A stretch of DNA of 64,000 nucleotides, taken from positions 692 to 64,691 of IMG/VR virus record IMGVR_UViG_3300046782_000291; one strand, given 5' to 3'. Shown piece after piece: positions 1 to 64,000 of the stretch. Position 1 is the stretch's first letter. The number at the start of each line of letters is the position of its first letter. The notes beneath the pieces are model-generated. The model saw only the letters and a program-made list of their open reading frames with translations. It was not told where the DNA came from and did no database searches. The position numbers were made by a program, and so were the translations under genes. Origin of the DNA: a virus (Duplodnaviria > Caudoviricetes).

Positions 1-17
1 ATGAACATGCTGGTGAC

Positions 18-2051
18 ATGACGTCACCCAAACAACTCCCGCCCGACAAACTCGTCGCCTACTACCTCAATCAAAACTATCGTTGTGTCTTCTGGCCCAC
101 TATTGGCGACCAGAAGGGTCCGAGGGAGAAGGACTGGCCCACTGCCGCCTATCCGTTAGAAGCCTTCCGACCGGGGATGCGCGTGGGGCTGATGACCGGC
201 GTTGAAATCAGCCCTGGACGCCATCTGAGCGACATCGATATCGACTGGCCTGGCGGCATCGACATCGCCATCAAGCTTCTTCCCACCACCGAGTTCGTAT
301 ATGGCCGCGCAGGCAAACGCGTCAGCCACTGTTTCTATACCACCAATGAGCCACTCGCCTCATTCAAGTTTGAGGATGTGGACAAAACCACCCTCATCGA
401 GATTCGAGGCACGAAGACGGACGGCTCCATTGGCCTCCAATCGATGGCGCCACCCTCCGTCTGGGAAGACAAAACCGACGCGCACCGTGAGCCGCTGGAG
501 TTCGTGCGCGATGGAAGCCCAGCCCATATCGCCGCACTGGTGCTCAAGGTGGCCGTCACCCACGCGGCCATCGCCATGCTCTTGGCCCGCCACCTCGGGA
601 CCCGAGGGTTCACCCATGAGGTGCGTCTGGCGTATGCTGGGACGCTGTTGCGCCTGGGCCTGGACGTGGAAGACGTGGTGCGCATCGGCGAGGCCATCCT
701 GGGCTACACGAAGAACCAAGACACCCAGGACATCCGCATGACGGTCGAATCGACCGCACGCCGATTGACGGATGTGCGCGAGAAGGTGAAAGGTGGCCCG
801 GCGCTAGCGAAATCGCTGGGCCCACTGGGCAAGAAGGTCGTGGACCGGATCCACGAATGGCTGGGCCGTGAGCAAGACTTCCTGCGGAATGGGGAAGGCG
901 TCATTCTCCGTGATAGCCTGGAGAACGTGCGACGGGCGGTGGAGCTATGCGAAGTGGAATTGAGCTACAACGAATTCAGTGATGTGTTGTTGATTGGTGG
1001 CCAGCCCCTCCAGGACCGCCAGTTGAGTGACCTCTGGTTTCGTATTGACAGTGAGTTCCACTTCCGTCCCACGGCAGAGTTCTTCGAGAAGAGCATCAAG
1101 CACCTCGCGTGGAAGAATGGATTCCACCCCGTCAAGATATACCTGGATGGTCTGGTGTGGGACGGCATCCCGAGGGTGAACACGTGGTTGCGTGATTATG
1201 CCGGGGCAGAGGATAGCGAGTATCTGCAAGCGGTGTCGTCGATCTTCTTGATGGCGGCGGTGCGGCGCATTGATGAGCCTGGGTGTAAGTATGATGAGAT
1301 GCTCGTGCTGGAGTCGGGCCAGGGCGTGGAGAAGAGCACGACACTCGCGACGTTATGTCCAGACAAGGCGTGGTTCTGTGACGACCTCCCCTTGAATGTC
1401 TCCAGCCAGCGGCTCATCGAGGGTACACTGGGCAAATGGATTGTGGAAGCGGCGGATATGGCGGGCAAACGGAAGGCGGAGATTGAACAGTTGAAGGCGA
1501 TGTTGAGTCGCCAAGTGGATGGCCCAGCGCGCATGGCCTACGCACGGTTGCCGGTGGAACGCGCTCGACAATTCGTGCTCGTGGGAACCACGAATAGCCA
1601 GACCTACTTGACAGACCCGACTGGGAACCGGAGGTTCTGGCCGGTGGAAGTATCTGACTTGAATATCAAAGGGCTGCGCACGGTGCGTGACCAGCTATGG
1701 GCCGAAGCCGCGCATCGGTCCCGAGGAGGAGAGTCCATCCGGCTTCCGAAGTCATTATGGGCCGAGGCGGGACGGAGGCAAGACGCTCGAAGGGAACGAG
1801 ACGCGTGGGAAGAACCCATTATGCGATTGTTGGCTGCCGCTGGGGCCACGAGTACTGGCAGAGTGCGTGTCATAACCTCCGATATTTGGGACTTTTTACA
1901 GATAGAGATACCAAGAAGGGATAGATATGGGAGCATACGCATCAGCGAAATCATGCAGCGGCTGGGGTACAAATCCAAACGGCTCTGGCACGAAGGCAAA
2001 ACAGTTGTGGGCTACGAAGGACCGCAGGTCAGTTTAGACTTTGAGAAGTGA
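18..2051 (+). CDS. Primase-polymerase fused to VapE-like (virulence-associated E) helicase
   Basis: N-terminal DIDID prim-pol motif; C-terminal P-loop ESGQGVEKST, VGTTN and DPTGNRRFWPV motifs typical of VapE. Confidence 0.85.
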   Translation: MTSPKQLPPDKLVAYYLNQNYRCVFWPTIGDQKGPREKDWPTAAYPLEAFRPGMRVGLMTGVEISPGRHLSDIDIDWPGGIDIAIKLLPTTEFVYGRAGKRVSHCFYTTNEPLASFKFEDVDKTTLIEIRGTKTDGSIGLQSMAPPSVWEDKTDAHREPLEFVRDGSPAHIAALVLKVAVTHAAIAMLLARHLGTRGFTHEVRLAYAGTLLRLGLDVEDVVRIGEAILGYTKNQDTQDIRMTVESTARRLTDVREKVKGGPALAKSLGPLGKKVVDRIHEWLGREQDFLRNGEGVILRDSLENVRRAVELCEVELSYNEFSDVLLIGGQPLQDRQLSDLWFRIDSEFHFRPTAEFFEKSIKHLAWKNGFHPVKIYLDGLVWDGIPRVNTWLRDYAGAEDSEYLQAVSSIFLMAAVRRIDEPGCKYDEMLVLESGQGVEKSTTLATLCPDKAWFCDDLPLNVSSQRLIEGTLGKWIVEAADMAGKRKAEIEQLKAMLSRQVDGPARMAYARLPVERARQFVLVGTTNSQTYLTDPTGNRRFWPVEVSDLNIKGLRTVRDQLWAEAAHRSRGGESIRLPKSLWAEAGRRQDARRERDAWEEPIMRLLAAAGATSTGRVRVITSDIWDFLQIEIPRRDRYGSIRISEIMQRLGYKSKRLWHEGKTVVGYEGPQVSLDFEK

Positions 2052-2075
2052 GAGTGGGAGCACTAAAAATGGAGT

Positions 2076-2291
2076 CTTACTCAGCAGTTTGTGGGAAATC
2101 GGGCGACTCTTACTCGGCACCCTTACTCTTCTTTTGGCTGCGTTTTGCGAAAACGCTAGGGATTTTGCGATCTTACCGTCTTACTGTCCATTACCCAGCA
2201 GTGCCCGGAGGGGTAAGGGGCACGGCTACCGGGGGGGGGTATACCTATTACTACTTATATAAATAAGAGTAAGAAGAGTAAGAAGAGTAAT
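2076..2291. repeat. Candidate replication origin with inverted iteron-like repeats around a G9 run and an AT-rich tract
   Basis: CTTACTC at 2076, 2109 and 2122; inverted AAGAGTAA(G) x3 in tandem at 2265-2291; G9 at 2231-2239; AT-rich 2240-2295; directly downstream of the primase gene. Confidence 0.5.
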
Positions 2292-2444
2292 AGTAGGGAA
2301 ATGCCCCAACAAACGCGCACCCATTCCATTACTGATCTCCATTACCCTCGTGATCCAGATCCGTAAGGCGTCAACACCCTCGGGAATCGGGATGGCGCCC
2401 ACGCTTGCGCTCCGCCTCGGGTCGAGGTACCGTCTACCTCGCCA

Positions 2445-2894
2445 ATGGGTAGCCTCTTCGAAACGCTCAACCCGAGCACGGCCACCACCGAGCAAAAGTT
2501 ACTGTGTCAGTTCATCACCCAGCGTGGTAGTCCATGCATGCGTGCCGCTGTCACAGGCTCCTCGGTTTGCGTCCTTCACGGTGGGAGCATCCCAGCCGCC
2601 AAGGAACAGATTGAGCGCGCGCTCCTCGCTCTCCAGGAGTCGGCTATCGAAGCCCTCCGGGAAGTCTTCGCCACGGCCACGGACCGCGTGCTCGCAGACA
2701 CGGCGTTCAAACTCCTCGATAGAACCGGCCACGGTCCACAGACCACGTTGAAGGTCCAAGAGGACACCGACGACTTGTCATCGTTGTCGAATGAAGAGTT
2801 GTTGAAGAAGCACCAGGAACTGGGCAAGTTCTTGGAAGCCACGCGCACTAATGGTACCATCGTCCTTGGACCCAATAGTGGAACAACTCACTGA
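2445..2894 (+). CDS. Terminase small subunit (putative)
   Basis: C-x8-C...CVLHGG motif; immediately upstream of TerL. Confidence 0.6.
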   Translation: MGSLFETLNPSTATTEQKLLCQFITQRGSPCMRAAVTGSSVCVLHGGSIPAAKEQIERALLALQESAIEALREVFATATDRVLADTAFKLLDRTGHGPQTTLKVQEDTDDLSSLSNEELLKKHQELGKFLEATRTNGTIVLGPNSGTTH

Positions 2895-4143
2895 GGTCGT
2901 TGTAGACCGTGCGCAGGTCATTGCGCAACTGCGTGCGATGGAGGAGGAGGTCTCACGACGACAGCGCCTGGCGTCCATCCCTCCGGTCTTCCGTCCGATG
3001 TTCCAGCCCTCAAGGTACAAGGGTCTGTATGGCGGACGTGGCAGCGCCAAGAGTCATACGTTTGCTGAGTTGCTCATTCATCGGTGCCTCCAGAAGTCCA
3101 CACGCGCCGTCTGCGTTCGTGAGTATCAAGTCTCCCTCGAGCAGTCGGTCAAACGACTGTTGGAGGACAAGATCAAGTTGTACAAGCTGGAACGAAAGTT
3201 CAGGGTGCTCAACACCCACATCGAGACACCATTCGATGGAATCATCATCTTCCAGGGCATGAACAACCAGACGGCGGTGTCCATCAAGTCGCTGGAAGGC
3301 TATGATGTGGCCTGGTTCGAGGAAGCCCAGACGGCCAGCGAGACCAGCTTGGACCTCTTGCGCCCCACCATTCGTGTCGAGGGTAGTGAGCTCTGGTTCT
3401 CGTGGAACCCTGACCAGCCCTCGGACCCGGTGGAACAGTTACTTCGAGGCGCCACACCCACGCCCAACGCCATCGTCATTCGCTCCACGTATCGCGACAA
3501 CCCCCATTTCCCCGACGTGCTGCGCGGTGAGATGGAGTGGGACCGATCACGGGACATCGACAAGTATGACCACATCTGGGAAGGTGGCTATGAGAAGCAT
3601 AGCGAAGCCCGTGTGTTCAAGAACTGGACGATTGAGCCGTTCGAGACGCCTGACGATGTGACGTTCTACCAGGGTGCCGACTGGGGCTACTCCATCGATC
3701 CCTCGGTCCTGGTGCGATGTTTCCTGCGTGGCCGAACGCTCCACGTGGATCGCGAGGCGTATCAGATTGGGTGCGAGATCGATAACCTGCCGGCGTTGTT
3801 CGATGCCGTCCCACGCGCACGCGAGTGGGAGACGATTGCGGACAGCGCCAGGCCGGAGACCATCAGTTACATGACGCGCAATGGCTACCCTCGGATGGTA
3901 GCCGCGAAGAAGGGGAAAGACAGCGTCAAGGAAGGCGTCATCTTCCTCCAGGGCTTCGACATCAAGGTCCACCCGCGTTGTACCCATACGATTGACGAAC
4001 TCCGGAACTACAGCTACAAGAAGGACCCGAAGACCGACGTGGTGTCGCCCATCCTGGAAGATAAGAAGAACCACGTCATCGACTCGCTGCGGTATGCGGT
4101 CGAGAAGATGCGTGCGCCTGATGATGGGTGGTTCGTATCGTGA
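2851..4143 (+). CDS. terL: Terminase large subunit (PBSX-like)
   Basis: YGGRGSAKS Walker A, WFEEA Walker B, SWNP, GADWG nuclease motif, NHVIDSLRYA; true start may be further downstream. Confidence 0.93.
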   Translation: MVPSSLDPIVEQLTEVVVDRAQVIAQLRAMEEEVSRRQRLASIPPVFRPMFQPSRYKGLYGGRGSAKSHTFAELLIHRCLQKSTRAVCVREYQVSLEQSVKRLLEDKIKLYKLERKFRVLNTHIETPFDGIIIFQGMNNQTAVSIKSLEGYDVAWFEEAQTASETSLDLLRPTIRVEGSELWFSWNPDQPSDPVEQLLRGATPTPNAIVIRSTYRDNPHFPDVLRGEMEWDRSRDIDKYDHIWEGGYEKHSEARVFKNWTIEPFETPDDVTFYQGADWGYSIDPSVLVRCFLRGRTLHVDREAYQIGCEIDNLPALFDAVPRAREWETIADSARPETISYMTRNGYPRMVAAKKGKDSVKEGVIFLQGFDIKVHPRCTHTIDELRNYSYKKDPKTDVVSPILEDKKNHVIDSLRYAVEKMRAPDDGWFVS

Positions 4144-4181
4144 GTGGATGGCCGTTTACTCCCAATCCAAAAGGAGACTCA

Positions 4182-4457
4182 ATGAGCGCAGACAAACCGA
4201 AGCCTGACCAGGGACTACCCAAGCCGGGCAGTGGATTCAATCCGCCGAAGCCGGGTGGACCGAAGCCCGACCAGGGATTGCCTGGGCGCGGTCCCAGCCA
4301 GCGGCCCGGTGCCCATCCGGACCACACACTCCCAGGAGACACCGATGGCGAAGAGGGCGAGGGCGAGAACGGCGAAGGCGAAGAGGAAGGCACAGCCCCG
4401 AAACCAGACCAAACGCTACCTCCGGGCAGCGGCGGTGGAGCGCAGCCGAAACACTGA
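4182..4457 (+). CDS. Small Pro/Gly-rich protein with PDQGLP/PDHTLP repeats and an acidic tract
   Basis: AAGGAG RBS before ATG 4182; four PDxxLP repeats. Confidence 0.6.
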   Translation: MSADKPKPDQGLPKPGSGFNPPKPGGPKPDQGLPGRGPSQRPGAHPDHTLPGDTDGEEGEGENGEGEEEGTAPKPDQTLPPGSGGGAQPKH

Positions 4458-4494
4458 GCGCGACACTGACACTGAGTAACTGAACGAGAGTCCA

Positions 4495-6468
4495 ATGCCT
4501 GACATCAACGGAATCACGCTGGGTATACCAGACGAACTCCGTGCGGCCACTGAAGCCCTCGGCAGCCCACACGATCAGGAGGTTGTGCTGCGTGCACTCT
4601 CCTCATTGCTGGTTGAGCGGCTGCGGTTCGCACGTCAGGCTGGACTCTCGTTTGGCGACCTCCGCAACATGTACGCGGTGCTGGGATACGACGAGACGCT
4701 CACCACGTCTCGTATCCGCGCACGCTACAATCGCGGTGGCATCGCTGGGCGTATCGTCGATGCGATGCCGAAGGCGACATGGCGTGAGGGGTTCGAGATT
4801 TACGAAGACGAGAACCCAGACGTGGAAACGCCGTTTGAACTCGCCATCAAGACTCTCGATGACCGGCTGAGTCTGGCCGCGAAGTTCCACAAGACCGATA
4901 TCCTGGCGGGACTGAGCACCTTCTCGGTCCTTCTGATCGGCGTGGGTGACGGCGCACTGGACCAGCCGCTGCCCAAGGGGAATGGCACGCCGGACAATGT
5001 CATCTTCCTCCAGCCCTTCTCGGGCGGTGGCGGGCAAGTCAACACCTCATATCGCCACAAGACGGTAGCGGATGACGCGGATGCACGTGTGGACACGTAC
5101 ATCGAGGACCCAAAGGACCCTCGGTTTGGCCAGCCAGCGACCTACCAGATCCGTCGCACGTATACGACCGACATCACGCTGGCGCGGACGGTCCACTGGT
5201 CGCGTGTCCTCCACGTCGCGCACCAGACGCTGGACGACAACGTGTACGGCTCTCCCACCCTCGAACGCGTGTGGAATCTCTTGGACGATCTGGACAAGGT
5301 CACGGGTGGCGGTGCCGAGGCGTTCTGGCTTCGCGCAAACCAGGGCACCGCGTTGAAGGTCGATGCGGATGCGAAACTGAGTCCAGAGGAGAAGACCGAA
5401 CTGGAACAGAAGGTCGAAGAGTATGCGAACCAGATGCGCCGCTTCATGGTCATGCGCAAGGCGGAATTGCAGTCCATGGGCTCGGATGTCGCGAACTTCT
5501 CCAACCCAGCGGACGCCATCCTGACCCAGATCGCGGGCGCCACGGGCATTCCCAAGCGCATTCTGACCGGTAGCGAGATGGGCGAACTCGCCTCATCCCA
5601 GGACCGCGAGAACTGGCGCGACCAGGTGCGTGGGCGACAGACCCGTGAGGCGGGTCCGTACATCGTCAAGCCGTTCATCCAGCGCCTGATTGACTACAAC
5701 TACCTCCCAGCCGTCAAGAAGGGGAACATCTGGCAGATTGAGTGGCCCAACATCGAGGCGATGACCGAGACGGAGAAGGCAGACGGCGCGAACAAGTGGG
5801 CCACCGCGAACAAGACCCAGGGCACCGTCGTCTTCACTGATGATGAAATTCGTGAGCACTGGTATGGGATGGAGCCGTTGACGCCCGACCAGAAGGTCCC
5901 GATTGCGGCTCCGGAGAAGATCACCGCCACGACTGAGCCTGCCCAGGATAACACACCACCTCTGGATGCTGCGCCCGTCTTGTTGAAAGCGGCGGGAGAC
6001 GTGGCGGGCCACGAGTTCCACGGCAATCAATACTCCGGCTCGGACGCCATCGTGAAGAAGTCTCCGGATGAGCCTGGCGAGCATCACGTGACGTTCCCGG
6101 ATGGCCGGCAATACGCCATCTACCGTGATGCATCGAGTTCCATCAAGGGCTGGGAGACGGTGGGACTGGAGAATAGCTCGGCAGGCGGTGCCGCGTTCAA
6201 CAAGAAGGAGATGCTGGACCACCTCGGGAAACTCAACGAGAACCGACCGTATGTGGACAAGCACTCTGGCTACAAGTCGGGCAAGACGGTCAAGGAACAT
6301 CTGGACTCGATTCGGGCGCACACCAAGTATCGCACCGCAGAGACGGCGGAGGATGTGGCCCTTCTCCAAGCCCTGACTGCCGCCATCGAGTCGAACAACG
6401 TCGAAGTCATTGACCGGATTCTCGGCACCAAGCACCCATTGGACCTTCGTTCCCAGAACGACGTGTGA
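4495..6468 (+). CDS. Portal protein (DUF1073-like) with C-terminal inserted module
   Basis: Position after TerL; IAGRIVD..P...W, VHWSRVLH and IAGATGIPKRILTG motifs. Confidence 0.85.
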   Translation: MPDINGITLGIPDELRAATEALGSPHDQEVVLRALSSLLVERLRFARQAGLSFGDLRNMYAVLGYDETLTTSRIRARYNRGGIAGRIVDAMPKATWREGFEIYEDENPDVETPFELAIKTLDDRLSLAAKFHKTDILAGLSTFSVLLIGVGDGALDQPLPKGNGTPDNVIFLQPFSGGGGQVNTSYRHKTVADDADARVDTYIEDPKDPRFGQPATYQIRRTYTTDITLARTVHWSRVLHVAHQTLDDNVYGSPTLERVWNLLDDLDKVTGGGAEAFWLRANQGTALKVDADAKLSPEEKTELEQKVEEYANQMRRFMVMRKAELQSMGSDVANFSNPADAILTQIAGATGIPKRILTGSEMGELASSQDRENWRDQVRGRQTREAGPYIVKPFIQRLIDYNYLPAVKKGNIWQIEWPNIEAMTETEKADGANKWATANKTQGTVVFTDDEIREHWYGMEPLTPDQKVPIAAPEKITATTEPAQDNTPPLDAAPVLLKAAGDVAGHEFHGNQYSGSDAIVKKSPDEPGEHHVTFPDGRQYAIYRDASSSIKGWETVGLENSSAGGAAFNKKEMLDHLGKLNENRPYVDKHSGYKSGKTVKEHLDSIRAHTKYRTAETAEDVALLQALTAAIESNNVEVIDRILGTKHPLDLRSQNDV

Positions 6469-7277
6469 TGCTCGACTTCCCATTGCCCTCGGATCGTGCG
6501 GCGCGACTCGTGGTGGCGTATCTCCGCACCCTCGCGGTTACCACCCGGGACAATCGCCCCGTCCACAAGGCCGCAGACTCCCGGTATAAGCCCTTCCTGG
6601 TCGCAGTCCAGTATGCGTTCAACAAAGGGCGCAAGGCGGTGAAGGGCAAGTCAGTCAAGACGGCTCCGGACGCGGGCGCCACTGCCGTTCGCAAAGCCCT
6701 CTTGGACGTGTTACCCTCGGAACTGTTGAAGGCAGTGGGTGCCGGTGGGACGGCTGGCGCGGCGGAATTGACCAAGACGTTGCGTCATGCGTCCTTCCGG
6801 ACGGCAGCGGACCCGCTGGTCAAGAAGATTGGGCCCATCACCATGCGCTTCGACATCAAGAGTCCAGAGGCGATCAAGTGGGCAAAGGAACACGCCGCAG
6901 ACCTCGCGAAAGGCATCAGTAGCACCACACGGGATGATATCGCAGCGGCCATCGAGCGGTCACTGGAGTCTGGGGACGACCCATTCGAGGATATCGCGGA
7001 TGCGGTTGGCAGTGATGCTCGTGCGCAACTCATAGCTCGCACGGAGACGATGGCCGCTGCGAACGAAGGCCAGCGCCAGTCCTGGGACCAGGCGGTTGAG
7101 GATGGACTCCTCCCGTCTGATGCGCAGGTCGGCTGGATTGCCACCTCGGGTTGTTGCGACGAGTGCGATGACCTCGATGGGGAGACGCGCGATCTGGATG
7201 GCGAGTATCCAGACCCAGGCGGAGACGGTCCACCACTCCATCCCAATTGCCGTTGTACGGAAGGGATTGTCGCATGA
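6465..7277 (+). CDS. Minor head morphogenesis protein (Mu gpF / SPP1 gp7-like)
   Basis: RAQLIARTET and C-terminal PPLHPNCRC. Confidence 0.88.
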   Translation: MMLDFPLPSDRAARLVVAYLRTLAVTTRDNRPVHKAADSRYKPFLVAVQYAFNKGRKAVKGKSVKTAPDAGATAVRKALLDVLPSELLKAVGAGGTAGAAELTKTLRHASFRTAADPLVKKIGPITMRFDIKSPEAIKWAKEHAADLAKGISSTTRDDIAAAIERSLESGDDPFEDIADAVGSDARAQLIARTETMAAANEGQRQSWDQAVEDGLLPSDAQVGWIATSGCCDECDDLDGETRDLDGEYPDPGGDGPPLHPNCRCTEGIVA

Positions 7278-9859
7278 GGCACGTTCGCGGCGCATCCAAT
7301 CCCGAGGGTATCAATCAGTACACCGCTGGCGGCTCGGCACGCTTCGACGGGAAGTCAGCGGATGGGAAGGTCGAAGGCAGTATGGACGTGAAGATTGTGG
7401 ACCCGCATTCCAACGCCCACAAGGTCACGGACACCACGAAGACGGGTAAGCGGGTCCGGATGTACGAGGGTGGGAACATCCATATCCCCACGGCCACGGT
7501 CCAGAACGCGCGTGGTACGACATTCGAGGCGTATCACCATACGCTCAGTCCGCTCAAGGGTGCCCAGATGCAGACAGAACTTCGCACGCTCCACTTCCGG
7601 ACGAACGGTGCGCCCCTCCGGACCATCACCCACGAAGGTCGTGAGCACCTCGTCATCCCATGCGTGGCGTTGCGCGAGGGCGTGATTCACGCCGTCAACG
7701 CGGATGTGCCTGAGTTCGTCTCTGCGAAACGACTGGCCGCAGCCGCGTCCACCTGGAATGGACGCCCACTCGTCATCGGCCACCCGGTTCGCAATGGCCG
7801 CCAGATCAGTGCGAATGAGCCGGAGGTGCTGGCCGCGCAAGGCTTCGGCGTGATCTACGCGTCAGCGATGAACGGCGAGAATCTGGGAATGGAAGCCTGG
7901 GTGGATGTCACCAAGCTGGAAGCCCTCGGGCAACACGGTCTCCTGGCGGACCTTCGCGCAGGGAAGACGACGGAACTGAGCGTGGGCGCGTTCGTCAAGA
8001 CGCTGGCGCGGCAAGGCATTCATCGAGGCAAGCGATACCTGGCGGAGTGGACCGACATCGTTGGGGACCACCTCGCGTTCCTTCCGAATGCGAAGGGCGC
8101 ATGCAGTATCGAGATGGGCTGTGGAACCCATCGGATGGCGGAAGCCGCAGAGGAAGAACTGCGTGGCGCTTCGAATCCCGAGGGTATCAATCAGTACACG
8201 GGTGGCGGTGGATCCAAGGACTCCAAGGACTCCAAGGACTCTAGGAAAGGGCCACACGCTGTCGGCTCCAAAGTCAAAGGGTCGATGGTAGGTCACATCC
8301 GATATGGAATGACTGGCACCGTCAAAGAGCCTCTCAAGAATGACCACTACAGGGTAGACTTCGGACATTCAGGCGGAGCCGAACTTATCCATAAGTCACA
8401 GATTCGTGGAGCAGAAGGACAATCCATGACCAAGTCACATCGTGCCGCCCGCGACATCCCACAGTCCCAACGTGACAAACTCAAAGATTCAGACTTTGCC
8501 GGGCCAGGCACCTCGTTTCCCATTGTGAAGCCGGCAGACGTGTCCGCTGCCGCCCATCTCATTGGGAAGGCGAAGAACCCAGACGCGGTCAAGGCGCGCA
8601 TCATCGCGATTGCCCAGCGCAAAGGGAAGTCATTCACGGACAAGTTGCCCGAGGCGTGGGTCAAGGCCGCAGCCGCGTTCGACACGCCAGCCCAAGCCGC
8701 AAGCGAAGAAGCCGCTGAGCTCATCACGTATCAGACGATGCGCGATCTGATGGACGCCGTGGGCAAGCAGTGGGACAGCGCCTCGGGGCTGGTCGATGAC
8801 CTCGTCGCAGCGGAGCAAGAAGACGCGGCCACCGAGACGCCTGCGGAAGAAGAAGCCGAGGAGGAGACTGAGTGCTCCCAGATGGAGTCACTGGCGGTCC
8901 TCTGTGGGTCGATGGCCGCTGCGCTGATGCAAGTCCAGAGTCTCTGTTGGAAGGAACTGGCGCCAGACCCGGCCTACCCTCCGCGCTACATGGAAGAGGG
9001 TGGTGAGCCGAAGACGCTGGTTGGGAAGACCATCAGCAAGAACACGATGAAGTCCATCCAGGGAATGCACGATGCCGCCCACGCGGCCCACGACCATTCC
9101 ACCGCCCTCGGTGCGCAGTGCAATGGGATGCGGCTCATGGCGGCTGCGAAGATGGAAGACTGTCCTACCTGCGATGGCTCGGGCGAGGTCGATGGGAACC
9201 CGTGCGAGACATGCGAGGGCGAGGGCGAAGTGCCGATCAAGGCGGCAGAGGCGAACGACAATCACGATGGGGCGGTTCCCATCATTGAAGAAGGAGATAC
9301 GTACATGACGAAGGACGAGAGGAACGCAACCATCAAAGCCCTTGCCGCGTGCGATTGCAGCGGATTCAAGGGTGACGCTGCAACGCTGGAGACGCTGACC
9401 GATGCGCGGTTGGAAGCCCTCCAGGCCGCAACCAAGCAGCGCGAAGACGCGGTGAAGACGGCGGAGACCGCGACCAAGGAAGCCACCGATCTCAAGGCAG
9501 CGGCAGCGGCAGTGAAGCCGGTGGAGCCCAAGGTCCTGACGGTCGAAGAGTTCATGGCCGTGGCGCCAGCTGAACTCAAGACCCTCATCGAGACGAAGAA
9601 GGCGGAAGACGCGACGGCCACGGCCACGTTGGTCGCCCAGCTCAAGACGGCGCAGACCGCGTACACCGAGGACGAACTGAAAGCCCTCGACCTGGTGCAC
9701 CTGCGCAAGCTGGCGTCCATCGCGAAGATCGATGCGCCGGCACCGGTCTTCACTGGCCTGAGCTTCCCGCGTGCGGCGGCACCGCCCGTCGATCATACCA
9801 TCCCGCCTGATCCCTACGCACCTGGGCTCAAGGCACTGGCGGAGCAGCGCAAGCACTAA
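7274..9859 (+). CDS. Prohead protease/scaffold polyprotein (DUF2213-like) with inserted modules
   Basis: ATGA overlap with upstream stop; WNGRPLVIGHP, ELSVG, DHLAFLP..GACS...GCG motifs; position before decoration and capsid genes. Confidence 0.75.
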   Translation: MRHVRGASNPEGINQYTAGGSARFDGKSADGKVEGSMDVKIVDPHSNAHKVTDTTKTGKRVRMYEGGNIHIPTATVQNARGTTFEAYHHTLSPLKGAQMQTELRTLHFRTNGAPLRTITHEGREHLVIPCVALREGVIHAVNADVPEFVSAKRLAAAASTWNGRPLVIGHPVRNGRQISANEPEVLAAQGFGVIYASAMNGENLGMEAWVDVTKLEALGQHGLLADLRAGKTTELSVGAFVKTLARQGIHRGKRYLAEWTDIVGDHLAFLPNAKGACSIEMGCGTHRMAEAAEEELRGASNPEGINQYTGGGGSKDSKDSKDSRKGPHAVGSKVKGSMVGHIRYGMTGTVKEPLKNDHYRVDFGHSGGAELIHKSQIRGAEGQSMTKSHRAARDIPQSQRDKLKDSDFAGPGTSFPIVKPADVSAAAHLIGKAKNPDAVKARIIAIAQRKGKSFTDKLPEAWVKAAAAFDTPAQAASEEAAELITYQTMRDLMDAVGKQWDSASGLVDDLVAAEQEDAATETPAEEEAEEETECSQMESLAVLCGSMAAALMQVQSLCWKELAPDPAYPPRYMEEGGEPKTLVGKTISKNTMKSIQGMHDAAHAAHDHSTALGAQCNGMRLMAAAKMEDCPTCDGSGEVDGNPCETCEGEGEVPIKAAEANDNHDGAVPIIEEGDTYMTKDERNATIKALAACDCSGFKGDAATLETLTDARLEALQAATKQREDAVKTAETATKEATDLKAAAAAVKPVEPKVLTVEEFMAVAPAELKTLIETKKAEDATATATLVAQLKTAQTAYTEDELKALDLVHLRKLASIAKIDAPAPVFTGLSFPRAAAPPVDHTIPPDPYAPGLKALAEQRKH
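9305..9859 (+). CDS. In-frame internal start giving a scaffold protein (lambda C/Nu3-like nesting)
   Basis: Strong AAGGAG at 9291-9296, 8 nt before in-frame ATG 9305; Ala-rich helical product. Confidence 0.5.
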   Translation: MTKDERNATIKALAACDCSGFKGDAATLETLTDARLEALQAATKQREDAVKTAETATKEATDLKAAAAAVKPVEPKVLTVEEFMAVAPAELKTLIETKKAEDATATATLVAQLKTAQTAYTEDELKALDLVHLRKLASIAKIDAPAPVFTGLSFPRAAAPPVDHTIPPDPYAPGLKALAEQRKH

Positions 9860-9917
9860 CTGACGGACCGAGCATTCCCGTCTTTCACCGAAGTCGATCA
9901 ACAGAGGAGTAGGAACT

Positions 9918-10352
9918 ATGGCAATCACGAGGCTCGATCCTAACAAGATCCACCTCGGTGGAGGCAAGGTCGATATCAACGACCTTGCGGCTTCCGAGGC
10001 GATCACGCCCGGTCATCTCATCGACCGGTTCAACAACGCGGGAATCATCCGGTTCCGCAAGCACAACACGGCGTCAGTTGTCACCGCACCCATCTTCGCG
10101 GAAGGCCACTTCATGGCCAACAAGGGCGTGGATGACGCCTACGCAGTGAACGATCTCGTGGAGGCGTTTGTCGGCCAGTCCGGCACCTACGTCTGGGCAT
10201 TCATCAACAGCGGTCAGACCGTGGTCGCTGGCAACAAGCTGGAGTCGGCGGGTGACGGCACCCTCAAGGTCGGAACCACTGCTCCCATCGCATCGGCGCT
10301 GGAGAACAAGACCGCCTCTGCTCTCACTCGGGTTCGCGTGGAGGTGCTCTAA
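9918..10352 (+). CDS. Head decoration/cement protein
   Basis: GAGGAG RBS; AITPGHL and LESAGDGTL motifs; immediately before the major capsid gene. Confidence 0.7.
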   Translation: MAITRLDPNKIHLGGGKVDINDLAASEAITPGHLIDRFNNAGIIRFRKHNTASVVTAPIFAEGHFMANKGVDDAYAVNDLVEAFVGQSGTYVWAFINSGQTVVAGNKLESAGDGTLKVGTTAPIASALENKTASALTRVRVEVL

Positions 10353-11431
10353 TGGAGATCCGCTACTTGATGGAAGGTGGAGCAGCGAAGTCTCCTCTGG
10401 GCGACCTGGTGGGACGGGCGCTGGCGGAGACGGGTGGATGGTCGGTGCCAGCCATGCGAGCACCGGGCATCCGATTGCTGGAACAGGCCCAGAACGACCC
10501 ACTGTTCCGGGCGCTGGCCCCGTTGCAGGAGAAGGCGCAGGTTCTGATTGACCAGGAAGTCGTCCAGGTCGGTCTCCAGCGTCTGACTATCGTCAAGGAG
10601 ATCATGGCCGCTGGCCTGACCTACAACTTGACGGACCCGCTCAGCGTGACCCAGCTGGAGTGGTACAGTTCGAACAAGGTGGGAGCGGCTCAGCGGACCA
10701 TGAACCCCAACGCACGGGGTGAGAACAAGATGGTCTCGATGCTCCCCTCGCGTCTGCCGGTCTACTTGACCACGGACACGTTCGAACTGGACATCAGGAC
10801 GCTCAAGATGTCACAGCGGGTGGGCATGCCGCTGGACGTCACGCTCGCGGGTCAGTGCACTCGGTCGGTCAACGAGGCCATCGAGGACGCTATGATCTAC
10901 GGCGCGACCACCCTCGATGGACAGCAGCTGTACGACTCCGGGTATACCGCCTACGGTCTACTCACTGCGCCGAACGCGAATGTGCAGACACTGACGGCGG
11001 CAGCGTGGAACGGCACGACGCCCAACGGCGCCACGGTCTTCAACGAGACCGAGGCGATGATTGGGAAGCTTCAGGGTGACTTGAAGTTCGGACCGTACCA
11101 CATGTTCACGGGAACGACCGTTGGCAACGTGCTGGACGGCGACTACAACACCGTGAACAACGCGCAGGGGCTGACGACTCGCGACCGACTGCTGCGCATT
11201 CCTACGCTCCAGGGCGTGTCGTCGGCGGACATGATGCCAGCGAACAAGGTGGTCCTCGTCCAGATGACGAAGGACGTGGTGGACATCGTCGTGGGCCAGC
11301 CGCCCACCGCGATTCCGTGGACCTCGCTCAATGGGTTCACCATCTACAACCTGATCATGGCCATCATGATCCCGCGCGTCCGCGCTGACTTCAGCGGCAA
11401 CAGCGGCATCTGCGTCGGCACCCTGGTCTAG
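10352..11431 (+). CDS. Major capsid protein (HK97 fold, encapsulin/Linocin-like family)
   Basis: 359 aa; position; YGLLTAPN, GPY and PRVRAD...GI motifs. Confidence 0.8.
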   Translation: MEIRYLMEGGAAKSPLGDLVGRALAETGGWSVPAMRAPGIRLLEQAQNDPLFRALAPLQEKAQVLIDQEVVQVGLQRLTIVKEIMAAGLTYNLTDPLSVTQLEWYSSNKVGAAQRTMNPNARGENKMVSMLPSRLPVYLTTDTFELDIRTLKMSQRVGMPLDVTLAGQCTRSVNEAIEDAMIYGATTLDGQQLYDSGYTAYGLLTAPNANVQTLTAAAWNGTTPNGATVFNETEAMIGKLQGDLKFGPYHMFTGTTVGNVLDGDYNTVNNAQGLTTRDRLLRIPTLQGVSSADMMPANKVVLVQMTKDVVDIVVGQPPTAIPWTSLNGFTIYNLIMAIMIPRVRADFSGNSGICVGTLV

Positions 11432-11505
11432 TTCCAGGCGTCGATGCGTCAGTCACTCGGGAGCGAGGTTCATGGGGAGCCTCGCAACCACTGGAGGATA
11501 GTAGC

Positions 11506-11841
11506 ATGGCAGACAAACGCGACGAGAAGGATGAGAAGAACGGCAGCAAGAGGGAAGCCAAGGAAGCCCCACTGGAAGACCTCGTCATTGTGGGACAGCC
11601 TGGCGACCTCTTCAACGTTCGGTCGGACAAGGGTGGGCTGGGTTCGGGCGGAGTGCTGACCATCGGCGGGATGCCGGTCAAGACCACGCGGTGGGACGAC
11701 AAGCACATCCGGGGAACGCTGCCGAAGGATGCGGAGGGTGCGATCCTGGTCGATGGTGTCAATCGTGGGGTCTATCCCACGCCACCGCCGCCAGACCAGA
11801 CCGCGACGGCAACGGCGAAGACGCCGGTTCACAAGAGCTAG
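11506..11841 (+). CDS. Hypothetical virion-associated protein (IPT/TIG-like strand pattern)
   Basis: GGAGG RBS; G..G.LTIGG..V....W.D..I pattern. Confidence 0.5.
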   Translation: MADKRDEKDEKNGSKREAKEAPLEDLVIVGQPGDLFNVRSDKGGLGSGGVLTIGGMPVKTTRWDDKHIRGTLPKDAEGAILVDGVNRGVYPTPPPPDQTATATAKTPVHKS

Positions 11842-11895
11842 CACGACGAGGGTGAGCGGGGTTCATGGGGAACCCCGCTTCAATCGAGGCGTCCC

Positions 11896-12102
11896 ATGGA
11901 TGAGAAGAAGTTGCGAGAGTGGTCACCACGCCAGGTGTTTGTCCCTCGGGAGTCCAGAGACCTCCAGACAGGAACGTCGCAGTTTGCCACCAGCGACAAG
12001 CATTTGTACGAACGTGGGAAGGACGGCGTCATCCGGTCGATGCACAGTAAAATCCGCAGCAAGAAGGAACGCGTCAAGCAACGACGGGCGAAGAGGAACT
12101 AA
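11896..12102 (+). CDS. Small basic hypothetical protein
   Basis: GAGG RBS; stop abuts the next start (TAATG). Confidence 0.55.
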   Translation: MDEKKLREWSPRQVFVPRESRDLQTGTSQFATSDKHLYERGKDGVIRSMHSKIRSKKERVKQRRAKRN

Positions 12103-12878
12103 TGGCCACTGTCATTGAGACTCCCGGCGCATACAACGCGAACAGCTATGAGTCTGCGGCGGAAGCCACTCAGTATTTCGATGAGCGGTTGCCACTCAAT
12201 CCGCCGTGGCCCACTGATCCAAATACTCAGGCGCAGGCGCTCATCATGGCCACGCGCACGTTGGACTCGTATTCTCGACCGTACACCTACAAGACCGTCA
12301 TCAATGGCGTTCTGTACGACGTGACGCGTCAGAAGTGGACGGGAGCACCCGCCACCGCCACCCAGGCGCTGGCGTGGCCGCGCATCGGAATGTACGACGG
12401 GAACGGGTATCCACTCGATGTGGCCGTTGTGGGCATTACCGCGACGACTCCGACCATCATCCAGACGGGTACACCCCATCGACTCTCGACAGGGAAGACG
12501 GTGTTCCTGTTCAACACGAACAGTCTCCCGAACATCGATGGGGCGTATGTCGTGACGGTCATCACGTCCACGACCTTCTCCATTCCCACCACGGTCCTCA
12601 CAGCGGGCAATCAGGGCACGGCCACCGTGATTCCCAAAGAGCTCAAGTGGGCCACCTCGGAGTTCGCTGGGCAGTTGATCGGGGAAGACCGGACGCTGGA
12701 CAGCGATATCGCGAGACAGAAACTGACGGCACTGCGCGCTGGGTCGGTGGCGCTGAGCTTTGGCGATGGGGTGACGGCTCAAGTCATTCCTGACGCGGTC
12801 ACCACGCTCTTGGTACCCTCGTGGTTGACCACCGAGGTCGTGGAAGGCGCTGTCTCGGCAGAGTGGACGGTGGTGTAG
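12102..12878 (+). CDS. Head-tail adaptor (DnaT-like ssDNA-binding family) with internal beta-rich insertion
   Basis: ANSY.S..EA..YF, AL..ATR.LD, QALAWPR and IP.ELK.A motifs. Confidence 0.7.
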   Translation: MATVIETPGAYNANSYESAAEATQYFDERLPLNPPWPTDPNTQAQALIMATRTLDSYSRPYTYKTVINGVLYDVTRQKWTGAPATATQALAWPRIGMYDGNGYPLDVAVVGITATTPTIIQTGTPHRLSTGKTVFLFNTNSLPNIDGAYVVTVITSTTFSIPTTVLTAGNQGTATVIPKELKWATSEFAGQLIGEDRTLDSDIARQKLTALRAGSVALSFGDGVTAQVIPDAVTTLLVPSWLTTEVVEGAVSAEWTVV

Positions 12879-12879
12879 G

Positions 12880-13344
12880 ATGGGATGGGATGCGGTTGTC
12901 AAGAGTGGCGTCAAGCTTGCGGATAGCATCACCCAGACACTCCAGCCGTATGTCACTTACTCCGCGTGGATTGGCCAGGATGTCTTTGGAAATCCGCGCT
13001 ACACCGCTGCCGTTCGACATCGGGCGCTGGTGGACACGACGGTGCGCAAGCGACGACTCCCGAGTGGGCAGGAAGTTAGCGTGCGCGCTCGGGTCTCCTT
13101 CTTCCGCCCAATGCCGAGCACCGTGGCTCCCACGGTCTTCACGCCTGCGTTCGCGCCCACCGCGTTTGCGCACTCCGCCTTTGCGACGGGTGCTGCCATC
13201 GAGATCAATCGGGTCAATCCCATTGACCCTCGTGACTTGATTATTCTGCCGGATGGGACGACAGGCCCCATCGTGGACAGCGAGGGGCTGGTCAATCCAT
13301 CGACCAATCGGCCCTACTTCTCAGAACTCTGGGTGGGAGTCTAA
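12880..13344 (+). CDS. Head closure/stopper protein (putative)
   Basis: D.FGNP.Y and D.I.LPDG motifs; synteny. Confidence 0.55.
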   Translation: MGWDAVVKSGVKLADSITQTLQPYVTYSAWIGQDVFGNPRYTAAVRHRALVDTTVRKRRLPSGQEVSVRARVSFFRPMPSTVAPTVFTPAFAPTAFAHSAFATGAAIEINRVNPIDPRDLIILPDGTTGPIVDSEGLVNPSTNRPYFSELWVGV

Positions 13345-13346
13345 CG

Positions 13347-15851
13347 GTGAAGATCAATCACGAATTTGTTACGACCGTTCCGGATGAGCCGACACCGGAC
13401 GTCATCCAGCCCTCCGCTTGGAACGCACCGCTGAAAGTCTCGGAGGGGTTGCGTGGCGACCTCTTGGTGCGCGACGACAACATGCCCGATGGGCTCAATG
13501 GGGTGGAGAGTTCGGGGAACGTCGGGTGGGTGCTGACAGACCAGGGCTTCGGTGAGCTGCCTGAATACGGCCCACCATCGACACCCTCCTTCTTGGACCA
13601 GCAGGCGAACGTTGTCTTGGCAGGACCCACGAACGGCCCAGCGACGCAGCCGTCGTTCCGAGTGCTCACCATTACGGACCTGCCGAACAACGTCGCACTG
13701 ATTGGCGACCTTGCAAGCTATGTTCCCACGAATCGGAAAGTCAATGGACACGCGCTGACGTCCGATGTGGTAGTGACGAAGGCGGATATTGGGCTTGGTG
13801 TCGTTGAGAATACGGCACTCTCCACGTGGCCCGGTTCGGCTAGCATCACCACCCTCGGGACCATCACGGCGGGCACGTGGACTGCGAGTGCGATTGCCGC
13901 GCAGTATCTAGGCGCAGGCCCACTCACGAATGGCTTTGTACTTACGCTCGTGGGCGGTGTTTCGACGTGGGCGGCAGCAGCTACAGGAGGTTCACCACTC
14001 CCAACGGCACCACTTGGTCAGGTCCTCATTAGCCAGGGCGCTGGTGTTGCCCCCATCTTCAGTGCGGCACTGAACGTCTCGTCTATTGCTATCGCAGATG
14101 CTCTCTTCAATCAGTTTTCTCTCGCTCTTCCGCAAGGTAGAGTGAGTGCCTCTTCGATACGCCCTGTTCCACAGTCAGTGGCTGGTCCAGACGATACGCC
14201 CGGTGACTTGTTCAACTTCACCAATAGTACAGTGAGTGCTCCTGGTGGGATTGTTACAGGTGGTGGGTCGTTCAGTGTACTCGCACGATGGGATGGAACG
14301 AACTATGTCGTGATTGGGGGAGTCGCGGGCGCTGGTGGAGGCGGTCCAGTCTCGGCTGGCGCGCTCACCGGCACGACACTGGCGGCGAACGTCGTTACTT
14401 CGTCATTGACGACCGTGGGAACGATCATCGCCGGCACGTGGAACGGTGATGCGCTTGGTCCTGCCTACCTCGGAGCCGGAACACCGACCAATGGGTTTGT
14501 CCTCACCATCGCGAGTGGAGTTCCTACATGGCAAGCCGCTGCCGGCGGTAGTGGGAGTCTTGCCGTTGGAACCTCAGCTATCACTGGTGGCGCGGCGGGC
14601 AGTGTGCTCTATCACGCCGCTGGAAACGTGCTTGGTGAGATGACGACGACGGGCACTGGTACAACGCTCGCACTGTCAGACTCGCCCAGCTTCACGACAA
14701 AGGTAGCCGCACCACTCTACACGGGAACGACTGGCACGCTCAATATTACCGCGTCTATCCCTATTCAGGGCACCGTTACCCTGCAAGGTAACGCGCTGGT
14801 CATGTCGAGTTCCAATGCAGTGCCCGGCACAGTTAGTGGCAATGCGAACGGCGGCAACACGACGGTCACGACTGGTAACGGTGCACGCTTCTCCTCCGGT
14901 GACGCGAACGGCGGGTTCTTACTTCTCACCACTGGATCAGGCCTAGGGCAAGGCTTCTCGGGTAGTGCTAGTCTCAAGTCATTGAGTGATATTGCCTCTG
15001 GCACGGTAGCGGTAGGCACCGGTGATGGGTCATCGTCAGCCGGTTCGACAGGCAACCTATCGTTGTTCACTGGGAATTGCACCGCGCAGAATGCCGCTGG
15101 CCCTGTTGGGAATGTGTTGGTCACGACAGGCTCTGCTAGTGTCACTCGGACCTCCGCGAACCCGACACTGAATGCGGGTATCTTCAACGTCACGACTGGC
15201 GCAGGTCAATCGACCAGTAACACGGCAGGTATCGCCTCTTCTGGTGGTGCTATCCAGCTATTCACGGGTCCTGGTGGAGCGGCAACAGCCGTGACCGGTG
15301 TTCACACTGGCGGACCTAGTGGGAACTTCGTCGTGGCGACGGGCGCAGGAGGCAATGCGGCCGCTGGCGGAACGCCGACAGGCGGTGACTCCGGCTTCGT
15401 TCAAATTTCGACCGGACTGGCCGGCACGGGCACGACACCGGGGAACGTTGGAGTCATCTCGTTCAGGCCAGGCACGGTAACGATGCTCACGTTGTCTGCG
15501 ACGCAGGCATCCTACTCGATGCCCACACTCGCTGGTGCCGCCGCGAATGCGAGCATCCCAATCACGGTCACGTGGAATACGACGGGTGTGGTAGACGGTG
15601 CGCTGCGAATTCAGGTGACGGAGACAGCCAAGGGTGCGAACTCACTCTACCTCGCGATTTACGGCGGAGTCGCTGGAGCCACCATCGAACACTCGATTGC
15701 GACTGGTGGAGTGAACTACAACCTTGGGAAGGTGCGCACAGATGATCGGTTCAACGTGGCTGGAACGGATGGCGTGACCGCCGGTCCGTTCACAACCATC
15801 ACGGGCATCACGGTCAAGGGTGGGATCGTCACCGCTATCTCGGGAACGTAA
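13347..15851 (+). CDS. Large Gly/Thr/Ala-rich fibre-like virion protein
   Basis: 834 aa; repeated ITTLGTI.AGTW / YLGAG..TNGFVLT blocks and xTGxG beta-repeats. Confidence 0.65.
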   Translation: MKINHEFVTTVPDEPTPDVIQPSAWNAPLKVSEGLRGDLLVRDDNMPDGLNGVESSGNVGWVLTDQGFGELPEYGPPSTPSFLDQQANVVLAGPTNGPATQPSFRVLTITDLPNNVALIGDLASYVPTNRKVNGHALTSDVVVTKADIGLGVVENTALSTWPGSASITTLGTITAGTWTASAIAAQYLGAGPLTNGFVLTLVGGVSTWAAAATGGSPLPTAPLGQVLISQGAGVAPIFSAALNVSSIAIADALFNQFSLALPQGRVSASSIRPVPQSVAGPDDTPGDLFNFTNSTVSAPGGIVTGGGSFSVLARWDGTNYVVIGGVAGAGGGGPVSAGALTGTTLAANVVTSSLTTVGTIIAGTWNGDALGPAYLGAGTPTNGFVLTIASGVPTWQAAAGGSGSLAVGTSAITGGAAGSVLYHAAGNVLGEMTTTGTGTTLALSDSPSFTTKVAAPLYTGTTGTLNITASIPIQGTVTLQGNALVMSSSNAVPGTVSGNANGGNTTVTTGNGARFSSGDANGGFLLLTTGSGLGQGFSGSASLKSLSDIASGTVAVGTGDGSSSAGSTGNLSLFTGNCTAQNAAGPVGNVLVTTGSASVTRTSANPTLNAGIFNVTTGAGQSTSNTAGIASSGGAIQLFTGPGGAATAVTGVHTGGPSGNFVVATGAGGNAAAGGTPTGGDSGFVQISTGLAGTGTTPGNVGVISFRPGTVTMLTLSATQASYSMPTLAGAAANASIPITVTWNTTGVVDGALRIQVTETAKGANSLYLAIYGGVAGATIEHSIATGGVNYNLGKVRTDDRFNVAGTDGVTAGPFTTITGITVKGGIVTAISGT

Positions 15852-15866
15852 CGCTCAGCGAGTATC

Positions 15867-16322
15867 ATGGGGGTGCTCGCTCGGATCAACGCAAGGAACA
15901 AGACCATGCTTCGTCGTGTCGTATTCGAACAGACTGCTGCGGGACGGGAACACTTCGACATCATCTACTCGGGCATGTTATTGGCCGTGGCCGATGCCTC
16001 TAGCAAGGCTGTGGACAAGCTGGAAGGCCGGATGGAGTCTCGTATCATCCGCAAGCTTCAAGCCATCTCGCAGATCAAGCTGGACGAGAAGACCGGCCAG
16101 CCAGTGACGTTCGCCACGGGTGAGGAGGTTCGCGAACTCACCGCCGGCACGGATCATACGCTGGACTTCGAACAGCAGGAGATCACGCTCATGACCGAGC
16201 GTATCGAGCGTGTGCGTTGGTTCGCGACGAAGCGTATGCGCGCATTCGATACCATTGACTACCTGGATGCTGCCGAGAAGGTGGAACCCTCGGAGTCCAA
16301 GCTGAGAGCCGTGGAGAAGTAA
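15867..16322 (+). CDS. Hypothetical protein (possible fibre chaperone)
   Basis: ORF in operon context after the fibre-like gene. Confidence 0.5.
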   Translation: MGVLARINARNKTMLRRVVFEQTAAGREHFDIIYSGMLLAVADASSKAVDKLEGRMESRIIRKLQAISQIKLDEKTGQPVTFATGEEVRELTAGTDHTLDFEQQEITLMTERIERVRWFATKRMRAFDTIDYLDAAEKVEPSESKLRAVEK

Positions 16323-16324
16323 CC

Positions 16325-16975
16325 ATGGATACTCTCTGCTCGCTCTGCTCGCTCTGCGTGATGGTGTTCAATCGTTACGACTTGCTCGTGGACTGTCTTC
16401 GGTCTGCGAGCCGTGGGACAATCATTCCTGACCTTCTCTACGTCATCAACAACGGTCGCGACGACGGGAAACTGGAACAGGCCCTTCTCGCCTGGGAAGG
16501 GCACGCGAGGGTGGTCTATACGCCCAAGGTTCCGATGGGGGTGGCGGAGTCTTGGAATTGGTTCCTCGACAACGCTCCGGACCCTCGTATCATCACGAAC
16601 GATGACGTGGTGTTTGGCGTCAGGACGTTCGAGGCGATGTTATCGGCGGAGGGTCTTTTCATTTCGCCGTTGAAGGATGCGGCGTTTTCTTGCTTCCTCA
16701 TCCATGACGAATGCGTGAAGATCGTGGGCCGGTTCGATGAGACGATCTCACCTGGTTACGCCTACTTCGAAGACTGCGATTATTTCACTCGCATGCGCGC
16801 AGCAGGCGTGTCGGTCATTCAGGTCGAAAGTGATACTCAGCACGTCGGCAGCGCTACGCTGAAAGCCCAGTCACCGTTGGACTGGGAAGACCATCACCGT
16901 CGTTTCCTTCTCGCGCAGAACAACTACGTGAAGAAGTGGGGCAAGTTGCCGGAGGGTAGGGTGCTTCAAAGATGA
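16325..16975 (+). CDS. Glycosyltransferase, GT-A fold (GT2-like)
   Basis: VINNG, GVAESWN, ITNDD, VGRFDE..SPGYAYFEDCDY, H.GSAT motifs. Confidence 0.8.
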   Translation: MDTLCSLCSLCVMVFNRYDLLVDCLRSASRGTIIPDLLYVINNGRDDGKLEQALLAWEGHARVVYTPKVPMGVAESWNWFLDNAPDPRIITNDDVVFGVRTFEAMLSAEGLFISPLKDAAFSCFLIHDECVKIVGRFDETISPGYAYFEDCDYFTRMRAAGVSVIQVESDTQHVGSATLKAQSPLDWEDHHRRFLLAQNNYVKKWGKLPEGRVLQR

Positions 16976-17712
16976 CCCCAACCTTCACGGTTCTCATAGG
17001 GTCAATTGGTCGGCCAGTATTGAAGAATGCTCTGGACTCGATCAAGCGGCAGAGTCTTGTCGAGGGTGACCAGGTCATCGTCTCCATCGATAGCTTTGAA
17101 CACGGTGAGCGGGAGGACGTGCAGACGTTGGTGCGGAGTTATGGTGAGGGCTTCCTCGCGACGCACTACAACTCCGGCTATCACTGGCTTGGCGTGGAAC
17201 AGATCAACCATGCGATGCGCACGGTTCCGATGACTGGGACGCATGTCTTGACGATTGGCGACGATGACGTGTTCGTTGACGGAGCCTACGAGGTGTTCCG
17301 TCATTACTGCGCGCAGGATACGCTTCGTCCGGTGTTGTGGAAGTTCCTCGCGCCGAATCGTTGGATACTCTGGCGTGAACCCAAGATGCAGTCGTGTCTG
17401 ATCAGTGGGTGCTGCATCGCGGCTCCGATGCCGTTCAGCGAACTGATGCATACGCGACTGGAAACCACTCACGACTTCGATTGGATGGAAGCCGTCATCG
17501 CGAAGTCTGGGAAGACGCCGTTGTGGTTGGACTACGTGGGAGTGATCGCCCGCCCCGACCAGAACGGTAATGATGTCATGCATCAAGGTGTGTGGGGTTG
17601 TAACCGGTGCGGTCGTTGGCACTATCGCGAACACCTTGATTATGCATCGCCTTCGCACTGCTACTGCGGCAGAGTGATTGACTTCTTGCCTCGTGAGGTG
17701 GCCCAAGTATGA
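16972..17712 (+). CDS. Glycosyltransferase, GT-A fold (GT2-like)
   Basis: TVLI.SIGR..L..AL.SI..Q and IGDDDVF (DxD) motifs; C-terminal Cys cluster. Confidence 0.75.
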   Translation: MTPTFTVLIGSIGRPVLKNALDSIKRQSLVEGDQVIVSIDSFEHGEREDVQTLVRSYGEGFLATHYNSGYHWLGVEQINHAMRTVPMTGTHVLTIGDDDVFVDGAYEVFRHYCAQDTLRPVLWKFLAPNRWILWREPKMQSCLISGCCIAAPMPFSELMHTRLETTHDFDWMEAVIAKSGKTPLWLDYVGVIARPDQNGNDVMHQGVWGCNRCGRWHYREHLDYASPSHCYCGRVIDFLPREVAQV

Positions 17713-18953
17713 GCAAACCCATTCTCCTCTGGGTTGGTGATGGTGGAGTCAGTTCTGGTTTCGAGCGCAGCACTCGCTACGCGTGCGCAGCACTCCAGGC
17801 CGAGTTTGATGTGCACGTCCTGGCATTGAACTATCACGGTGACCCGTGCTTCCAGAAGGGTGAAGTCAAGCCGTGGCCCTACACGATGTGGGGTTGCTAC
17901 GCGGGCGTGGGCGGTGACTTGTTTGGGATCAAGCGACTCCCGGAGATGATTGCAAGGCTCAAGCCTGCGTGTATCGTGATCCAGAACGACCCATGGAACT
18001 TCCGCGCGTATCAACAGACCATCGGTGAGACGATCCCGACCATCGGCATCGTTGCGGTCGATGGGAAGAACTGCCGTGGGGACGAACTCAATGGACTGAA
18101 GCTTGCCATCTTCTGGACACAGTTCGGAGAGGAACAAGCCCGTCTCGGAGGGTACACCGGGCCATCGGCGGTCATTCCGCTGGGCGTGGACCTCACCATC
18201 TACAAGCCCTACAAACGTGAGGAGGTTCGCGCCAAACTCCGAGGTGTCAAGCAGATCTTCGAACAACACGGGATGGGCTTGGACGCCTTCGTGGTTGGTG
18301 CCGTTGGACGAAACCAGCCGCGCAAACGGCTGGACCTCACCCTCGATTACTTCGCTGAGTGGGTCCACGGCGGACACGAGGTCGAGGGGCGGTCCAAGGA
18401 CACGGTGGTGCACAAGGATGCGCTCCTCTGGCTCCACGTCGCGCCCACCGGGGAACAGGCGTATGAGCTGGACCAGCTGGCACACTACTACGGCATCACC
18501 AACCAGGTCCTCCTCGGGGAAGTTCCCGTGGACGGTGGGCTGGAAGAGTCTACACTGGCCCTCGTGTACAACGTCTTCGACATCGGCTTCACGACCACTC
18601 AGGGTGAGGGCTTCGGGTTGACGACGTTCGAGATGATGGCATGCGGCGTTCCTTCCATCGTTCCTGACTGGTCCGCCCTCGGAGAACTCACGGATAGCGC
18701 GTGCCTCCAGGTGGAGTGTACAACCACGGCGGCAACGACCAGTGGGATCAATTGCATTGGCGGCGTGATGGACAAGCGGCTCGCCATCGATGCCCTTGAG
18801 TTTCTGTACAGCCATCCGGCCAGACGCGAGGCGTTTGCCCGACGTGGAGTGGCTCTTGTGAATGACCCTCGCTATCGCTGGGAGAATATCGGCCAGGCGA
18901 TACTCCACGAGGTCAAGACGACGTTGAAAGAACTCAGCGAGGCGGTGGCTTAA
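17709..18953 (+). CDS. Glycosyltransferase, GT-B fold (GT4-like)
   Basis: SGF, NDPW, IPLGVD, RNQPRKRLD and GEGFGLTTFEMMACGVP (E-x7-E) motifs. Confidence 0.88.
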   Translation: MSKPILLWVGDGGVSSGFERSTRYACAALQAEFDVHVLALNYHGDPCFQKGEVKPWPYTMWGCYAGVGGDLFGIKRLPEMIARLKPACIVIQNDPWNFRAYQQTIGETIPTIGIVAVDGKNCRGDELNGLKLAIFWTQFGEEQARLGGYTGPSAVIPLGVDLTIYKPYKREEVRAKLRGVKQIFEQHGMGLDAFVVGAVGRNQPRKRLDLTLDYFAEWVHGGHEVEGRSKDTVVHKDALLWLHVAPTGEQAYELDQLAHYYGITNQVLLGEVPVDGGLEESTLALVYNVFDIGFTTTQGEGFGLTTFEMMACGVPSIVPDWSALGELTDSACLQVECTTTAATTSGINCIGGVMDKRLAIDALEFLYSHPARREAFARRGVALVNDPRYRWENIGQAILHEVKTTLKELSEAVA

Positions 18954-19402
18954 TGGCGGGTGGAGCGACTGGATCGGCGCTGGTGACTGGGTCGAAGGAA
19001 ATTGCCAAGACCCTTCGGCAGTTGGCCACGAAGTTCCCGGATCGCGTGCTTGCTGCGCTCTATCTTGAAGCTCAGATTGAGATGACTGAGAGCAAGCGGC
19101 GCTGCCCAGTTTCGCCCACCAAGTCGCAGATGAAGGCGATGGGCCGGAGTTGGTCCAAGAATACGAGACCAGGCACCCTCCGAGCCAGTGGCTACGTGGC
19201 TCAGCCAGAGCGGAATGGTCGCACCCTCTCGGTGGAGATGGGGTATGGGGGTGCGGCTGCGGACTACGCGATCCCGCAGCATGAACGCCTGGACTATCAA
19301 CACACCACTGGGCAGGCGAAGTATCTGGAGTCGGTGTTGAATGAGTCGCGACCTTCGATGGCTCAACGAATTGGGGCGCGTGTCCAGCTGGGAGAAGACT
19401 AG
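18953..19402 (+). CDS. Tail completion protein (HK97 gp10-like)
   Basis: PV..GTLRASG, YA..QHE and GQAKYLE motifs. Confidence 0.75.
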   Translation: MAGGATGSALVTGSKEIAKTLRQLATKFPDRVLAALYLEAQIEMTESKRRCPVSPTKSQMKAMGRSWSKNTRPGTLRASGYVAQPERNGRTLSVEMGYGGAAADYAIPQHERLDYQHTTGQAKYLESVLNESRPSMAQRIGARVQLGED

Positions 19403-19803
19403 TGTTCGCACAGGAGATTGCAGACCGGCTGCAAAATCAAGCGGTGGGTATCTTTGGCCGGTCCATTTTCATCGGAGCCAGCGCGAACTTCCCAGTGGGT
19501 GAGGTCTGCGTCTCCGTCATCGAGACGGGTGGAACCGGACCGAGCCGAACGCACAACAATACCGCTACACAGCGACCGACTGCGCAGATTGCCACGAGGG
19601 CCAAAGGCTATGACGTGGCCCGAGCAAAGGCGCAAGCCGCGTATGAAGCCCTCGGTGGGGCGAATGGGCTGTACAATATCACGCTCTCGTCAGTCTTCTA
19701 TCTGAGCGTGACAACACGCCAGGAACCAACTGACGCTGGACTGGACGACAACGCACGGCAGGTATTCACGTTCAACATCGACGCTGAGAAGCAGCCGTCG
19801 TAA
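19402..19803 (+). CDS. Tail terminator / minor capsid-family protein
   Basis: IETGG.GP, P..QI..R and D...R..F.FN motifs; synteny. Confidence 0.7.
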   Translation: MFAQEIADRLQNQAVGIFGRSIFIGASANFPVGEVCVSVIETGGTGPSRTHNNTATQRPTAQIATRAKGYDVARAKAQAAYEALGGANGLYNITLSSVFYLSVTTRQEPTDAGLDDNARQVFTFNIDAEKQPS

Positions 19804-19837
19804 TAGCTCGCAAGAGCATTTGGAGAAGGAGAAGTCA

Positions 19838-20290
19838 ATGACCATTGCAGTCAGCGGGCACGGCACGCTTATCGCGCGAGCGCCAGCGGCAACGCCCACC
19901 GTCTTCACCACCATCGCGGAGTTGGGTGACATCACGCTACCTGGCTTCACGAAGAACGAGTTCGACGTCACGACGCAGAACCTGAACATCGACAACTACG
20001 TCATGGGCATTCCGCGTCGCAACCCGAACACCATCACTCTGCACTTCCTGGCGAGTGATCCGACCCACGACCATCTGACCGGATTGTCGAAGGCGTTCAT
20101 CGACAACAGCTTCGACGGGTACAAGTTCACGATGGTGTCGGGTGGGTCCATCTACATGACCTACATCTACTCCGGCAACGTCAAGGCCATCGAGAACATC
20201 AAGGCCCCGGTGGACGGCCCGGTGATGGCCGATGTCACGCTCAGGTTCAGCGGACCGTACACGATCAACGGAGTCGTGGTCGGTCTGTAA
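19838..20290 (+). CDS. Major tail (tube) protein
   Basis: GGAGAAG RBS; FTTIAEL.DI..PG...D.T and TL..SG motifs. Confidence 0.78.
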   Translation: MTIAVSGHGTLIARAPAATPTVFTTIAELGDITLPGFTKNEFDVTTQNLNIDNYVMGIPRRNPNTITLHFLASDPTHDHLTGLSKAFIDNSFDGYKFTMVSGGSIYMTYIYSGNVKAIENIKAPVDGPVMADVTLRFSGPYTINGVVVGL

Positions 20291-20392
20291 TCTGCCCCAT
20301 GCAGCGTAAGCCATCCCGGCTCTGCCGGTCTCACAGGATGGTTTGCGGAGGAGCGGGAGACCGGCGCATAACTTCTGCATGGGAGCAATGAT

Positions 20393-20746
20393 ATGACTGA
20401 ATCGGTTCCGAAAGAGTCCAGTGTTCTGTCCCTCGCTGACTTCGAAACGCCGTCAGCCGTGGAATACGTCTTCGTGCCGGATGCCATCAAAGGCAAGGGC
20501 GCGTGGATCCAGTCCATCACCGCTGGCGACATGATTGAGTTCCGAGAGTCCAACGAAGGTCCCGCGAAGAAGACCGCCACGTTGCGGCTCATCATCAAGA
20601 GCGTGGTGTCCGGCGAGGGTGGCTATCCCATCCTCAAGGATGAACACCTCGGGATGCTTCGTGCGCTCAAGGAGCGGGAAGTCAATACCCTCGGCAAAGC
20701 CATCCTGAAGCTCAATGGCTACGAGGACGACGCAAAAAAAGGCTGA
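20393..20746 (+). CDS. Tail assembly chaperone (G)
   Basis: Between tube and tape measure genes; ends at a slippery A7G run. Confidence 0.75.
   Translation: MTESVPKESSVLSLADFETPSAVEYVFVPDAIKGKGAWIQSITAGDMIEFRESNEGPAKKTATLRLIIKSVVSGEGGYPILKDEHLGMLRALKEREVNTLGKAILKLNGYEDDAKKG
20734..20741 (+). other. Programmed -1 frameshift site (A AAA AAA G) giving the G-T chaperone that ends at 21123
   Basis: The -1 frame reads RLRRSRSRRFAYRLAVGLG... straight into ORF 20785-21123 (L..LT..QL.EW..Y...EPFG). Confidence 0.8.
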
Positions 20747-21133
20747 GGCGGTCTCGGTCACGGCGGTTCGCGTATCGGCTGGCCGTGGGACTTGGGATCG
20801 CCAACGTAGACGCGATGCTACGGAGTCTCACGGCCAGACAGTTGGCCGAGTGGGAGTATTACTTCAGCCTGGAGCCATTCGGGTCGTTCCGAGATGACCA
20901 CAATCTGGCCCATATTGCCCAGCTGATCCACAACGTCGCGGTGCGCAAAGAAGACCAGAAGCCCCTGAAAGATTTCCTCCTCAAGTTTGACCAGGAAGAG
21001 ATTGATGAGCCAGTGGCGGCGAAGAAGAGCAACGTGGTCGAGTTCAAACAGAAGGAAGACGGTGCGGCCATCTTGCGCCAACACCAGACCTTCTTGAACT
21101 TGTTAGCTGTGACGAACTTCTGAGGTGACCTAA

Positions 21134-24100
21134 GTGGACATTGGAGTTCTCACCGGCAAAATCGAGATTGAAGATACCCTCTCGACAACGCTGGAGTCTG
21201 CGGCGCAGAAGATCGAGAAGTTCTCCGAGAAGTTTGAGAACGTCTTTGGCGCGATGATTGTCGGCAGCGCGGCCGCAGTCACTGCTATTGCCGCCGTCTC
21301 CGGAGCCATCATCACCCTCGGTCAGCGCGGTGCGGACATCAACGACGTGTCCGATACCCTCGAACACTTCGCAGGCTCGGCTGAGGCGGCTGAAGAAGCC
21401 ATGGCTGGCTTGCGCAAGGGAACGAAGGACACGGTGGGTGACTTCGACCTGATGAAGACCGGTTCCCGGCTTCTCTCCGCCGGAGTGAAGTTGACGGCGG
21501 GAGACTTTGAGACGCTGGGCACTGCCGCGTTCGTGATGCAGAATCGCGGGCTGGGTCCGACAAAGGAGATGTTGGACCTCGTATCCGGCGCGATGATCAC
21601 TGGACGCACTCGGTCGCTTCAGATGAAGCTGGGCATCGTGGATGCGAAAGATGCCACCCAGGAGTTGGCGGACAAGCTGGGTGTCGAGGTCAATGAGCTC
21701 TCGAAGGCTCAGAAGGCGGAAGCCACGAGGACCCAGATCCTTGCGATGTTGTCGAAGGCGAACAAGGACGCCGGAACGCAGGTCAGAGACTTCGGTGAAC
21801 AGTTTGAGTTTGCCCAGACGCAGATTGAAAACTGGTTCGATGAGCTGTCCCAAGGCGTGGCGAAGTCCACCCATGTCATGGGCGCACTCGATGCGATTGG
21901 GAAGGCGTTCTCAGACAACTTCGGTGGCGCTGGGAAGACGGCGATGGAGACGATCCAGGGCTGGATCGATAAGTTCGCGGATGCCGTCACCAAGTGGGCG
22001 CCCATCATTATTGGGTGGATCAAGAACATCACCGACGCCATTCTGGGATTGTGGAATACAATCAACACGATCTGGAACAGTATCCCAGACTGGTTCAAGA
22101 ACATCGCCTTCGATGCCGGCATCGCGGCGACAGCCGTATGGGGCCTCAATTCCGCGTTCCTCGCGTTGACAGGCTCCAGCATCGTCAGTGGCCTTGCGTC
22201 TGTTGGCGGGGCGTGGGCAGGAATCGCAACAGCCGTTGGAGTGGCGATTGACGCGGTGAAGGGTTTCATCGCCGCGATGGCGTTGACCTACCAGCTGGGC
22301 GGAGTAGGGGCCATTCTCTCGGGTATCGGGTCAGGGATTGCAAGTGTCTTTGCGTCACCCGCCCTCGTTGGAGGTGTCCTTGTTCTGGCCCTCGGAGGGC
22401 TGACTCAGGCGATTTACAAAGCCTACGAAGCCTGGAAGAGTGGGCGAGATATGTGGGAGTATTTCCTCGGCAAGACGCAGCCAGAGGACATGGACTTCCT
22501 GACTCGCCACGTGCGCCAGTTGGGCTATGCGATCACTGGGTGGGAGAAGTTACACGACATCGTCTCCACCACAACACCTGCCCTCGGGTCCGTTGCGAAA
22601 GCCGGAGGGCAGGGTGAGTCAATCTTCAGTGCACCCGCCGCTGTCCCACCACCTCCAGACACTGGACTAGAAGGTGCTGCCGCCGCTGCTGCCAAGCGGG
22701 TCAAGGCGTTGTACGACTCGTTGTTCGGCTCAGACATCAAGAAGAAGGCCCAGGACCTTGAAGCGGCGGTGACTCAATTCACGGTCAAAGGGCTTGTACC
22801 CACGACGCAGCAGTTGGAAGCCCTCGCGAAAGAAGCCGACTCGGTTATGGAGAAGGGTGGCAAGCTGGGCCAGAATACGGCGATGCTTGTCGCGAAGTAT
22901 GACCTTCTACATACTGGCGTGTTCCAAGTAAGCGATGGTCTGGCGAAACAAAAGTTGACTCTAGGCGGAGTCTCCGGTGAGTGGGTCAATCTGAAGATGT
23001 CGGTGGCACCTATTCCCCAAGACATCTTCCCCAAGCTTATCAACACGAACAACGATGTTGTCCTCGGGATCAACAAGCAGGTCAACATCGTTGCGTTGCT
23101 GAAGAAGGAGTATGCCGACCTCAAGTTCAACCAGCACATTCAGGAACTGGAAGACTACTCCGCTATCCTCAAGACGATTGGGCAGATCATGCCCGGTATT
23201 GCGGGCACAATCGTCAGTGGCCTCGGGAACGTCGCGGCTGCGTGGGCACAAGCCGAGGTGATGTCGAAGAAGTATCTGGAGACGAGCACGCGAGCCACGG
23301 GCACTGAGAAGGCCCTCGGCATTGCCCAGGGTATCAGCCAAGTCGCTGGGTCCACGAGTTCTGGTGGGATTGGGTCCAGGACAGCGGGTGGTGCCCTCGC
23401 GGGCGCTGGCGCGGGCGCGCTGGTTGGCTCGATGATTCTACCGGGCATTGGAACGGCGATTGGTGCCGCTGTTGGAGCTATCGGCGGAGCGATCACGGGT
23501 CTCGTTCGTGGGATTGTCGCGGCGATGAACGATGGACGCAAGGCTGTTACGGCGTTCGCGGATACGTTCACTGATGGGTTCGTCGGACTCCATGAGCAAC
23601 TCTCGGTTCTCGGTCCCCAGGGCGAGCAACTCTGGAAGAACTTGAGCGGTGTCGGACAAGGCGACAAGGAAGGTGCCGCGAAGGCCATCAAGGCCACCCA
23701 GGACGCGCTCCAGGGTCTCACGACTGATGTGCAGAAGTACAACCTCACGTGGGTGAACATGGACCCAGCGATGGCAATGAAGAATGCAAAGATTGCCTCA
23801 GACGACCTCCTCACCTCGTTCAACCGGTTGAAGAGTGCGGGCTATAGCACCCAGGGTATCCTCGTGGGGATGAGCGATGACCTGAATAAGTGGATCATCG
23901 ATGCGATGCGCGCTGGGGTGAAGATTCCCGCTGCGATGGAACCCATCATCAAGAAGATGATTGAAACGAATACCATCACGATGGACGCGGCGAAAGCCAT
24001 GCTGGGTCTGGAGGATAGTTCGGTTCCCTCCCTCGACCAGATCACCGAGGCGGCTGGCCGCTACGGTCTTGCCCTCGATGACCTCGGTCCGAAGGTCCAA

Positions 24101-24727
24101 CAGATATCGATCACGAACCAGGCCAATCAGATCGTCCAGGATTTCAACACACTGACGGCTGCTGGCGTTCCATTCTCCGCGATGATGCACGATACCGTGA
24201 CGCAAGTCACGGATGCGGGCGGAGAAGTCCACGATGTGGTCAGTGGGATGCACCACGACATCCAACAGATGGTGGATCAATCGACCGGGCCGTTGGGGAT
24301 CAAACTCCCGGATTCGATGAAGCCTATCATCCAGCAGTTGATTGACGCGGGTGGCGACAATGGGCTGGTAGATCAGTTCGGGAATGCACTGACTGACTTG
24401 AGCCAACTGAACTTCGATGAACCGCTGTCCGCGATGGTTGATAAACTTCTTGACAAGCTCGATCAACTCATTGACAAGATCACGGGTCCTGGTGGAGTGA
24501 CGGACGCCTTCGCGGGTCTCGCCCAGAATACGAACCCATCGAGTGCGTCCACAACCACGACCGATACGGGAACGCCAGCGTACAACTACCGGACGCCTAC
24601 GGGCGGGAGTGGGACACCGAGCACCCAGTCTACCGGCACGCCGGTCGTCATCCCCGTAACCGTGACGGCGAATGGCGAAGTGGTTGGCCGGGCGGTCACG
24701 CGTCAGCTTGTTCGAGCGGGAGCCTAG
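21134..24727 (+). CDS. Tape measure protein
   Basis: 1197 aa, helical Ala/Gly-rich, follows the G/GT chaperones. Confidence 0.88.
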   Translation: MDIGVLTGKIEIEDTLSTTLESAAQKIEKFSEKFENVFGAMIVGSAAAVTAIAAVSGAIITLGQRGADINDVSDTLEHFAGSAEAAEEAMAGLRKGTKDTVGDFDLMKTGSRLLSAGVKLTAGDFETLGTAAFVMQNRGLGPTKEMLDLVSGAMITGRTRSLQMKLGIVDAKDATQELADKLGVEVNELSKAQKAEATRTQILAMLSKANKDAGTQVRDFGEQFEFAQTQIENWFDELSQGVAKSTHVMGALDAIGKAFSDNFGGAGKTAMETIQGWIDKFADAVTKWAPIIIGWIKNITDAILGLWNTINTIWNSIPDWFKNIAFDAGIAATAVWGLNSAFLALTGSSIVSGLASVGGAWAGIATAVGVAIDAVKGFIAAMALTYQLGGVGAILSGIGSGIASVFASPALVGGVLVLALGGLTQAIYKAYEAWKSGRDMWEYFLGKTQPEDMDFLTRHVRQLGYAITGWEKLHDIVSTTTPALGSVAKAGGQGESIFSAPAAVPPPPDTGLEGAAAAAAKRVKALYDSLFGSDIKKKAQDLEAAVTQFTVKGLVPTTQQLEALAKEADSVMEKGGKLGQNTAMLVAKYDLLHTGVFQVSDGLAKQKLTLGGVSGEWVNLKMSVAPIPQDIFPKLINTNNDVVLGINKQVNIVALLKKEYADLKFNQHIQELEDYSAILKTIGQIMPGIAGTIVSGLGNVAAAWAQAEVMSKKYLETSTRATGTEKALGIAQGISQVAGSTSSGGIGSRTAGGALAGAGAGALVGSMILPGIGTAIGAAVGAIGGAITGLVRGIVAAMNDGRKAVTAFADTFTDGFVGLHEQLSVLGPQGEQLWKNLSGVGQGDKEGAAKAIKATQDALQGLTTDVQKYNLTWVNMDPAMAMKNAKIASDDLLTSFNRLKSAGYSTQGILVGMSDDLNKWIIDAMRAGVKIPAAMEPIIKKMIETNTITMDAAKAMLGLEDSSVPSLDQITEAAGRYGLALDDLGPKVQQISITNQANQIVQDFNTLTAAGVPFSAMMHDTVTQVTDAGGEVHDVVSGMHHDIQQMVDQSTGPLGIKLPDSMKPIIQQLIDAGGDNGLVDQFGNALTDLSQLNFDEPLSAMVDKLLDKLDQLIDKITGPGGVTDAFAGLAQNTNPSSASTTTTDTGTPAYNYRTPTGGSGTPSTQSTGTPVVIPVTVTANGEVVGRAVTRQLVRAGA

Positions 24728-24730
24728 AGG

Positions 24731-27700
24731 ATGGCATTGCAGCTACTGGTCGCGGGAACGGATCGCACGAACTTCCTGCTGACTACACCCACACCAAAAT
24801 TCACCCGCAAACAGAATGAGCGGGCGATGGTCGAGATGTCGTTCAAGCCGGGGTTCCTCCCGGCGCAATACGCGGACTTCACGATCAACGACGGCGCCAC
24901 CACCATCTTCCGAGGTGTCTTGATTCCCCACCTCGTGGAGTATGACCGTGGTCGGTCGCCCATCGGTGTCGAGTGCACAGGGTATGACTACGCCTTCTTC
25001 GAGGATGTGTGCTACTGGACAAAGAAGTACACAGGCCCAAAGACGGCGAAGCAGATTCTGACCGACCTGGTGGCGGAGAAGTTGAGTGTCTATGGCATCA
25101 CGCTGGACCCAGCCCAAGACAACGGTGACACATTCACGGACTACGCGGTGGACGGCGTGCTCGTGGCGGACGTGTTGCGACAGTTGGGTGATGCCCATCT
25201 CACGCCTCGGGTCCATCTCATCTCGCCACTGCGCCAGCTGAAGCTGTATGTCCCAGGGACCGTCAATGCGCCGTTCTCAATCACCGACGCAGCGGCATCG
25301 TTCTATACCCTCGGGTGGTCCTATTCGGACGTCACACCAGTCAACGATATCACCATCGCGTTCGGTCCGAGTTCGGTGGGCGATACCGCGATCACTCAGA
25401 TCTGGATCGGTGACGGGACCACTCGGGTCTTCTCGCTCAAGGGTATCAACATCCACTCATCGAGTGAATGGCCCGGTGTCTGCTTCGTGGGCGGTGTCCA
25501 GTTACCGGTCTGGCCACCAGGGCAAGGTCCGACCGATCACATCGAGTGGGACTATGCGACCAATGATGGGCAGCTGACGTTCATTGGGGGTGGGACAGCG
25601 AGTGCGCCTGGAGTCGGTGTTCCGATCCAGATCACTTACTTCCCGCAATACCCGTTCGAAGTCAACGCGACGACGGGTGCGACACCGAAGTTTGAAGTGC
25701 GCTTGTCCGACGACCAGACACCGACCTACCAAGTGGCGGTGGCCAGCGTCCAGAGTGAACTCCTCAAGCGGAACATGGTTCCTCGGGAGTTGCTAGTTTC
25801 AACGTGGCAATACTGCGAGCCAGGCCAGCGGCTCTCGGTCCAGAACGCGGCCAGAGCGTTGCCCACTGCAACGGTGTTCACGGTCGCAGAGATCAATGCG
25901 GAGTACACTGAGTTCTTCTCCCTCGGAACGCGGCTGTGGGTGTACACCATCCGCGCAACCGAGACGACCATCTACCAGGGTTCCTATCTCGACCAGATTC
26001 GTGAGCTGTTCAGCGGCGGTGGGAGCGGTGGCGGCGGCACCGTTCTGATCCCACCCTCGGGAGGTGGCGGCGGTGCGATGTCGCCTCTCCCTCCTGGCTA
26101 CATCTACATCGGCGATAGCACGAGCACTGCCGTTGCGAATCCGGTCACTGGTGACATCGTACTATCCACGACAGGTCGTATGGACATCGCGGCGGGTGCG
26201 ATTGTCAACGCGGATATCAGCGCGACGGCTGGGATCACCGATAACAAACTGGCGACGATTAGCACGTCTGGGAAGGTGGCGAATAGTGCGACAACGGCGA
26301 CACCGAACAACGTCGCGAACACGATTGTATTGAGGAACTCAAGTGGAGACTTCTCTGCTGGTTCTGGCTTCTTTGCTTCGCAAGTCGCAGGAGCGGAAGT
26401 CTATGCGAGCAGCTTCTTCATGGGTCCACTCCTCAAGACGAATGCGAACATAGACATAACGATCTCACCGGGAAATGGTGGTGGTGGGCATCTCCGTCTC
26501 ACGCCCTCGGTGAACCTCTGGCTGGACCCGTTCAACGTGGTGGTGCTACGAGATACTAAGCCACTCACATCCTCGACGGTGTATGCGAGTGGCTTTGGTG
26601 GCACAGGCTTTACGCTCAATCATAGCCAGACGTTCACCAATCAGTCATACCTTGAACTCGACCAGCTACGCGTGCGCGGCGTGATGAATGTGTATGAGTT
26701 CGTCGTCAATCAGATCCGTTCAACGAACGGAAATCTGTTCGTCACCAACTGCGCTCGCATTTCGAGTGTCTCTCTAGTCAATACGAATTACTACGACATC
26801 TTCACGGAAGCACCACACGGCTTTCAACCGAACGACCTCATTAGAGCGCAGCGCTTCTCTGCCGCTGGTGGGGGCGCTGCAGTCTTCCAGACTGATATCA
26901 TCGTTAATGCGTTAGGTAGCGATGTCTGGTTTGGTGGAACAGTCCTCTCGGGACCTCCTCCCGCACCTGGGATGGACTTTGTGCGGTTGGGGAATACGAC
27001 AGACTCCACTCGTCGAGGGTCTATCTATCTGACGGCTGATGACGTGAATGCGCCGTACATCAACGTCTTGAATGGAGTGGACTCCATTGCGGCGTGGGGC
27101 GCGCAGTCTACGCTGCGAGTGCGGCTCGGGAACCTCATTGGATCGTATGGATACTCCGGCGCACCGGTCTATGGGCTCGCCGCAGGCAATGCAGCTGGAG
27201 CGTGGTTCTCGATAGATGCCACGAACGGTCTGCGGATGAGCTACGGCTCGACCGTCTACATGCAGATTGACACGGTGGGAAACGCGACCTTCTCTGGAAC
27301 GGTCCGAGTGGGTAACGTCACGATTGACCAGAGTGGTATCCGAGTTGCTCCTTACTCCGGGTCTTTCAGCTACACCGCTGCGTATATGTTCGATATTCCG
27401 GGGCCAGCGGCTCCCAGCAATGGTATCGGTTACTGGTCCAGCATTGATGGTAATGACATTCGGACGCTTGAAATCTCTCATGACTGGAATGGGAATGGGA
27501 ATAAGCCGCATCAACTCTGGCTTCATGCACGCGGTGACGGTATCGGCAGTGCTGGGGCAGGAGCCGTAAGTGCTAACATTTATCTCTATTCAGATGGTGG
27601 TGGTTCTACCTACAGTCCACGTATTGATTTTGCCTTAGGTGTCGGTGGTGGACCGGTTGATAGATACCTCCGATTGCAGCCTTCCGGTCTTTCATGGGAC

Positions 27701-28438
27701 ACGGTGGTGGCTTACGGTTCCCATGCGGAAGTGATCATCGCGAACTCAGGCCTCATCGCTCGAAGAGATATCGGAAATGTTTTTGCGGGAGGCATGACTA
27801 TCAACAACACGCTGAATGTCAACGGTATAACGCAGTTCGCGACGGCGTGTTACTTCAATGGCCTCATCCAGTCGCAGAGCGTTAGTCCGAATATCCAGAT
27901 GTTCAAGACGAATGGCGCGGTCAACGAGAAGTATACGCGCTGGCTCTCAGACGCCTCGGAGTGCGACCTTCAGCTGGTAGACGACGGCTACTCGGTGGCA
28001 ACGAATACCATTCGCACGACGCGCATTCAGCATGTAATAGCCACTGTAGAACGTGGAGATAACCTCTCGACATTCAACGTCGTATCGGACATGAACGCGA
28101 AGACGAACGTGCGCCCAGTAAGCAAGGCGACTCAGCGCGACTTGATGCGGTCGCTGCAGATTTACGAGTTCGACTACACCGGCGACTTTGGCATCAAGGT
28201 GGGGCCTGGGATTGGGCCACTAGCGCAAGAGGCGATGGCGGTCTTCCCGAACTCTGTCCAGACGATCATGCGGTCGCGCCATTCTAGCGACCCAGACCCT
28301 GTAAACTGGAGTGCGGCAGAAGCCTTACTGGTGTTCAATCCGGATACGCTCTATATGGCACACGTCGCGTATACCCAAGCTCTTGACGATGAAGTTGAGC
28401 TATTGAAAGCACGAGTGACTGCGCTAGAAGGGCTGTAG
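24731..28438 (+). CDS. Tail tip/fibre protein with C-terminal intramolecular chaperone (peptidase S74-like)
   Basis: Follows the tape measure gene; C-terminal SDMNAKTNV...G..AQE...FP..V and coiled-coil LKARVTALE. Confidence 0.75.
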   Translation: MALQLLVAGTDRTNFLLTTPTPKFTRKQNERAMVEMSFKPGFLPAQYADFTINDGATTIFRGVLIPHLVEYDRGRSPIGVECTGYDYAFFEDVCYWTKKYTGPKTAKQILTDLVAEKLSVYGITLDPAQDNGDTFTDYAVDGVLVADVLRQLGDAHLTPRVHLISPLRQLKLYVPGTVNAPFSITDAAASFYTLGWSYSDVTPVNDITIAFGPSSVGDTAITQIWIGDGTTRVFSLKGINIHSSSEWPGVCFVGGVQLPVWPPGQGPTDHIEWDYATNDGQLTFIGGGTASAPGVGVPIQITYFPQYPFEVNATTGATPKFEVRLSDDQTPTYQVAVASVQSELLKRNMVPRELLVSTWQYCEPGQRLSVQNAARALPTATVFTVAEINAEYTEFFSLGTRLWVYTIRATETTIYQGSYLDQIRELFSGGGSGGGGTVLIPPSGGGGGAMSPLPPGYIYIGDSTSTAVANPVTGDIVLSTTGRMDIAAGAIVNADISATAGITDNKLATISTSGKVANSATTATPNNVANTIVLRNSSGDFSAGSGFFASQVAGAEVYASSFFMGPLLKTNANIDITISPGNGGGGHLRLTPSVNLWLDPFNVVVLRDTKPLTSSTVYASGFGGTGFTLNHSQTFTNQSYLELDQLRVRGVMNVYEFVVNQIRSTNGNLFVTNCARISSVSLVNTNYYDIFTEAPHGFQPNDLIRAQRFSAAGGGAAVFQTDIIVNALGSDVWFGGTVLSGPPPAPGMDFVRLGNTTDSTRRGSIYLTADDVNAPYINVLNGVDSIAAWGAQSTLRVRLGNLIGSYGYSGAPVYGLAAGNAAGAWFSIDATNGLRMSYGSTVYMQIDTVGNATFSGTVRVGNVTIDQSGIRVAPYSGSFSYTAAYMFDIPGPAAPSNGIGYWSSIDGNDIRTLEISHDWNGNGNKPHQLWLHARGDGIGSAGAGAVSANIYLYSDGGGSTYSPRIDFALGVGGGPVDRYLRLQPSGLSWDTVVAYGSHAEVIIANSGLIARRDIGNVFAGGMTINNTLNVNGITQFATACYFNGLIQSQSVSPNIQMFKTNGAVNEKYTRWLSDASECDLQLVDDGYSVATNTIRTTRIQHVIATVERGDNLSTFNVVSDMNAKTNVRPVSKATQRDLMRSLQIYEFDYTGDFGIKVGPGIGPLAQEAMAVFPNSVQTIMRSRHSSDPDPVNWSAAEALLVFNPDTLYMAHVAYTQALDDEVELLKARVTALEGL

Positions 28439-28587
28439 TGAAACATCGCCATCCAATCGCGTGGACGGTCTGGGTTGGTCTCGCAGTGATGGCTATTGGA
28501 GTGATATTGATTCTCGTCTACTTGGAAATGCGCGCAGTGCACACAGCATGGGGCTTTGGACATTTGCAGAAGGGTCGAGGTTACTAG
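28438..28587 (+). CDS. Small single-TM membrane protein (49 aa, not in ORF track)
   Basis: GTG overlapping the upstream stop; MKHRHPIAWTVWVGLAVMAIGVILILVYLE... Confidence 0.5.
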   Translation: MKHRHPIAWTVWVGLAVMAIGVILILVYLEMRAVHTAWGFGHLQKGRGY

Positions 28588-28588
28588 G

Positions 28589-30631
28589 ATGCCGTTATTG
28601 AGTCCAGACAGTGGTTTCGTTCTTGCGGGTGTTGGCGGAGGTCGAATCTACCTCGGGAGTATGCCTGAGCCATGGTTGCTCGCGATTCCACCCGGTCTGG
28701 AAGACATGATCGGCGGTGGTTGGGCATTTATCGACAACGACACCATCGGCGGGAACGGGTCCATCGACAACATCCACTGGAAGTTGTGGGCCTACTCCAT
28801 TTCGACGCGCCAGCGGTGGGTGCTGGACGAACGTGGTGCATCGAACTTCTATGGTGGGGGAGGCAAGTGGTGCGCGTATCTCGCGGACCCGAGTGGTCTC
28901 ATCAGTTTCGACAGCGATGGGATGGAGCGCACCGACCTCGTGGCCCGTGGAATGTCACCCAACGGGGAAGCCCTCTACAGCACGCACGAGAACAATGAGC
29001 TGTTCGTTGGGAGCATGAAGAACGGACTCTCACCGATTGCGTCGGGCACCGTCCTGTCCACGATGATTGGCGTCGATGACGTCGTGCTCTGGGCCAACTC
29101 CGCTGGCGTGCTCGGCTCAGATCCTGAGGCTCCGCCCGTCTGCCCCTATTCCGGTGGTGAGGGCGCACGATTCACCTCGGGTTCGGTTGCCGGCAATCGC
29201 GCACTGTGCCAGTGGGACCGAGGAACGAACGCGCTGGTGGTCTATCCCTGGCAGGCGACTCCGCCAGAACTGACCGGCTACAAGCTGAGCGTCGGCGTCG
29301 ATGAGCATCGTCACGACATCGGCTACCATCACAGCGGAAACTATCTCATCGCCACCGGCGTCAACCTCGGGGAGACCCAGATCCGCATCTATGAACTCAA
29401 CCTCGTCAATCAGGAGTTCCGGCTCAACGGCGGAGGGTGGCAAGACCTCGTTCCCACTCGGCTCGATACGGCCCAGATCACCATCCCCACGTTCATCTTC
29501 AATCACGATGTCACCCTCGCGGTGTTCAAGGACCTGGACGGCGACTCCGGCTCACCGGCGGAGATTCTGGTCAACCAACAGGACCAGATGGTCGCTCGGC
29601 CATACTTCATGGCGGAAGACACGATGGATGGAGAGACGCAAGGTGAGTTGCTTGGCATCTACTCGGAAGCCGTCGATCCAAGCTACGTCGTGGACCTGGC
29701 GAATCAGTTTGAGACACGGGTCCTCCTCGGGCACGACAGCGTCTCTGACTGGGATCTTCCTCAGCTACCGCCGTGGTCCATCCCTGCGATTGAACTCTAC
29801 CCTTCGGAACAAGAGACAGCGGCCCAGAGTGCTGAACGTTGGCACCGGCAGATCCAGTCACTCCTCAACCAGTGGCCCGGCGACGTGGGCGTCATCCCCG
29901 CGTTCTACTGCATGGGCGGAGCACCTCCGGATGAGCTGTTTCCGGTCTCCCATATCATCGAGGGGCTGCACCATCTCCAGGACATTGTCAACACGAGCCA
30001 TCGTATCAAGGTCATCGCGCCGTTTGCCTTCGACCGCGCGAATGGGATCGTGGCGCACGATGAGTTGATGGATGCCTGGAAGAACCTCGTGAGCGCGTGC
30101 CCACGGCTCGCGATGTTGACGCCTGTCGGTGAACCTGTTCCACCGGAGCCAGGACCTGGACCGGGGCCAGGACCTGGACCCGAGCCTATTCCACCCAACC
30201 CCGAACCTGGACCGGAGCCTGAACCCATGCCCACGTTACCCTTCAAGTGTTTTCTGATCGCTGGCCACAACAGCAAGATCCCGGCGGTGGAGCCTGGGTC
30301 GCATCATCTTGACCTGGACTACTCTGTCCAGGAGACCGGCCCATACCAGCAGGTCGAAGTCAAAGCCTCGGAAGAAGCCGGGCATGTCCTCGCACGCTAC
30401 GTCGAAGACGGCTGGTACCTCCGGCTGGACACGGTGCTCCTGATGGAGCGTAAGTATGACGCAGCACTCCAGCTGTACGATCCCAACAAGCCTGACCTCG
30501 ACTCCGGCTGGCAGCGATTCAAGATTTACGGCTCGCTGCTGATTGGTGAAGGCCCGGATGTCAACGGCATCCGTGGTGCGGCGTACACCTTCACGATGGT
30601 GGACTCGGACAAAAAACCGCTTTTCAACTAG
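28589..30631 (+). CDS. Large acidic multidomain protein with Pro-Gly linker
   Basis: GAGG RBS before ATG 28589; PEPGPGPGPGPEP linker at about 30130-30230. Confidence 0.6.
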   Translation: MPLLSPDSGFVLAGVGGGRIYLGSMPEPWLLAIPPGLEDMIGGGWAFIDNDTIGGNGSIDNIHWKLWAYSISTRQRWVLDERGASNFYGGGGKWCAYLADPSGLISFDSDGMERTDLVARGMSPNGEALYSTHENNELFVGSMKNGLSPIASGTVLSTMIGVDDVVLWANSAGVLGSDPEAPPVCPYSGGEGARFTSGSVAGNRALCQWDRGTNALVVYPWQATPPELTGYKLSVGVDEHRHDIGYHHSGNYLIATGVNLGETQIRIYELNLVNQEFRLNGGGWQDLVPTRLDTAQITIPTFIFNHDVTLAVFKDLDGDSGSPAEILVNQQDQMVARPYFMAEDTMDGETQGELLGIYSEAVDPSYVVDLANQFETRVLLGHDSVSDWDLPQLPPWSIPAIELYPSEQETAAQSAERWHRQIQSLLNQWPGDVGVIPAFYCMGGAPPDELFPVSHIIEGLHHLQDIVNTSHRIKVIAPFAFDRANGIVAHDELMDAWKNLVSACPRLAMLTPVGEPVPPEPGPGPGPGPGPEPIPPNPEPGPEPEPMPTLPFKCFLIAGHNSKIPAVEPGSHHLDLDYSVQETGPYQQVEVKASEEAGHVLARYVEDGWYLRLDTVLLMERKYDAALQLYDPNKPDLDSGWQRFKIYGSLLIGEGPDVNGIRGAAYTFTMVDSDKKPLFN

Positions 30632-31776
30632 GCCCAGCGACTGAGCCGGTCACTGGGCCTATTCACGTTGACGGCGTTGCGTTCAAGACGGAGACTGGCG
30701 AGGGCTGGCAGTGGCGCGGGTCCACTGATTTCCTCCTCTACTGGCGCTGGCTGACTGGTCAAGACATCGAGCCGGTCTTGCAAGACCGGATCAGCGCTGG
30801 TGTCAACCTCGTGCGTGTCCTGGGCATGGTGGATAGCTTCGAGCACTTCTATCCACAGGAGCATCCCGAGTATTACACTCGGCTCCGCCCCTTCGCAGAC
30901 ATGCTCGCATCCCGAGGGTTGCGCATGGAGTTCGTCCCATTTGCGGATGCACTCATCATCATGCCCTCGGAGTCGCAGCGTGAGGAGCACGCGAACCGAG
31001 TCATCGAGGCGTTGGCCCACCATCCCGCCGTCTTCATCGAACCGGCCAACGAACCGGGTCATGGCGACCAGATCAGCGAGGAAGAAGCCCATACCCTCGG
31101 ACTGCGGATGCAAGGGCAAGGCATTCCCATTGCCACGAGCATCTGGGCAGAGTCTATTCCCGAGGGGACAACAGCCGTTCCAACACTGGACTTTGGCACG
31201 CACCATCCGGACCGAGGTGATGAGTGGCCTCGGTTCTGCCGCGCACTCGATGAGGTGTGCAAGGGCTGGGGTTGGCCGGATGGAACCTCGTTTGCCGGTT
31301 TGCACGTGCCGATGGTGGGCGACGAACCGATGGGTGCGGCGGAGACGGATCAACCTGGTCGGCGTTCGAATGTACCCAGTGACTTCCGGGAGTATGCGAA
31401 CGGGTGCGCACTGATGGGTGCCGGCGCGACGTTCCATTCAGACGACGGCATTGACTCCGTGGTCTGGGGTCCGAAGCAGCGGGAGTGCGCACTGGCCTTC
31501 TTCGCGGGGCTCAGCTACGTTCCCGTCGAATGCCAGTTGGCTCCGTATCAGCGTGGCGGAGCGGGTGGCGGGTCAGGCGTGGGCAACATGCCCATCGTCC
31601 ACTACGATCTGAACGAGAACACCGACCCAGGCGCGTTGCGCAGCTACGCGAAATTGGACAAGGACGGGAACGAATACGCACTGGCCATCCGCGCCACGGT
31701 TCCCGATCTGGTGCCACGCGACGGCTGGCGGTTGGTTGAGCAGCCGTTCCGAGGGATTGGCAAACTGACGCGGTAG
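30610..31776 (+). CDS. Glycoside-hydrolase-like TIM barrel (clan GH-A-like), probably expressed by -1 frameshift from the upstream gene
   Basis: Frame open from 30550 with no ATG/GTG/TTG until 30778; IHVDG..F....G..W.W.G..DF, G.NLVRV, IEPANEP and V.DEP motifs. Confidence 0.6.
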   Translation, partial: QKTAFQLGPATEPVTGPIHVDGVAFKTETGEGWQWRGSTDFLLYWRWLTGQDIEPVLQDRISAGVNLVRVLGMVDSFEHFYPQEHPEYYTRLRPFADMLASRGLRMEFVPFADALIIMPSESQREEHANRVIEALAHHPAVFIEPANEPGHGDQISEEEAHTLGLRMQGQGIPIATSIWAESIPEGTTAVPTLDFGTHHPDRGDEWPRFCRALDEVCKGWGWPDGTSFAGLHVPMVGDEPMGAAETDQPGRRSNVPSDFREYANGCALMGAGATFHSDDGIDSVVWGPKQRECALAFFAGLSYVPVECQLAPYQRGGAGGGSGVGNMPIVHYDLNENTDPGALRSYAKLDKDGNEYALAIRATVPDLVPRDGWRLVEQPFRGIGKLTR

Positions 31777-31779
31777 GAC

Positions 31780-31884
31780 GTGGACGAACCTGATCCGTAT
31801 CTGTGGGTTCTGAAGCTCTTGCCCGCGTTCCTTGTCGTTGTAGGAGTCTTGGTATTCCTGCTGACTAGTAGACGAAGGAAGTAG
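31780..31884 (+). CDS. Small TM peptide (34 aa), possible lysis accessory
   Basis: Hydrophobic helix followed by RRRK; not in ORF track. Confidence 0.4.
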   Translation: MDEPDPYLWVLKLLPAFLVVVGVLVFLLTSRRRK

Positions 31885-31891
31885 AGGTCAT

Positions 31892-32032
31892 ATGAGATTG
31901 GTCTTGCTTGTGTTCGCGTTGGTGTGTTTTGTCCTCGCCACGTTGACGATGACGCAGCCCTACCATCCCCGTCTACTTGCGGCTGGGCTGGCATTCCTCA
32001 CCGCGTCGATGATTCCCTGGCCGGTGCTCTGA
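31892..32032 (+). CDS. Two-TM small protein (46 aa), holin candidate
   Basis: GAGG RBS; MRLVLLVFALVCFVLATL...LLAAGLAFLTASMIPWPVL. Confidence 0.45.
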   Translation: MRLVLLVFALVCFVLATLTMTQPYHPRLLAAGLAFLTASMIPWPVL

Positions 32033-32186
32033 CGTGGCTGGAAGAAGGGCACGAAGTTCTCCGCCGACTCGGGGCGGAGTCGGGTAAACTCGGGAGGACC
32101 TCCGAGGGCTGGTCTTCGGGAGGAACCACTGGGCGTAGCTATCCTAGTGGAGTTGGTTGAATGCGCGTTCAAGAGAGTAGGTCCGA

Positions 32187-32858
32187 ATGAAGAAGACGTT
32201 GATGTTCCTCGCGTGTCTCGCTGTCGCTGGTGTGGCGTCAGCAAGCACCATCTTGCAATTCACCCAGGTCGGATTCAACACACCGTTCGTGTTCTCCGGC
32301 AATGGGACGACGACCACGTTGGCGGCGACGAATGTGCCTATCGTGGTGGTGTTCGATCCGAACTTCTGCCTGGTGGTCGGCTGCGGCGGAGTGACGCCGG
32401 GGTTGTTCTCGTTGAACGTGTCCGCGACCAGTACGGGTCCGGACACGGTCGTGGGCACGGCGTTGACGCAGCAGTTCAGCGGGAGTCTGTCGATCACGCA
32501 GGGCGCGACGAACTTGCTGAGCGTGCTGTTCTCGGATCTGACGAGTGGGAGCGTTGGTGGGTCGAATCCAACGATGCAGGCGAGTCAGCCGCCCAATACG
32601 TTCACGGGGTCGAGCAACGTGCTGGACCCGGCCAAACTCGGGTTGCCCAGGGGCTTCGCGTTCAGCTTCAGCAATATGAGTCCTGGCTTAGCCTCGTTCG
32701 GCACGTCCATTCGTAGCGGACGGGCGGATGCGACGGGCACGTTCAACGCCACACCGGTTCCTCCGGTGCCGGAGCCGGCAACGATTGCGTTGTTCGGCAC
32801 TGGGTTGATCGGGATGGCGGCACTGGTGCGACGGAAGCGCCAGCAGCCGAGAGTGTAA
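32187..32858 (+). CDS. PEP-CTERM sorting-domain surface protein
   Basis: N-terminal signal peptide; Ser/Thr/Gly-rich body; C-terminal VPEPAT + TM helix + RRKR. Confidence 0.9.
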   Translation: MKKTLMFLACLAVAGVASASTILQFTQVGFNTPFVFSGNGTTTTLAATNVPIVVVFDPNFCLVVGCGGVTPGLFSLNVSATSTGPDTVVGTALTQQFSGSLSITQGATNLLSVLFSDLTSGSVGGSNPTMQASQPPNTFTGSSNVLDPAKLGLPRGFAFSFSNMSPGLASFGTSIRSGRADATGTFNATPVPPVPEPATIALFGTGLIGMAALVRRKRQQPRV

Positions 32859-32887
32859 GCCCTCGGGATTGGGCCCCGTGGGCTTTC
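32857..32887 (+). terminator. Probable intrinsic terminator ending the late operon
   Basis: AAGCCCTCGGG...CCCGTGGGCTTT hairpin right after the stop codon. Confidence 0.5.
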
Positions 32888-33249
32888 ACATGAACGCCGA
32901 TGGACATGAACGCCGATGTCAACAAGGCGTGACTTCGCTGGGTGGAGAGAACCCAGCACTTTGAAGTCGCTGCTCAACACCACCACTGCTTGAACTCCAG
33001 TGGCCTCAATCCGTAGTGATGTCTCTCCCTTATGGATTTGGTTTGAGCAGCGACTTGAAGGTGGTTGATGACGGCGGGAGGGCGGGAACGGTCCGAGGGC
33101 GGGAGGGCGGGAAGGATTGAGGACGGCTCCGGGCCACCGTAGGGCTGGCGCGGACGGAACGCCTGGAGGGTACCCCAGCCCTCCAGGCGTTCGTCGTTTC
33201 TACGTGGCCCCGAGCCGAAATCCGGACGGCTCCGGGGCGGGTCCGAGGG

Positions 33250-33606
33250 TCACGCGTCCTCCTTCTTCGGCTCCGGGGTGATATCGGCCTTGTACTTGGC
33301 GTGGCGGAGTGCCTGCTGGATGACTCCTGCCACATTCTCCCTCGGGAGTCCAGCCGCCCGAGCCGCATGGACGGCTCTGGTGATGGCCCCACTGAGTTCG
33401 ATCATGGCGGAGGTTTCAGCGGTCTTGCCTGAATGGACGGGTTTCATCGCTCTGATCTCCTGGTAGCAGTTGTCACAGACGATCTCCATTGGACCGCTGT
33501 CGTAGTCCACGCCGAAGTTCCGCTTGAGTTCCTCGGCAGCATCCGCGTGCGAGGTGACCGTTTCAAACGACCGGCCACATGCCGCGCAGGTGAACATGAC
33601 CGTCAT
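33250..33606 (-). CDS. Hypothetical Zn-finger protein
   Basis: CAAC...CDNC. Confidence 0.55.
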   Translation of the reverse strand: MTVMFTCAACGRSFETVTSHADAAEELKRNFGVDYDSGPMEIVCDNCYQEIRAMKPVHSGKTAETSAMIELSGAITRAVHAARAAGLPRENVAGVIQQALRHAKYKADITPEPKKEDA

Positions 33607-33685
33607 TGTTGGTTCTTCTTTTGTCCAAGGTTGTACCCGAGGATGAAGATGCCGACGAAGATGATGAGTTGGACCAAGTCATGCA

Positions 33686-34393
33686 TCATTCACCCAATGC
33701 CTTTCTGAGCGCCTCAAGCTTGGCTCTCAATTCCGCGTTCTCATTCGTGGTTGCGATGAGATACTCGCGCATGTCCTGGAGACTCTTGATCATCGTGTCG
33801 AGAATCTCCACCGACACGTCCACCATCTGCGCCGATGACCGGAGGATGGACTTTGGGACGCCGGTGCGGTGTTGCTTCTTGCGAAGGTTGCTCACCATCT
33901 GAGCGAGGGACATCTCAGTGGTGACAATCTCCATCTCCTGCGCCTTGATGAGAAGGGCACGGGCATTCTCGATGTTCGTCTTGCTGAAGTCAACGAACGG
34001 ATGGAGGGCTTTCAATCGGCCTTGCTTCGGTTCGGTCTCGTCACGGGTTTTCTTCTTCACGTCGTCCTCGCTGGTCTGGGTGGGTCGATGAAGGGCCAGG
34101 AGTTCTCGCACCTGGCGTGCGATGACTCCGGTTCCCTCGGGGTTGAAGATGGTGATCTGTTTCTTCCGGGCTTCAGCGACGATCTTGCCGAAGGCGGCAT
34201 GGCTGATGAATCGCGTCATGAAGATGGCGCGTGTGTTCGAGGGAAGGTCCTTGTCGGTCCAGTGCTGATTCTGGCTTTCCCACATGACCACCCTCGGGTT
34301 CTCCTTGATGTCATCATCAAAGTTGCTCGCCTTCGTGCCCACGAGCAAGACGACTCCGCTGTCTAGTGGCTGGAGGGGTTTGTCGGTGTTCAT
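33686..34393 (-). CDS. Hypothetical protein (DUF2325-like N-terminus, coiled-coil C-terminus)
   Basis: VLLVG...T.FISH motif. Confidence 0.55.
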   Translation of the reverse strand: MNTDKPLQPLDSGVVLLVGTKASNFDDDIKENPRVVMWESQNQHWTDKDLPSNTRAIFMTRFISHAAFGKIVAEARKKQITIFNPEGTGVIARQVRELLALHRPTQTSEDDVKKKTRDETEPKQGRLKALHPFVDFSKTNIENARALLIKAQEMEIVTTEMSLAQMVSNLRKKQHRTGVPKSILRSSAQMVDVSVEILDTMIKSLQDMREYLIATTNENAELRAKLEALRKALGE

Positions 34394-34791
34394 GGTTCAA
34401 TTCTCCCATCTGGGTGGATCACGTAGATGGTCCTCGATTGTTTCCGGGCGTAGCGCACCGTGGACCACGTGCCCGAGCGGAGGGTCTCCGAGGTTCGAGG
34501 CGCAGCGATGAGCACGTGTGACGCGTCAACGATGTGCTTGTTCCTCTGGAGATACTTGAAACGCTCCGCCACGTGACCGCCTTGACAGAAGGCACGCTTG
34601 ATGGACTCTATCGGCGGATGGACCACGATCCGGATCTTGAGACTCCTCGCGAGATTGTGCGCCTGTGCGTCTGCGCCGATACAATCGCCATGATGGAGTT
34701 CGGTGGCTCCGAGTTGACCGAGGAGGTCCACCACGGTGGTGGATTGCTCCTCGGTCATCCCGTGTGAGGTGCCGGTGAAGCCGATAATCAT
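34390..34791 (-). CDS. SLOG/DprA-like Rossmann protein
   Basis: IGFTG, HHGDCIGAD, RN..IV and SGTW.TVRYA motifs. Confidence 0.75.
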   Translation of the reverse strand: MIIGFTGTSHGMTEEQSTTVVDLLGQLGATELHHGDCIGADAQAHNLARSLKIRIVVHPPIESIKRAFCQGGHVAERFKYLQRNKHIVDASHVLIAAPRTSETLRSGTWSTVRYARKQSRTIYVIHPDGRIEP

Positions 34792-35657
34792 TCGCCCTCC
34801 TCCGCCCAGCGGTCCCACCGAGGGTGCCGATAGTTCGCGCCGATTTTCTCCTGGTATTCAATACGCAGGCGACGACCAATCGCGGGATGTCCATCCATCC
34901 AATCCACCGGGGCTTCTGCCTCGAACGCACGGCACTGCGCATCGTCGATGGTCTTGACTTGCGTCTCCACGCCGTCGTCATCCCTCAGCACCGTCACCGC
35001 GTAAGGTCCACGATTCATGATGGTGCCTTTGGACGCCTGGAAGCCGATGACCGTGAGCACCGCCGTCTTCAGCCCCTTGAGCTTGATCCAGTCCTCCTTC
35101 GGACGTTTCCCTGGGCTGTAGCGAGCCGCAATGCGCTTGACGATGAGCCCTTCCTTGCCCATCGCGAACATGTCGGCCAGGAGTTGGTTCACATCCGGGA
35201 AGGAGTTCACCTTGACCACCAGCGAGAGGCGGAGGTGGCGCGACTGGATGTGTGGTCGTTTGAATATCTCCTCCAGATACGCACGCCGTTCGGTCCACGG
35301 CTGCATGATGGTATTGGTTCGGAGGAGTTCTAGCACGTCGAAGATGACGTACACCAGGCTGGACGCCTGGGTGAGTTCCGTCACATTGTGAGACTTACCC
35401 TCGGGTGCGATGAGTTCGCCATCGTAGATGCCGTTGGGTAGCTTGACGAGGGCGGTGACGAGGTGGAAGGGCAACAACCGGACCTTCCCGTCACGACTCC
35501 ACGCGGTGATGACCGCCGTTCCGTTGAGCGGCACTTCGCTCCGTTCCACGATGAGCCGGTGCCCATCATATTTTTGTTCCGCTACGTATTTGCCTGGAGT
35601 AATCACCAGTGGCGTCTTGGGCATCGCTGCTGCTAGCATGGGTTCTATGAAGCTCAT
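34788..35657 (-). CDS. lig: ATP-dependent DNA ligase
   Basis: EQKYDGHR, DGEL, FDVL, EGLIVK, WIKLK and RHPR motifs. Confidence 0.92.
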   Translation of the reverse strand: MSFIEPMLAAAMPKTPLVITPGKYVAEQKYDGHRLIVERSEVPLNGTAVITAWSRDGKVRLLPFHLVTALVKLPNGIYDGELIAPEGKSHNVTELTQASSLVYVIFDVLELLRTNTIMQPWTERRAYLEEIFKRPHIQSRHLRLSLVVKVNSFPDVNQLLADMFAMGKEGLIVKRIAARYSPGKRPKEDWIKLKGLKTAVLTVIGFQASKGTIMNRGPYAVTVLRDDDGVETQVKTIDDAQCRAFEAEAPVDWMDGHPAIGRRLRIEYQEKIGANYRHPRWDRWAEEGE

Positions 35658-35998
35658 TTGAAACGTCCTTTGGTATCACGTGATTGGTTACTATGAGAAC
35701 CTTCGAACACTCCAGTCATCGCTCCTTCTCTGGCGTGGTCGGCTTGGTGTTGCTTCGCGTTGATAGCTTCTAGGTTGTCTGGGCTATCATCTGAGCGGTC
35801 GCCGTTGATGTGGTGAGCTACTTCCTCCTGGACCAAGAGTCTGCCTAGCTTCTCCTCCAACACAAGGTCCGCACGCTTGGCGTAGTTCCTAGATGCCCGG
35901 TGGTATCCTGGTTTCCAGATGTAACAGTAGTCCTCCGTCCATTTGACTCCGCCCTTCCAATTCCAGTGGAGTGGGCCAGACTGGTCTTTCAAGCTCAT
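35654..35998 (-). CDS. HNH endonuclease
   Basis: HWNWKGG...LGRLL...EVAHHINGDRSDD...NL. Confidence 0.8.
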   Translation of the reverse strand: MSLKDQSGPLHWNWKGGVKWTEDYCYIWKPGYHRASRNYAKRADLVLEEKLGRLLVQEEVAHHINGDRSDDSPDNLEAINAKQHQADHAREGAMTGVFEGSHSNQSRDTKGRFK

Positions 35999-36240
35999 TG
36001 TTTGTCTCCTGTCTCCAGAACCACGACGTTGCCGACGAGTGCCATGCCGAAGAGGTGCGAGGCTATCGCGTTGAAGGGCAGGCCGGTGAGCATTCCCTCC
36101 TCATTGCAGTAGGCACGGGCGTTGGTTCCCGGCACCGCCTCGATGTAGCCACCCACCGCCTGCTGGAGTTGCTCCAGAGTCACCTTGCGACCCTGGAGAT
36201 CCACCTGTTCCATCGTCCCATCCGCCTTGTAGATTTTCAT
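35995..36240 (-). CDS. DUF3846-like protein
   Basis: LEQLQQAVGGYIE..YCNEEG...LPFN..A....LVGNVV. Confidence 0.75.
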   Translation of the reverse strand: MKIYKADGTMEQVDLQGRKVTLEQLQQAVGGYIEAVPGTNARAYCNEEGMLTGLPFNAIASHLFGMALVGNVVVLETGDKQ

Positions 36241-36566
36241 GAGTTCACCTCGTGTTCGAGGTCGTTGAGCGCCTCTGCGGTGCCCGGGTCCTCGATGGTG
36301 AGGTCATCGTGGTCCTGGACGAACGACTCGAACGTCGTGATGAACTCATCCACGGCTTCGCCGCGTTCACCCTCTTGCCACGCCTCTGACTTGTCGTCGA
36401 AGTCTCCACGCATTGACGAGGCCAGGTCTTCCACGAACCCTTTGGCGAGGTTCAACTGGACGTTGTACGCGGTGACCGCTGCCTCCACCTCCGCGAACGC
36501 GGTGTTGAGGTTGTCGCGGTGCTTCATGAGTCGTTCGGTGTCGGTCTTCTTGAGTTTGAATGACAT
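36237..36566 (-). CDS. Hypothetical acidic protein
   Basis: AAGGAG RBS; D.KSE.WQE.ERG motif. Confidence 0.65.
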   Translation of the reverse strand: MSFKLKKTDTERLMKHRDNLNTAFAEVEAAVTAYNVQLNLAKGFVEDLASSMRGDFDDKSEAWQEGERGEAVDEFITTFESFVQDHDDLTIEDPGTAEALNDLEHEVNS

Positions 36567-36601
36567 GGTTCTCTCCTTGTTGGTTGACGTGAACTCGGGA
36601 T

Positions 36602-36838
36602 CTAGTAGCCTTCTCCGCTGCCGGAGGTTCCGCTGTGCCGCCCCCGGCCACCGGAGGGCTTCCCCGGCTGGCCGGACAACGCGGCGGTCAGGTAGTGCGT
36701 CGCGCCTCTGAGAAGGACCTCAGCCAGCGCCTCGATGTGCTGGTCTGCGGTCTTCGCATCGGTGTTTAGGTCGCTGTCCTCGATGACTACGGTGGCGAAT
36801 CGTCTGGCCATACGAGCAATGAATGCCGGGTCGCTCAT
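36602..36838 (-). CDS. Hypothetical protein
   Basis: ATGA overlap with the helicase stop; AAGGAG RBS. Confidence 0.5.
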   Translation of the reverse strand: MSDPAFIARMARRFATVVIEDSDLNTDAKTADQHIEALAEVLLRGATHYLTAALSGQPGKPSGGRGRHSGTSGSGEGY

Positions 36839-38367
36839 CGGGTCTCCTTCCGGTCGTCAACGACGTAGACCAACTCATGCTTGGCCCGAGTGATGGCGAC
36901 GTATTGAATGTTGAGTTCCTCCTGGTTGTGGTGTTTCATCGTGTCCTGGAGCACGAACACGCGGTCTGCTTCCAGCCCCTTCGCCTTGTGGACCGAGGAG
37001 CACGTCACCATGCCCGCGATGCCCATCCCATCGTCCTTGAAGAGTGCATCAATGCGATCCTCAACGTGGTTGACGGAGTCTGCCCCGTCTGCGAGGCTGA
37101 TGAGCATCGAGGCTTGGTCACGAATCGCCTCAATCTTGCTCTCCACGGTCCGCTGGCGCTGGTCTGTCGAGCCGACCAACAGCATCTCCAGCCGGGCCAC
37201 CTCGCGGGCTTCCCACAGGCCGATCTTGTTGAGTAGGTCCTCGACCGAGGCACCCTTCATCCGTCGCACGAGGCTGGTGAGCCCCATGCCGATGTCCCGT
37301 CCTGCAACGCGGGCACGCTTCCCCGCGCGGAGGAGCCGCATGGCGATGGAGACCAGCGGAGCGTTGACCCGGCTGAGTACGAAGTCACCTGGACCGGCTG
37401 CGCCCGGTAGTGCGGTCAACCCGAGGTGGCTCACAAGACCCTCGGGATTGTTGGGCCCAGCCTCAAAGTCTGGCACGAACATCCGTGCCTCCTCGACAAT
37501 CGCGCGGCCGCAGCGGTAGGTGGTCTTGAGGCCCAGTTCGTCCGCGCTCAGTTCCTCCTTCAGCCGGTCCAGCGACTCGCTGTCGGCTCCTCGGAAAGCG
37601 TACACCGCCTGGCAGTCATCGCCCACAATGCACATCTTCCCACCGTCTCGGAGGATGCCGAGGGTGATCTCCAGCTGGGTGGTCGTCAGGTCCTGCGCTT
37701 CATCGACGATGACGCGGTCATATTGCTTGACCAACCACCCATTCCGGACGGGCAGAAAGATCATGTCGCTGAAATCGATCAGTTCACCCGACTTGACCTG
37801 GGACGCCAGTTCCATCGCGTCCAGTGCCTTCTGCTCGACATATGCGGCCCCAAAGCCCATCCGTGTCCAACGCTCCTCGGGTTCGCATTCGAACTGGATC
37901 TGGAGGCTGGTGAGATCACCGAGGGTGGTGGCATGGGGCGCCATCTCCCGCCCCTTGGTCATGAGCTTGGAGACCAGCCGCTTGATGGTGTCTGGAACCT
38001 CCTTGCCGCAGACACCGTTCACGAGTCTATCAGCGCGCAGGCCGCGTTCCTCTTTGCTCTCTGGATGGAGTCGTTCCCGGAACATCAGCGAGCACGCGAA
38101 GCTGATGGAGTGGATCGTCTTGGAGATGGCCCTGGTGCCCTTCAATCGAGCGTTCAGAACTATCTCGATGGGCTTGTTGAACGCGCACACCATCACATCC
38201 TCGTGACTCGGGATGCGCCGCACGCCTTCGACGATGGTCGTGGTTTTGCCCGTGCCGGCACGAGCACGAACGACGAGGTGGTGGATGATCTCTTGTGGAC
38301 TTGCGAACCAGTTGAAGATTGCCGTCTGCTGGCTTGACCAGACCACGGCGGTTGTCGTGCTACTCAT
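36835..38367 (-). CDS. UvrD/Rep-like SF1 helicase
   Basis: ARAGTGKTT, VDEAQD, VGDDCQAVYAFRGA, TYRC, HKAKGLE and YVAITRAK motifs; probable start ATG 38367. Confidence 0.9.
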   Translation of the reverse strand: MSSTTTAVVWSSQQTAIFNWFASPQEIIHHLVVRARAGTGKTTTIVEGVRRIPSHEDVMVCAFNKPIEIVLNARLKGTRAISKTIHSISFACSLMFRERLHPESKEERGLRADRLVNGVCGKEVPDTIKRLVSKLMTKGREMAPHATTLGDLTSLQIQFECEPEERWTRMGFGAAYVEQKALDAMELASQVKSGELIDFSDMIFLPVRNGWLVKQYDRVIVDEAQDLTTTQLEITLGILRDGGKMCIVGDDCQAVYAFRGADSESLDRLKEELSADELGLKTTYRCGRAIVEEARMFVPDFEAGPNNPEGLVSHLGLTALPGAAGPGDFVLSRVNAPLVSIAMRLLRAGKRARVAGRDIGMGLTSLVRRMKGASVEDLLNKIGLWEAREVARLEMLLVGSTDQRQRTVESKIEAIRDQASMLISLADGADSVNHVEDRIDALFKDDGMGIAGMVTCSSVHKAKGLEADRVFVLQDTMKHHNQEELNIQYVAITRAKHELVYVVDDRKETR

Positions 38368-38500
38368 TGCGTTCTGCCCTTCTTTGAATGCTGCCCAGCA
38401 AATGCCGAAGCAACCGGTTGCTCTACTTCCCCGACTGAAACTGACCCTCGATTCTACGTCCGGACGCCACCCGAGCGGGAGAACTAAATTGCGCCCGTTC

Positions 38501-38670
38501 CCGGAGCCGTCCGGAGCCGTCCGGGAGGACCAGCCGCCTGCCGCCCTCCCGCCCTCGGAGCCGTCCGGGAGACCCGCCCTGGAGGGTTCCCCAGCCCTCC
38601 GCCCTCCCGCCCTCCCGGAGCCGTCCGAGGGCCCAGGAACGGCCCAGAAAACGGCTCCGGGCCACGTAGG
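38501..38670. repeat. Cluster of CGGAGCCGTCCG and GCCCTCCC repeats, with a related cluster at 33071-33250
   Basis: CGGAGCCGTCCG at 38502, 38512, 38556 and 38616; inverted partial copy at 38651; inverted copies at 33121 and 33223. Confidence 0.7.
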
Positions 38671-38778
38671 ACTGACGCAGATTTGGGGCCATCCTACCCT
38701 ACAGGCCCCCTCCCCGATCGTCAGTCCTACGTGGCGGTAGCGGGTCGGAAATTGGCCGCGCAGGGACCCGGACATGCG

Positions 38779-38821
38779 AAATGCCGCCCGGAAGGGTTTT
38801 CACCCTCCCGGACGGCATTTT
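38779..38821 (-). terminator. Intrinsic terminator closing the ribozyme-array operon
   Basis: Minus-strand UGCCGUCCGGGAGGGU-GAAA-ACCCUUCCGGGCGGCA-UUU; the G-U pairs work only on the - strand. Confidence 0.7.
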
Positions 38822-38862
38822 GCGTCCTGCACCGGTGACGTCCGTCACCGTTCCGTTCCTCC

Positions 38863-38946
38863 CTACAACGTCGCCAGCACGCAGAGCATCGCGAGGATGC
38901 CGGCGATGACGAAGCCGATGATGAGGTCCTTCGTCCAGTTCTTCAC
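38863..38946 (-). CDS. 27-aa TM peptide
   Basis: GAGGAGG RBS, GTGA overlap; MKNWTKDLIIGFVIAGILAMLCVLATL. Confidence 0.45.
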   Translation of the reverse strand: MKNWTKDLIIGFVIAGILAMLCVLATL

Positions 38947-39152
38947 TTGCCCTCCTCGGTGGCCTCGCGCACGTCGATGACCTTCACCATCGAGTCGTTC
39001 TGCGGGTGATTCATCGCCATCTGCACGCGGCGCTCAACTTGCTTCGGCGTTTCGGAGCCGTCCGACTCGATCACGAGGACCCGAGCCTTGCCTGACCGTC
39101 TTCGTGACGTGGTCGTCATCGGAACAACGGTCACCAGATACTTCTTCATCAC
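38943..39152 (-). CDS. Hypothetical protein
   Basis: GGAGG RBS. Confidence 0.55.
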   Translation of the reverse strand: MMKKYLVTVVPMTTTSRRRSGKARVLVIESDGSETPKQVERRVQMAMNHPQNDSMVKVIDVREATEEGK

Positions 39153-39161
39153 ATCCTCCAG

Positions 39162-39527
39162 TCACATGCCGTAAGTTCGATACGGGAACGCGGGCTTCAC
39201 GAAGGAGATGCGCTGCGTGTAGTCCAACGCTTCCCACCGTGCGAAGAGATTGGCGCGGTCTTCCGTCGTCCAGCTGCGCGTGCGCTCCTTGAAAATCTCC
39301 TCTGGTCTCCCGGCGTCCAAGCAGATCTCAATCACCAGCGAGCGGGAGACCGTGACGCTGTTTACGCTCTTGCCCTTCTCCTCTGCGATGCTCGTCAGAA
39401 GGTCATAGGCAACCTCATTCCAGACGTCAGCGACGCAGCCCTGGATGAGCTTGAGTTCCGCCTCGTTGAACTCGATCCACGTGCCGTCCTTCTTGTTCTT
39501 GAACCCTCGCGTTGTCGTTGTCTTCAT
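39162..39527 (-). CDS. Hypothetical protein after HH13
   Basis: ATG 2 nt after ribozyme stem II; SD GAGG inside the ribozyme. Confidence 0.7.
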   Translation of the reverse strand: MKTTTTRGFKNKKDGTWIEFNEAELKLIQGCVADVWNEVAYDLLTSIAEEKGKSVNSVTVSRSLVIEICLDAGRPEEIFKERTRSWTTEDRANLFARWEALDYTQRISFVKPAFPYRTYGM

Positions 39528-39529
39528 AA

Positions 39530-39593
39530 GGCACCTCATCAGGCCGGATGATTCCGGCGACGGACCGCGCGGTGGCGATCCGTTTCGTATGCC
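39530..39593 (-). ncRNA. Type II hammerhead ribozyme HH13
   Basis: GGCAUAC-GAAA-CGGAUCGC/GCGGUCCG-UC^GCCGG-AAUCAU-CCGGC-CUGAUGA-GGUGCC; predicted cut 39559/39558. Confidence 0.92.
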
Positions 39594-39692
39594 CTACTTC
39601 CAGAAGTTCCGGAGGATGTAGCCCCACGTGAACCCTTGCTGCTGGAGCAACCAGAATCGGCGGACTGCGAGTCGCAGGTTGATCCGTCTCAT
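39594..39692 (-). CDS. 32-aa basic/aromatic peptide (not in ORF track)
   Basis: GGAG RBS, ATGA overlap; TAG abuts HH13. Confidence 0.55.
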   Translation of the reverse strand: MRRINLRLAVRRFWLLQQQGFTWGYILRNFWK

Positions 39693-39928
39693 TTGGTCTC
39701 CTTCTTCGGTCCGATCCACGTCAACAGGAAAGAGCCGTCTTGCTTGACCAGCCCTGCGTTGATGAGCGAGCCGATGAGCGCCTCGTAGGTCCGAAGGCTC
39801 ATATGTCCCTGCATCCGAACGTACAGGTGGCCGGAGGGGATGGAGCCGACCTCCTGGATGATGTCCGCAACGGCTTTCACCACCTCTAGCATCGCCGTGA
39901 CTTGCTTCGAGGTGATGCTAGAGTTCAC
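39689..39928 (-). CDS. Small winged-HTH-like hypothetical protein
   Basis: GGAGG RBS; IPSGHLY...L...GLV pattern. Confidence 0.55.
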   Translation of the reverse strand: MNSSITSKQVTAMLEVVKAVADIIQEVGSIPSGHLYVRMQGHMSLRTYEALIGSLINAGLVKQDGSFLLTWIGPKKETK

Positions 39929-40073
39929 TGGACACCTCCGCCCGAATGTCGCGGTGGCGAGCCGGTCTGCGCTGGCCGAGGAACTTCATCATCGCGTCCA
40001 CGTGCTTGTACGGCGACAGGTCCACCGTGCGCGTTGTCTTCTTCGTTGTCTTGGTCGTCTTCTTCGTTTTCAT
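39918..40073 (-). CDS. 51-aa Lys/Thr-rich peptide after HH12 (not in ORF track)
   Basis: MKTKKTTKTTKKTTRTVDLSPYKH...; ATG 3 nt after stem II. Confidence 0.55.
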   Translation of the reverse strand: MKTKKTTKTTKKTTRTVDLSPYKHVDAMMKFLGQRRPARHRDIRAEVSSEL

Positions 40074-40076
40074 CGA

Positions 40077-40140
40077 GGCACCTCATCAGGCCGGTCCATT
40101 CCGGCGACGGATCACCCGGTGGCGGTCCGTTTCGTGTGCC
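40077..40140 (-). ncRNA. Type II hammerhead ribozyme HH12
   Basis: GGCACAC-GAAA-stem III-GUC^GCCGG-AAUGGA-CCGGC-CUGAUGA-GGUGCC; predicted cut 40106/40105. Confidence 0.92.
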
Positions 40141-40670
40141 TACCAACGAGCCCACGTGGGCAGGCGCTGGTAGATGCGTTCGGCAATCTTCTCGTACACG
40201 GTGGCGGTCGTGATCTCACCCTTGAGCCGGAGCCGTTTGGCGGTGGCGATGTTGGCGGCATAGTTCGCCAACTGACCCATGGCCAGCCGCGTTCCACGTC
40301 CACCGTTCGGGAACACGCCACGGACGTTCCGCCCATTCTGGTGGTCCGACCAGAAATCCATGAGCGTGGAGGCGTCCATCGTGTCGAGGTTCGGCACGTT
40401 GGCCTCTGGAACGAAGGCTGGCGTACACTTGTGCTGGTGCATCCGACCAACCGGAAGATGCCGCCCGCAATCGCAGATGGCCATGACCCGGAGACCGGCC
40501 CAGTTGCGCCGCATGCCCGTCTTCGGCGGCAGCGGACGAACGTACACGCGCACGCCGTCGATCACCCTCTCGGGCATCCCTTCGGCGGGCAGCGAGCCTT
40601 GCGTCACTCCGAGGTAGGTGTACATGTCGGTGGCGTTCGCATAGCGATACCGCCCAGTGATCAATTTCAT
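40140..40670 (-). CDS. Hypothetical protein (Cys/His Zn motif) between HH11 and HH12
   Basis: ATG and TAG both abut ribozymes; CDCGR...HQHKC. Confidence 0.7.
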   Translation of the reverse strand: MKLITGRYRYANATDMYTYLGVTQGSLPAEGMPERVIDGVRVYVRPLPPKTGMRRNWAGLRVMAICDCGRHLPVGRMHQHKCTPAFVPEANVPNLDTMDASTLMDFWSDHQNGRNVRGVFPNGGRGTRLAMGQLANYAANIATAKRLRLKGEITTATVYEKIAERIYQRLPTWARW

Positions 40671-40672
40671 AA

Positions 40673-40729
40673 GGCACCTCATCAGGCTGGTCCATTCCAG
40701 CGACGGGCTTGCGCCCGTTTCGTTATGCC
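40673..40729 (-). ncRNA. Type II hammerhead ribozyme HH11
   Basis: Stem I GCUGG/CCAGC (compensatory change); stem III CGGGC-GCAA-GCCCG; predicted cut 40702/40701. Confidence 0.93.
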
Positions 40730-41631
40730 TCGTCATCGCCTGTATGGAAACGAACGACTGCGTTGTCGAATGGCGTTGGAACAACCGTCACGTTCACGAC
40801 CACAGGCCGTTTGCCGAAGGAGAAGGATGGATCGTCCTTGCTCCGTTCGAACGTGGCCGTGATCGTCACCGTGTCGGTCCGGTTGATCTCCGCCTTGGCC
40901 GGGCACGTGAGCCAGACCTTGGCGTTGTTCTCCAGCTTCATGAGCATCTTCGTGACCACGCCAAAGTCAGTGGCCTGTTCCTTCATGCTCAACACGACGC
41001 CCGTGACGGTCACCCGTCCTTCCGGAGCCTCACCTTTGACCTCGGTGGCCTCTACCGCACGCCGTGCAGCGTTCTGGATATCGCGGGCCAGGGACGAAAG
41101 CACGGCAGCAATCTGGCGCTCGCTGAGCGAGCCGTACAGGTTGAGCTTCGCGAGCACGTCCTGCGCAAAGAGGTTCTTGGCGTGGACGGGGTTCTTGAGT
41201 TGTTCGACCGCGTCAGCGACCTCCGGATGTGTCGCGAGGAACGCGGTGCGCAGGTTCCAGATCTTCATCCTCGCGTGCCCGGCTTCCGCCTTGCTCTTCA
41301 GCTGGGCCAGCTTGAACGCCATCTGGTTCGCGAAGCCGAGCCGTTCAGTGCAATCGGCTCCGAAGACGACCACCTCACCGGTGGGCTGGTGACGGACGGC
41401 GGTGATCCACCGGACGTTCCCGTTGCCGCAGTGGACGCAGTGGTGAATCTTTGCGCGCCAGTTCGCGCCGAAGGTTCGCAGCATGTTTTCCTGGAACCAC
41501 TTGACCTCCAGCGCATACTCCTCGCTGGTCTGGCCATAGAACGGCGGACGTTTGTTGTCGAGGTAGTCCACGACTTCGTAGTGCGAGGGTTCGAAGTTCG
41601 TGGGGTTGTGGACGGTAGGCTTCTTGGCCAT
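40723..41631 (-). CDS. Hypothetical protein (Zn finger plus possible OB fold) between HH10 and HH11
   Basis: CVHCG...GADC; C-terminal EGRVTVTGVV..K beta-rich domain. Confidence 0.7.
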   Translation of the reverse strand: MAKKPTVHNPTNFEPSHYEVVDYLDNKRPPFYGQTSEEYALEVKWFQENMLRTFGANWRAKIHHCVHCGNGNVRWITAVRHQPTGEVVVFGADCTERLGFANQMAFKLAQLKSKAEAGHARMKIWNLRTAFLATHPEVADAVEQLKNPVHAKNLFAQDVLAKLNLYGSLSERQIAAVLSSLARDIQNAARRAVEATEVKGEAPEGRVTVTGVVLSMKEQATDFGVVTKMLMKLENNAKVWLTCPAKAEINRTDTVTITATFERSKDDPSFSFGKRPVVVNVTVVPTPFDNAVVRFHTGDDEA

Positions 41632-41633
41632 GG

Positions 41634-41694
41634 GGCACCTCATCAGGCCGGTTGATTCCGGCGACGAGGGTGGTTGGCCCTCGTTTCGTATGCC
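41634..41694 (-). ncRNA. Type II hammerhead ribozyme HH10
   Basis: Full core GAAA...GUC...CUGAUGA; stem III CGAGGG/CCCUCG; predicted cut 41663/41662. Confidence 0.92.
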
Positions 41695-41960
41695 TAGCGT
41701 GTCTTGTTCCGTTCCTCGCAGTAGCCTGCTGCCGCCTCCAGCGAGACGAACGGCTCAGTGTTCACCGCGTCATCGCCGTAGTAGATGTGGTACAGCTTGC
41801 CGAGGAGCCGCACGTGGTAGTGCTTCACCCCTGGCTGGTAGACGCGTGCGGCATCCTCCGCCTCGCCACGGCTGGCGAAGCCTCCAGCGAGGAGACCGTT
41901 GTCATTGTAGATGGCCCAGTGGCGGTCGAGGGTGCGCTGTCGCTGGACGACGATCATCAC
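41694..41960 (-). CDS. Hypothetical protein
   Basis: AGGAGG RBS, GTGA overlap; TAG overlaps HH10. Confidence 0.6.
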   Translation of the reverse strand: MMIVVQRQRTLDRHWAIYNDNGLLAGGFASRGEAEDAARVYQPGVKHYHVRLLGKLYHIYYGDDAVNTEPFVSLEAAAGYCEERNKTR

Positions 41961-42169
41961 AGCACCTCCTTCTCGATGACCGGTTGCTGAGCGAGCCGAT
42001 GCCCGTTCATCCGCGCCAGCGCGGCGTTGACGTTGGAGTAGGCTTCGCTGAGCGTGGCCGTGTCCCAGACGGAGGGAACGGTGACGGCTGCGAGTTTGTC
42101 GAGCCGTCGTGCAGCTGTTCGGAGCATCCGAGCCGCATCGTTGAGCGGGTGGGTCTTGTTCGATTGCAT
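41957..42169 (-). CDS. Hypothetical protein after HH9
   Basis: ATG 2 nt after stem II. Confidence 0.65.
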   Translation of the reverse strand: MQSNKTHPLNDAARMLRTAARRLDKLAAVTVPSVWDTATLSEAYSNVNAALARMNGHRLAQQPVIEKEVL

Positions 42170-42171
42170 AA

Positions 42172-42233
42172 GGCACCTCATCAGGCCGGTCAATTCCGGC
42201 GACGAGGGCTTGCCGCCCTCGTTTCGTTATGCC
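42172..42233 (-). ncRNA. Type II hammerhead ribozyme HH9
   Basis: Full core; upstream UAA lies inside the stem II bulge; predicted cut 42201/42200. Confidence 0.92.
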
Positions 42234-42571
42234 TGATCGGAGAACTGCGTCACGAACGTTGCCCAGGCAATCGTGCGCGCCTGGTCGGCAAGATTCGAGG
42301 TGTGGGAGGTAGACGACTCGGGAGACCGGGCACCGCGCAGCGCCTCGCGCATCGCGTAGGACAGGCAATACGCGGGTCCAGCCTTCGGGTTGTCGTTCAT
42401 GCAGCGGAGTTGGTCGGTCACGTTCAGCATGGCTGAGGCTTTGATCGCCTCGTCACCCCAGCTGAACGCATAGAACGGGTCCTTGCCGAATCGTTCGGAG
42501 AACTTCGCCAATTCACGCTTGGCCATCTCCTCCATCGAGTCGATCCACTTGGTGATTCGTTCGTTGGTCAT
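42227..42571 (-). CDS. Hypothetical protein between HH8 and HH9
   Basis: Start and stop both abut ribozymes. Confidence 0.7.
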   Translation of the reverse strand: MTNERITKWIDSMEEMAKRELAKFSERFGKDPFYAFSWGDEAIKASAMLNVTDQLRCMNDNPKAGPAYCLSYAMREALRGARSPESSTSHTSNLADQARTIAWATFVTQFSDQA

Positions 42572-42575
42572 GATA

Positions 42576-42633
42576 GGTTCCTCGTCAGGCCGGTCCATTC
42601 CGGCGACGGACCACGTGGTCCGTTTCGTGAACC
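42576..42633 (-). ncRNA. Type II hammerhead ribozyme HH8
   Basis: Stem II swapped to GGUUC(A)C/GGAACC (compensatory); core CUGACGA; predicted cut 42605/42604. Confidence 0.93.
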
Positions 42634-42675
42634 CGAACCGGTGGCGAGCCGATGCCCGCCACCGGGCGTGTCGTC

Positions 42676-43107
42676 CTACTTCTTGCCCTTGCCCTTGCCC
42701 GCGACGGGCTTGGCCGGAGCGTCAGCCGCCGGAGCGTCAGCCGCCGGAGCCGCAGCCGCCGGAGCCGCAGCCGCCGGAGCCACCTTGGGCGTGCCCACCG
42801 GCAACGAGGTGGGCGAGGGAACCTCGGTGAACCGGGAGGTCACCGCGCCAACGCTGGCCGACTTGCGCACCCAGCCCTTGGCGATCGCATCGGTCACCAG
42901 GGCATCGAACTTCGCCTTGGCCTTGGTCTGGGCATCCTTCTCGGTGAGGCTGATGGTCGTGCGCGCACCGCTCATCGCCCGCTCACCGGGGCGGATGGCG
43001 CTGATGAAGACGTGGATGCCGGTCTTGCCGGTGCGAGCGCGCACGGACATCTTGACGCCGGTGCTGTGGCTGAAGTTGACGGTCTGCTTGAAGTTGTTGG
43101 TAGCCAT
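42676..43107 (-). CDS. Basic protein with C-terminal APAA repeats and Lys tail (possible nucleic-acid binder)
   Basis: Own AGGAG RBS; 15-bp tandem repeats at about 42712-42781. Confidence 0.7.
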   Translation of the reverse strand: MATNNFKQTVNFSHSTGVKMSVRARTGKTGIHVFISAIRPGERAMSGARTTISLTEKDAQTKAKAKFDALVTDAIAKGWVRKSASVGAVTSRFTEVPSPTSLPVGTPKVAPAAAAPAAAAPAADAPAADAPAKPVAGKGKGKK

Positions 43108-43135
43108 GGTCGTGTCTCTCCTGAGAACTGAATGA

Positions 43136-43195
43136 GGACATCTCATCAGGCCGGTTGATTCCGGCGACGGGCTTCGCAGCCCGTTTCGATTGTCC
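43136..43195 (-). ncRNA. Type II hammerhead ribozyme HH7
   Basis: Stem II swapped to GGACA(A)UC/GAUGUCC (compensatory); predicted cut 43166/43165. Confidence 0.93.
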
Positions 43196-43479
43196 TACCG
43201 CTGTCGGTGGACCACCTCGACCTCGTGGTCCATGAGTTCCAACGTCCGTCCGTCCGTCGTGAGCACCGTCCAGCAATACTCCACGTTGTCCTCGGTCACC
43301 GTCGTGTCGGTGGCGACTCCGGATGCCGTCAGGCTTGGTCCTGCGTAGTCACCATCAATCGTATAGATGGCGGTGTTCAACCCGAGCACGAGCACGACCT
43401 GGCCGATGTCCGCGCTGGAGGGCGGAAGTTCACGTCCATTGTAGCCGTCTCTGTCGTGGGCGACGATCTTGAGTTTCAT
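43195..43479 (-). CDS. Hypothetical protein between HH6 and HH7
   Basis: Start and stop both abut ribozymes. Confidence 0.7.
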   Translation of the reverse strand: MKLKIVAHDRDGYNGRELPPSSADIGQVVLVLGLNTAIYTIDGDYAGPSLTASGVATDTTVTEDNVEYCWTVLTTDGRTLELMDHEVEVVHRQR

Positions 43480-43481
43480 AA

Positions 43482-43542
43482 GGCACCTCATCAGGCCGGT
43501 CCATTCCGGCGACGAGGGCGGCAAGCCCTCGTTTCGTATGCC
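43482..43542 (-). ncRNA. Type II hammerhead ribozyme HH6
   Basis: GGCAUAC-GAAA-CGAGGGC/GCCCUCG-UC^GCCGG-AAUGGA-CCGGC-CUGAUGA-GGUGCC; predicted cut 43511/43510. Confidence 0.93.
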
Positions 43543-43763
43543 TACTTCTCTGGAGCGTGGAACCAGCATCCATCCATATCCTTCTCCGGCTCCGTTGGAC
43601 CGAGGTAGTCCAACAGATCGTACAGCGCATCCTTCTTCGTTCTGCGCCATCCACCACCAACGCTCGCATCGGTCTCCAGATACCACCGCCACCCGTCTGG
43701 GGTCTTGGCGATGATGTACGCACCGAGCCGGTAGAATCCAGCGCCGATCTTCTTGGTCCTCAT
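43542..43763 (-). CDS. Hypothetical protein between HH5 and HH6
   Basis: Start and stop both abut ribozymes. Confidence 0.7.
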   Translation of the reverse strand: MRTKKIGAGFYRLGAYIIAKTPDGWRWYLETDASVGGGWRRTKKDALYDLLDYLGPTEPEKDMDGCWFHAPEK

Positions 43764-43765
43764 TT

Positions 43766-43826
43766 GGCACCTCTTCAGGCCGGTCCATTCCGGCGACGAG
43801 GGCTTGCCACCCTCGTTTCGTATGCC
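43766..43826 (-). ncRNA. Type II hammerhead ribozyme HH5
   Basis: Core CUGAAGA (variable position 7); predicted cut 43795/43794. Confidence 0.92.
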
Positions 43827-44119
43827 TACAGGTTGTCGAGCGTCACGCCGATGCGCGTCATCAGGTCCGTCCAGGTGCTCATGTCCGCACCCTTCTTCGT
43901 CTTGAGCACCTTCAGGTGATCGATGATTTCGTTCTTGTAGTCCGTCACGGCTTCGTCACCGTAGTCTGAAATTGCGTTCTCCATCCCAGCGAGTTCGAAG
44001 CACTCGTGGCAGATGTCGCCGCAACCGGATTGGTCGGCTTCGACGTGTCGCGTCAATCGCGTGCATACGCGGCAGTTGAAGGTTGACGACCCACGGCGGA
44101 AGGTCTTGATCGTTCTCAT
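43826..44119 (-). CDS. Hypothetical Zn-finger protein between HH4 and HH5
   Basis: F.CRVC.R.TR...ICHECFE motif. Confidence 0.7.
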   Translation of the reverse strand: MRTIKTFRRGSSTFNCRVCTRLTRHVEADQSGCGDICHECFELAGMENAISDYGDEAVTDYKNEIIDHLKVLKTKKGADMSTWTDLMTRIGVTLDNL

Positions 44120-44121
44120 TT

Positions 44122-44180
44122 GGCACCTCGTCAGGCCGGTCCATTCCGGCGACGGACCGCAGCGGTCCGTTTCGTATGCC
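44122..44180 (-). ncRNA. Type II hammerhead ribozyme HH4
   Basis: Core CUGACGA; stem III CGGACCG/CGGUCCG; predicted cut 44151/44150. Confidence 0.92.
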
Positions 44181-44372
44181 TTACGCTCGTGAGTGTCCGT
44201 TCCACGTGTCGCCGTCGCAATCTGGGCCCCATACCTGGTGCCACTGGATGCCTTCATCTTCCAGCCAGCTCACGAAACGGAATGCTTCATCCTTCGTGCG
44301 GAACTTGCGTGACTGGATACGGCCAAAGGGCTTCTTGCTGAACTCAACTCTGTAGGGGAAGGGCTTGCTCAT
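44181..44372 (-). CDS. Hypothetical protein between HH3 and HH4
   Basis: Start and stop both abut ribozymes. Confidence 0.65.
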   Translation of the reverse strand: MSKPFPYRVEFSKKPFGRIQSRKFRTKDEAFRFVSWLEDEGIQWHQVWGPDCDGDTWNGHSRA

Positions 44373-44376
44373 CTCG

Positions 44377-44440
44377 GGCACCTCGTCAGGCCGGTCCATT
44401 CCGGCGAACCGGGCCCAAGTGGGCTCGGTTTTCTAATGCC
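44377..44440 (-). ncRNA. Type II hammerhead ribozyme HH3 (variant with UUC triplet)
   Basis: 15.2-16.2 pair changed from C-G to A-U; 5' stem II strand GGCAUUA lacks C11.1; predicted cut 44406/44405. Confidence 0.82.
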
Positions 44441-44652
44441 TACTTCTTGTTGAGCGTGTAACGCGCATAGACCGATGAATTTACTGGCACATCGATCAGG
44501 CCATCTTTGCGCATCCGCCATCCAGTTGGCCCTGATGTCCTGCGCCCGTCGTCAAAAAACAGCGCCGATGAATAACCACCGCCACATGTCGGCAAGTCAC
44601 CAGCGCGCATCCTCCGCAACGCTTCTGCTCGTGAGAGGAATCGAGTCTTCAT
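44440..44652 (-). CDS. Hypothetical protein between HH2 and HH3
   Basis: Start and stop both abut ribozymes. Confidence 0.65.
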   Translation of the reverse strand: MKTRFLSRAEALRRMRAGDLPTCGGGYSSALFFDDGRRTSGPTGWRMRKDGLIDVPVNSSVYARYTLNKK

Positions 44653-44654
44653 TT

Positions 44655-44715
44655 GGCACCTCGTCAGGCCGGTCAATTCCGGCGACGAACCGCAGCGCGG
44701 TCCGTTTCGTATGCC
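44655..44715 (-). ncRNA. Type II hammerhead ribozyme HH2
   Basis: Full core; predicted cut 44684/44683. Confidence 0.92.
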
Positions 44716-44813
44716 TAGCGGTGAACCTCGGAGAGCGCCAGCGCGGCGCCCATCACGAGGGTGGTTGCGAGATCGTAACAGAGAAGGAAGAGAGCGACAA
44801 TCGGAGAATTCAT
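44715..44813 (-). CDS. 32-aa hydrophobic peptide (not in ORF track)
   Basis: GGAGG RBS, ATGA overlap; TAG overlaps HH2. Confidence 0.5.
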   Translation of the reverse strand: MNSPIVALFLLCYDLATTLVMGAALALSEVHR

Positions 44814-44926
44814 CGTGACCTCCGGGCCACCACGCGGTGGGCGTGGACGTTCATGTCGAACGATTCGACTTCTTCACCCTGCAGAACGCACACGGAGACG
44901 AGGAGGAGAGCGAACAAATGCTTCAT
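44810..44926 (-). CDS. 38-aa peptide with signal-like N-terminus after HH1 (not in ORF track)
   Basis: MKHLFALLLVSVCVLQG... Confidence 0.4.
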   Translation of the reverse strand: MKHLFALLLVSVCVLQGEEVESFDMNVHAHRVVARRSR

Positions 44927-44929
44927 TGG

Positions 44930-44991
44930 ATGGAACCATCATCAGGCCAGTTAATTCTGGCGACGGGCTTGTGGCCCGTTTCGTATGCCAT
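44930..44991 (-). ncRNA. Type II hammerhead ribozyme HH1 (weak stem II)
   Basis: Stem I GCCAG/CUGGC (compensatory); intact GAAA, GUC and CUGAUGA; stem II imperfect; predicted cut 44962/44961. Confidence 0.8.
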
Positions 44992-45355
44992 GTCGTTGCT
45001 GGAATCCAACCAGCGGCCCAGCGGGCTGCAAGAGCACGACGTTGCGAGAGCACGCCACCACCCGGTCGATTGGGCGGTGGCGGCGGGTCGGTTTTGGTCT
45101 TCGGGGTTTGTCTTCGGGGTTCCTCGGAGAGAGTCGCCTGGGCCTGGGCTGAACGTGCTCCCTAGACTCTCTCCGTCTTACTTCGTGACCGCGTCCATCT
45201 CGACGTTCGGGGGTGCTGACCTCGTCTCTCGACGATTCATCCCGGCGCATCGCGCTGGTCGTTTCCGTTCTGGCGCCTTTGGCTCCGGTCTTCTGGACAG
45301 TAAGGGCAACCCGTTCCCGGTCACGGTCCGCTTAACACGACAGCGAACTCCTCCA

Positions 45356-45384
45356 AATATACGCGGAGGGCAGCAACCGCGCAA
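45356..45384 (-). promoter_or_regulatory. Sigma70-like promoter driving the ribozyme-array operon
   Basis: TTGCGC-17 nt-TATATT on the - strand with an AT-rich upstream region. Confidence 0.65.
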
Positions 45385-45416
45385 GTGGAAAACGCACCAT
45401 TTGAGCAGAAAGTTGA

Positions 45417-45441
45417 TAAACTGCCTAATTACAGCAGTTTA
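45417..45441. promoter_or_regulatory. Inverted repeat (operator-like) upstream of the promoter
   Basis: TAAACTGC-N9-GCAGTTTA. Confidence 0.45.
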
Positions 45442-45628
45442 CGGGCACCAAATAAATGCGTTCTGCTGCCCTCCAGACGGCTGCGCGCCCCACGAGGGCG
45501 CATTCCTAGCTCCAGAAAACGGAGCCGATTTTGCCCGGTTTTCTGCTGCCCAAATGCGCGAAATGCCGCCCCAGAGCATCTCGGCTCCGAGGCGGCATCC
45601 GGTTGCGAGCGTTTGCGAGGTCGATGCG

Positions 45629-46531
45629 TTAGAACGGAGCCTTGCCGCCGCGCGGCGTGGATGCTCCGGCATCCACCTCGTCATCGTCTGACCCAGCTTC
45701 ACGGTCGATGACGATGGTCTTGTCGGACAGGTCCTGCGCGTATTCCATCGCCTTGCGATACCAGGTCGGTCCAGGCTCATTGGTCGGGACATAGCCCACC
45801 TGGTCGATGACCGGCACGCCGTACACGCCACCCTCCTTGCCCGGCACCGGACGGGTGCGGATCGAGTAGATGACGCCGTAGATGGGCACCGACTGGTCGC
45901 CCTGGCTCGCGTGCATCTTGATGAAGCCGTTCAGGTCCGTGACGGCACGGCGATTGTCCTTGTTCGAGTGCTTGATACTGATGGCCACCGGCACCGCGTC
46001 ACCGTTGCCGAAGAGGAGCAACGAGATGTACTCATCGAACATCGTCGCCTTCGGCGCCAGCCGCGTTCCGTCCGGACCCGCCGTCCAGTTCAGCCGTTCG
46101 TCCACGAACTTCCCACCACGATACGCGGTCGGCACGTTCATGTCGATGATGCCACCACCTTCCTTGCGCGGTCGGAACTCAATGGCCTTCACATCACGAC
46201 GGACGGGAATGAAGAACAACGGCCCATTGCCGTAGATCTGCTTGGTCGAGTCGTTGAACATCTGGGTGACTTCCAGCCCAGGGATGCGCTTCTCACCGGG
46301 CAGGACCTCATCCGAGGTGCCCTGGGCGATGACCAGCCTGGGCAGTCGAATCTCGTGCGCGCCGATATCCTCGGTGCCGCTCTTGTCTCCCGAGGGAATG
46401 AAGTCAGGCCGGTTGTGGAAGCCGAGTTCACCTGCGTCGATGATGAGCGACATCGCATCGGTCTGGTCGATGACGGCGAGGGCTTGCTTGACGGGTTCTG
46501 GTTGTGTTGGTTTCTTTGCCACTGTTTCCAC
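45629..46531 (-). CDS. Putative ssDNA-binding/replication protein
   Basis: PRL.I.Q..S motif; acidic tail ending in PF; next to replication genes. Confidence 0.55.
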   Translation of the reverse strand: METVAKKPTQPEPVKQALAVIDQTDAMSLIIDAGELGFHNRPDFIPSGDKSGTEDIGAHEIRLPRLVIAQGTSDEVLPGEKRIPGLEVTQMFNDSTKQIYGNGPLFFIPVRRDVKAIEFRPRKEGGGIIDMNVPTAYRGGKFVDERLNWTAGPDGTRLAPKATMFDEYISLLLFGNGDAVPVAISIKHSNKDNRRAVTDLNGFIKMHASQGDQSVPIYGVIYSIRTRPVPGKEGGVYGVPVIDQVGYVPTNEPGPTWYRKAMEYAQDLSDKTIVIDREAGSDDDEVDAGASTPRGGKAPF

Positions 46532-46593
46532 CTTCTCTGTTCGGTTGTCTATCGTCAGTTTGTGATTGGTCCCGACACCCTCGGGACAACGGG

Positions 46594-47142
46594 TCAGTCG
46601 TCGTCGTCCTTGCCTTTGCTCCCTGCGCGGCGTGGGACGACCTTCTCAATCAGCTGCGCGGCTGTACCCTCGGGCACCGTCGCACCAGCCAGGAGCCGTT
46701 CCTTCACGATGGCGTTCATCCGAGTGGGCCACAACTGGAGTTCGTGACCCAGCCCATTCTTGATACACCAGAGACGGAACTGTTCCTTGTCCACCACCTT
46801 CCCTTTCGGCTCGGATCGCACAAACACCGAGTCACCCGTGGACAGCTTGACCTGGTTCGGCTTCGCGCCGTACAAGCCCCATCCGGCTTCCGCCCGGTTG
46901 GCGGATTCGATGAGCAGCTGTTCGATGGCGTTCAACGTGATTTGGTTCGCATAGCGTTCTTCCTCGATGCGGTCATCCACGTCGCGTGCCGCGAAGTACA
47001 GCGCAGCGAGGGCTTCTGGATTGATGTCCGTGGCCGCGCTGAGCCGTGTCTTCTCTTCGACAACCTTCAGTTGGTATGCGGTATCCTCCGGTTCTGCCTT
47101 CTTGAGTGTCTTCTTGACCTCGTCATACTTGCCTTTGGCCAT
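46594..47142 (-). CDS. Conserved phage replication-module hypothetical protein
   Basis: Coiled coil plus D.E.F..W...NG...L.....A.VKE.L..G..VP.G pattern. Confidence 0.6.
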   Translation of the reverse strand: MAKGKYDEVKKTLKKAEPEDTAYQLKVVEEKTRLSAATDINPEALAALYFAARDVDDRIEEERYANQITLNAIEQLLIESANRAEAGWGLYGAKPNQVKLSTGDSVFVRSEPKGKVVDKEQFRLWCIKNGLGHELQLWPTRMNAIVKERLLAGATVPEGTAAQLIEKVVPRRAGSKGKDDDD

Positions 47143-47214
47143 CCCACGTCCTTCTCTCGGAGCGTTCCGAGGAGCCGAGTCTACTAAAATCGAGGGTGAA
47201 TAGCGACCGTAAAA

Positions 47215-48840
47215 TTACTCATCCATCAGCAGTTCGCGCCACGCGCTAGTGGTCATATCCGCCAGACTCTCTTTGGCCATCAGTGTCGCGAGGACCTTAT
47301 GGTCAATGGTCTTCTGGCCCTTGGGTCCCGTCGCAATCAGGTCGAAATAGCTCACCGGTTGCGTCTGGCCTGGACGGTGTACGCGGTCTTCGCTCTGGAG
47401 CCGCGTGCCATAGCGGTAGCTGTTCGACATGTACAGCACCGTATGCGTCGCGACGAGGGTGAGCCCACGACCACCCGCCGCTGGATTGCCCACGACCACC
47501 ACTGGACCCGAGGGTGCCGTGTCTGGGCTGAGCAATCGTTTTGCGGCTTCGCGCTCCTCCTCGGGTTGTCCACCGTAGATGCCACCCACGTGGATCGTTC
47601 CATTGCGGAACGTCTTCAGCTCAGCGATGGCTCGCAACAGTTCCGGACGGAACGTACACCATACCAACAGCTTGAAGTTCGGCTCCTCTTCCAGCCGGTC
47701 GGTGAGCCATCCGAGGAAGTGGTCCAGCTTCTCCCGCCCCACTTCCTGGACACGGTAGTCTTTCTGCGGGATGACGATGGCGTCCGCAGCCTGTTCCCAT
47801 GACTCGCCATCGATGTCGTGGGTCACGCCTGGAATCATCGCGTCCTGTTGTACGAGGTCGATGTCCTCGACACCGCCCACGAAGCCGTTGGTGATTTGCG
47901 CGAGCCGCATGATCTTCGTGATGACCTGGGGAGACGTGGACATCGAGGAGTCGCTCAACCAGACCATCATCTCATCGCGCATCTTCTTGTAGACCGTCCA
48001 CGTCTCGGTGGTCAATGGAACGGTCATCACGACACTCGGCAGTTTGGCCGGAAGGTCCTTGAGACAATCGGTCTTGAGCCGTCGAAGGACGTAGGGTGCG
48101 AGGCGTTTCTGGAGGTCTGGGATGTTCACCCAGCTGCCTACGGTGCGAATGGGGAAGCCTCGTGGACTGGTGAGCGGTCTCCCGCTCTGGCTCAGCACCG
48201 GCTTCATGATCGCGTAGCGGAGACAGAACTGGGTGTACGACTTGCACACCAGGATGTTCTGGCTCATCAGGTTCGCCTGGCTGAACAGGTCGCCCACCGA
48301 GTTCTCGATGGGTGTTCCATTGAGCAGCACGACACGTCCGCACTTCGCTCGCAGCTGGACGCACGCTGCCGTCTGTTTCGACTTGTGGCCTTTCACCGCG
48401 CTGGACTCGTCCAAGACGAGGAGCGTGCGCGCCGTCGCATAGGGCATCAACGTCGCGAGCCGTTGAGAACTCCGCCCGATGAACTCATAGTTCGTGATGA
48501 TCCACTGGAGCCGTTTGTCCGTCTCTGGGCCCCACATCCACCCTCGGAGTCGCTGGTGGTATTCGAGAATCTCTGCCGAGACACTGGACCATAGGTGCTT
48601 CGACAGTTCTCCGAACTCCGGTTCATACCAGACGCCTCGCACCGCTGCCGGCGCAATGACGATGGCGCGGTCGATGAGCCCTCGCATCCACAGGACCATC
48701 GCCGCGTCGATGACCTGTTTCGTCTTCCCCACGCCCATCTCGTCTGCGAGGAAGAAGAACGGCTTGGCCACCAGGCGCTCAATGCCCATCAGCTGATGTT
48801 CGTAGGGTGGGAGTCTGGCGTGTTCGAGTTCGGGAATCAC
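47215..48840 (-). CDS. SNF2-family helicase
   Basis: ADEMGVGKT, NYE, LDES, LNGTP, RRLK, GLTL and QSEDRVHRPGQ motifs; probable GTG start at 48840. Confidence 0.9.
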   Translation of the reverse strand: MIPELEHARLPPYEHQLMGIERLVAKPFFFLADEMGVGKTKQVIDAAMVLWMRGLIDRAIVIAPAAVRGVWYEPEFGELSKHLWSSVSAEILEYHQRLRGWMWGPETDKRLQWIITNYEFIGRSSQRLATLMPYATARTLLVLDESSAVKGHKSKQTAACVQLRAKCGRVVLLNGTPIENSVGDLFSQANLMSQNILVCKSYTQFCLRYAIMKPVLSQSGRPLTSPRGFPIRTVGSWVNIPDLQKRLAPYVLRRLKTDCLKDLPAKLPSVVMTVPLTTETWTVYKKMRDEMMVWLSDSSMSTSPQVITKIMRLAQITNGFVGGVEDIDLVQQDAMIPGVTHDIDGESWEQAADAIVIPQKDYRVQEVGREKLDHFLGWLTDRLEEEPNFKLLVWCTFRPELLRAIAELKTFRNGTIHVGGIYGGQPEEEREAAKRLLSPDTAPSGPVVVVGNPAAGGRGLTLVATHTVLYMSNSYRYGTRLQSEDRVHRPGQTQPVSYFDLIATGPKGQKTIDHKVLATLMAKESLADMTTSAWRELLMDE

Positions 48841-49004
48841 TAGGTTTTCTCCTTCTGCGCCTTCTTCACGGGCCACTCCCACGACACGCCGTCGAAGGTG
48901 TTGCGCCCGTCGTGGGTTCGGTCGTATTGCTTGAGCCACTCCTCGGAGATCTGAGTGCGTGATCGGACCAAGGATTTCAACAACGAGATCCATTTCTTCA
49001 ACAT
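48840..49004 (-). CDS. 54-aa hypothetical protein (not in ORF track)
   Basis: GAGGAG RBS; MLKKWISLLKSLVRS... Confidence 0.45.
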   Translation of the reverse strand: MLKKWISLLKSLVRSRTQISEEWLKQYDRTHDGRNTFDGVSWEWPVKKAQKEKT

Positions 49005-49025
49005 GGTCTCCTCCTCTTGCCATAG

Positions 49026-49628
49026 CTAATAATCCCTGACCTCCCATATGATCGTGTTCCGTCTCGGAAGCACGCCCACTGGGCATGAGAACGCTGCCAG
49101 CTCTATGGCCGCCTCGGGATACCACTGGAGTAGTAGCATCACGTCTTCGAAGGAGGCAGGATCCAGACATCGTCGCAGCGCCATCATCGTCTGGAGATAG
49201 CCCATCGGCTGGTGGTAGCCTGCCGCCATCGTCCACCGCATCGGCGGAAGCCCAGTGGGATACCCGTTCTTGGCGAGGGTCTCCAGGTCTGCCACGGTCA
49301 TCGTGGCGCGTTCACAGAAATACCCTTCCAGCCCCTTCTCCGTCCGCACCATCTCGCCCTGGAGGATGGCGCTCAGGTTCGGCACCGCGCCGTCCATCAT
49401 GAACGTGTACCCTCGGGCACTCCATTCCTGCGCGGTGGCGTGTGCTTGGTCCCGAGGGACAAGACACCATGCGCCCTTTGCACCCTTCGCCGTGTTGAGT
49501 TGGCGGAAGCCGATCATGGGAACGCCTGACGCATAAGCGTCATCGACACTATGCCATAAGAGGGTGCGGTTGCCGAGTCGTTCTTGTTCCCAGAGGGTGA
49601 AGAACTCCCGTTTGTTCTGAATCTTCAT
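49026..49628 (-). CDS. Hypothetical protein coupled to the hydroxymethylase gene
   Basis: ATGA overlap; ends IIWEVRDY. Confidence 0.65.
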   Translation of the reverse strand: MKIQNKREFFTLWEQERLGNRTLLWHSVDDAYASGVPMIGFRQLNTAKGAKGAWCLVPRDQAHATAQEWSARGYTFMMDGAVPNLSAILQGEMVRTEKGLEGYFCERATMTVADLETLAKNGYPTGLPPMRWTMAAGYHQPMGYLQTMMALRRCLDPASFEDVMLLLQWYPEAAIELAAFSCPVGVLPRRNTIIWEVRDY

Positions 49629-50680
49629 CTCATCCAACGCCGTTCCAGCCACTCGATGCCGGCACAGGTCCAATCGTAGTGGTTGGTGGAGGACCGTTCC
49701 AACATCTCGATGGCGTCTCGGGTCTCCCCATCTTTGTGGAGCCGGTGCGCCATGAACATCTGCATGATCGTCTTCGCCCACGGCTCGTCATACTCCCGGT
49801 AGTTGCCCATATCGGCACTCTCCAGGAGTTGCCGGACGGCTTCCACGTGGTCGTATCCGAAGAGGGTGGGCTGGAACAGCTTGACCGGAAACAACAACGG
49901 CTTCACGGCATCCATCGTCGTGTAATAGTCGCCATGGTCTGCCGGCTTGTGTCTCAGGTCCTTCACCTTCTCCAGCGTGGTGAGATACCCGTGCCAGTTC
50001 ACGCTGATCTGGGTGTAGGTTCCAACCGGCACGCCGATCCAGAGCGCCATGTATTCGAGGAGCATACTGAAGTGGACCGCGTTTGCGCCGTAGGCACCCC
50101 AGACGATGTCGTTGGACCGACAGAAGACGACGAGGTGGAGCCGTCCGTCCGGACCGATCTGGAAGGTGGCCGTGTCGTTACAGGGCAGGTCCTTCCCTTG
50201 CCGGCCCAGGTCGAGTTCGGCAGACCACATCTGGAGGACGCATCGACGGTCGGTGGGATCGTGGGTGAGCTGTTGCGCGATGATCGCCAGCTGGTCAAAG
50301 GGCTTCCGGAACTCATACGCGCTGGCGCCTTGCGCGGACCGAGCCTTGAACGCCTTCCGCCAGCGGTAACCATACGCCCCATGCAGCGTCTTCCCGTCGT
50401 CGCTGAAGTTGTTCATGTTCGAGGAGTAGCGTGCCGGCCCAGCCACGTCATTCCGGCCAGCTAGCATCCACAGCGCTTCGTACAGATGGAAGAACGGATT
50501 GGCGTCACGCTCCGGCCAGAACATGACCCGCTCGCATGGATGGGTGTAGATGGTCGCCACCGGCACCGGAGCCTGGAGGACTGGGCCGTTGCGCGAGTCG
50601 CGTTTGATGCCGACCTCGTACAGCAGCCGAACGGCTTGAGGGAGTGCCTGGTGGACGTTACGCACGTGGAGTGTGATCAT
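49625..50680 (-). CDS. Thymidylate-synthase-fold enzyme, probable dUMP hydroxymethylase
   Basis: SRNG, ANPFF, GAYG.RW, DLPCN, RSND..WG.YGAN and H.Y motifs; cluster context. Confidence 0.85.
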   Translation of the reverse strand: MITLHVRNVHQALPQAVRLLYEVGIKRDSRNGPVLQAPVPVATIYTHPCERVMFWPERDANPFFHLYEALWMLAGRNDVAGPARYSSNMNNFSDDGKTLHGAYGYRWRKAFKARSAQGASAYEFRKPFDQLAIIAQQLTHDPTDRRCVLQMWSAELDLGRQGKDLPCNDTATFQIGPDGRLHLVVFCRSNDIVWGAYGANAVHFSMLLEYMALWIGVPVGTYTQISVNWHGYLTTLEKVKDLRHKPADHGDYYTTMDAVKPLLFPVKLFQPTLFGYDHVEAVRQLLESADMGNYREYDEPWAKTIMQMFMAHRLHKDGETRDAIEMLERSSTNHYDWTCAGIEWLERRWMR

Positions 50681-51062
50681 CGCTAGTTACCCTTTTCCGT
50701 CTACCCATATTGAACTTCGGATTCTTCCATGCATTGATGGTGCCTTCGCGTTGTTTCTCCCTTGCCAGTCTGGCCCTTTCAGGGTCATTGGGCGGAAAGA
50801 ATTTGAGGGGCAGTGTCGGGTCTCTCAGATAGTCAGCGGCTCGGATTAACAGCCGTGGGTTGTCTCTGAACCCACCAAGACCAATGTTACACCCGTTGCA
50901 CAGAAGACCTCGAACCATTCCTGTCTCATGGTCATGGTCTATACAGAGTCCAATTCCTGTTGGTACACCACCGCAGATATCGCAAAGACCTCCGGTCTCC
51001 CTTTTGTACTCATCGATGAACTCCCGTTGGAAGGGAGCCAGCTTCTGCCTCCTAGACATCAT
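50658..51062 (-). CDS. Endonuclease VII-like (probable homing) nuclease
   Basis: CDICG...DHDHETGMVRGLLCNGCN.GLG.F.D. Confidence 0.88.
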   Translation of the reverse strand: MMSRRQKLAPFQREFIDEYKRETGGLCDICGGVPTGIGLCIDHDHETGMVRGLLCNGCNIGLGGFRDNPRLLIRAADYLRDPTLPLKFFPPNDPERARLAREKQREGTINAWKNPKFNMGRRKRVTSDDHTPRA

Positions 51063-51601
51063 CTACCCTTCCATTGGACTTGGCTTCCGGCTTTACGCCA
51101 TAACAACTCGACGATGCCGTAAGGTTGTGTACCAGATACGTCTACCATATCATTCCAATCCAGTGCTGCTTCTATAGTTGCCCAACTAGTCCAATAATCG
51201 AAGAAGCCTGCACCTTCATAGATCCCTCCTCCATGGCCATGACAAAACTCTGAGTGAGCGCTGCGAGGGTGAAGTCCAAGAAACAAAATGGGCAATCCAT
51301 ATCTCTCACTAGAGTCGTCTTTGCTTGCTGGGTGACCTGATAGCTCAAACTCCTTGTGAACCTCTAACGGCTTCACTTCAACAAAGAAGGAATGACCGCC
51401 CCCGCATTCACTATGCCCGCATCCAAATGTCATGCGAAAATCAGGAACCCAATCTCTGAAATCTACGGGTTCGTATTCCCATTGCCACCCACAAAGATCG
51501 AACATAGCTGCCCATCGTGCTTCGAGACGGGAACGAAATTGTACTCCAGCATATATCGTTGGATTCGCCTTAATCAAACCTTGTGTAATCACCACTATCA
51601 T
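51059..51601 (-). CDS. PD-(D/E)XK-like nuclease
   Basis: Y.G..FRSRLEARWA..FD....WEYEP...W.PDF...VEVK. Confidence 0.7.
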   Translation of the reverse strand: MIVVITQGLIKANPTIYAGVQFRSRLEARWAAMFDLCGWQWEYEPVDFRDWVPDFRMTFGCGHSECGGGHSFFVEVKPLEVHKEFELSGHPASKDDSSERYGLPILFLGLHPRSAHSEFCHGHGGGIYEGAGFFDYWTSWATIEAALDWNDMVDVSGTQPYGIVELLWRKAGSQVQWKGR

Positions 51602-51891
51602 CCTTGGTGAACAGAACTCGGAAGCCGTGCCGGACTGGACACGACCACCAACGCTTCAAACTCGATGTTCCGCTGCCCGGTTCGACGTTCGGTGAACGCC
51701 AGCGGGAACCGAACCAACGCCATACCCTCGCATCCCTCCCATCCTGGGGCAACCTCGACCACGAGACCGACGTGCCCCACGAGGCTGCGCCGGTCTTCTT
51801 CCGACTCGCCCGAACCCTCCCAGGCGTCCGGTACACTGTCTACTCGCACGTAGTCACCCAGATGTGGATCCACACGCATTGGATAGCCCAT
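51598..51891 (-). CDS. Hypothetical SH3-like protein
   Basis: GGAG RBS, TAATG junction; GD.VRV...VG.VG.V pattern. Confidence 0.5.
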   Translation of the reverse strand: MGYPMRVDPHLGDYVRVDSVPDAWEGSGESEEDRRSLVGHVGLVVEVAPGWEGCEGMALVRFPLAFTERRTGQRNIEFEALVVVSSPARLPSSVHQG

Positions 51892-52769
51892 TACGCTCCT
51901 CCGTTGTACTTCGCTCTGGGTGTGCCCTCGTTGAACTTGACGCGGCAATACTTGTCGAACTCGCACAACGAGTGCTCGATGTCCCGCATCTCGAAATGGG
52001 GAAACTGAAGAGGTTCCCCGGAGCTAACTGGATGGATGAAATCGGTCTCCAACTCGATTCCATGGCGCAACAGATGGCGCATCGAGTCGATGGCCTTCGC
52101 GTCTGGCTTGGACGCCATCCTCAGTCGCTGGAGTCCACGCTTGGCGCCGGGCCCAGGGTTCGCCCACGTCATGATATCCGAGGCGTCTTCCAGGAGCCGT
52201 GTGTGGCGGTAGTCCGTCACGATCTCATAGGCCATGAAGCCACCGATGCTGTCCACGGTCCGAAGGACGTTGAACACCTCCTCCAGCCGGTTCGATGTCC
52301 GTGCGGTCACGGCAAGAGTCTCCCGGAGGTTCCACAGGTCCGTACAGACGTCCACGATGGCGTCGATCTTCGGCAGGCCTGGTCGAGAGTAGACGATGTG
52401 TGCGCCTGTGAATACCTGTTCACCCTCGTCCAGCGCCGCAGTCAACATCTCGATGACCGCCTGCGGGTTCCAGTCGTCCTGCCAGCCGAGCCGCTCACCG
52501 GTGCCCCACCAGTTGAACATCCTGAACCAACCGCAATTGAACGCGAGGAGGGCTGGATCATCCCAACGATGCGGCGTGAGGAAGTTCTCACGCAGCCAGA
52601 CCGTGCCCGTATCGTTCTCCCGGAACGGATTGGTGAATTTGTACGACTGGAGGATGGGATCGTCCGTCCACGGCTTCGGATGACCCGCCTGTCGCTTCAA
52701 GTAGATGCGATGGCGCTCTGCAACCCAATACCAGAACAACGATTCAGGAGCCGTCGTCAAGTCACGCAA
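51891..52769 (-). CDS. aGPT-Pplase1 / 5hmdU-kinase-associated helical family protein (base hypermodification)
   Basis: ERH.I...R..G...PWT.DPIL..YKFTN..RE.D, F.AYE...D, GPGA.RG and EH.LCE..KY motifs. Confidence 0.8.
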   Translation of the reverse strand: MRDLTTAPESLFWYWVAERHRIYLKRQAGHPKPWTDDPILQSYKFTNPFRENDTGTVWLRENFLTPHRWDDPALLAFNCGWFRMFNWWGTGERLGWQDDWNPQAVIEMLTAALDEGEQVFTGAHIVYSRPGLPKIDAIVDVCTDLWNLRETLAVTARTSNRLEEVFNVLRTVDSIGGFMAYEIVTDYRHTRLLEDASDIMTWANPGPGAKRGLQRLRMASKPDAKAIDSMRHLLRHGIELETDFIHPVSSGEPLQFPHFEMRDIEHSLCEFDKYCRVKFNEGTPRAKYNGGA

Positions 52770-53274
52770 CGCTCACCTCATTCCCAAGACATGTCCAGCC
52801 CTCACGCGTCTTGCGCGAGAACAACTCAGCATACGGTCCTGCTCGCAGTGTCTCCACAATGGTGTAGAACTCCTCGGGCTTCTCCGAGTGCCGGCCCACG
52901 ACGGCTTCAAACGTGGACCGCACCGATTTGTCCAGCGTCTCTGGCTTCCCTCGGACGCCAATGAGACACGTCTCGTGCTCTGCGCGAACGGTGCGCCCCA
53001 TCCCAAACCAACGCTTCCCTCCCGAGGTGCGTTTCAACCAGACCAGTTCCGTCTTGAGCGTGAAGCCCCACGCGTCCATCACGCTCAAGGCTTCCTGCTG
53101 CATCGAGGAGACCCGCCACAAGAACAACGTCGCGTTTGGCGTCATGGGTGGGATCGAGAACCGCATGATCTCCTCGACACTCATCGTCAAGTAGTGCTTC
53201 GCGGCACCTCTCGCTGGGCCCGGCAGCGAGTCTCCGAATTGCCACGGTGGGTCCGCCACGAGCACGCTATACAT
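52762..53274 (-). CDS. MT-A70 family (N6-adenine-type) methyltransferase
   Basis: ADPPW, HY.TM, LFLW, WGF, GMG...R...E, HSEKP and ELFSR..R.GW...GNE motifs. Confidence 0.9.
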   Translation of the reverse strand: MYSVLVADPPWQFGDSLPGPARGAAKHYLTMSVEEIMRFSIPPMTPNATLFLWRVSSMQQEALSVMDAWGFTLKTELVWLKRTSGGKRWFGMGRTVRAEHETCLIGVRGKPETLDKSVRSTFEAVVGRHSEKPEEFYTIVETLRAGPYAELFSRKTREGWTCLGNEVSVA

Positions 53275-53833
53275 CGTCCAACCCGAGGGCGGAGAGGACC
53301 GCGACCAACGCCTGTTCGCGGCTGAGCCACTTGCAGTCTACGCCCGCATCCTTCAATCGCGGGATCATCGACTTCTTCAACCGGTCCAGACGGCTGATGG
53401 TGTTCTTGGGATTCAGTTCCCGGTCATCCCCACGTGTGTCGCGACGGGACTGGATCCCTTTGAGACACTCCTCGATGGGTGTCGAGAGGGCGATGACCTT
53501 GAGCGGTGGATGCGCCTTCGAGAGTTCGACGCATCGCCGCACGTCGTCACCGATCATGATACCCTCGTACAGAACATCGCAGCCGTTCTGGGCCGCTGCC
53601 GTGACCAATTCGTACACCATGTCCGGCTTCTGGATCGTATCGCAACCGCCGGTCGGTGTTTCGTAGTGGCCTGGGACGTACAGCGGGGGCTTGAACTCTC
53701 GGGTACAGAGATACGCGAGTGGTTGCTTGCGCCCGTCGATGAAATGTGGCGTCCGTCCAGGATACTTGGACATCACCGTTCGCACCAGCGTGCTCTTGCC
53801 ACTCCCGCCCGTTCCTCGGAGATTGATAATCAT
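53267..53833 (-). CDS. P-loop kinase, probable 5hmdU DNA kinase
   Basis: IINLRGTGGSGKST, G.Y....GGCD, VLYEG and TP.E.C...I..RR motifs; cluster context. Confidence 0.8.
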   Translation of the reverse strand: MIINLRGTGGSGKSTLVRTVMSKYPGRTPHFIDGRKQPLAYLCTREFKPPLYVPGHYETPTGGCDTIQKPDMVYELVTAAAQNGCDVLYEGIMIGDDVRRCVELSKAHPPLKVIALSTPIEECLKGIQSRRDTRGDDRELNPKNTISRLDRLKKSMIPRLKDAGVDCKWLSREQALVAVLSALGLDDV

Positions 53834-55197
53834 CGCACCACCTTCAGGTTCCACGGCTTCCGGAGCATTGGGAGTCTCAACGCCGGAGCCGAGGTCAAAA
53901 TGTCCGAACCACACAACGACTCCTCGTGCCCATCACCGCACCGCAGACAGCCCGAGGGTGGACAGACCTCCATGGGCTCAAACCGTCCTGGTTCGACACG
54001 ACGGTGCATCGGGACGCGATGCCCGTGACACTGGTCAGCGGTCAAGAACTCCGGACCCATCGAGGTCCACCGCCCGGTCTCCGGATGCTTCGTGTATTCA
54101 TAGCACAAGGAATACGTCATGCCCAGCTGGGTGGCCTTCTTCTGGTAGCGGGCATGGCCTTCGCGTCGATACTCCTCTTGGATGGACTTCTGCCCGCCGC
54201 ACTGGTTCTCGGTGAACAGTTCCGCGAACCTGTCGCCGCGTGGCCCTGGGAACTTCGCCTGGATGCGCTGGACCATCGCTCGCGCCCACGCGTGTCCGGC
54301 TTCGACGAACTTGATGATGACGTGATTGTTCCCCACCGCTGCCAGCCGCTCGAACAGCCGCTCCACGTCCTCATGGTCCACCACTCCGGGCACAATCGGA
54401 TTGCACTGGATGGACGTGTAGATGCCCGCCTGGCGGAGCACTCGAATCTCTTCCAGGTGCTCGTTGAGGCTGATCGCTCCGGGAGAGAGTCGATGCCACG
54501 TGTCTTCGTCCGAGGTGTTGAGCGACTTCTGCGCATAGCTGTACTTGTTCTGGCGCAGAAGGTCGATGGCCCACCCAGGGTAGTGGAGACGGCTGAGGAA
54601 GAAGACCGGCAAACCGGCATCCACGAACGCCTGCGCGCCCTGCTGGGTGTTATGGTAGTAGTCTTCAATCGAGAGGAACGGATCGATGAATGAGCTGAAG
54701 TAGCCTGCCGCGCTGACTTCCATCGACCTGAGTTGCTTCGCGACGTGCGCGCCGTAGTCCGTGGGGACGGTGATGAGCCCACTTCCCCGATACCCTCGGG
54801 TGCCGCTATTGATGTAGCAGAACTGGCATCCCACCGTGCAATACCCGCCGTAGGGTTGCGTCAGGATGGCGTCCGTCTCGCATGGCCGGTCACGGCTTCC
54901 CGCGTTCGCGCCGTCGTCCTTCCCGCTGTACCAGCCTTGCAGGTCCTTGCCCTTCGCCTGGCGGATGTGAGGCGTGGGATCAAGGTACACCGTGGTCTCG
55001 TGGCGCTCGGTGGCTCCACGAATCATGGCAATACGCGCCCACCGCTGCTTCATTACCCGTCCAGTCACCTCGTCGTGTTTCTCCTCGATAGGTCCGAGGA
55101 ACTCACGCATGTCAGGATCGACGCGCATGAAGTAGGCGTAGGTCTCCTGGAAGTCTTCTTGCTCTTTGTCCGGGTTGTAATCCGTTTCCGCTTGCAT
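53830..55197 (-). CDS. Radical SAM enzyme (base-modification isomerase-like)
   Basis: CTVGCQFC (CxxxCxxC) plus a C-terminal Cys cluster. Confidence 0.85.
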   Translation of the reverse strand: MQAETDYNPDKEQEDFQETYAYFMRVDPDMREFLGPIEEKHDEVTGRVMKQRWARIAMIRGATERHETTVYLDPTPHIRQAKGKDLQGWYSGKDDGANAGSRDRPCETDAILTQPYGGYCTVGCQFCYINSGTRGYRGSGLITVPTDYGAHVAKQLRSMEVSAAGYFSSFIDPFLSIEDYYHNTQQGAQAFVDAGLPVFFLSRLHYPGWAIDLLRQNKYSYAQKSLNTSDEDTWHRLSPGAISLNEHLEEIRVLRQAGIYTSIQCNPIVPGVVDHEDVERLFERLAAVGNNHVIIKFVEAGHAWARAMVQRIQAKFPGPRGDRFAELFTENQCGGQKSIQEEYRREGHARYQKKATQLGMTYSLCYEYTKHPETGRWTSMGPEFLTADQCHGHRVPMHRRVEPGRFEPMEVCPPSGCLRCGDGHEESLCGSDILTSAPALRLPMLRKPWNLKVVR

Positions 55198-55276
55198 GGT
55201 GACTCCTTCTGTGTCCGAATATCCAGAACATCGTGTCGTGGTCGATGAGGTCCCAATGGTCGAATGTAATCATGCC

Positions 55277-56080
55277 CTACGATCCCACGTTCCAGAAGAG
55301 AATCGGTTGTTCCAACGACTCGATGACGCCTGGGACGTTGAGCCATGCCCAGGCCGGTGTCTCATAGTGGAGATGGGCTGGGAAGGGTGGCAACATCCCG
55401 GCACGCACTTCGAAGTAGGCACGCTTTTGATCCACCACGCGGAGCCGGTCCAGGTTTGCGTTCGGTTTGCCCCACGCCATGCGCGCCACATCACGCCTGA
55501 ATCGGGTCTCCTCGCGTGCATAGCCTTGGACGGCCACGACGGAGCCGGGGAAGCCCCGGAGGACCCCAGCCAGGTGCGTCCCGGTCCCCGTAGGAATGAC
55601 GATTGTCCCCGGAGCCAGGGGAAGCCCCAGGACCTCCGCCTCAACCGCCTCTACGGTCTCCGGAAGCCGCAGCCCGGTCGGAAACAAGAACCACTCTTCA
55701 CCCTCCAGCGCATCGAGGTGCTGCTGCATCGCATAGCGCATCACGAACTGACGATTGGCCGCGAGTGGAATCAACTCCACACCCAAGGATTGCACGGCCA
55801 TTGCCGGTCCAGGGATCGCATTCGGTGTTTTTGCATACCTCGGGTAGCCCACCTTGACGGTGCGTCCGAGGGTGAGACCAATAGTGGCGACCAACTGGCC
55901 GTTCAAACTCCGTCCGGTATCCACCACGGCGAGGGATGCGGTAGGACGGCGCTCAATGGCGGCCCAGACGCCACGCGCCTTGGACAACGGTGGGAACGGC
56001 CAGCACAGGTCCTCCCGCTTGACGTGGACCGTGATTCCACGAATGGGATAGGGTTCAATGGGCGTGGGCCGGAGTCTCAT
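55277..56080 (-). CDS. PLP-dependent (fold II) enzyme, probable DNA-base decarboxylase
   Basis: PTP, VKREDL...SKAR, VIPTGTGT..AG and LFWNVG motifs. Confidence 0.8.
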   Translation of the reverse strand: MRLRPTPIEPYPIRGITVHVKREDLCWPFPPLSKARGVWAAIERRPTASLAVVDTGRSLNGQLVATIGLTLGRTVKVGYPRYAKTPNAIPGPAMAVQSLGVELIPLAANRQFVMRYAMQQHLDALEGEEWFLFPTGLRLPETVEAVEAEVLGLPLAPGTIVIPTGTGTHLAGVLRGFPGSVVAVQGYAREETRFRRDVARMAWGKPNANLDRLRVVDQKRAYFEVRAGMLPPFPAHLHYETPAWAWLNVPGVIESLEQPILFWNVGS

Positions 56081-56970
56081 ACGGCCTCAGTCGGCGCAAG
56101 CACGCGCCCAGTATCGCGATAGACGGTCAACCGGTCCATCCGCCGTCCATTCCAGCCAGACATCTCTCCGAGGAGTTCAGCTGGGAAGACGGCACGACGT
56201 GCGGCCCAGAACACCGAGTCAGGCGGCAGCTTCTCAGTCATCATGTCGATGTCATGGCCCACGTAGTAGGTGCCCTTCGCGAGACTGTTGAAATCGCACA
56301 GCGCCGTCTCGAATTGGTCCAGCCCAGTGAATGGGACGCCTGCGCGCAACGCTCGCTGATACCAGGCTTCCTGGAGTTCGCGATTGGTCGCGCATTGTTC
56401 GAGTGTTTCCCCAGTCAACAACGCGAGACCGGGCACCGGCCCAGCGGTCACGCTTCCGCCACCGAGACCGATATCGTTGGCGGTGATCTTGTAGTCCATG
56501 ACGTTCTTCAAGAGGTCAGCCCACTTGTAGCTGGACCACGAACCTGCGCCCCATACCTCTTCGAAGTCAGACCGAATCGCCCACCAACCGGTCTGCGGGT
56601 CTGGCGCATCGAGCAACGAGAAGTCTACCCAACCCTTCAACGAGTGATACGGCTTCGCGTTCCGAAATACGCTCTGGATGAACTTGTTCACCGCCTCGGC
56701 ATTCCCTCGCATCCCACGGCGTTCCACGCCGGTCGGAAGGGCTGGGAGTAGACGCTCATCAAACGGATGTGGATGATACGTCCAGGCAAACTCCGCGCTG
56801 CCAAGGTGGTAATACGTGACATACAGAATCAGCCGCCACAACTGGAGTTCTTCATCCAAGTGCTCCGTCTGGAAGACAGAGCGCAGGACAGGGTATGCCG
56901 GGTCTATGTCTTGACTCGTCAGTTGGTATTTCGCGAACGTCGTGAAATCGGTCCATCGGTCTTTCGGCAT
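56077..56970 (-). CDS. Amino acid:DNA transferase (aGPT-Pplase2/AADT-like)
   Basis: DIDP.Y, G.ERRG.R, G.W...K..D and ET.LCDF......YYVGHDI motifs. Confidence 0.78.
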   Translation of the reverse strand: MPKDRWTDFTTFAKYQLTSQDIDPAYPVLRSVFQTEHLDEELQLWRLILYVTYYHLGSAEFAWTYHPHPFDERLLPALPTGVERRGMRGNAEAVNKFIQSVFRNAKPYHSLKGWVDFSLLDAPDPQTGWWAIRSDFEEVWGAGSWSSYKWADLLKNVMDYKITANDIGLGGGSVTAGPVPGLALLTGETLEQCATNRELQEAWYQRALRAGVPFTGLDQFETALCDFNSLAKGTYYVGHDIDMMTEKLPPDSVFWAARRAVFPAELLGEMSGWNGRRMDRLTVYRDTGRVLAPTEAV

Positions 56971-57011
56971 CCAAGTATCCTAGTGGGAAGGGGTCCCCAA
57001 GTAAAGGGAAA

Positions 57012-57632
57012 TCATATGGCGGAGACGTTCGATCCCAGCAGTTCGCGAAACTGTTGAAGGAACAGTTCCTCCGACTGTCTCCACGTCCATGGAGCCCACG
57101 GTCCTACGCGGGCCATCTCCTTGATGGTGGGCGGTGGATAGTCTGGCAGGTCAAACATCGCATGGGTCGGTGAGTTCTTGTAGGCTTCGAACCGGACCAT
57201 GAGCGTGTCCGCGATGTTCACCAGTGGATGCTGAATCTCTGCACACCCAAACCGGCGATAGATAGTGCGCTGCGTCGTGGCTTCCACCCGACGATACGCG
57301 GCAAACTCCGGCGAGGCTTTGAGCCACTTCGTCACGTCACCCAGATACGCCTCGGAGGCATCGTGAAGCAACGCTTGGAGCGCCACCTTGCTCGCCCCAC
57401 ACGAACATGTGCCCCGTGACAATCCGCCGAAGGTACAATTCACCTCGTGGAGATCGCACAACCGACTGACGTACACCGAGTGTTGCGCGACGGAGTTGGG
57501 CCGCTGGGTATGCCCACAGAACCGGTTGATGAGCGCGAGGGAGTGAGCGATGTCCTCGATGACAATGTCCGTCTCCTTGACGAAGAGGGGATTGACGCGG
57601 AGACCGGTGAATGTTTCGATGATGGGTGTCAT
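57012..57632 (-). CDS. HD-domain nucleotidase (YfbR/5'-deoxynucleotidase-like)
   Basis: IEDIAHSL...NRF.GH...SVAQHS and LLHDASEAYLGD motifs. Confidence 0.85.
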   Translation of the reverse strand: MTPIIETFTGLRVNPLFVKETDIVIEDIAHSLALINRFCGHTQRPNSVAQHSVYVSRLCDLHEVNCTFGGLSRGTCSCGASKVALQALLHDASEAYLGDVTKWLKASPEFAAYRRVEATTQRTIYRRFGCAEIQHPLVNIADTLMVRFEAYKNSPTHAMFDLPDYPPPTIKEMARVGPWAPWTWRQSEELFLQQFRELLGSNVSAI

Positions 57633-57634
57633 GG

Positions 57635-58045
57635 TTAGCGCATGCGCCTGGGCTGATGGTGGAGTTCTCGAAGGAACGCGACGATGAACTTGTGGTTGAA
57701 TCCGGTGGTATGGCACATGGGCGTGTATTCCCCAGATGGGTACATATCCCGAGGGTGAACAATCAAAGTGCGCTTGGTTCTTTCAAGCTCCTCGTACACC
57801 GCATACCAGCAGTCACCCTGGATCGCGAGTCGCTTACACGTGAGGTTCTGAAGGTCGGTCTGGTCGATGTCCGGGTTCGCGTGCTTCACTTCCAGCCAGG
57901 ACGTTCGCCCACTCAACGTCATGCTGATATCGGGTCCTCCCGCCGTCGAATCGTTGTGCTTGATGAGCACCGCGTTCTTGAAGAACGGACGGAGGTGATT
58001 GTTCAACAAGTCATGCAGTAGTGTATGCTCGGTCTCCGTCTTCAT
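57635..58045 (-). CDS. VRR-NUC/Holliday-junction-resolvase-like nuclease
   Basis: E...GGPD...WLEVK...Q motif. Confidence 0.65.
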   Translation of the reverse strand: MKTETEHTLLHDLLNNHLRPFFKNAVLIKHNDSTAGGPDISMTLSGRTSWLEVKHANPDIDQTDLQNLTCKRLAIQGDCWYAVYEELERTKRTLIVHPRDMYPSGEYTPMCHTTGFNHKFIVAFLRELHHQPRRMR

Positions 58046-60078
58046 GCACACTCCTTCCAGTTGCGGCCAGTGGATACATCCCACAAGATGGGGATGCGCA
58101 GTTCGGGAAACGACTGGTGGTTGAGCACGCGGCTGACGCGTCTCGCACTCTCCTGGTCGGGCACGTCCCCATCCGCCTCGTCGTGGACCGTGTAGCGGAG
58201 GATGAGCCCGGTATCCTTGCGCGCCTTGTGCAGCTCAACAATCTTCGTCTTCATGATGTCCGCCGCGCCACCCTGGTCTACCATGTTGAATGCCTTGTGC
58301 GCTTCCCGGTTCTCTTCAGATCGGCTCCGGCGTCCCATGAAAGTAGTGACGTAGCCTCGGTGCTCATATTGGGCGTGGAGTTGGTCGCCTCGATGACAGC
58401 GGTCCGTACACTTCGACATGTACAGATGAGACGCCAGATCCAGAAGCCCTCGGACCTCGGGAAGTTCCTGGTCATAGATGGCGCGCACTTCCTTCGTGGC
58501 GGCGAGGGCGGGATGTTTCCACTGCTTGAGATCCTTGATCTGGTGGTACAGCGCCTCGCTGATATGGCCGAGCATCAGCGCCTGTTTCAGCATCTGGGCT
58601 CCGTACACGTAGGCGAAGTTCAGATCCTTCTGCTGACGATAGGTCTGGTCAGGCTTATGCGGCTTGATGCGCGACCACATGTACTTGTGGAAACTGATGG
58701 GCTCATTCGGGCTTCCCTTCGGCTGGCCCTCCTCCACCCACTTCCAGAATCGTTCCACCTCACCCTCGTATTGCTCGGTGACCCGAGGGTTGTTCGCGTA
58801 GTGGGCGAAGATGCGATACTCCACCTGCATCGCATCGGCGGCCAGCCACAGCCGTCCACGTTCTCCGGGAATGCGTAGCTGGCGGATGAGGAACAAGTCA
58901 TCGTCGTGCGAGTCATCGTCCTCATCGACGCCGAAGGCCACGCGTTGCTTCGCCACCTTCATCTCTTGCTGGATGTTAATCCCGACGTAATGGCCGTGTC
59001 CATCGTCCAGCGCCGCGCTGCTGAATCGACCAGTGATGGTTCCGGCTTTCCCGCCATGGTCGCTGAGCGGGTCTTTCGTCGTCCGCAGCTGATGGAGTGC
59101 ATAGCGGAGGATGCCACAGCTATCTACGTTCTTGCGATACTTCGTCAGATACTTACTGTTCAGGTTCGACAGCTTCGCCGCGTAGCGCATCAATCGAACG
59201 GCGGGCAAGTGCGCGTGTTGGGCCACCACCTTGTCGGTGAACGAGGGTGCGCCTGACGGGAGGTATTCGAGGGGCAGATGGAGATACTCCCACAGCCGCT
59301 GGCGGTCCGCTGGCGACCGAGGGTTCACCACAAACCCTACCATCTTCGCCAGGTCATACAACGCCTTCTCCGCCCGTCGTTTGACCTCCGGGATCCACTT
59401 GTCGAGCAACTCCACGTCGATGGGCGCGCCATTCCGTTCCATCTCGCAGACCGGGAAGATGACCTGATCCTCGAGCGCCCGCACACGCTGGAGGTTCTGC
59501 TCATCGAGCATCGGCCAGAAGACCTCGCGCAACTGATGGACGGCTTCCACCTGGTACAGTGCGCGGTCTACGGTCTCCGCCGCATGATACTCGACCATCC
59601 GGCTTTCATCCACCCTCGGGATGGTGGCTCCACCTACGTAGTCCGTCAACAGTTGGTCGAGGTTGAATCGGAGCCGGTGGTCATCGAGCAATGCCGCGTA
59701 GTGCGAGACATCGCTGACCGTACAGTTCTGGGCTTCCAGATCAATACCCCAGGCGTACATCTGGTGGATGTCGAACTTCGTATGGATGTTCGTCATGTGG
59801 AGGTCGCGCAGTTCACGCTGGGCCCAGCGTTTGCACGTCGCCTCGTCCAGATTCCCTCCGGCATAGCCCCATGGGAGGAAGTGCTTGGAGCCGTCCGGCA
59901 GGCGCACCGCGATACTGATGGGCAGGTCTCCATCGTACCACTGCACACCCGTCGTCTCCACGTTCATGACGATGTCTTTGATCCCTCGGGAGGCAATCTG
60001 GGGTGGCTCTGACGGTCGCCAGTCGCTGTGGCGCTCCTCTCGGAGCGTATCAAAGAGGGAAGGCTGGCGTTGTCTCAT
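58042..60078 (-). CDS. polA: DNA polymerase, family A
   Basis: TGRFSS, motif A ADAMQVEYR, motif B KDLNFAYVYG, QGGAADIMK and motif C VHDE. Confidence 0.92.
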   Translation of the reverse strand: MRQRQPSLFDTLREERHSDWRPSEPPQIASRGIKDIVMNVETTGVQWYDGDLPISIAVRLPDGSKHFLPWGYAGGNLDEATCKRWAQRELRDLHMTNIHTKFDIHQMYAWGIDLEAQNCTVSDVSHYAALLDDHRLRFNLDQLLTDYVGGATIPRVDESRMVEYHAAETVDRALYQVEAVHQLREVFWPMLDEQNLQRVRALEDQVIFPVCEMERNGAPIDVELLDKWIPEVKRRAEKALYDLAKMVGFVVNPRSPADRQRLWEYLHLPLEYLPSGAPSFTDKVVAQHAHLPAVRLMRYAAKLSNLNSKYLTKYRKNVDSCGILRYALHQLRTTKDPLSDHGGKAGTITGRFSSAALDDGHGHYVGINIQQEMKVAKQRVAFGVDEDDDSHDDDLFLIRQLRIPGERGRLWLAADAMQVEYRIFAHYANNPRVTEQYEGEVERFWKWVEEGQPKGSPNEPISFHKYMWSRIKPHKPDQTYRQQKDLNFAYVYGAQMLKQALMLGHISEALYHQIKDLKQWKHPALAATKEVRAIYDQELPEVRGLLDLASHLYMSKCTDRCHRGDQLHAQYEHRGYVTTFMGRRSRSEENREAHKAFNMVDQGGAADIMKTKIVELHKARKDTGLILRYTVHDEADGDVPDQESARRVSRVLNHQSFPELRIPILWDVSTGRNWKECA

Positions 60079-60266
60079 GCATCCTCGAACAACGATGGTT
60101 GCGTTGGTTGGGTCCGTTGCCCGGTCGTGTAGCGGAGACAGTTCTCACACCGCCAGAGCCGCATGCCCACGAGGAGGAACCGACACGACGTGCAGACCGG
60201 ACGCGGTGGGATGGGGTCCGGTTGGTCACGTAGCGTCGCACCTCGGTCCGTCAGAAGCACGCTCAT
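60075..60266 (-). CDS. Small Zn-ribbon hypothetical protein
   Basis: CTSC...CENC; ATGA overlaps. Confidence 0.5.
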   Translation of the reverse strand: MSVLLTDRGATLRDQPDPIPPRPVCTSCRFLLVGMRLWRCENCLRYTTGQRTQPTQPSLFEDA

Positions 60267-60613
60267 TCCCGGTCATCCTTCACTTCACCTTTCGCCACCT
60301 GGACGGCGTGCGAGTGACCGGCGATGGCCTCTTCCTGCGACGTGTAGCGCCACTGGTCTTGGTCGTGTTCACCATTGAAGACCATTGTCTCCCAGAGCAC
60401 CGGTGGCCCATCACCGAAGCTATGGTCCAGGCCGAGGAAGACGGTGGAGACCAGGATCTTCTCGGTCACCACATCGCCATCCAGCACACGCGTGACGCTG
60501 AACTCGTCCTTTGCCACGTGTCTATCTTGCCCCTCGAACCACTCAGCCCATTCGATGATATTTTTACAGAGTTGCGGCTTCCCCTCTTCGTCCAAGATGT
60601 AGTTCATTCCCAT
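60263..60613 (-). CDS. Conserved phage hypothetical protein
   Basis: VSTVFLGLDH...P.LWETMVF...RY....EA..GH motif. Confidence 0.7.
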   Translation of the reverse strand: MGMNYILDEEGKPQLCKNIIEWAEWFEGQDRHVAKDEFSVTRVLDGDVVTEKILVSTVFLGLDHSFGDGPPVLWETMVFNGEHDQDQWRYTSQEEAIAGHSHAVQVAKGEVKDDRE

Positions 60614-60614
60614 G

Positions 60615-60818
60615 TTATGACTCCTCGTCCAAGTAGTGCGTGTTCATGACCACCTCACCTCGTCGTGGCCGCGCCAGTGAGAGGACCGAGGAGAGGTCTG
60701 CCGTGGTGAGGATGTTCTCGACACGAATGAACCCGTATTCCACGTCATTGATTCGGATGCGCTGTTGGTCTATTTCTGACTTGATGCGCGAGAAGTAGAA
60801 GATCCCGACTCGCCTCAC
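60615..60818 (-). CDS. Hypothetical protein
   Basis: Tight gene packing, GTGA overlap. Confidence 0.45.
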   Translation of the reverse strand: MRRVGIFYFSRIKSEIDQQRIRINDVEYGFIRVENILTTADLSSVLSLARPRRGEVVMNTHYLDEES

Positions 60819-61060
60819 GGCTGGCCCTCCGGCTGGACTTCAGACGGGAAGGTATCGAGGGCCACGGGAATGATCGTGCTGGGCTCCGGCGTGGCGAGGA
60901 GCGCAGCCGCGTGGGCGTCCTGAAGAGGCTTCCTCCGAGCCGCACGACGAAGCCCACTCGGACCGTTCCGCCGTTTACTGCGCCGAAGGGCCATGCGTTC
61001 CGGTGGCGTGTAGTGCTTTGGCTTCTTGACGTGTTGACGACGGGTCTTTGCTTGTCTCAC
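60815..61060 (-). CDS. Basic hypothetical protein
   Basis: GGAG RBS, GTGA overlap. Confidence 0.45.
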   Translation of the reverse strand: MRQAKTRRQHVKKPKHYTPPERMALRRSKRRNGPSGLRRAARRKPLQDAHAAALLATPEPSTIIPVALDTFPSEVQPEGQP

Positions 61061-61317
61061 TGGGTCTCCTTCTTGGGTACAACGTAGAGTTGAAAGATCG
61101 AATCGATATGCGCGATGTCACCCTGCCGATGCGCTGGGCACTGCGGTAGCGTCACCTCGTGGAGACAGAGATTGCAGAGGTGCCCGCACCGGACGCCTTC
61201 CGCATACGTCCCATCGCCTCGTGGACGGCTGAAATGAAACACTTCCACCGCGTAGACCGGGTGGACACAAAGCCTATGGCGTGCGAGGAGTTTCAGAAGT
61301 GCGCGTGGGATCGTCAT
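61057..61317 (-). CDS. Cys/His-rich hypothetical protein
   Basis: ATGA overlap. Confidence 0.45.
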   Translation of the reverse strand: MTIPRALLKLLARHRLCVHPVYAVEVFHFSRPRGDGTYAEGVRCGHLCNLCLHEVTLPQCPAHRQGDIAHIDSIFQLYVVPKKETQ

Positions 61318-61526
61318 GACGGGTTCTTGGCGGCTTCTTCAGCCATCTGTATGTGATACTCTTGGGCAGAGACCCGTTGCCCGTCGATCCGATACCATCG
61401 CGGTCCTGGGATGAAGACGTGATACAGGTCGGCGGTATATCCAGACGTCACGTGCTCTCTACATACGCGGCATTCGGTGTGACCGAGGGCAAACCCCTCT
61501 TCATCTTCCCCATCCTTGATCCACAT
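61314..61526 (-). CDS. Hypothetical protein
   Basis: ORF track; CRVC motif. Confidence 0.45.
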   Translation of the reverse strand: MWIKDGEDEEGFALGHTECRVCREHVTSGYTADLYHVFIPGPRWYRIDGQRVSAQEYHIQMAEEAAKNPS

Positions 61527-61767
61527 CAGCGTGGGTAGGTCATACTGGACTCGATCCTCCTTCTTCTCGATGGACCAACGATGGACATGACCTGCCTTGT
61601 CGGCGTAGCTCCACGAGGGGGTCAGGATGATTCATGCTTGTTACCTCAAGCATCTCGCAGCCGGTCTCGAAGGTCTTGGTCATTCGTTCCACCAGTGTCC
61701 CCACCATTGCCAGAGGATGAACGCGGCCATCGCGAGGAGGAGTCCAGCCAGGAACCACTTCTCAGCT

Positions 61768-62187
61768 TCACGCTTGAGGTCTGGCATGGATCGCTTCCCA
61801 CAGGGCCTTGAACTTGTCACGCTCATCAGTCACAGCCACGAGCAAGTCAGAGACACGGGCGTTGACTCCGGTCAGTAGGTCGCGCTGCGTGCGTGCCTCA
61901 TTGCGTTCAGTCAGTAGCGTATTGGCTTCCACGCCCATTCGGAAGATCAGGTCTTGTGCTCTACTGACCTCGATAGACCGGGCTTCTAGTTGCTTGACGA
62001 GGTGTGCACGTTCGCCCATTAGCACCTGTTGCCCGTGCTTGAGCGCGGCGACTTCGCCAGTCAGTGCGGCGATCTGCTGCTGTGCCTCTGAGAGTGCTCT
62101 AGCCGCGTCACCTTGTTCAAGGACAAGCTCCTTCGGAACATGGATACGGTTGGCTTCTTTGCTTGGAATCTCACTCTGTTTCGTCAT
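61768..62187 (-). CDS. Coiled-coil hypothetical protein
   Basis: GGAGG RBS; heptad pattern. Confidence 0.6.
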   Translation of the reverse strand: MTKQSEIPSKEANRIHVPKELVLEQGDAARALSEAQQQIAALTGEVAALKHGQQVLMGERAHLVKQLEARSIEVSRAQDLIFRMGVEANTLLTERNEARTQRDLLTGVNARVSDLLVAVTDERDKFKALWEAIHARPQA

Positions 62188-62420
62188 CGTTCCCTCCGGG
62201 TGACCCGCACGCGCCCATGGAGTTGTTCCCGCGCCACTTGGTCACTTCGACGGTCCACGTATTCCTTGCCGGCGGCATTGAGTCGGAAACACCAGACCAT
62301 CCCTGTCCGCGTATCCGCGACAAAGCATCGCATCGTCACATCGATGCCGTTGAGCCAGACAATCGAACGGTGGCACTTGTTCTTGTGTCGCAGCGACCGT
62401 CGATGGGCATCGAGTCTCAT
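62184..62420 (-). CDS. Hypothetical protein
   Basis: V.LNG.DVT..C..ADT..G.V pattern. Confidence 0.55.
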   Translation of the reverse strand: MRLDAHRRSLRHKNKCHRSIVWLNGIDVTMRCFVADTRTGMVWCFRLNAAGKEYVDRRSDQVAREQLHGRVRVTRRER

Positions 62421-62442
62421 TTGAGCACCGCGTCAATTTTGC

Positions 62443-62757
62443 TCATTTGACCTCCGGCGTCTTCTTCGAAATGGTCTCGCTCAGGATGTACTCCACGTCG
62501 ATGACGTCACTCTCGGTGATGACGTCCCACCGTTCACGAATGAACTGGTGGGCTATCTTCATCGTGCGACCCTCGCGAGGGTTCCACTCATAGGGGTCAT
62601 GCTGCATCGTCATCTTCGCGAGATTGAGCAAGAGGATAGACCGCTGCTCCCCAAAGCCGGCACGCCACGCGAGGCGATGGTCATACTTACTGATCTCAAT
62701 CGCGAGGGCGGGAATGAGCGTGCCTCGGTCTCGAATCTCTAGGAACTTCGTGATCAC
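62443..62757 (-). CDS. Conserved phage hypothetical protein
   Basis: EIRDRGT.IP...DPY.W...RTM..AH..I...W......DVIDVE.IL.E pattern. Confidence 0.65.
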   Translation of the reverse strand: MITKFLEIRDRGTLIPALAIEISKYDHRLAWRAGFGEQRSILLLNLAKMTMQHDPYEWNPREGRTMKIAHQFIRERWDVITESDVIDVEYILSETISKKTPEVK

Positions 62758-63029
62758 TCGGTGGTCTCCTCGATGATTATCACGTTGATGGTTTTGTAGA
62801 GCGTATTGCCACGCAGATTGATGAATGGGGCGACCGCATGAAGGAACTCTGCGATCTTCGTCTTGCCTGTTCCTTGTGGGCCGGAAATGGTAATACGGAC
62901 GACAGGCGTTTCAACAGCCGCCTCAATACCCGCATCGAGGGTGGCTTGGATCCGTTGCAAGTTCCGCTTGGTACGCTTCTTGAGCGCCCTCGTATGTTGC
63001 GAGTTGAGCGCCGACAAATTGCGTTTCAC
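62754..63029 (-). CDS. Small protein with an isolated P-loop motif
   Basis: ITISGPQGTGKT; GGAG RBS before GTG 63029. Confidence 0.55.
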   Translation of the reverse strand: MKRNLSALNSQHTRALKKRTKRNLQRIQATLDAGIEAAVETPVVRITISGPQGTGKTKIAEFLHAVAPFINLRGNTLYKTINVIIIEETTE

Positions 63030-63229
63030 TGAACGGTCTCCTCCGGCGCATGTTCTTGAATCCACTGGGCGCGTGCCTGGGCCACGGCTCCCGCCGCCAA
63101 CCCGAGGGCAAATGCTCGTTCGGGTGGGAACTTCGCCGGCAGTTCATGCGCCACCTCTAGGAAGGCACGAACCAACTGCTGGAGTTCCCAGGCGACGGCT
63201 CCGGCATCCAACTCGACAATAGTGCTCAC
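63026..63229 (-). CDS. Hypothetical protein
   Basis: GTGA overlaps. Confidence 0.45.
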   Translation of the reverse strand: MSTIVELDAGAVAWELQQLVRAFLEVAHELPAKFPPERAFALGLAAGAVAQARAQWIQEHAPEETVQ

Positions 63230-63462
63230 TGGGGCCGTCCACCGACAACCATCTGAGCCAGCTGTTCCTTCGTGATCTTCCGAACCTCTTCACGCGTTGG
63301 CCGTCGCACTTCCACCGCACCATAGACCAGCGCGTGGAGCAACAGTTCCTGGATCGGCTCCGGTAGTCCTTCGAGGAGGGCGGAAATGACCCGCCCATCA
63401 CACTCGTGGCAGAACCCACAATCCGCACAACGGGGCTTCTTACAGCTGAGACAGTCCTCCAT
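63226..63462 (-). CDS. Cys-rich hypothetical protein
   Basis: GGAG RBS; CLSC..CADC..CHEC. Confidence 0.5.
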   Translation of the reverse strand: MEDCLSCKKPRCADCGFCHECDGRVISALLEGLPEPIQELLLHALVYGAVEVRRPTREEVRKITKEQLAQMVVGGRPQ

Positions 63463-63463
63463 C

Positions 63464-63670
63464 TCACTCCTCCTTCTTGATATCCAGCCGTCCCAGGGCG
63501 GTCTCGGAAATCTCAATATGTACACGCAGGTTCGCCGGCAGTCCATTGAGGATCTGTTCGACCTCCCACAACTGCCGCATCTGGGAAATCGTCAGCGACT
63601 CCGAGCACTCCGCCTCGAACCGCATCGGACGGCGACGACCACGCTGTTGGATCGTAAGGGCCAGTTTCAT
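63464..63670 (-). CDS. Hypothetical protein
   Basis: GAGG RBS, ATGA overlap. Confidence 0.5.
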   Translation of the reverse strand: MKLALTIQQRGRRRPMRFEAECSESLTISQMRQLWEVEQILNGLPANLRVHIEISETALGRLDIKKEE

Positions 63671-63945
63671 TTCCCACCTCGGTTCTCTGACAGGTCCGCG
63701 AGGGCGAGAAGTTCCTGGTGACGCGTTTCCTGGCGTTGCATCAGTCGCTTCATCCGTTCCTGGATCATTACCTCGGCCATATCGTAGGCCAGCTCAGCGA
63801 TGATCGACGGGAGTGGACCACTGAGGTTCTGCACACCTTCCTCCCCATCCAGGAGAAGGGCATGCATCGCGGTCCGCGCAAACGTGTCGCGGAGCGTTTC
63901 AGTGTAGGTGGGAGGGAGGGCGCGTGTGTAGACTTCAGACGACAT
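63667..63945 (-). CDS. Conserved phage small protein
   Basis: TLRD.FA..AM..LL...A..AY.MA..M..ER motif. Confidence 0.65.
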   Translation of the reverse strand: MSSEVYTRALPPTYTETLRDTFARTAMHALLLDGEEGVQNLSGPLPSIIAELAYDMAEVMIQERMKRLMQRQETRHQELLALADLSENRGGK

Positions 63946-64000
63946 CGTTCAACCTTTCGGGAACCACGCCCATTGCGGGCGATAAAGTAATAGATACGCA

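What the first reader, a model, noticed from the sequence alone, without database searches (positions are those of the whole stretch)
39525..44717. Ribozymes are fused to translation signals: stop codon at one stem II strand, Shine-Dalgarno in the other
Seen: in 11 of 13 copies the upstream stop codon overlaps, abuts or lies inside the 5' strand of stem II (UAG-GCAUAC; GGCA-UAA-C in HH9 and HH11). In 11 copies the downstream ATG is 2-4 nt after stem II, and the only SD is the GAGG formed by the core and stem II 3' strand. HH7 is the informative exception: its stem II change removes GAGG, and its gene has a separate AGGAG with ATG 28 nt away. Inference: the folded, uncleaved ribozyme hides the RBS, and cleavage or an upstream terminating ribosome frees it. 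This would be a natural ribozyme-gated translation switch, with competition between translation and cleavage.
Basis: partly seen in the sequence, partly recalled or inferred. Interest (0 to 1): 0.82.

Follow-up and report, generated by a model that had tools for sequence, protein, structure and literature searches.

The report
Phage hammerhead ribozymes built into gene junctions
A soil phage separates its small early genes with 13 self-cutting hammerhead RNAs, and one helix of each RNA is made from the stop codon of the gene before it and the ribosome-binding site of the gene after it, which gives a testable role for ribozymes whose function in phages is still unknown.

Summary
The window is a 64.7-kb phage contig. 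Its minus strand carries 13 type II hammerheads (39529-44990), and all three helices are supported by covariation. In 11 of 13 copies the upstream stop codon lies in or against the 5' strand of stem II. In 11 of 13 the downstream ATG is 2-4 nt past stem II, and the only Shine-Dalgarno is GAGGUG (GAGGAA in HH8). That motif is core G8-A9 plus stem II positions 10.1-10.4. HH7 is an exception with its own AGGAG, and its ortholog junctions in two related phages also have a long spacer.

The layout recurs in other viral contigs with different stem II sequences. G10.2 stays G while its pairing partner toggles between C and U. Phages with a 68%-identical ortholog have no ribozymes; they have one sigma70-like promoter per small gene instead.

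My reading is that constitutive self-cleavage cuts one long transcript into single-gene mRNAs with a standard leader, and that freeing the SD is a built-in consequence. A regulated switch is not shown. Secondary-structure energetics predict no consistent unmasking, and no RNA data exist. Clustered phage hammerheads are known. I did not find the fusion to translation signals in the papers I searched. It is a new variant of a known kind.

The parts
44931..44990 (-). HH1, type II hammerhead, first of the array. Predicted cleavage after C at 44962. Stem II is degenerate, with no adjacent stop and no GAGG.
   Evidence: R1 63.0 bits. Core and stems. Cleavage site and stem energies. Stem II duplex -0.3 kcal/mol.
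44654..44716 (-). HH2. Cleavage after 44684. UAG of g1b (44717-44715) overlaps stem II. SD is GAGGUG. ATG at 44652.
44376..44441 (-). HH3. Cleavage after 44406. Position 11.1 is A (G.A next to the core). UAG at 44442-44440. ATG at 44372.
44121..44181 (-). HH4. Cleavage after 44151. UAA at 44183-44181 abuts stem II. ATG at 44119.
43765..43827 (-). HH5 (core CUGAAGA). Cleavage after 43795. UAG at 43828-43826. ATG at 43763.
43481..43543 (-). HH6. Cleavage after 43511. UAG at 43544-43542. ATG at 43479.
43136..43195 (-). HH7, the exception. Stem II is GGACAAUC/GAUGUCC, compensated in cis. Cleavage after 43166. UAG at 43197-43195 overlaps stem II. The downstream gene g7 has its own AGGAG and its ATG at 43107.
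   Evidence: Ortholog junctions in L006 and L005 also have a long spacer.
42575..42634 (-). HH8. Stem II is GGUUCAC/GGAACC, compensated in cis. Cleavage after 42605. No adjacent stop. SD is GAGGAA. ATG at 42571.
42171..42234 (-). HH9. Cleavage after 42201. UAA at 42229-42227 lies inside the stem II 5' strand (GGCA-UAA-C). ATG at 42169.
41633..41695 (-). HH10. Cleavage after 41663. UAG of g9b at 41696-41694. ATG at 41631 (g10).
   Evidence: The start is confirmed by orthologs aligned from residue 1.
40672..40730 (-). HH11. Stem I is GCUGG/CCAGC, compensated. Cleavage after 40702. UAA at 40725-40723 lies inside stem II. ATG at 40670.
40076..40141 (-). HH12. Cleavage after 40106. UAG at 40142-40140. 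ATG at 40073.
39529..39594 (-). HH13. Cleavage after 39559. UAG of g12c at 39596-39594. ATG at 39527 (g13).
   Evidence: The g13 ortholog in L011 also follows a ribozyme directly.
38943..44926 (-). 18 small genes punctuated by the ribozymes. Coordinates are start to stop on the minus strand: g1a 44926-44810, g1b 44813-44715, g2 44652-44440, g3 44372-44181, g4 44119-43826, g5 43763-43542, g6 43479-43195, g7 43107-42676, g8 42571-42227, g9a 42169-41957, g9b 41957-41694, g10 41631-40723, g11 40670-40140, g12a 40073-39918, g12b 39928-39689, g12c 39692-39594, g13 39527-39162, g14 39149-38943. Genes not preceded by a ribozyme (g1b, g9b, g12b, g12c, g14) have their own GGAGG-type SD.
   Evidence: ORFs and SD matches. 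GC3. No Pfam family for the 10 tested, apart from one weak sub-threshold hit. Homologs of g6, g7, g10, g13 and g14 in other phage contigs.
42636..42676 (-). GC-rich inverted repeat between the g7 stop and HH8. It explains why HH8 has no adjacent stop.
   Evidence: Read from the sequence. Not listed as a terminator on the minus strand.

Best explanation
Thirteen type II hammerhead self-cleaving ribozymes punctuate one long minus-strand transcript of small phage genes of unknown function.

Each ribozyme fills the whole space between two genes, and its open helix (stem II) is made from their translation signals. The 5' strand begins at or contains the upstream stop codon. Core nucleotides G8-A9 plus stem II positions 10.1-10.4 spell GAGGUG, the Shine-Dalgarno of the next gene. 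The AUG sits 2-4 nt beyond the helix.

Self-cleavage after C17 has two inferred results:
- The upstream cistron keeps its stop codon and ends in the GC-rich stem III hairpin with a 2',3'-cyclic phosphate.
- The downstream cistron begins with a 5'-OH and the stem I hairpin, followed by a nearly identical short leader that carries the SD, now detached from the strand that paired with it.

The array therefore turns an operon into single-gene mRNAs with a standard, context-insulated leader. This is a natural counterpart of engineered ribozyme insulators, and it stands where related phages have one promoter per gene. Freeing the SD follows from the topology. I take it to be constitutive, not a regulated switch.

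Shown here: the sequence anatomy, helix covariation, recurrence in other phages, and promoters instead of ribozymes in relatives. Inferred: cleavage activity, a single transcript, and the effects on stability and translation.
For: All 13 copies have CNGANGA, GAAA, the A15.1-U16.1 pair and C17. In the window copies 93.9% of cells are paired, 11 of 19 pairs change on both sides, and 0 of 500 shuffles reach this. Over 60 copies from 13 sources 94.9% are paired, and 5 of 6 stem II pairs change on both sides.

Junction counts are 11 of 13 for stops and 11 of 13 for starts, against 11.3% and 6.9% at random positions.

The layout recurs. By the script, a start codon lies at most 14 nt after the core in 31 of 49 scored non-window elements (30 after one correction from homology): L005 7/7, L006 8/9, L010 9/9, L011 3/3, L016 3/3, L014 1/1. 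Their 3' strands differ (GGUUCC, GGGUUCA, GACUCCA, GGAAGGA). By eye there are 7 more in L025, L027 and L030. These phages share a helicase only 52-57% identical to the window's.

At the pair of columns 6-139 the 3' base (G10.2) is G in all 51 paired cells, while its partner is C in 28 and U in 23. In L010 the whole UGA stop pairs with UCA at the far end of stem II.

Genes inside the cluster that lack a ribozyme carry GGAGGT, AAGGAGGTG, GGAGGTG, AAGGAG or GGAGG, so this phage uses strong SDs.

The cluster shows no excess of promoter-like sites (1 found, 1.3 expected) or terminator-like sites (6 found, 6.1 expected).

Orthologs of g10 (68% identical, aligned from residue 1) in L018, L019 and L020 have no ribozyme hit. 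Those loci hold 7, 7 and 6 TTGACA-N16-18-NANA(A/C)T sites, all on the gene strand. The window, L005, L006 and L010 hold none.

The hairpins left at the new ends are stable: stem III -9.4 to -15.2 kcal/mol and stem I -6.6 to -9.5 kcal/mol.

Perreault et al. 2011 (PMC3088659, passages read) showed cleavage of clustered prophage hammerheads in vitro and proposed processing into single-gene mRNAs. Engineered analogues exist: an SD placed in an extended hammerhead stem, with accessibility set by cleavage (PMC7445771, passages), and RiboJ, which normalises the 5'-UTR (PMC7536230, passages).
Against: There is no experimental or RNA evidence for cleavage, transcript structure or translation of this phage.

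All Rfam RF02276 matches are below the gathering score (best 33 against 37 bits).

HH1 and HH3 lack a Watson-Crick 10.1-11.1 pair. Perreault et al. used that as a criterion for rejecting candidates, so these two may be slow or inactive.

The loop I to 3'-tail pseudoknot that accelerates most known type II hammerheads is not detectable, so activity at cellular Mg2+ is uncertain.

Secondary-structure energetics predict no consistent gain in RBS accessibility on cleavage. The median difference is 0.6 kcal/mol (range -3.8 to +3.8), with losses of 0.9 or more in 3 of the 11 embedded-SD copies and 0.0 in one more.

My collection patterns required GAGG, and the model was built from window copies, so the sample of relatives leans towards this layout. 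The pattern did not require it, and GAGG followed the core in all 12 matches printed.

A second layout, with the stop overlapping stem II but a separate SD 17-45 nt downstream, is common (L007, L008, L009, L013, L017). An embedded SD is therefore not required for whatever the ribozymes do.
Confidence: 0.55

Rival explanations
1. This is a true translation-cleavage switch. The folded uncut ribozyme blocks initiation. A ribosome terminating on the 5' strand of stem II, or a 30S subunit bound to G8-A9-GGUG, blocks ribozyme folding. Cleavage and translation then compete and set the expression of each gene.
For: The SD includes catalytic-core nucleotides and a stem II strand, and the stop codon sits in the other strand. 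In relatives some upstream frames end in the UAG of CUAGAAAC, which includes core G12 (L010, L011, L016, L005), so the terminating ribosome must unwind all of stem II. G10.2 is fixed beyond what pairing requires. Engineered constructs of this logic work in E. coli (PMC7445771).
Against: The elements show no sensor domain. Predicted unmasking energies are small and inconsistent. Both routes, cleavage and upstream translation, free the SD, so the 'off' state would be short-lived. The separate-SD layout in other phages keeps the stop overlap without an embedded SD.
Confidence: 0.2
2. The overlap is compaction only. The ribozymes serve another purpose, for example setting transcript ends for stability or marking boundaries of exchangeable gene cassettes. 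Stop, SD and start overlap them only because a densely packed phage leaves no spare intergenic bases and the core already contains GAUGAG.
For: Genes in the cluster that lack a ribozyme overlap or abut each other (ATGA at g1a/g1b and g12b/g12c). The hammerhead core supplies GA(U)GAG for free. The stop overlap is also seen where the SD is separate. Homologs of g6, g7, g13 and g14 occur in other ribozyme-bearing phages in other arrangements.
Against: Where the start abuts the ribozyme, an SD is always kept, by several different sequence solutions: GAGGUG, GAGGGU, AGGAGG through N7=G, and GGAAGGA. G10.2 is invariant while its partner toggles. The spacing from G10.2 to the AUG, 5-8 nt in the window copies, falls in what I recall as the optimal range. 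All this points to selection on translation. Compaction and function do not exclude each other.
Confidence: 0.15
3. The released units circularise. The 5'-OH and 2',3'-cyclic phosphate ends of a unit are brought together by pairing the 3' strand of one ribozyme with the 5' strand of the next. They are then ligated by ribozyme reversal or RtcB into small circular mRNAs.
For: In 8 of 12 units the two ends pair as well in trans (-7.5 to -9.9 kcal/mol) as in cis, because the strands are the same. The end chemistry is the substrate of RtcB-type ligases (recalled).
Against: Where stem II varies (HH7, HH8) the compensation is within one ribozyme (cis -6.2 and -7.7 kcal/mol). The three units around them pair poorly in trans (-1.5 to -2.6). 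Perreault et al. looked for circular or spliced products of clustered hammerheads and found none (PMC3088659).
Confidence: 0.06

Closest known systems
Clustered type II hammerhead ribozymes of prophages (Perreault et al. 2011, PMC3088659; Rfam RF02276)
   Same: Same catalytic core and permutation (stems I and III closed, stem II open). Several copies flank single genes or short blocks of phage genes. Processing of a long transcript was already proposed, and cleavage was shown in vitro for three arrays.
   Different: Here stem II is long (6-8 bp with a bulged A) rather than 1-3 bp. The loop I to 3'-tail pseudoknot is not detectable. Scores fall below the Rfam cut-off. Stem II is built from the stop codon and the SD. 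The main text of that paper does not contain 'translation', 'ribosome binding' or 'stop codon'.
Engineered hammerhead riboswitches with the SD masked in a ribozyme stem (described in PMC7445771)
   Same: The SD is one strand of a hammerhead helix, and cleavage separates it from its masking strand and allows initiation.
   Different: Those are type I ribozymes with the SD in an extended stem I, coupled to an aptamer. Here the ribozymes are natural type II with the SD partly inside the catalytic core and in stem II, have no aptamer, and also hold the upstream stop codon.
RiboJ ribozyme insulators (described in PMC7536230)
   Same: A hammerhead cuts off the upstream RNA so that each gene gets the same 5' leader, with a hairpin before the RBS.
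   Different: RiboJ is synthetic, is derived from a satellite-RNA ribozyme, and places the RBS downstream of the ribozyme. Here the RBS is inside the ribozyme, and 13 copies work in series in a natural operon.
RNase III processing sites between early genes of phage T7 (recalled, not checked here)
   Same: Hairpin-like elements between cistrons of a polycistronic phage transcript are cut to give single mRNAs with protective terminal hairpins. For some genes this alters translation.
   Different: T7 depends on a host enzyme. Here the RNA would cut itself, independently of the host.
[quoted passage not shown]
   Same: Viral self-cleaving ribozymes sit just upstream of start codons and are tied to translation (abstract and passages).
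   Different: Those are eukaryotic RNA viruses with type I ribozymes and IRES-like logic, with no SD. The paper set DNA bacteriophage hits aside as already described.

Membership tests
Hammerhead ribozyme, type II | Conserved core C3-U4-G5-A6-N7-G8-A9 and G12-A13-A14 | tested here: met
   13 of 13 copies have CNGANGA (N7 is U in 8, C in 4, A in 1) and GAAA.
Hammerhead ribozyme, type II | A15.1-U16.1 pair followed by a cleavage-site nucleotide H17 (not G) | tested here: met
   The pair of columns 13-36 is A-U in 13 of 13. Position 17 is C in 13 of 13.
Hammerhead ribozyme, type II | Three helices around the core, supported by covariation | tested here: met
   Window copies: 93.9% paired, 11 pairs with changes on both sides, 0 of 500 shuffles as high. 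60 copies: 94.9% paired, 16 of 19 pairs with changes on both sides (this alignment was fitted to the model).
Hammerhead ribozyme, type II | Permutation: stems I and III closed by loops, stem II open | tested here: met
   The order is 5' strand II, GAAA, hairpin III, C17, hairpin I, CNGANGA, 3' strand II in all 13 copies.
Hammerhead ribozyme, type II | Watson-Crick pair 10.1-11.1 next to the core | tested here: inconclusive
   The pair of columns 9-61 is C-G in 11 of 13; HH1 and HH3 are unpaired. In relatives A at 11.1 is frequent (18 of 57 cells not paired), so this lineage may tolerate it.
Hammerhead ribozyme, type II | Score at or above the Rfam RF02276 gathering cut-off (37 bits) | tested here: not met
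   The best score is 33 bits. At most 6 of the 13 copies are reported at all (5, 6), and none at the gathering threshold. The model expects a short stem II and a 3' tail.
Hammerhead ribozyme, type II | Pseudoknot between loop I and the tail after stem II (in most known type II, not all) | tested here: not met
   The best complementarity is 2-4 nt. It is reached by 136-500 of 500 shuffled tails in every copy.
Hammerhead ribozyme, type II | Self-cleavage activity | not testable with these tools
   No RNA run holds the stretch.
Cleavage-dependent RBS unmasking (as in engineered hammerhead riboswitches) | The SD is base-paired in a ribozyme helix whose strands end up on different cleavage products | tested here: met
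   GGUG of GAGGUG is stem II positions 10.1-10.4. Cleavage after C17 lies between the two strands.
Cleavage-dependent RBS unmasking (as in engineered hammerhead riboswitches) | The RBS is more accessible in the product than in the precursor | tested here: inconclusive
   The median opening cost is 7.9 kcal/mol in the precursor and 7.2 in the product, with differences from -3.8 to +3.8. Unpaired probabilities are mixed. The model ignores tertiary structure.
Cleavage-dependent RBS unmasking (as in engineered hammerhead riboswitches) | Expression depends on ribozyme activity | not testable with these tools
   This needs reporters with active and dead ribozymes.

The most novel reading that the evidence does not exclude
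Stem II is a two-way interlock between ribosome and ribozyme. A ribosome finishing the upstream gene, or a 30S subunit sitting on G8-A9-GGUG, keeps the hammerhead from folding, while an idle junction folds and cuts. The phage would then use self-cleaving RNAs as sensors of translation that decide, junction by junction, whether neighbouring genes stay coupled on one mRNA or are severed. That would be a general function for the unexplained ribozyme arrays of phages.
Probability: 0.2. Interest if true: 0.85.

Novelty: new variant of a known kind. Interest (0 to 1): 0.6.

Why it matters
A 2019 review still lists the function of bacterial and phage hammerheads as unresolved (PMC6765202, passages). 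This array gives a concrete and testable link. The ribozyme helix is made of the stop codon and the ribosome-binding site. The layout is conserved across phages whose helicases are only 52-57% identical. Related phages place a promoter where this phage places a ribozyme. If cleavage proves necessary for translation or for mRNA stability, the array would be a natural counterpart of the ribozyme insulators and RBS-masking ribozyme switches built by synthetic biology. It would also supply compact parts (about 63 nt) that carry a stop, a processing site and an RBS in one unit.

Tried and rejected
- Rfam at the gathering threshold gave no match in the window. Only sub-threshold RF02276 hits appeared.
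- blastn of 39000-45200 against GenBank phages gave no match.
- The first pattern scan of viral contigs also returned L001 and L002, which have no model hit. I treated them as chance or partial matches.
- The genome-contig scan gave one hit on a 3.8-kb contig of a Chloroflexota MAG. This is too weak to name a host.
- RF02276 over 151 genomes of that phylum gave 1 sub-threshold match, so I could not test generality on Rfam-type type II hammerheads.
- Sequencing runs: no RNA holder was listed.
- Four DNA runs laid on the stretch showed no other letters in the ribozymes, so there is no population covariation to use.
- The pseudoknot search was no better than shuffles.
- SD accessibility by pair probabilities and by ensemble energies showed no consistent unmasking.
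- The weak model hit at 63582-63676 (13.6 bits) was rejected. Its fold has a z-score of 0.05, and its GAAAC lies in the start of an ORF preceded by its own SD.
- The script mis-called two starts. For HH8 it chose a 30-aa GTG frame; ATG 42571 opens the 114-aa frame. For L005 2671 it chose a TTG; homology to g7 places the start about 30 nt downstream.
- Five of the 67 elements were not scored by that script, because long stem III inserts or a contig edge hid GAAA. I read them by eye only.
- Of the 13 hits, I left L026 out, because it is the same record as L004 and L005.
- Literature searches for a natural SD-in-hammerhead arrangement were (0 papers); none of the listed titles or passages describes it. 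Supplementary alignments of PMC3088659 were closed and could already show the flanks.

Full report
**What the window is.** It is positions 692-64691 of a 64.7-kb IMG/VR virus record. PHROG matches give portal, head and tail proteins on the plus strand and helicases, a DNA polymerase and a photolyase on the minus strand. The stretch has no match in GenBank phages. It is held by soil and rhizosphere DNA runs.

**The elements.** A core regex and then a covariance model find 13 copies on the minus strand between 39529 and 44990, and nothing else credible in the window. The 13.6-bit hit at 63582-63676 was rejected.

- Read 5' to 3' as RNA, each copy is: 5' strand of stem II (mostly GGCAUAC), GAAA, hairpin III, C17, hairpin I (mostly GCCGG-AAUGGA-CCGGC), CNGANGA, 3' strand of stem II (mostly GGUGCC). 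This is the type II permutation of the hammerhead.
- All 13 copies have the core, the A15.1-U16.1 pair and C at position 17.
- The three helices are 93.9% paired, with 11 of 19 pairs changed on both sides (0 of 500 shuffles as high).
- Stem II pairs as G-C, G-C, C-G, A-U, U.G, a bulged A, then C-G. It is compensated in HH7 (GGACAAUC/GAUGUCC) and HH8 (GGUUCAC/GGAACC).
- Rfam's Hammerhead_II model reports at most six of the copies, all below its cut-off (best 33 against 37 bits). That model expects a very short stem II and a 3' tail that pairs with loop I. No such pseudoknot is detectable here.

- In 11 of 13 copies a stop codon of a coding-like frame lies in or against the 5' strand of stem II. 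It reads UAG-GCAUAC or UAA-GGCAUAC in nine copies and GGCA-UAA-C in HH9 and HH11. HH1 and HH8 are the exceptions.
- In 11 of 13 the ATG is 8-10 nt after CNGANGA, i.e. 2-4 nt after the helix. The only anti-SD match upstream is GAGGUG (GAGGAA in HH8), which is G8, A9 and positions 10.1-10.4.
- HH7 lacks GAGG. Its gene g7 has AGGAG and an ATG 35 nt after the core.
- The five genes in the cluster that are not preceded by a ribozyme each have a strong SD of their own.
- The frames look coding. GC3 is 0.70-0.88 in 17 of 18 genes, against 0.70-0.78 in four long reference genes; g2 is the low one at 0.58.
- The ribozyme-adjacent stops are 8 UAG, 3 UAA and 0 UGA, while 55 other ORFs use 11 TAG, 13 TAA and 31 TGA. 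The stop therefore belongs to the repeated module.

**Beyond paralogous copies.** Pattern scans of viral contigs and the model brought in further arrays.

- By the script, 31 of 49 scored non-window elements have a start codon at most 14 nt after the core, with the SD starting inside the core. One call is corrected by homology, leaving 30. The breakdown is L005 7/7 (6/7 after that correction), L006 8/9, L010 9/9, L011 3/3, L016 3/3 and L014 1/1. Seven more in L025, L027 and L030 were read by eye.
- Their stem II sequences differ from the window's. In L010 the whole UGA stop pairs with UCA at the outer end of the helix. In several relatives the upstream frame ends in the UAG of CUAGAAAC, which includes core G12.
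- A second layout keeps the stop overlap but has a separate GGAGG or AAGGAG 17-45 nt downstream (L007, L008, L009, L013, L017). Window HH7 and L006 6416 belong to it. Both precede orthologs of g7, so the exception is tied to the gene.
- Over 62 scored elements, 50 have the stop and 38 have an ATG 7-14 nt after the core, against 11.3% and 6.9% of 39,000 random positions.
- In the 60-copy alignment, five of six stem II pairs change on both sides. At the pair that holds G10.2, the 3' base is G in all 51 paired cells while its partner is C or U. This is what selection for an SD on top of pairing would give.
- Caveats: three of my patterns required GAGG and the model comes from the window. The pattern did not require GAGG, and GAGG followed the core in all 12 matches printed.

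**What stands in its place elsewhere.** g10 (302 aa) has 68%-identical orthologs in L018, L019 and L020, aligned from residue 1 (MAKKPTVHNP against MAHTPTVHNP and MAKTPTVHNP). This confirms ATG 41631. Those loci have no ribozyme hit. They carry 7, 7 and 6 TTGACA-N16-18-NANA(A/C)T sites, all on the gene strand, spaced about 290 to 3,000 nt apart. The window, L005, L006 and L010 have none, and the cluster has no excess of promoter-like or terminator-like sites. Two architectures therefore serve the same kind of gene cluster: a promoter per gene, or a ribozyme per gene.

**Mechanism.** Cleavage after C17 would leave each upstream cistron with its stop codon and a 3' stem III hairpin (-9.4 to -15.2 kcal/mol). 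It would leave each downstream cistron with a 5' stem I hairpin (-6.6 to -9.5 kcal/mol) and the same short leader. After the cut the two products are held together by stem II alone, about -8 kcal/mol as a duplex. From that energy I infer that they separate.

This fits the processing idea of Perreault et al. (PMC3088659). It also resembles RiboJ-type insulation (PMC7536230) and engineered SD masking in a hammerhead stem (PMC7445771).

I do not see support for a regulated switch. There is no extra domain. Ensemble energies give similar costs of opening the RBS before and after cleavage (medians 7.9 and 7.2 kcal/mol), and unpaired probabilities are mixed. These models ignore tertiary structure, so they weaken the gating claim without disproving it.

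Circularisation of the units is possible for 8 of 12 units. Compensation, however, follows the cis rule.

**Novelty.** Arrays of hammerheads flanking single phage genes are known. The main text of the 2011 paper does not mention translation, ribosome binding or stop codons. A 2019 review calls the bacterial function unresolved and does not mention Shine-Dalgarno. Five full-text searches found no description of a natural SD-in-hammerhead arrangement. A 2026 paper links hammerheads to translation initiation in eukaryotic RNA viruses only. I rate this a new variant of a known kind, with interest 0.6.

Noticed in passing
L018 3086-9889, L019 2713-7108, L020 2716-5930: Phages with a 68%-identical ortholog of g10 carry 6-7 near-identical TTGACAAA-N-(T/G)NNA(C/T)ACT-type promoter-like repeats on the gene strand, often just after a GC-rich hairpin. 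There is about one per small gene, and these loci have no hammerheads.
   Followed up: partly
L017 8249-10869: In this contig the ribozymes (stem II GGACACA/CGUGUCC and variants, without GG at 10.1-10.2) are followed by a conserved spacer of about 20 nt resembling CAUCAGCACUGACGAGUCC. The spacer can form a small hairpin before a separate AGGAG and the ATG.
   Followed up: no
L024 10174-10219, L029 4775-4820, L031 7827-7872: Three records share an identical hammerhead-like element in which GAAAC follows the CUGACGAGG side, so stem II is closed. This is a different permutation from the window's, and its own GAGGAG and ATG lie downstream.
   Followed up: no
window 42718-42800: The Ala/Pro-rich repeat at the C-terminal end of g7 (GCCGCCGGAGC-type repeats) attracts many unrelated metagenome contigs: depth 19.6-38.9 against 0-12 in the other bins. 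It shows a 5-nt insertion in one run and a 42-nt go-back joint in two.
   Followed up: no
window 44810-44926 and 44715-44813: The two ORFs between HH1 and HH2 (38 and 32 aa) are hydrophobic peptides that overlap by ATGA. The first has no recognisable SD.
   Followed up: no
window 39100-45100: Short-read assemblies of four soil runs break into pieces of 185-1415 nt across this stretch, with no piece spanning it. The repeated ribozymes are a likely cause. Such arrays may be under-assembled in metagenomes.
   Followed up: no
L011 4375-4430, 6384-6433, 9637-9706; L006 1885-1997, 7925-8021: Some relatives have very long stem III inserts (up to about 60 nt). In L011 these share a UGGCACCA-like motif in the stem III loop region.
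   Followed up: no

What the first reader, a model, noticed from the sequence alone, without database searches (positions are those of the whole stretch)
39530..44991. Array of 13 type II hammerhead ribozymes punctuating a phage operon (self-cutting polycistronic mRNA)
Seen: a ~60-nt element recurs 13 times on the - strand, always at gene boundaries. Its consensus is GGCAUAC-GAAA-[stem III hairpin]-GUC^-GCCGG-AAUNNA-CCGGC-CUGANGA-GGUGCC. Established: CUGANGA, GAAA and NUH are the hammerhead catalytic core, and an open stem II defines type II. The core is invariant except the known free position 7 (U/C/A). All three stems covary: stem I GCCGG/CCGGC, GCUGG/CCAGC, GCCAG/CUGGC; stem II GGCAU/GUGCC, GGUUC/GAACC, GGACA/UGUCC; stem III is variable but always paired, including a C-G to A-U swap next to the core in HH3. 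This points to selection on RNA structure rather than on a DNA site. Inference: the ~6.6-kb transcript (promoter 45356-45384 to terminator 38779-38821) cuts itself into 1-3-gene units of about 278, 278, 255, 356, 284, 345, 561, 404, 538, 961, 596 and 547 nt. Each unit would have a 5'-OH terminal hairpin and a 3' hairpin with 2',3'-cyclic phosphate, which should resist 5'-monophosphate-dependent decay. Single hammerheads are known in bacteria and phages, but I do not know of a gene-by-gene array of this size.
Basis: partly seen in the sequence, partly recalled or inferred. Interest (0 to 1): 0.97.

Follow-up and report, generated by a model that had tools for sequence, protein, structure and literature searches.

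The report
Thirteen-hammerhead ribozyme array in phage operon
An uncultured soil phage places thirteen self-cutting hammerhead RNA motifs exactly between the genes of one operon, a large and very regular example of an arrangement known in phages since 2011.

Summary
Thirteen type II hammerhead motifs lie on the - strand at 39528-44991. The core (CUGANGA, GAAA, UC) is intact in 13 of 13. The three stems covary. HH1 has a defective stem II. Rfam's gathering threshold finds none; 6 of 13 score 23-33 bits against a cut-off of 37.

Each motif fills a whole intergenic gap. The upstream stop codon lies in the 5' strand of stem II. The core/stem II junction (GAGGUG) is the only Shine-Dalgarno-like motif I saw by eye before the next start codon.

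A model built from these copies finds 36 more in seven other IMG/VR contigs. Whole-record counts are 5-9 in five of them, and those with a portal or polymerase match share 47-59% identity with this phage.

Cleavage is untested, because no RNA run holds this DNA. Clustered hammerheads flanking phage genes, and the idea of cutting long transcripts, were published in 2011 (PMC3088659). This scan had already noted such arrays on other DNA. Verdict: real, ordinary in kind, notable in size and regularity.

The parts
44931..44991 (-). HH1, in the leader before g1; cut site 44962/44961. Variant copy: U instead of G10.1 and a C.U mismatch in stem II.
   Evidence: Core is intact. The MFE fold lacks stem II, and the stem II duplex is only -1.9 kcal/mol. 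R1 scores 65.4 bits. Four of 4 other metagenome runs carry C at 44934 (+ strand), which restores the C-G pair.
44653..44717 (-). HH2; cut site 44684/44683; lies between g2 and g3.
   Evidence: 85.1 bits. Rfam RF02276 scores 26.4 bits.
44375..44442 (-). HH3; cut site 44406/44405; lies between g3 and g4. It has the 'UA-GAAA' junction and A15.2-U16.2.
   Evidence: 60.5 bits. In relatives, the 10.1-11.1 column pair is not C-G in 17 of 49 copies, and 14 of 49 read C-UAGAAA at the junction.
44120..44182 (-). HH4; cut site 44151/44150; lies between g4 and g5.
   Evidence: 84.1 bits. Rfam scores 33.0 bits, the best of the 13.
43764..43828 (-). HH5; cut site 43795/43794; lies between g5 and g6; N7 = A.
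   Evidence: 81.9 bits.
43480..43544 (-). HH6; cut site 43511/43510; lies between g6 and g7.
   Evidence: 85.9 bits.
43135..43196 (-). HH7; cut site 43166/43165; lies between g7 and g8. Its stem II is distinct (GGACA..UC/GAUGUCC) and contains no GAGG. g8 has its own SD, AGGAGAG.
   Evidence: 73.7 bits. Rfam scores 25.2 bits. The sequence was read.
42574..42635 (-). HH8; cut site 42605/42604; lies between g8 and g9. Its stem II is distinct (GGUUC.C/GGAACC).
   Evidence: 77.7 bits. Rfam scores 31.7 bits.
42170..42234 (-). HH9; cut site 42201/42200; lies between g9 and g10. The stop codon TAA lies inside the 5' strand of stem II (GGCAUAAC).
   Evidence: 81.3 bits; sequence read.
41632..41696 (-). 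HH10; cut site 41663/41662; lies between g11 and g12.
   Evidence: 82.8 bits.
40671..40730 (-). HH11; cut site 40702/40701; lies between g12 and g13. Stem I is GCUGG/CCAGC.
   Evidence: 78.3 bits.
40075..40142 (-). HH12; cut site 40106/40105; lies between g13 and g14.
   Evidence: 76.7 bits. Rfam scores 23.8 bits.
39528..39595 (-). HH13; cut site 39559/39558; lies between g16 and g17.
   Evidence: 78.2 bits. Rfam scores 23.0 bits.
44715..44926 (-). g1 (44810-44926, 38 aa) and g2 (44715-44813, 32 aa). These are overlapping small ORFs forming unit 1, and their coding status is uncertain.
   Evidence: GC3 0.73-0.74.
44440..44652 (-). g3, 70 aa, function unknown.
   Evidence: no family hit.
44181..44372 (-). 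g4, 63 aa, function unknown.
43826..44119 (-). g5, 97 aa. Matches phrog_3633, a phage family of unknown function.
   Evidence: E 1.2e-10.
43542..43763 (-). g6, 73 aa, function unknown.
43195..43479 (-). g7, 94 aa. Homologues lie in the arrays of L006 and L002.
   Evidence: 45% and 29% identity.
42676..43107 (-). g8, 143 aa. It has a WGR-like N-terminal domain, then Pro/Ala repeats and a Lys/Gly tail. It is the gene most often shared between arrays.
   Evidence: homologues in L007, L003, L001 and L002. (Atlas structure rows with TM 0.64-0.71 to WGR and ligase-WGR clusters; a lead only).
42638..42665 (-). A 12-bp G+C-rich hairpin between the g8 stop codon and HH8.
   Evidence: -26.9 kcal/mol, z = -3.1.
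42227..42571 (-). g9, 114 aa. Matches phrog_11723 (function unknown).
   Evidence: E 1.6e-6.
41694..42169 (-). g10 (41957-42169, 70 aa) and g11 (41694-41957, 87 aa). The stop and start codons overlap, and the two genes form one unit.
   Evidence: sequence read.
40723..41631 (-). g12, 302 aa. Matches phrog_18425, phrog_4750 and phrog_4265 (functions unknown).
   Evidence: E 4e-22.
40140..40670 (-). g13, 176 aa, function unknown.
39594..40073 (-). g14 (39918-40073), g15 (39689-39928) and g16 (39594-39692). The three overlap and form one unit.
38863..39527 (-). g17 (39162-39527), g18 (38943-39149) and g19 (38863-38946), the last unit. g17 and g18 have homologues in other arrays.
38779..38820 (-). 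A perfect 19-bp hairpin after g19, with an A-tract before it and UUU after it. It is a possible terminator or 3' stabiliser. It sits where relatives carry a hammerhead before the helicase gene.
   Evidence: -47 kcal/mol, z = -7.6. Not called by the terminator scan. Relatives.
45356..45384 (-).
   Evidence: The sequence is present. It falls below the scan's criteria and is unverified.

Best explanation
The 13 elements are cis-acting type II hammerhead ribozymes. They belong to a compact subtype: stem I is a 5-bp hairpin with a conserved AAUNNA loop, stem III is a variable hairpin, and stem II is open with 6 bp and a bulge.

The elements are transcribed as part of a - strand operon of small phage genes of unknown function, probably early genes. 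The transcript would cut itself after C17 at each non-overlapping gene junction. That yields a leader, 12 internal units of 255-961 nt carrying 1-3 genes each, and a 3' unit.

Each downstream product would begin with a 5'-OH, the stem I hairpin and CUGANGA-GGUGCC. The GAGGUG in that sequence serves as the Shine-Dalgarno motif 4-6 nt before the AUG. Most cistrons would therefore receive the same short 5' UTR. Each upstream product would end just after its stop codon with the stem III hairpin and a 2',3'-cyclic phosphate.

Shown here: the motif, its geometry, covariation, and conservation in a clade of related phages.

Inferred: cleavage itself (about 0.8 for most copies, lower for HH1); uncoupling and insulation of the cistrons; end protection; and freeing of the SD on product release (about 0.4).
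For: Core and cut-site nucleotides are intact in 13 of 13, and the MFE fold gives the three-way junction in 12 of 13.

Covariation within the window: 95.9% of 221 cells are paired, 9 of 17 pairs show double changes, 0 of 500 shuffles reach the observed values, and slid controls give 30-44%. Across 49 copies from 8 contigs: 96.0% of 818 cells are paired against 74.5% when shuffled, 151 cells are compensatory against 43.5, and 0 of 500 shuffles reach this. The eight highest mutual-information column pairs are all predicted base pairs.

Stem II has U.G in 10 of the 13 window copies, and such wobble pairs would be A.C mismatches on the other strand. The fold is therefore strand-specific and lies on the coding strand.

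Six of 13 copies are independently recognised as Hammerhead_II by Rfam at E 0.0009-0.36.

Geometry: 12 of 12 gaps of 52 nt or more hold a hammerhead and 6 of 6 junctions of 12 nt or less do not. In 46 of 49 copies an ORF of at least 30 codons starts 6-14 nt after the core, against a null of 0.18. In 38 of 49 an upstream ORF stops within -2 to +8 nt of G12. GG follows the core in 45 of 48.

Conservation: five other virus records carry 5-9 copies each. They are related to this phage, with portal identity of 48-52% in 3 of 5 and DNA polymerase identity of 47-59% in 2 of 5. The genes between the ribozymes largely differ.

Precedent: clustered prophage hammerheads cleave in vitro, and one set cleaves in vivo after cloning (PMC3088659). 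Three type II hammerheads near phage-like genes cleave in vivo in Desulfovibrio vulgaris (PMC8782182).
Against: There is no experimental or RNA evidence for this DNA.

None of the 13 copies reaches Rfam's gathering score (best 33.0 against 37), and 7 of 13 are not listed even at E up to 10.

The loop I/3'-tail pseudoknot of the Rfam type II family shows no covariation here. Fast cleavage at cellular Mg2+ would therefore depend on an unidentified tertiary contact.

HH1 lacks G10.1-C11.1 and a stable stem II. HH3 and 17 of 49 family members have a non-C-G 10.1/11.1 position.

The upstream stop codon lies inside stem II. A terminating ribosome would melt the ribozyme, so cleavage must outrun translation.

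Thermodynamic modelling does not show clear unmasking of the SD by cleavage. The mean unpaired probability is 0.34 before and 0.39 after; it rises in 9 copies, falls in 3 and is unchanged in 1 of 13.

The promoter and terminator limits of the transcript are not confirmed.
Confidence: 0.75

Rival explanations
1. The ribozymes are conditional rather than constitutive. Folding competes with the ribosome that terminates on the stop codon inside stem II. Only untranslated or slowly translated junctions would be cut, and in uncut RNA the terminating ribosome would open stem II and pass directly to the SD (translational coupling). Cleavage would then act as a switch between coupled and independent expression.
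For: In 38 of 49 copies the upstream stop codon ends within -2 to +8 nt of G12, which is inside or abutting the 5' strand of stem II. In 46 of 49 the next start codon lies 6-14 nt after the core. The SD is the 3' strand of stem II. Perreault et al. raise regulated cleavage for phage hammerheads (PMC3088659).
Against: No ligand or sensor element is visible, and the elements fill the gaps completely. The footprint argument comes from general knowledge of ribosomes and was not tested. The same geometry fits simple compaction of a constitutive ribozyme.
Confidence: 0.12
2. The motifs fold but do not cleave to a useful extent in the cell. In that case they act as structured intergenic spacers, either as exonuclease barriers or as sites for a host or phage protein or RNase.
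For: All copies fall below the Rfam threshold. No pseudoknot is detected. The stem I and stem III hairpins alone are stable.
Against: Every catalytic-core position that a mere hairpin spacer would not need is invariant in 13 of 13 copies, and nearly so in 49 copies from phages that share only about 50% protein identity. Position 7, the one free core position, is the one that varies.
Confidence: 0.06
3. The selected feature is a DNA repeat. Sixty-nucleotide repeats at gene borders would serve as recombination sites that shuffle gene cassettes between phages, and the RNA fold would be incidental.
For: Gene content between the hammerheads differs among related arrays, while the elements themselves are conserved. 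Perreault et al. also note that the flanked genes are not constant.
Against: Stem III is the most variable part in sequence yet stays paired through double changes, at 5 of its 6 pairs. G.U pairs make the fold strand-specific. A recombination site would not need an intact hammerhead core. Cassette shuffling may be a side effect rather than an alternative.
Confidence: 0.03

Closest known systems
Clustered hammerhead ribozymes flanking genes in prophages (Perreault et al. 2011, PLoS Comput Biol, PMC3088659; passages read)
   Same: Several hammerheads, including type II, lie on the coding strand and flank single genes or short gene blocks of unknown or anti-restriction function in phage DNA. That paper already proposed processing of long phage transcripts into gene-length mRNAs, and tandem sets cleaved in vitro.
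   Different: The tested examples there were arrangements of about three on roughly 2-kb RNAs. Here there are 13 in 5.4 kb, one in every non-overlapping junction. The main text of that paper contains no occurrence of 'ribosom', 'translation' or 'RBS'. The fixed stop-ribozyme-SD-start geometry is therefore not described in the parts I could read.
Rfam Hammerhead_II (RF02276)
   Same: The topology (open stem II) and core are the same. Six of 13 copies align over all 66 model positions.
   Different: None of the 13 reaches the 37-bit gathering score. Loop I is 6 nt (AAUNNA) against about 12 in the model. Stem II is 6 bp with a bulge rather than 2 modelled pairs. No covariation was found for a loop I/3'-tail pseudoknot.
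Type II hammerheads of Desulfovibrio vulgaris, shown active in vivo by cyPhyRNA-seq (PMC8782182; passages read)
   Same: They are type II hammerheads next to hypothetical and phage-like genes, and two of them lie about 300 nt apart.
   Different: They are three copies in a bacterial chromosome with in vivo end mapping. Here there are 13 copies in a phage contig with no RNA data.
Synthetic ribozyme insulators and RBS-masking hammerhead switches (RiboJ, Lou et al. 2012; Hartig-type switches). Both are recalled; only a search listing that uses the term RiboJ was seen.
   Same: They work alike. A hammerhead upstream of an RBS cuts off the upstream context, so the gene gets a defined 5' UTR. In the switches, the RBS is paired inside a ribozyme stem.
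   Different: Those are engineered single parts, based on type I or type III scaffolds as I recall. Here the arrangement is natural and repeated 13 times, and the SD is formed by A9-G10.1-G10.2 and stem II of a type II ribozyme.
Earlier notes of this scan on other DNA (e1-5963818, e1-6029276, e1-6061586, e1-3541703; for the first three, for e1-3541703)
   Same: They describe arrays of 7-12 type II hammerheads between small phage genes, reaching from the stop codon to the next RBS.
   Different: They concern other genomes. These are AI notes that I did not check on their own DNA. One states that arrays reach about 25 copies, which I could not test.

Membership tests
Hammerhead ribozyme (class) | Core strand C3-U4-G5-A6-N7-G8-A9 | tested here: met
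   CUGANGA is present in 13 of 13, with N7 = U in 8, C in 4 and A in 1. It is present in 48 of 49 across relatives; one copy reads CUGAAGGA.
Hammerhead ribozyme (class) | G12-A13-A14 followed by the A15.1-U16.1 pair | tested here: met
   GAAA is present in 13 of 13, and the A-U pair forms in 13 of 13 (pair 18-41).
Hammerhead ribozyme (class) | The cleavage-site nucleotide H17 is not G | tested here: met
   C17 in 13 of 13. The site reads GUC in 12 and UUC in HH3.
Hammerhead ribozyme (class) | Three helices around the core, supported by covariation | tested here: met
   In the 49-copy alignment, 4 of 6 pairs in stem II, 5 of 6 in stem III and 2 of 5 in stem I show double changes. The MFE fold gives the junction in 12 of 13.
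Hammerhead ribozyme (class) | Closing pair G10.1-C11.1 of stem II. Perreault et al. rejected hits with a mispair adjacent to the core unless activity was measured. | tested here: inconclusive
   C-G in 11 of 13. HH1 has U opposite C. By my reading, HH3 has U.G plus an extra A before G12. That form is common in relatives, where the position is non-C-G in 17 of 49.
Hammerhead ribozyme (class) | Mg2+-dependent self-cleavage 3' of position 17, giving 2',3'-cyclic phosphate and 5'-OH ends | not testable with these tools
Type II hammerhead, Rfam RF02276 | Stem II is open, and stems I and III are closed by loops | tested here: met
   True in 13 of 13.
Type II hammerhead, Rfam RF02276 | Score at or above the curated gathering threshold (37 bits) | tested here: not met
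   None of 13 reaches it. The best score is 33.0 bits, and 6 of 13 are listed at E up to 10.
Type II hammerhead, Rfam RF02276 | Pseudoknot between loop I and the nucleotides 3' of stem II (Perreault et al.) | tested here: inconclusive
   No loop I column appears among the 30 highest mutual-information pairs in 49 copies. Loop positions 1, 2, 3 and 6 are nearly invariant (A in 49 of 49, A in 44 of 49, U in 47 of 49, A in 48 of 49). That points to some tertiary role that covariation cannot reveal.
Clustered phage or prophage hammerheads (Perreault et al. 2011) | Several hammerheads on one strand flank individual genes or short gene blocks in phage DNA | tested here: met
   Thirteen copies on the coding strand delimit 12 units of 1-3 genes. 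The contig is a phage, with terminase, portal, DNA polymerase and helicases.

The most novel reading that the evidence does not exclude
After double cleavage, an excised unit carries the 3' strand of stem II from one hammerhead at its 5' end and the 5' strand of stem II from the next hammerhead at its 3' end. Most copies share the same stem II (GGCAU/GUGCC). By my reading, 8 of the 12 units could therefore fold end to end into a nicked, complete hammerhead. The ribozyme's reverse reaction, or a host RtcB-type ligase, could then close them into circular, exonuclease-proof mRNAs that still carry an internal SD. This would be a bacterial-virus counterpart of viroid and retrozyme RNA circles.
Probability: 0.05. 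Interest if true: 0.85.

Novelty: new member of a known kind. Interest (0 to 1): 0.35.

Why it matters
The biological role of bacterial and phage hammerheads remains open according to the 2019 review PMC6765202 (passages read). This array is a clean natural test bed.

It has 13 near-identical ribozymes, each joined to a stop codon on one side and a Shine-Dalgarno motif on the other, in a clade of soil phages that keeps the ribozymes while swapping the genes between them. That allows a direct test of whether self-cleavage uncouples cistrons, equalises 5' UTRs, protects RNA ends or licenses translation.

There is also a practical point. Rfam's gathering threshold misses all 13 copies, so routine annotation will under-count such arrays. 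The model built here, or an equivalent, recovers them.

The kind of system has been known since 2011, and no function is demonstrated here.

Tried and rejected
Rfam at gathering thresholds over the whole window gave 0 matches. A whole-window E-value scan gave no other ribozyme class, only 3 hammerhead rows and one chance lncRNA row.

No RNA holder is listed for the 5.5-kb stretch. All 24 listed runs are soil or rhizosphere DNA contig sets.

I laid four of the 24 DNA runs, chosen for their lower word share in the hope of finding diverged variants. They hold essentially the same phage at low depth. Only two substitutions were seen: 44934 A>C in 4 of 4 runs and 39791 C>A in 1 of 4. No population test of compensatory change was therefore possible.

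SD unmasking by cleavage is not clearly supported by partition-function modelling.

I looked for a cultured relative that carries the array. blastn of one copy against 50,697 phage records found no match. The nearest portal relatives are Brevundimonas phage vB_BpoS-StAshley (35% identity) and Halorubrum phage Hardycor1 (34%). Both gave 0 hits with R1 and with RF02276. The tool warns that an empty answer there shows little.

The search for related loci with the portal protein found nothing. Relatedness was shown instead with the genome search on the array-bearing records.

A word-index search for g8 homologues found only the protein's own cluster.

A weak R1 hit at 63576-63681 (14.4 bits, E 0.037) lies in coding sequence. 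By eye it lacks the hammerhead stems, so I rejected it. Four loose-regex matches elsewhere in the window are not R1 hits.

The record holds no RtcB family match. The record is 84% complete.

The consensus scan did not support the promoter or the terminator.

Circular-RNA reading: where stem II differs (HH7, HH8), it covaries in cis and not with the neighbouring copy. That argues against selection for end-to-end pairing in 3 of the 12 units. Perreault et al. report that they detected no circular or spliced products.

Literature searches for larger arrays or for SD-embedded natural hammerheads returned no such description beyond PMC3088659 and PMC6765202. PMC4509812 is not held. Supplements are closed, so alignments in them may bear on both points.

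Full report
What the window is. The window is bases 692-64691 of a 64,691-base IMG/VR virus record that is linear and estimated 84% complete. Its G+C content is 59.6%. It encodes a large terminase, a portal, a head protein, a primase/helicase, two further helicases, a DNA polymerase and a thymidylate-synthase-like protein. It also encodes an ATP-dependent DNA ligase, an MT-A70 methyltransferase and an amino-acid:DNA transferase. Near-identical DNA occurs in 24 listed soil and rhizosphere DNA runs, and none of these is RNA.

The observation. On the - strand between 39528 and 44991 there are 13 copies of a 60-68-nt element. A strict pattern finds 12 against 0.02 expected. The thirteenth, HH3, differs by an A-U pair next to the core and is found by a looser parse. 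Each copy has this order: stem II 5' strand, GAAA, stem III hairpin, (G/U)UC, stem I hairpin (5 bp with a 6-nt loop), CUGANGA, stem II 3' strand. That is the circular order of a hammerhead with stem II open, which defines type II. The core is intact in 13 of 13, and the free position 7 is U in 8, C in 4 and A in 1.

Is it more than a look-alike? Rfam's gathering thresholds report nothing in the window. In E-value mode, 6 of 13 copies are assigned to Hammerhead_II (RF02276) over the full model at 23.0-33.0 bits, with E from 0.00087 to 0.36 and a cut-off of 37. The other 7 are not listed. The shortfall has visible causes: loop I is 6 nt against about 12 in the model, and only two pairs of stem II are modelled.

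- Structure in the 13 copies. On the 13-copy alignment, 95.9% of 221 cells pair, against 30-44% with partners slid by 1-3 columns. Nine of 17 pairs show changes on both sides, and 0 of 500 shuffles reach the observed pairing or covariation score.
- The covariance model. A model built from the 13 copies (R1) recovers them by construction. It also finds 36 further copies in seven other IMG/VR contigs at E of 1e-6 or below.
- Structure in the 49 copies. On the 49-copy alignment, which is fitted to the model and so leans toward it, 96.0% of 818 cells pair against 74.5% shuffled. There are 151 compensatory cells against 43.5, and 0 of 500 shuffles reach this.
- An independent check. A mutual-information ranking that uses no structure puts eight predicted base pairs in its top eight places.
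- Strand specificity. G.U pairs, such as U.G in stem II in 10 of 13 copies, make the fold specific to the coding strand.
- MFE folds. Single-sequence MFE folds give the three-way junction in 12 of 13.

Exceptions. HH1 has U where G10.1 should be and a C.U mismatch in stem II. Its stem II duplex is worth only -1.9 kcal/mol, against -7.7 to -10.4 for the other 12. In 4 of 4 other metagenome runs position 44934 is C on the + strand, which restores the C-G pair. The U at 10.1 remains. HH3 has 'UA' before GAAA instead of 'AC'. I read this as a U.G closing pair plus one extra A. That form is frequent in relatives, where the 10.1/11.1 columns are non-C-G in 17 of 49 and 14 copies read C-UAGAAA. HH3 is therefore a family variant rather than a wreck. 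Whether that variant cleaves is unknown.

Anatomy relative to the genes. I called 19 - strand ORFs (g1-g19). Their pooled GC3 is 0.80 against a GC2 of 0.45, as expected for real genes in this genome.

- Family matches. I scanned 10 of the 19 ORFs (g3-g9 and g11-g13). None matches a Pfam family above its cut-off. Three match PHROG families of unknown function at E of 1.6e-6 or better, and one more matches weakly at E 0.0028.
- Homologues in other arrays. g7, g8, g17 and g18 have homologues inside other hammerhead arrays.
- Gaps. All 12 gaps of 52-104 nt contain a hammerhead. All 6 junctions of 12 nt or less, four of which overlap, contain none. The units are therefore sets of translationally coupled genes.
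- Use of the gap. The stop codon overlaps or lies inside the 5' strand of stem II (UAG-GCAUAC, or GGCAUAAC). The start codon follows 4-6 nt after GAGGUG in 11 of 13.
- SD spacing. By eye, genes without a hammerhead in front use GGAGG-type motifs at the same spacing (g2, g11, g15, g16, g18).
- g8. The one gene whose hammerhead lacks GAGG is g8, behind HH7. It has its own AGGAGAG.
- Across all 49 copies. In 46 of 49, an ORF of at least 30 codons starts 6-14 nt after the core, against a null of 0.18 for random positions. In 38 of 49 an upstream ORF stops within -2 to +8 nt of G12. GG follows the core in 45 of 48.

Relatives. Whole-record scans give 9, 6, 9, 5 and 7 copies in five other virus records, two of which are complete with terminal repeats.

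- Relatedness. These records are kin of this phage. The portal is 48-52% identical in 3 of 5 and the DNA polymerase 47-59% identical in 2 of 5; the remaining records are fragments.
- Gene content. The genes between the ribozymes mostly differ.
- The helicase slot. In L003 and L002 the helicase gene is preceded by a hammerhead. In the window, that gene follows a 19-bp hairpin at 38779-38820.
- Wider scan. A broader exact-pattern scan found 21 stretches in IMG/VR. The 14 new ones hold 1-3 copies each. Thirteen is the largest array I saw, but exact-pattern scanning is a narrow net.
- Cultured phages. The nearest cultured phages by portal identity (34-35%) gave no hit.

How it most likely works. 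Cleavage after C17 would release, at each junction, an upstream RNA and a downstream RNA. The upstream RNA ends in the stem III hairpin with a 2',3'-cyclic phosphate. The downstream RNA begins with a 5'-OH, the stem I hairpin and the SD. After cleavage the two are held together only by stem II (about -8 kcal/mol as a duplex).

- Likely consequences. Cistrons would be uncoupled from upstream context and would share a common 5' UTR. The ends would be poor substrates for 5'-monophosphate-dependent RNases and for 3' exonucleases. These points follow from the known chemistry of hammerhead products and from general knowledge of bacterial RNA decay. They were not tested.
- SD unmasking. The idea that cleavage unmasks the SD is attractive but weakly supported. 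The modelled unpaired probability of the SD changes from a mean of 0.34 to 0.39.
- Timing. Because the stop codon lies in stem II, a terminating ribosome must melt the ribozyme. Either cleavage is co-transcriptional and fast, or ribosome traffic modulates it (first rival).
- Tertiary contact. No covariation supports the loop I/3'-tail pseudoknot described for type II hammerheads. Loop I is strikingly conserved as A-A-U-N-N-A, which suggests another tertiary contact.

Comparison with what is known. Perreault et al. 2011 (PMC3088659; passages read) state that multiple hammerheads often flank individual genes or short gene blocks in prophages. They say this implies processing of long phage transcripts. 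They report that three tandem arrangements cleaved in vitro and one in vivo, and that they looked for spliced or circular products without finding any. A 2019 review repeats the processing idea and calls the function unresolved (PMC6765202). Three type II hammerheads near phage-like genes cleave in vivo in D. vulgaris (PMC8782182).

In the searches I ran I found no description of arrays of this size or of the stop-ribozyme-SD-start cassette. Supplements are closed and many journals are not held, so this is not proof of absence. Earlier notes of this scan report similar arrays of 7-12 copies on other DNA, also reaching from stop codon to RBS. I did not check those notes on their own DNA.

Verdict. 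This is a large, very regular new member of the clustered phage hammerheads. It belongs to a compact subtype that Rfam's threshold misses, and it is conserved in a clade of soil phages. Interest 0.35. The boldest reading that remains open is circularisation of the excised units through their matching stem II halves. I put it at about 5%, and the cis pattern of stem II covariation at HH7 and HH8 argues against it for those units.

Noticed in passing
window 42676-43107 (-), g8: This 143-aa protein sits between HH7 and HH8, the two hammerheads with unique stem II sequences. It has its own SD and a 3' hairpin (42638-42665). It is the gene most often shared by other arrays (L007, L003, L001, L002). 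Its N-terminal 85 residues resemble WGR domains, which other phages fuse to ATP-dependent DNA ligases (Atlas structure rows, TM 0.64-0.71; a lead only). This phage has a ligase without a WGR domain at 34788-35657.
   Followed up: partly
window 44934: Four of 4 other soil or rhizosphere DNA runs read C here where the window reads A (+ strand). On the RNA this turns UGGUUCC into UGGUGCC and restores a C-G pair in stem II of HH1. The window's copy is therefore the odd allele.
   Followed up: yes
window 38779-38820 (-): A perfect 19-bp hairpin (-47 kcal/mol, z = -7.6) lies between g19 and the 646-aa helicase ORF, whose ATG follows 4 nt later with no SD. In related contigs L003 and L002 a hammerhead occupies this slot.
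   Followed up: partly
L002 9631-9711 (-): This family member has the core CUGAAGGAG, with one extra G, which gives a canonical AGGAG 8 nt before an ATG. It may be a decayed ribozyme kept as a ribosome-binding site.
   Followed up: no
window 49625-57000 (-): A gene set suggests hypermodified thymidine in the phage DNA: a thymidylate-synthase-like protein, a P-loop kinase-like protein (weak AAA_33 hit), a PLP-enzyme-like protein, an amino-acid:DNA transferase (PF18724), a phrog_9252 'DNA repair photolyase' protein and an MT-A70 methyltransferase. Linking these to thymidine hypermodification is my recollection and comes from no call.
   Followed up: no
49 family copies (alignment A2): Two junction classes exist between stem II and G12. 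One reads 'AC-GAAA', with a C-G closing pair and a bulged A. The other reads 'UA-GAAA', which I read as a U.G closing pair with an extra A. The second class accounts for most of the 17 of 49 non-C-G cases and dominates the array of L001.
   Followed up: partly
window 44992-45355 (-): About 360 nt of leader lie between the candidate promoter and HH1. The leader has CCCCGAAGAC-like repeats, and a 99-codon ORF (45250-44951) runs into HH1. I did not assess whether this ORF is coding.
   Followed up: no
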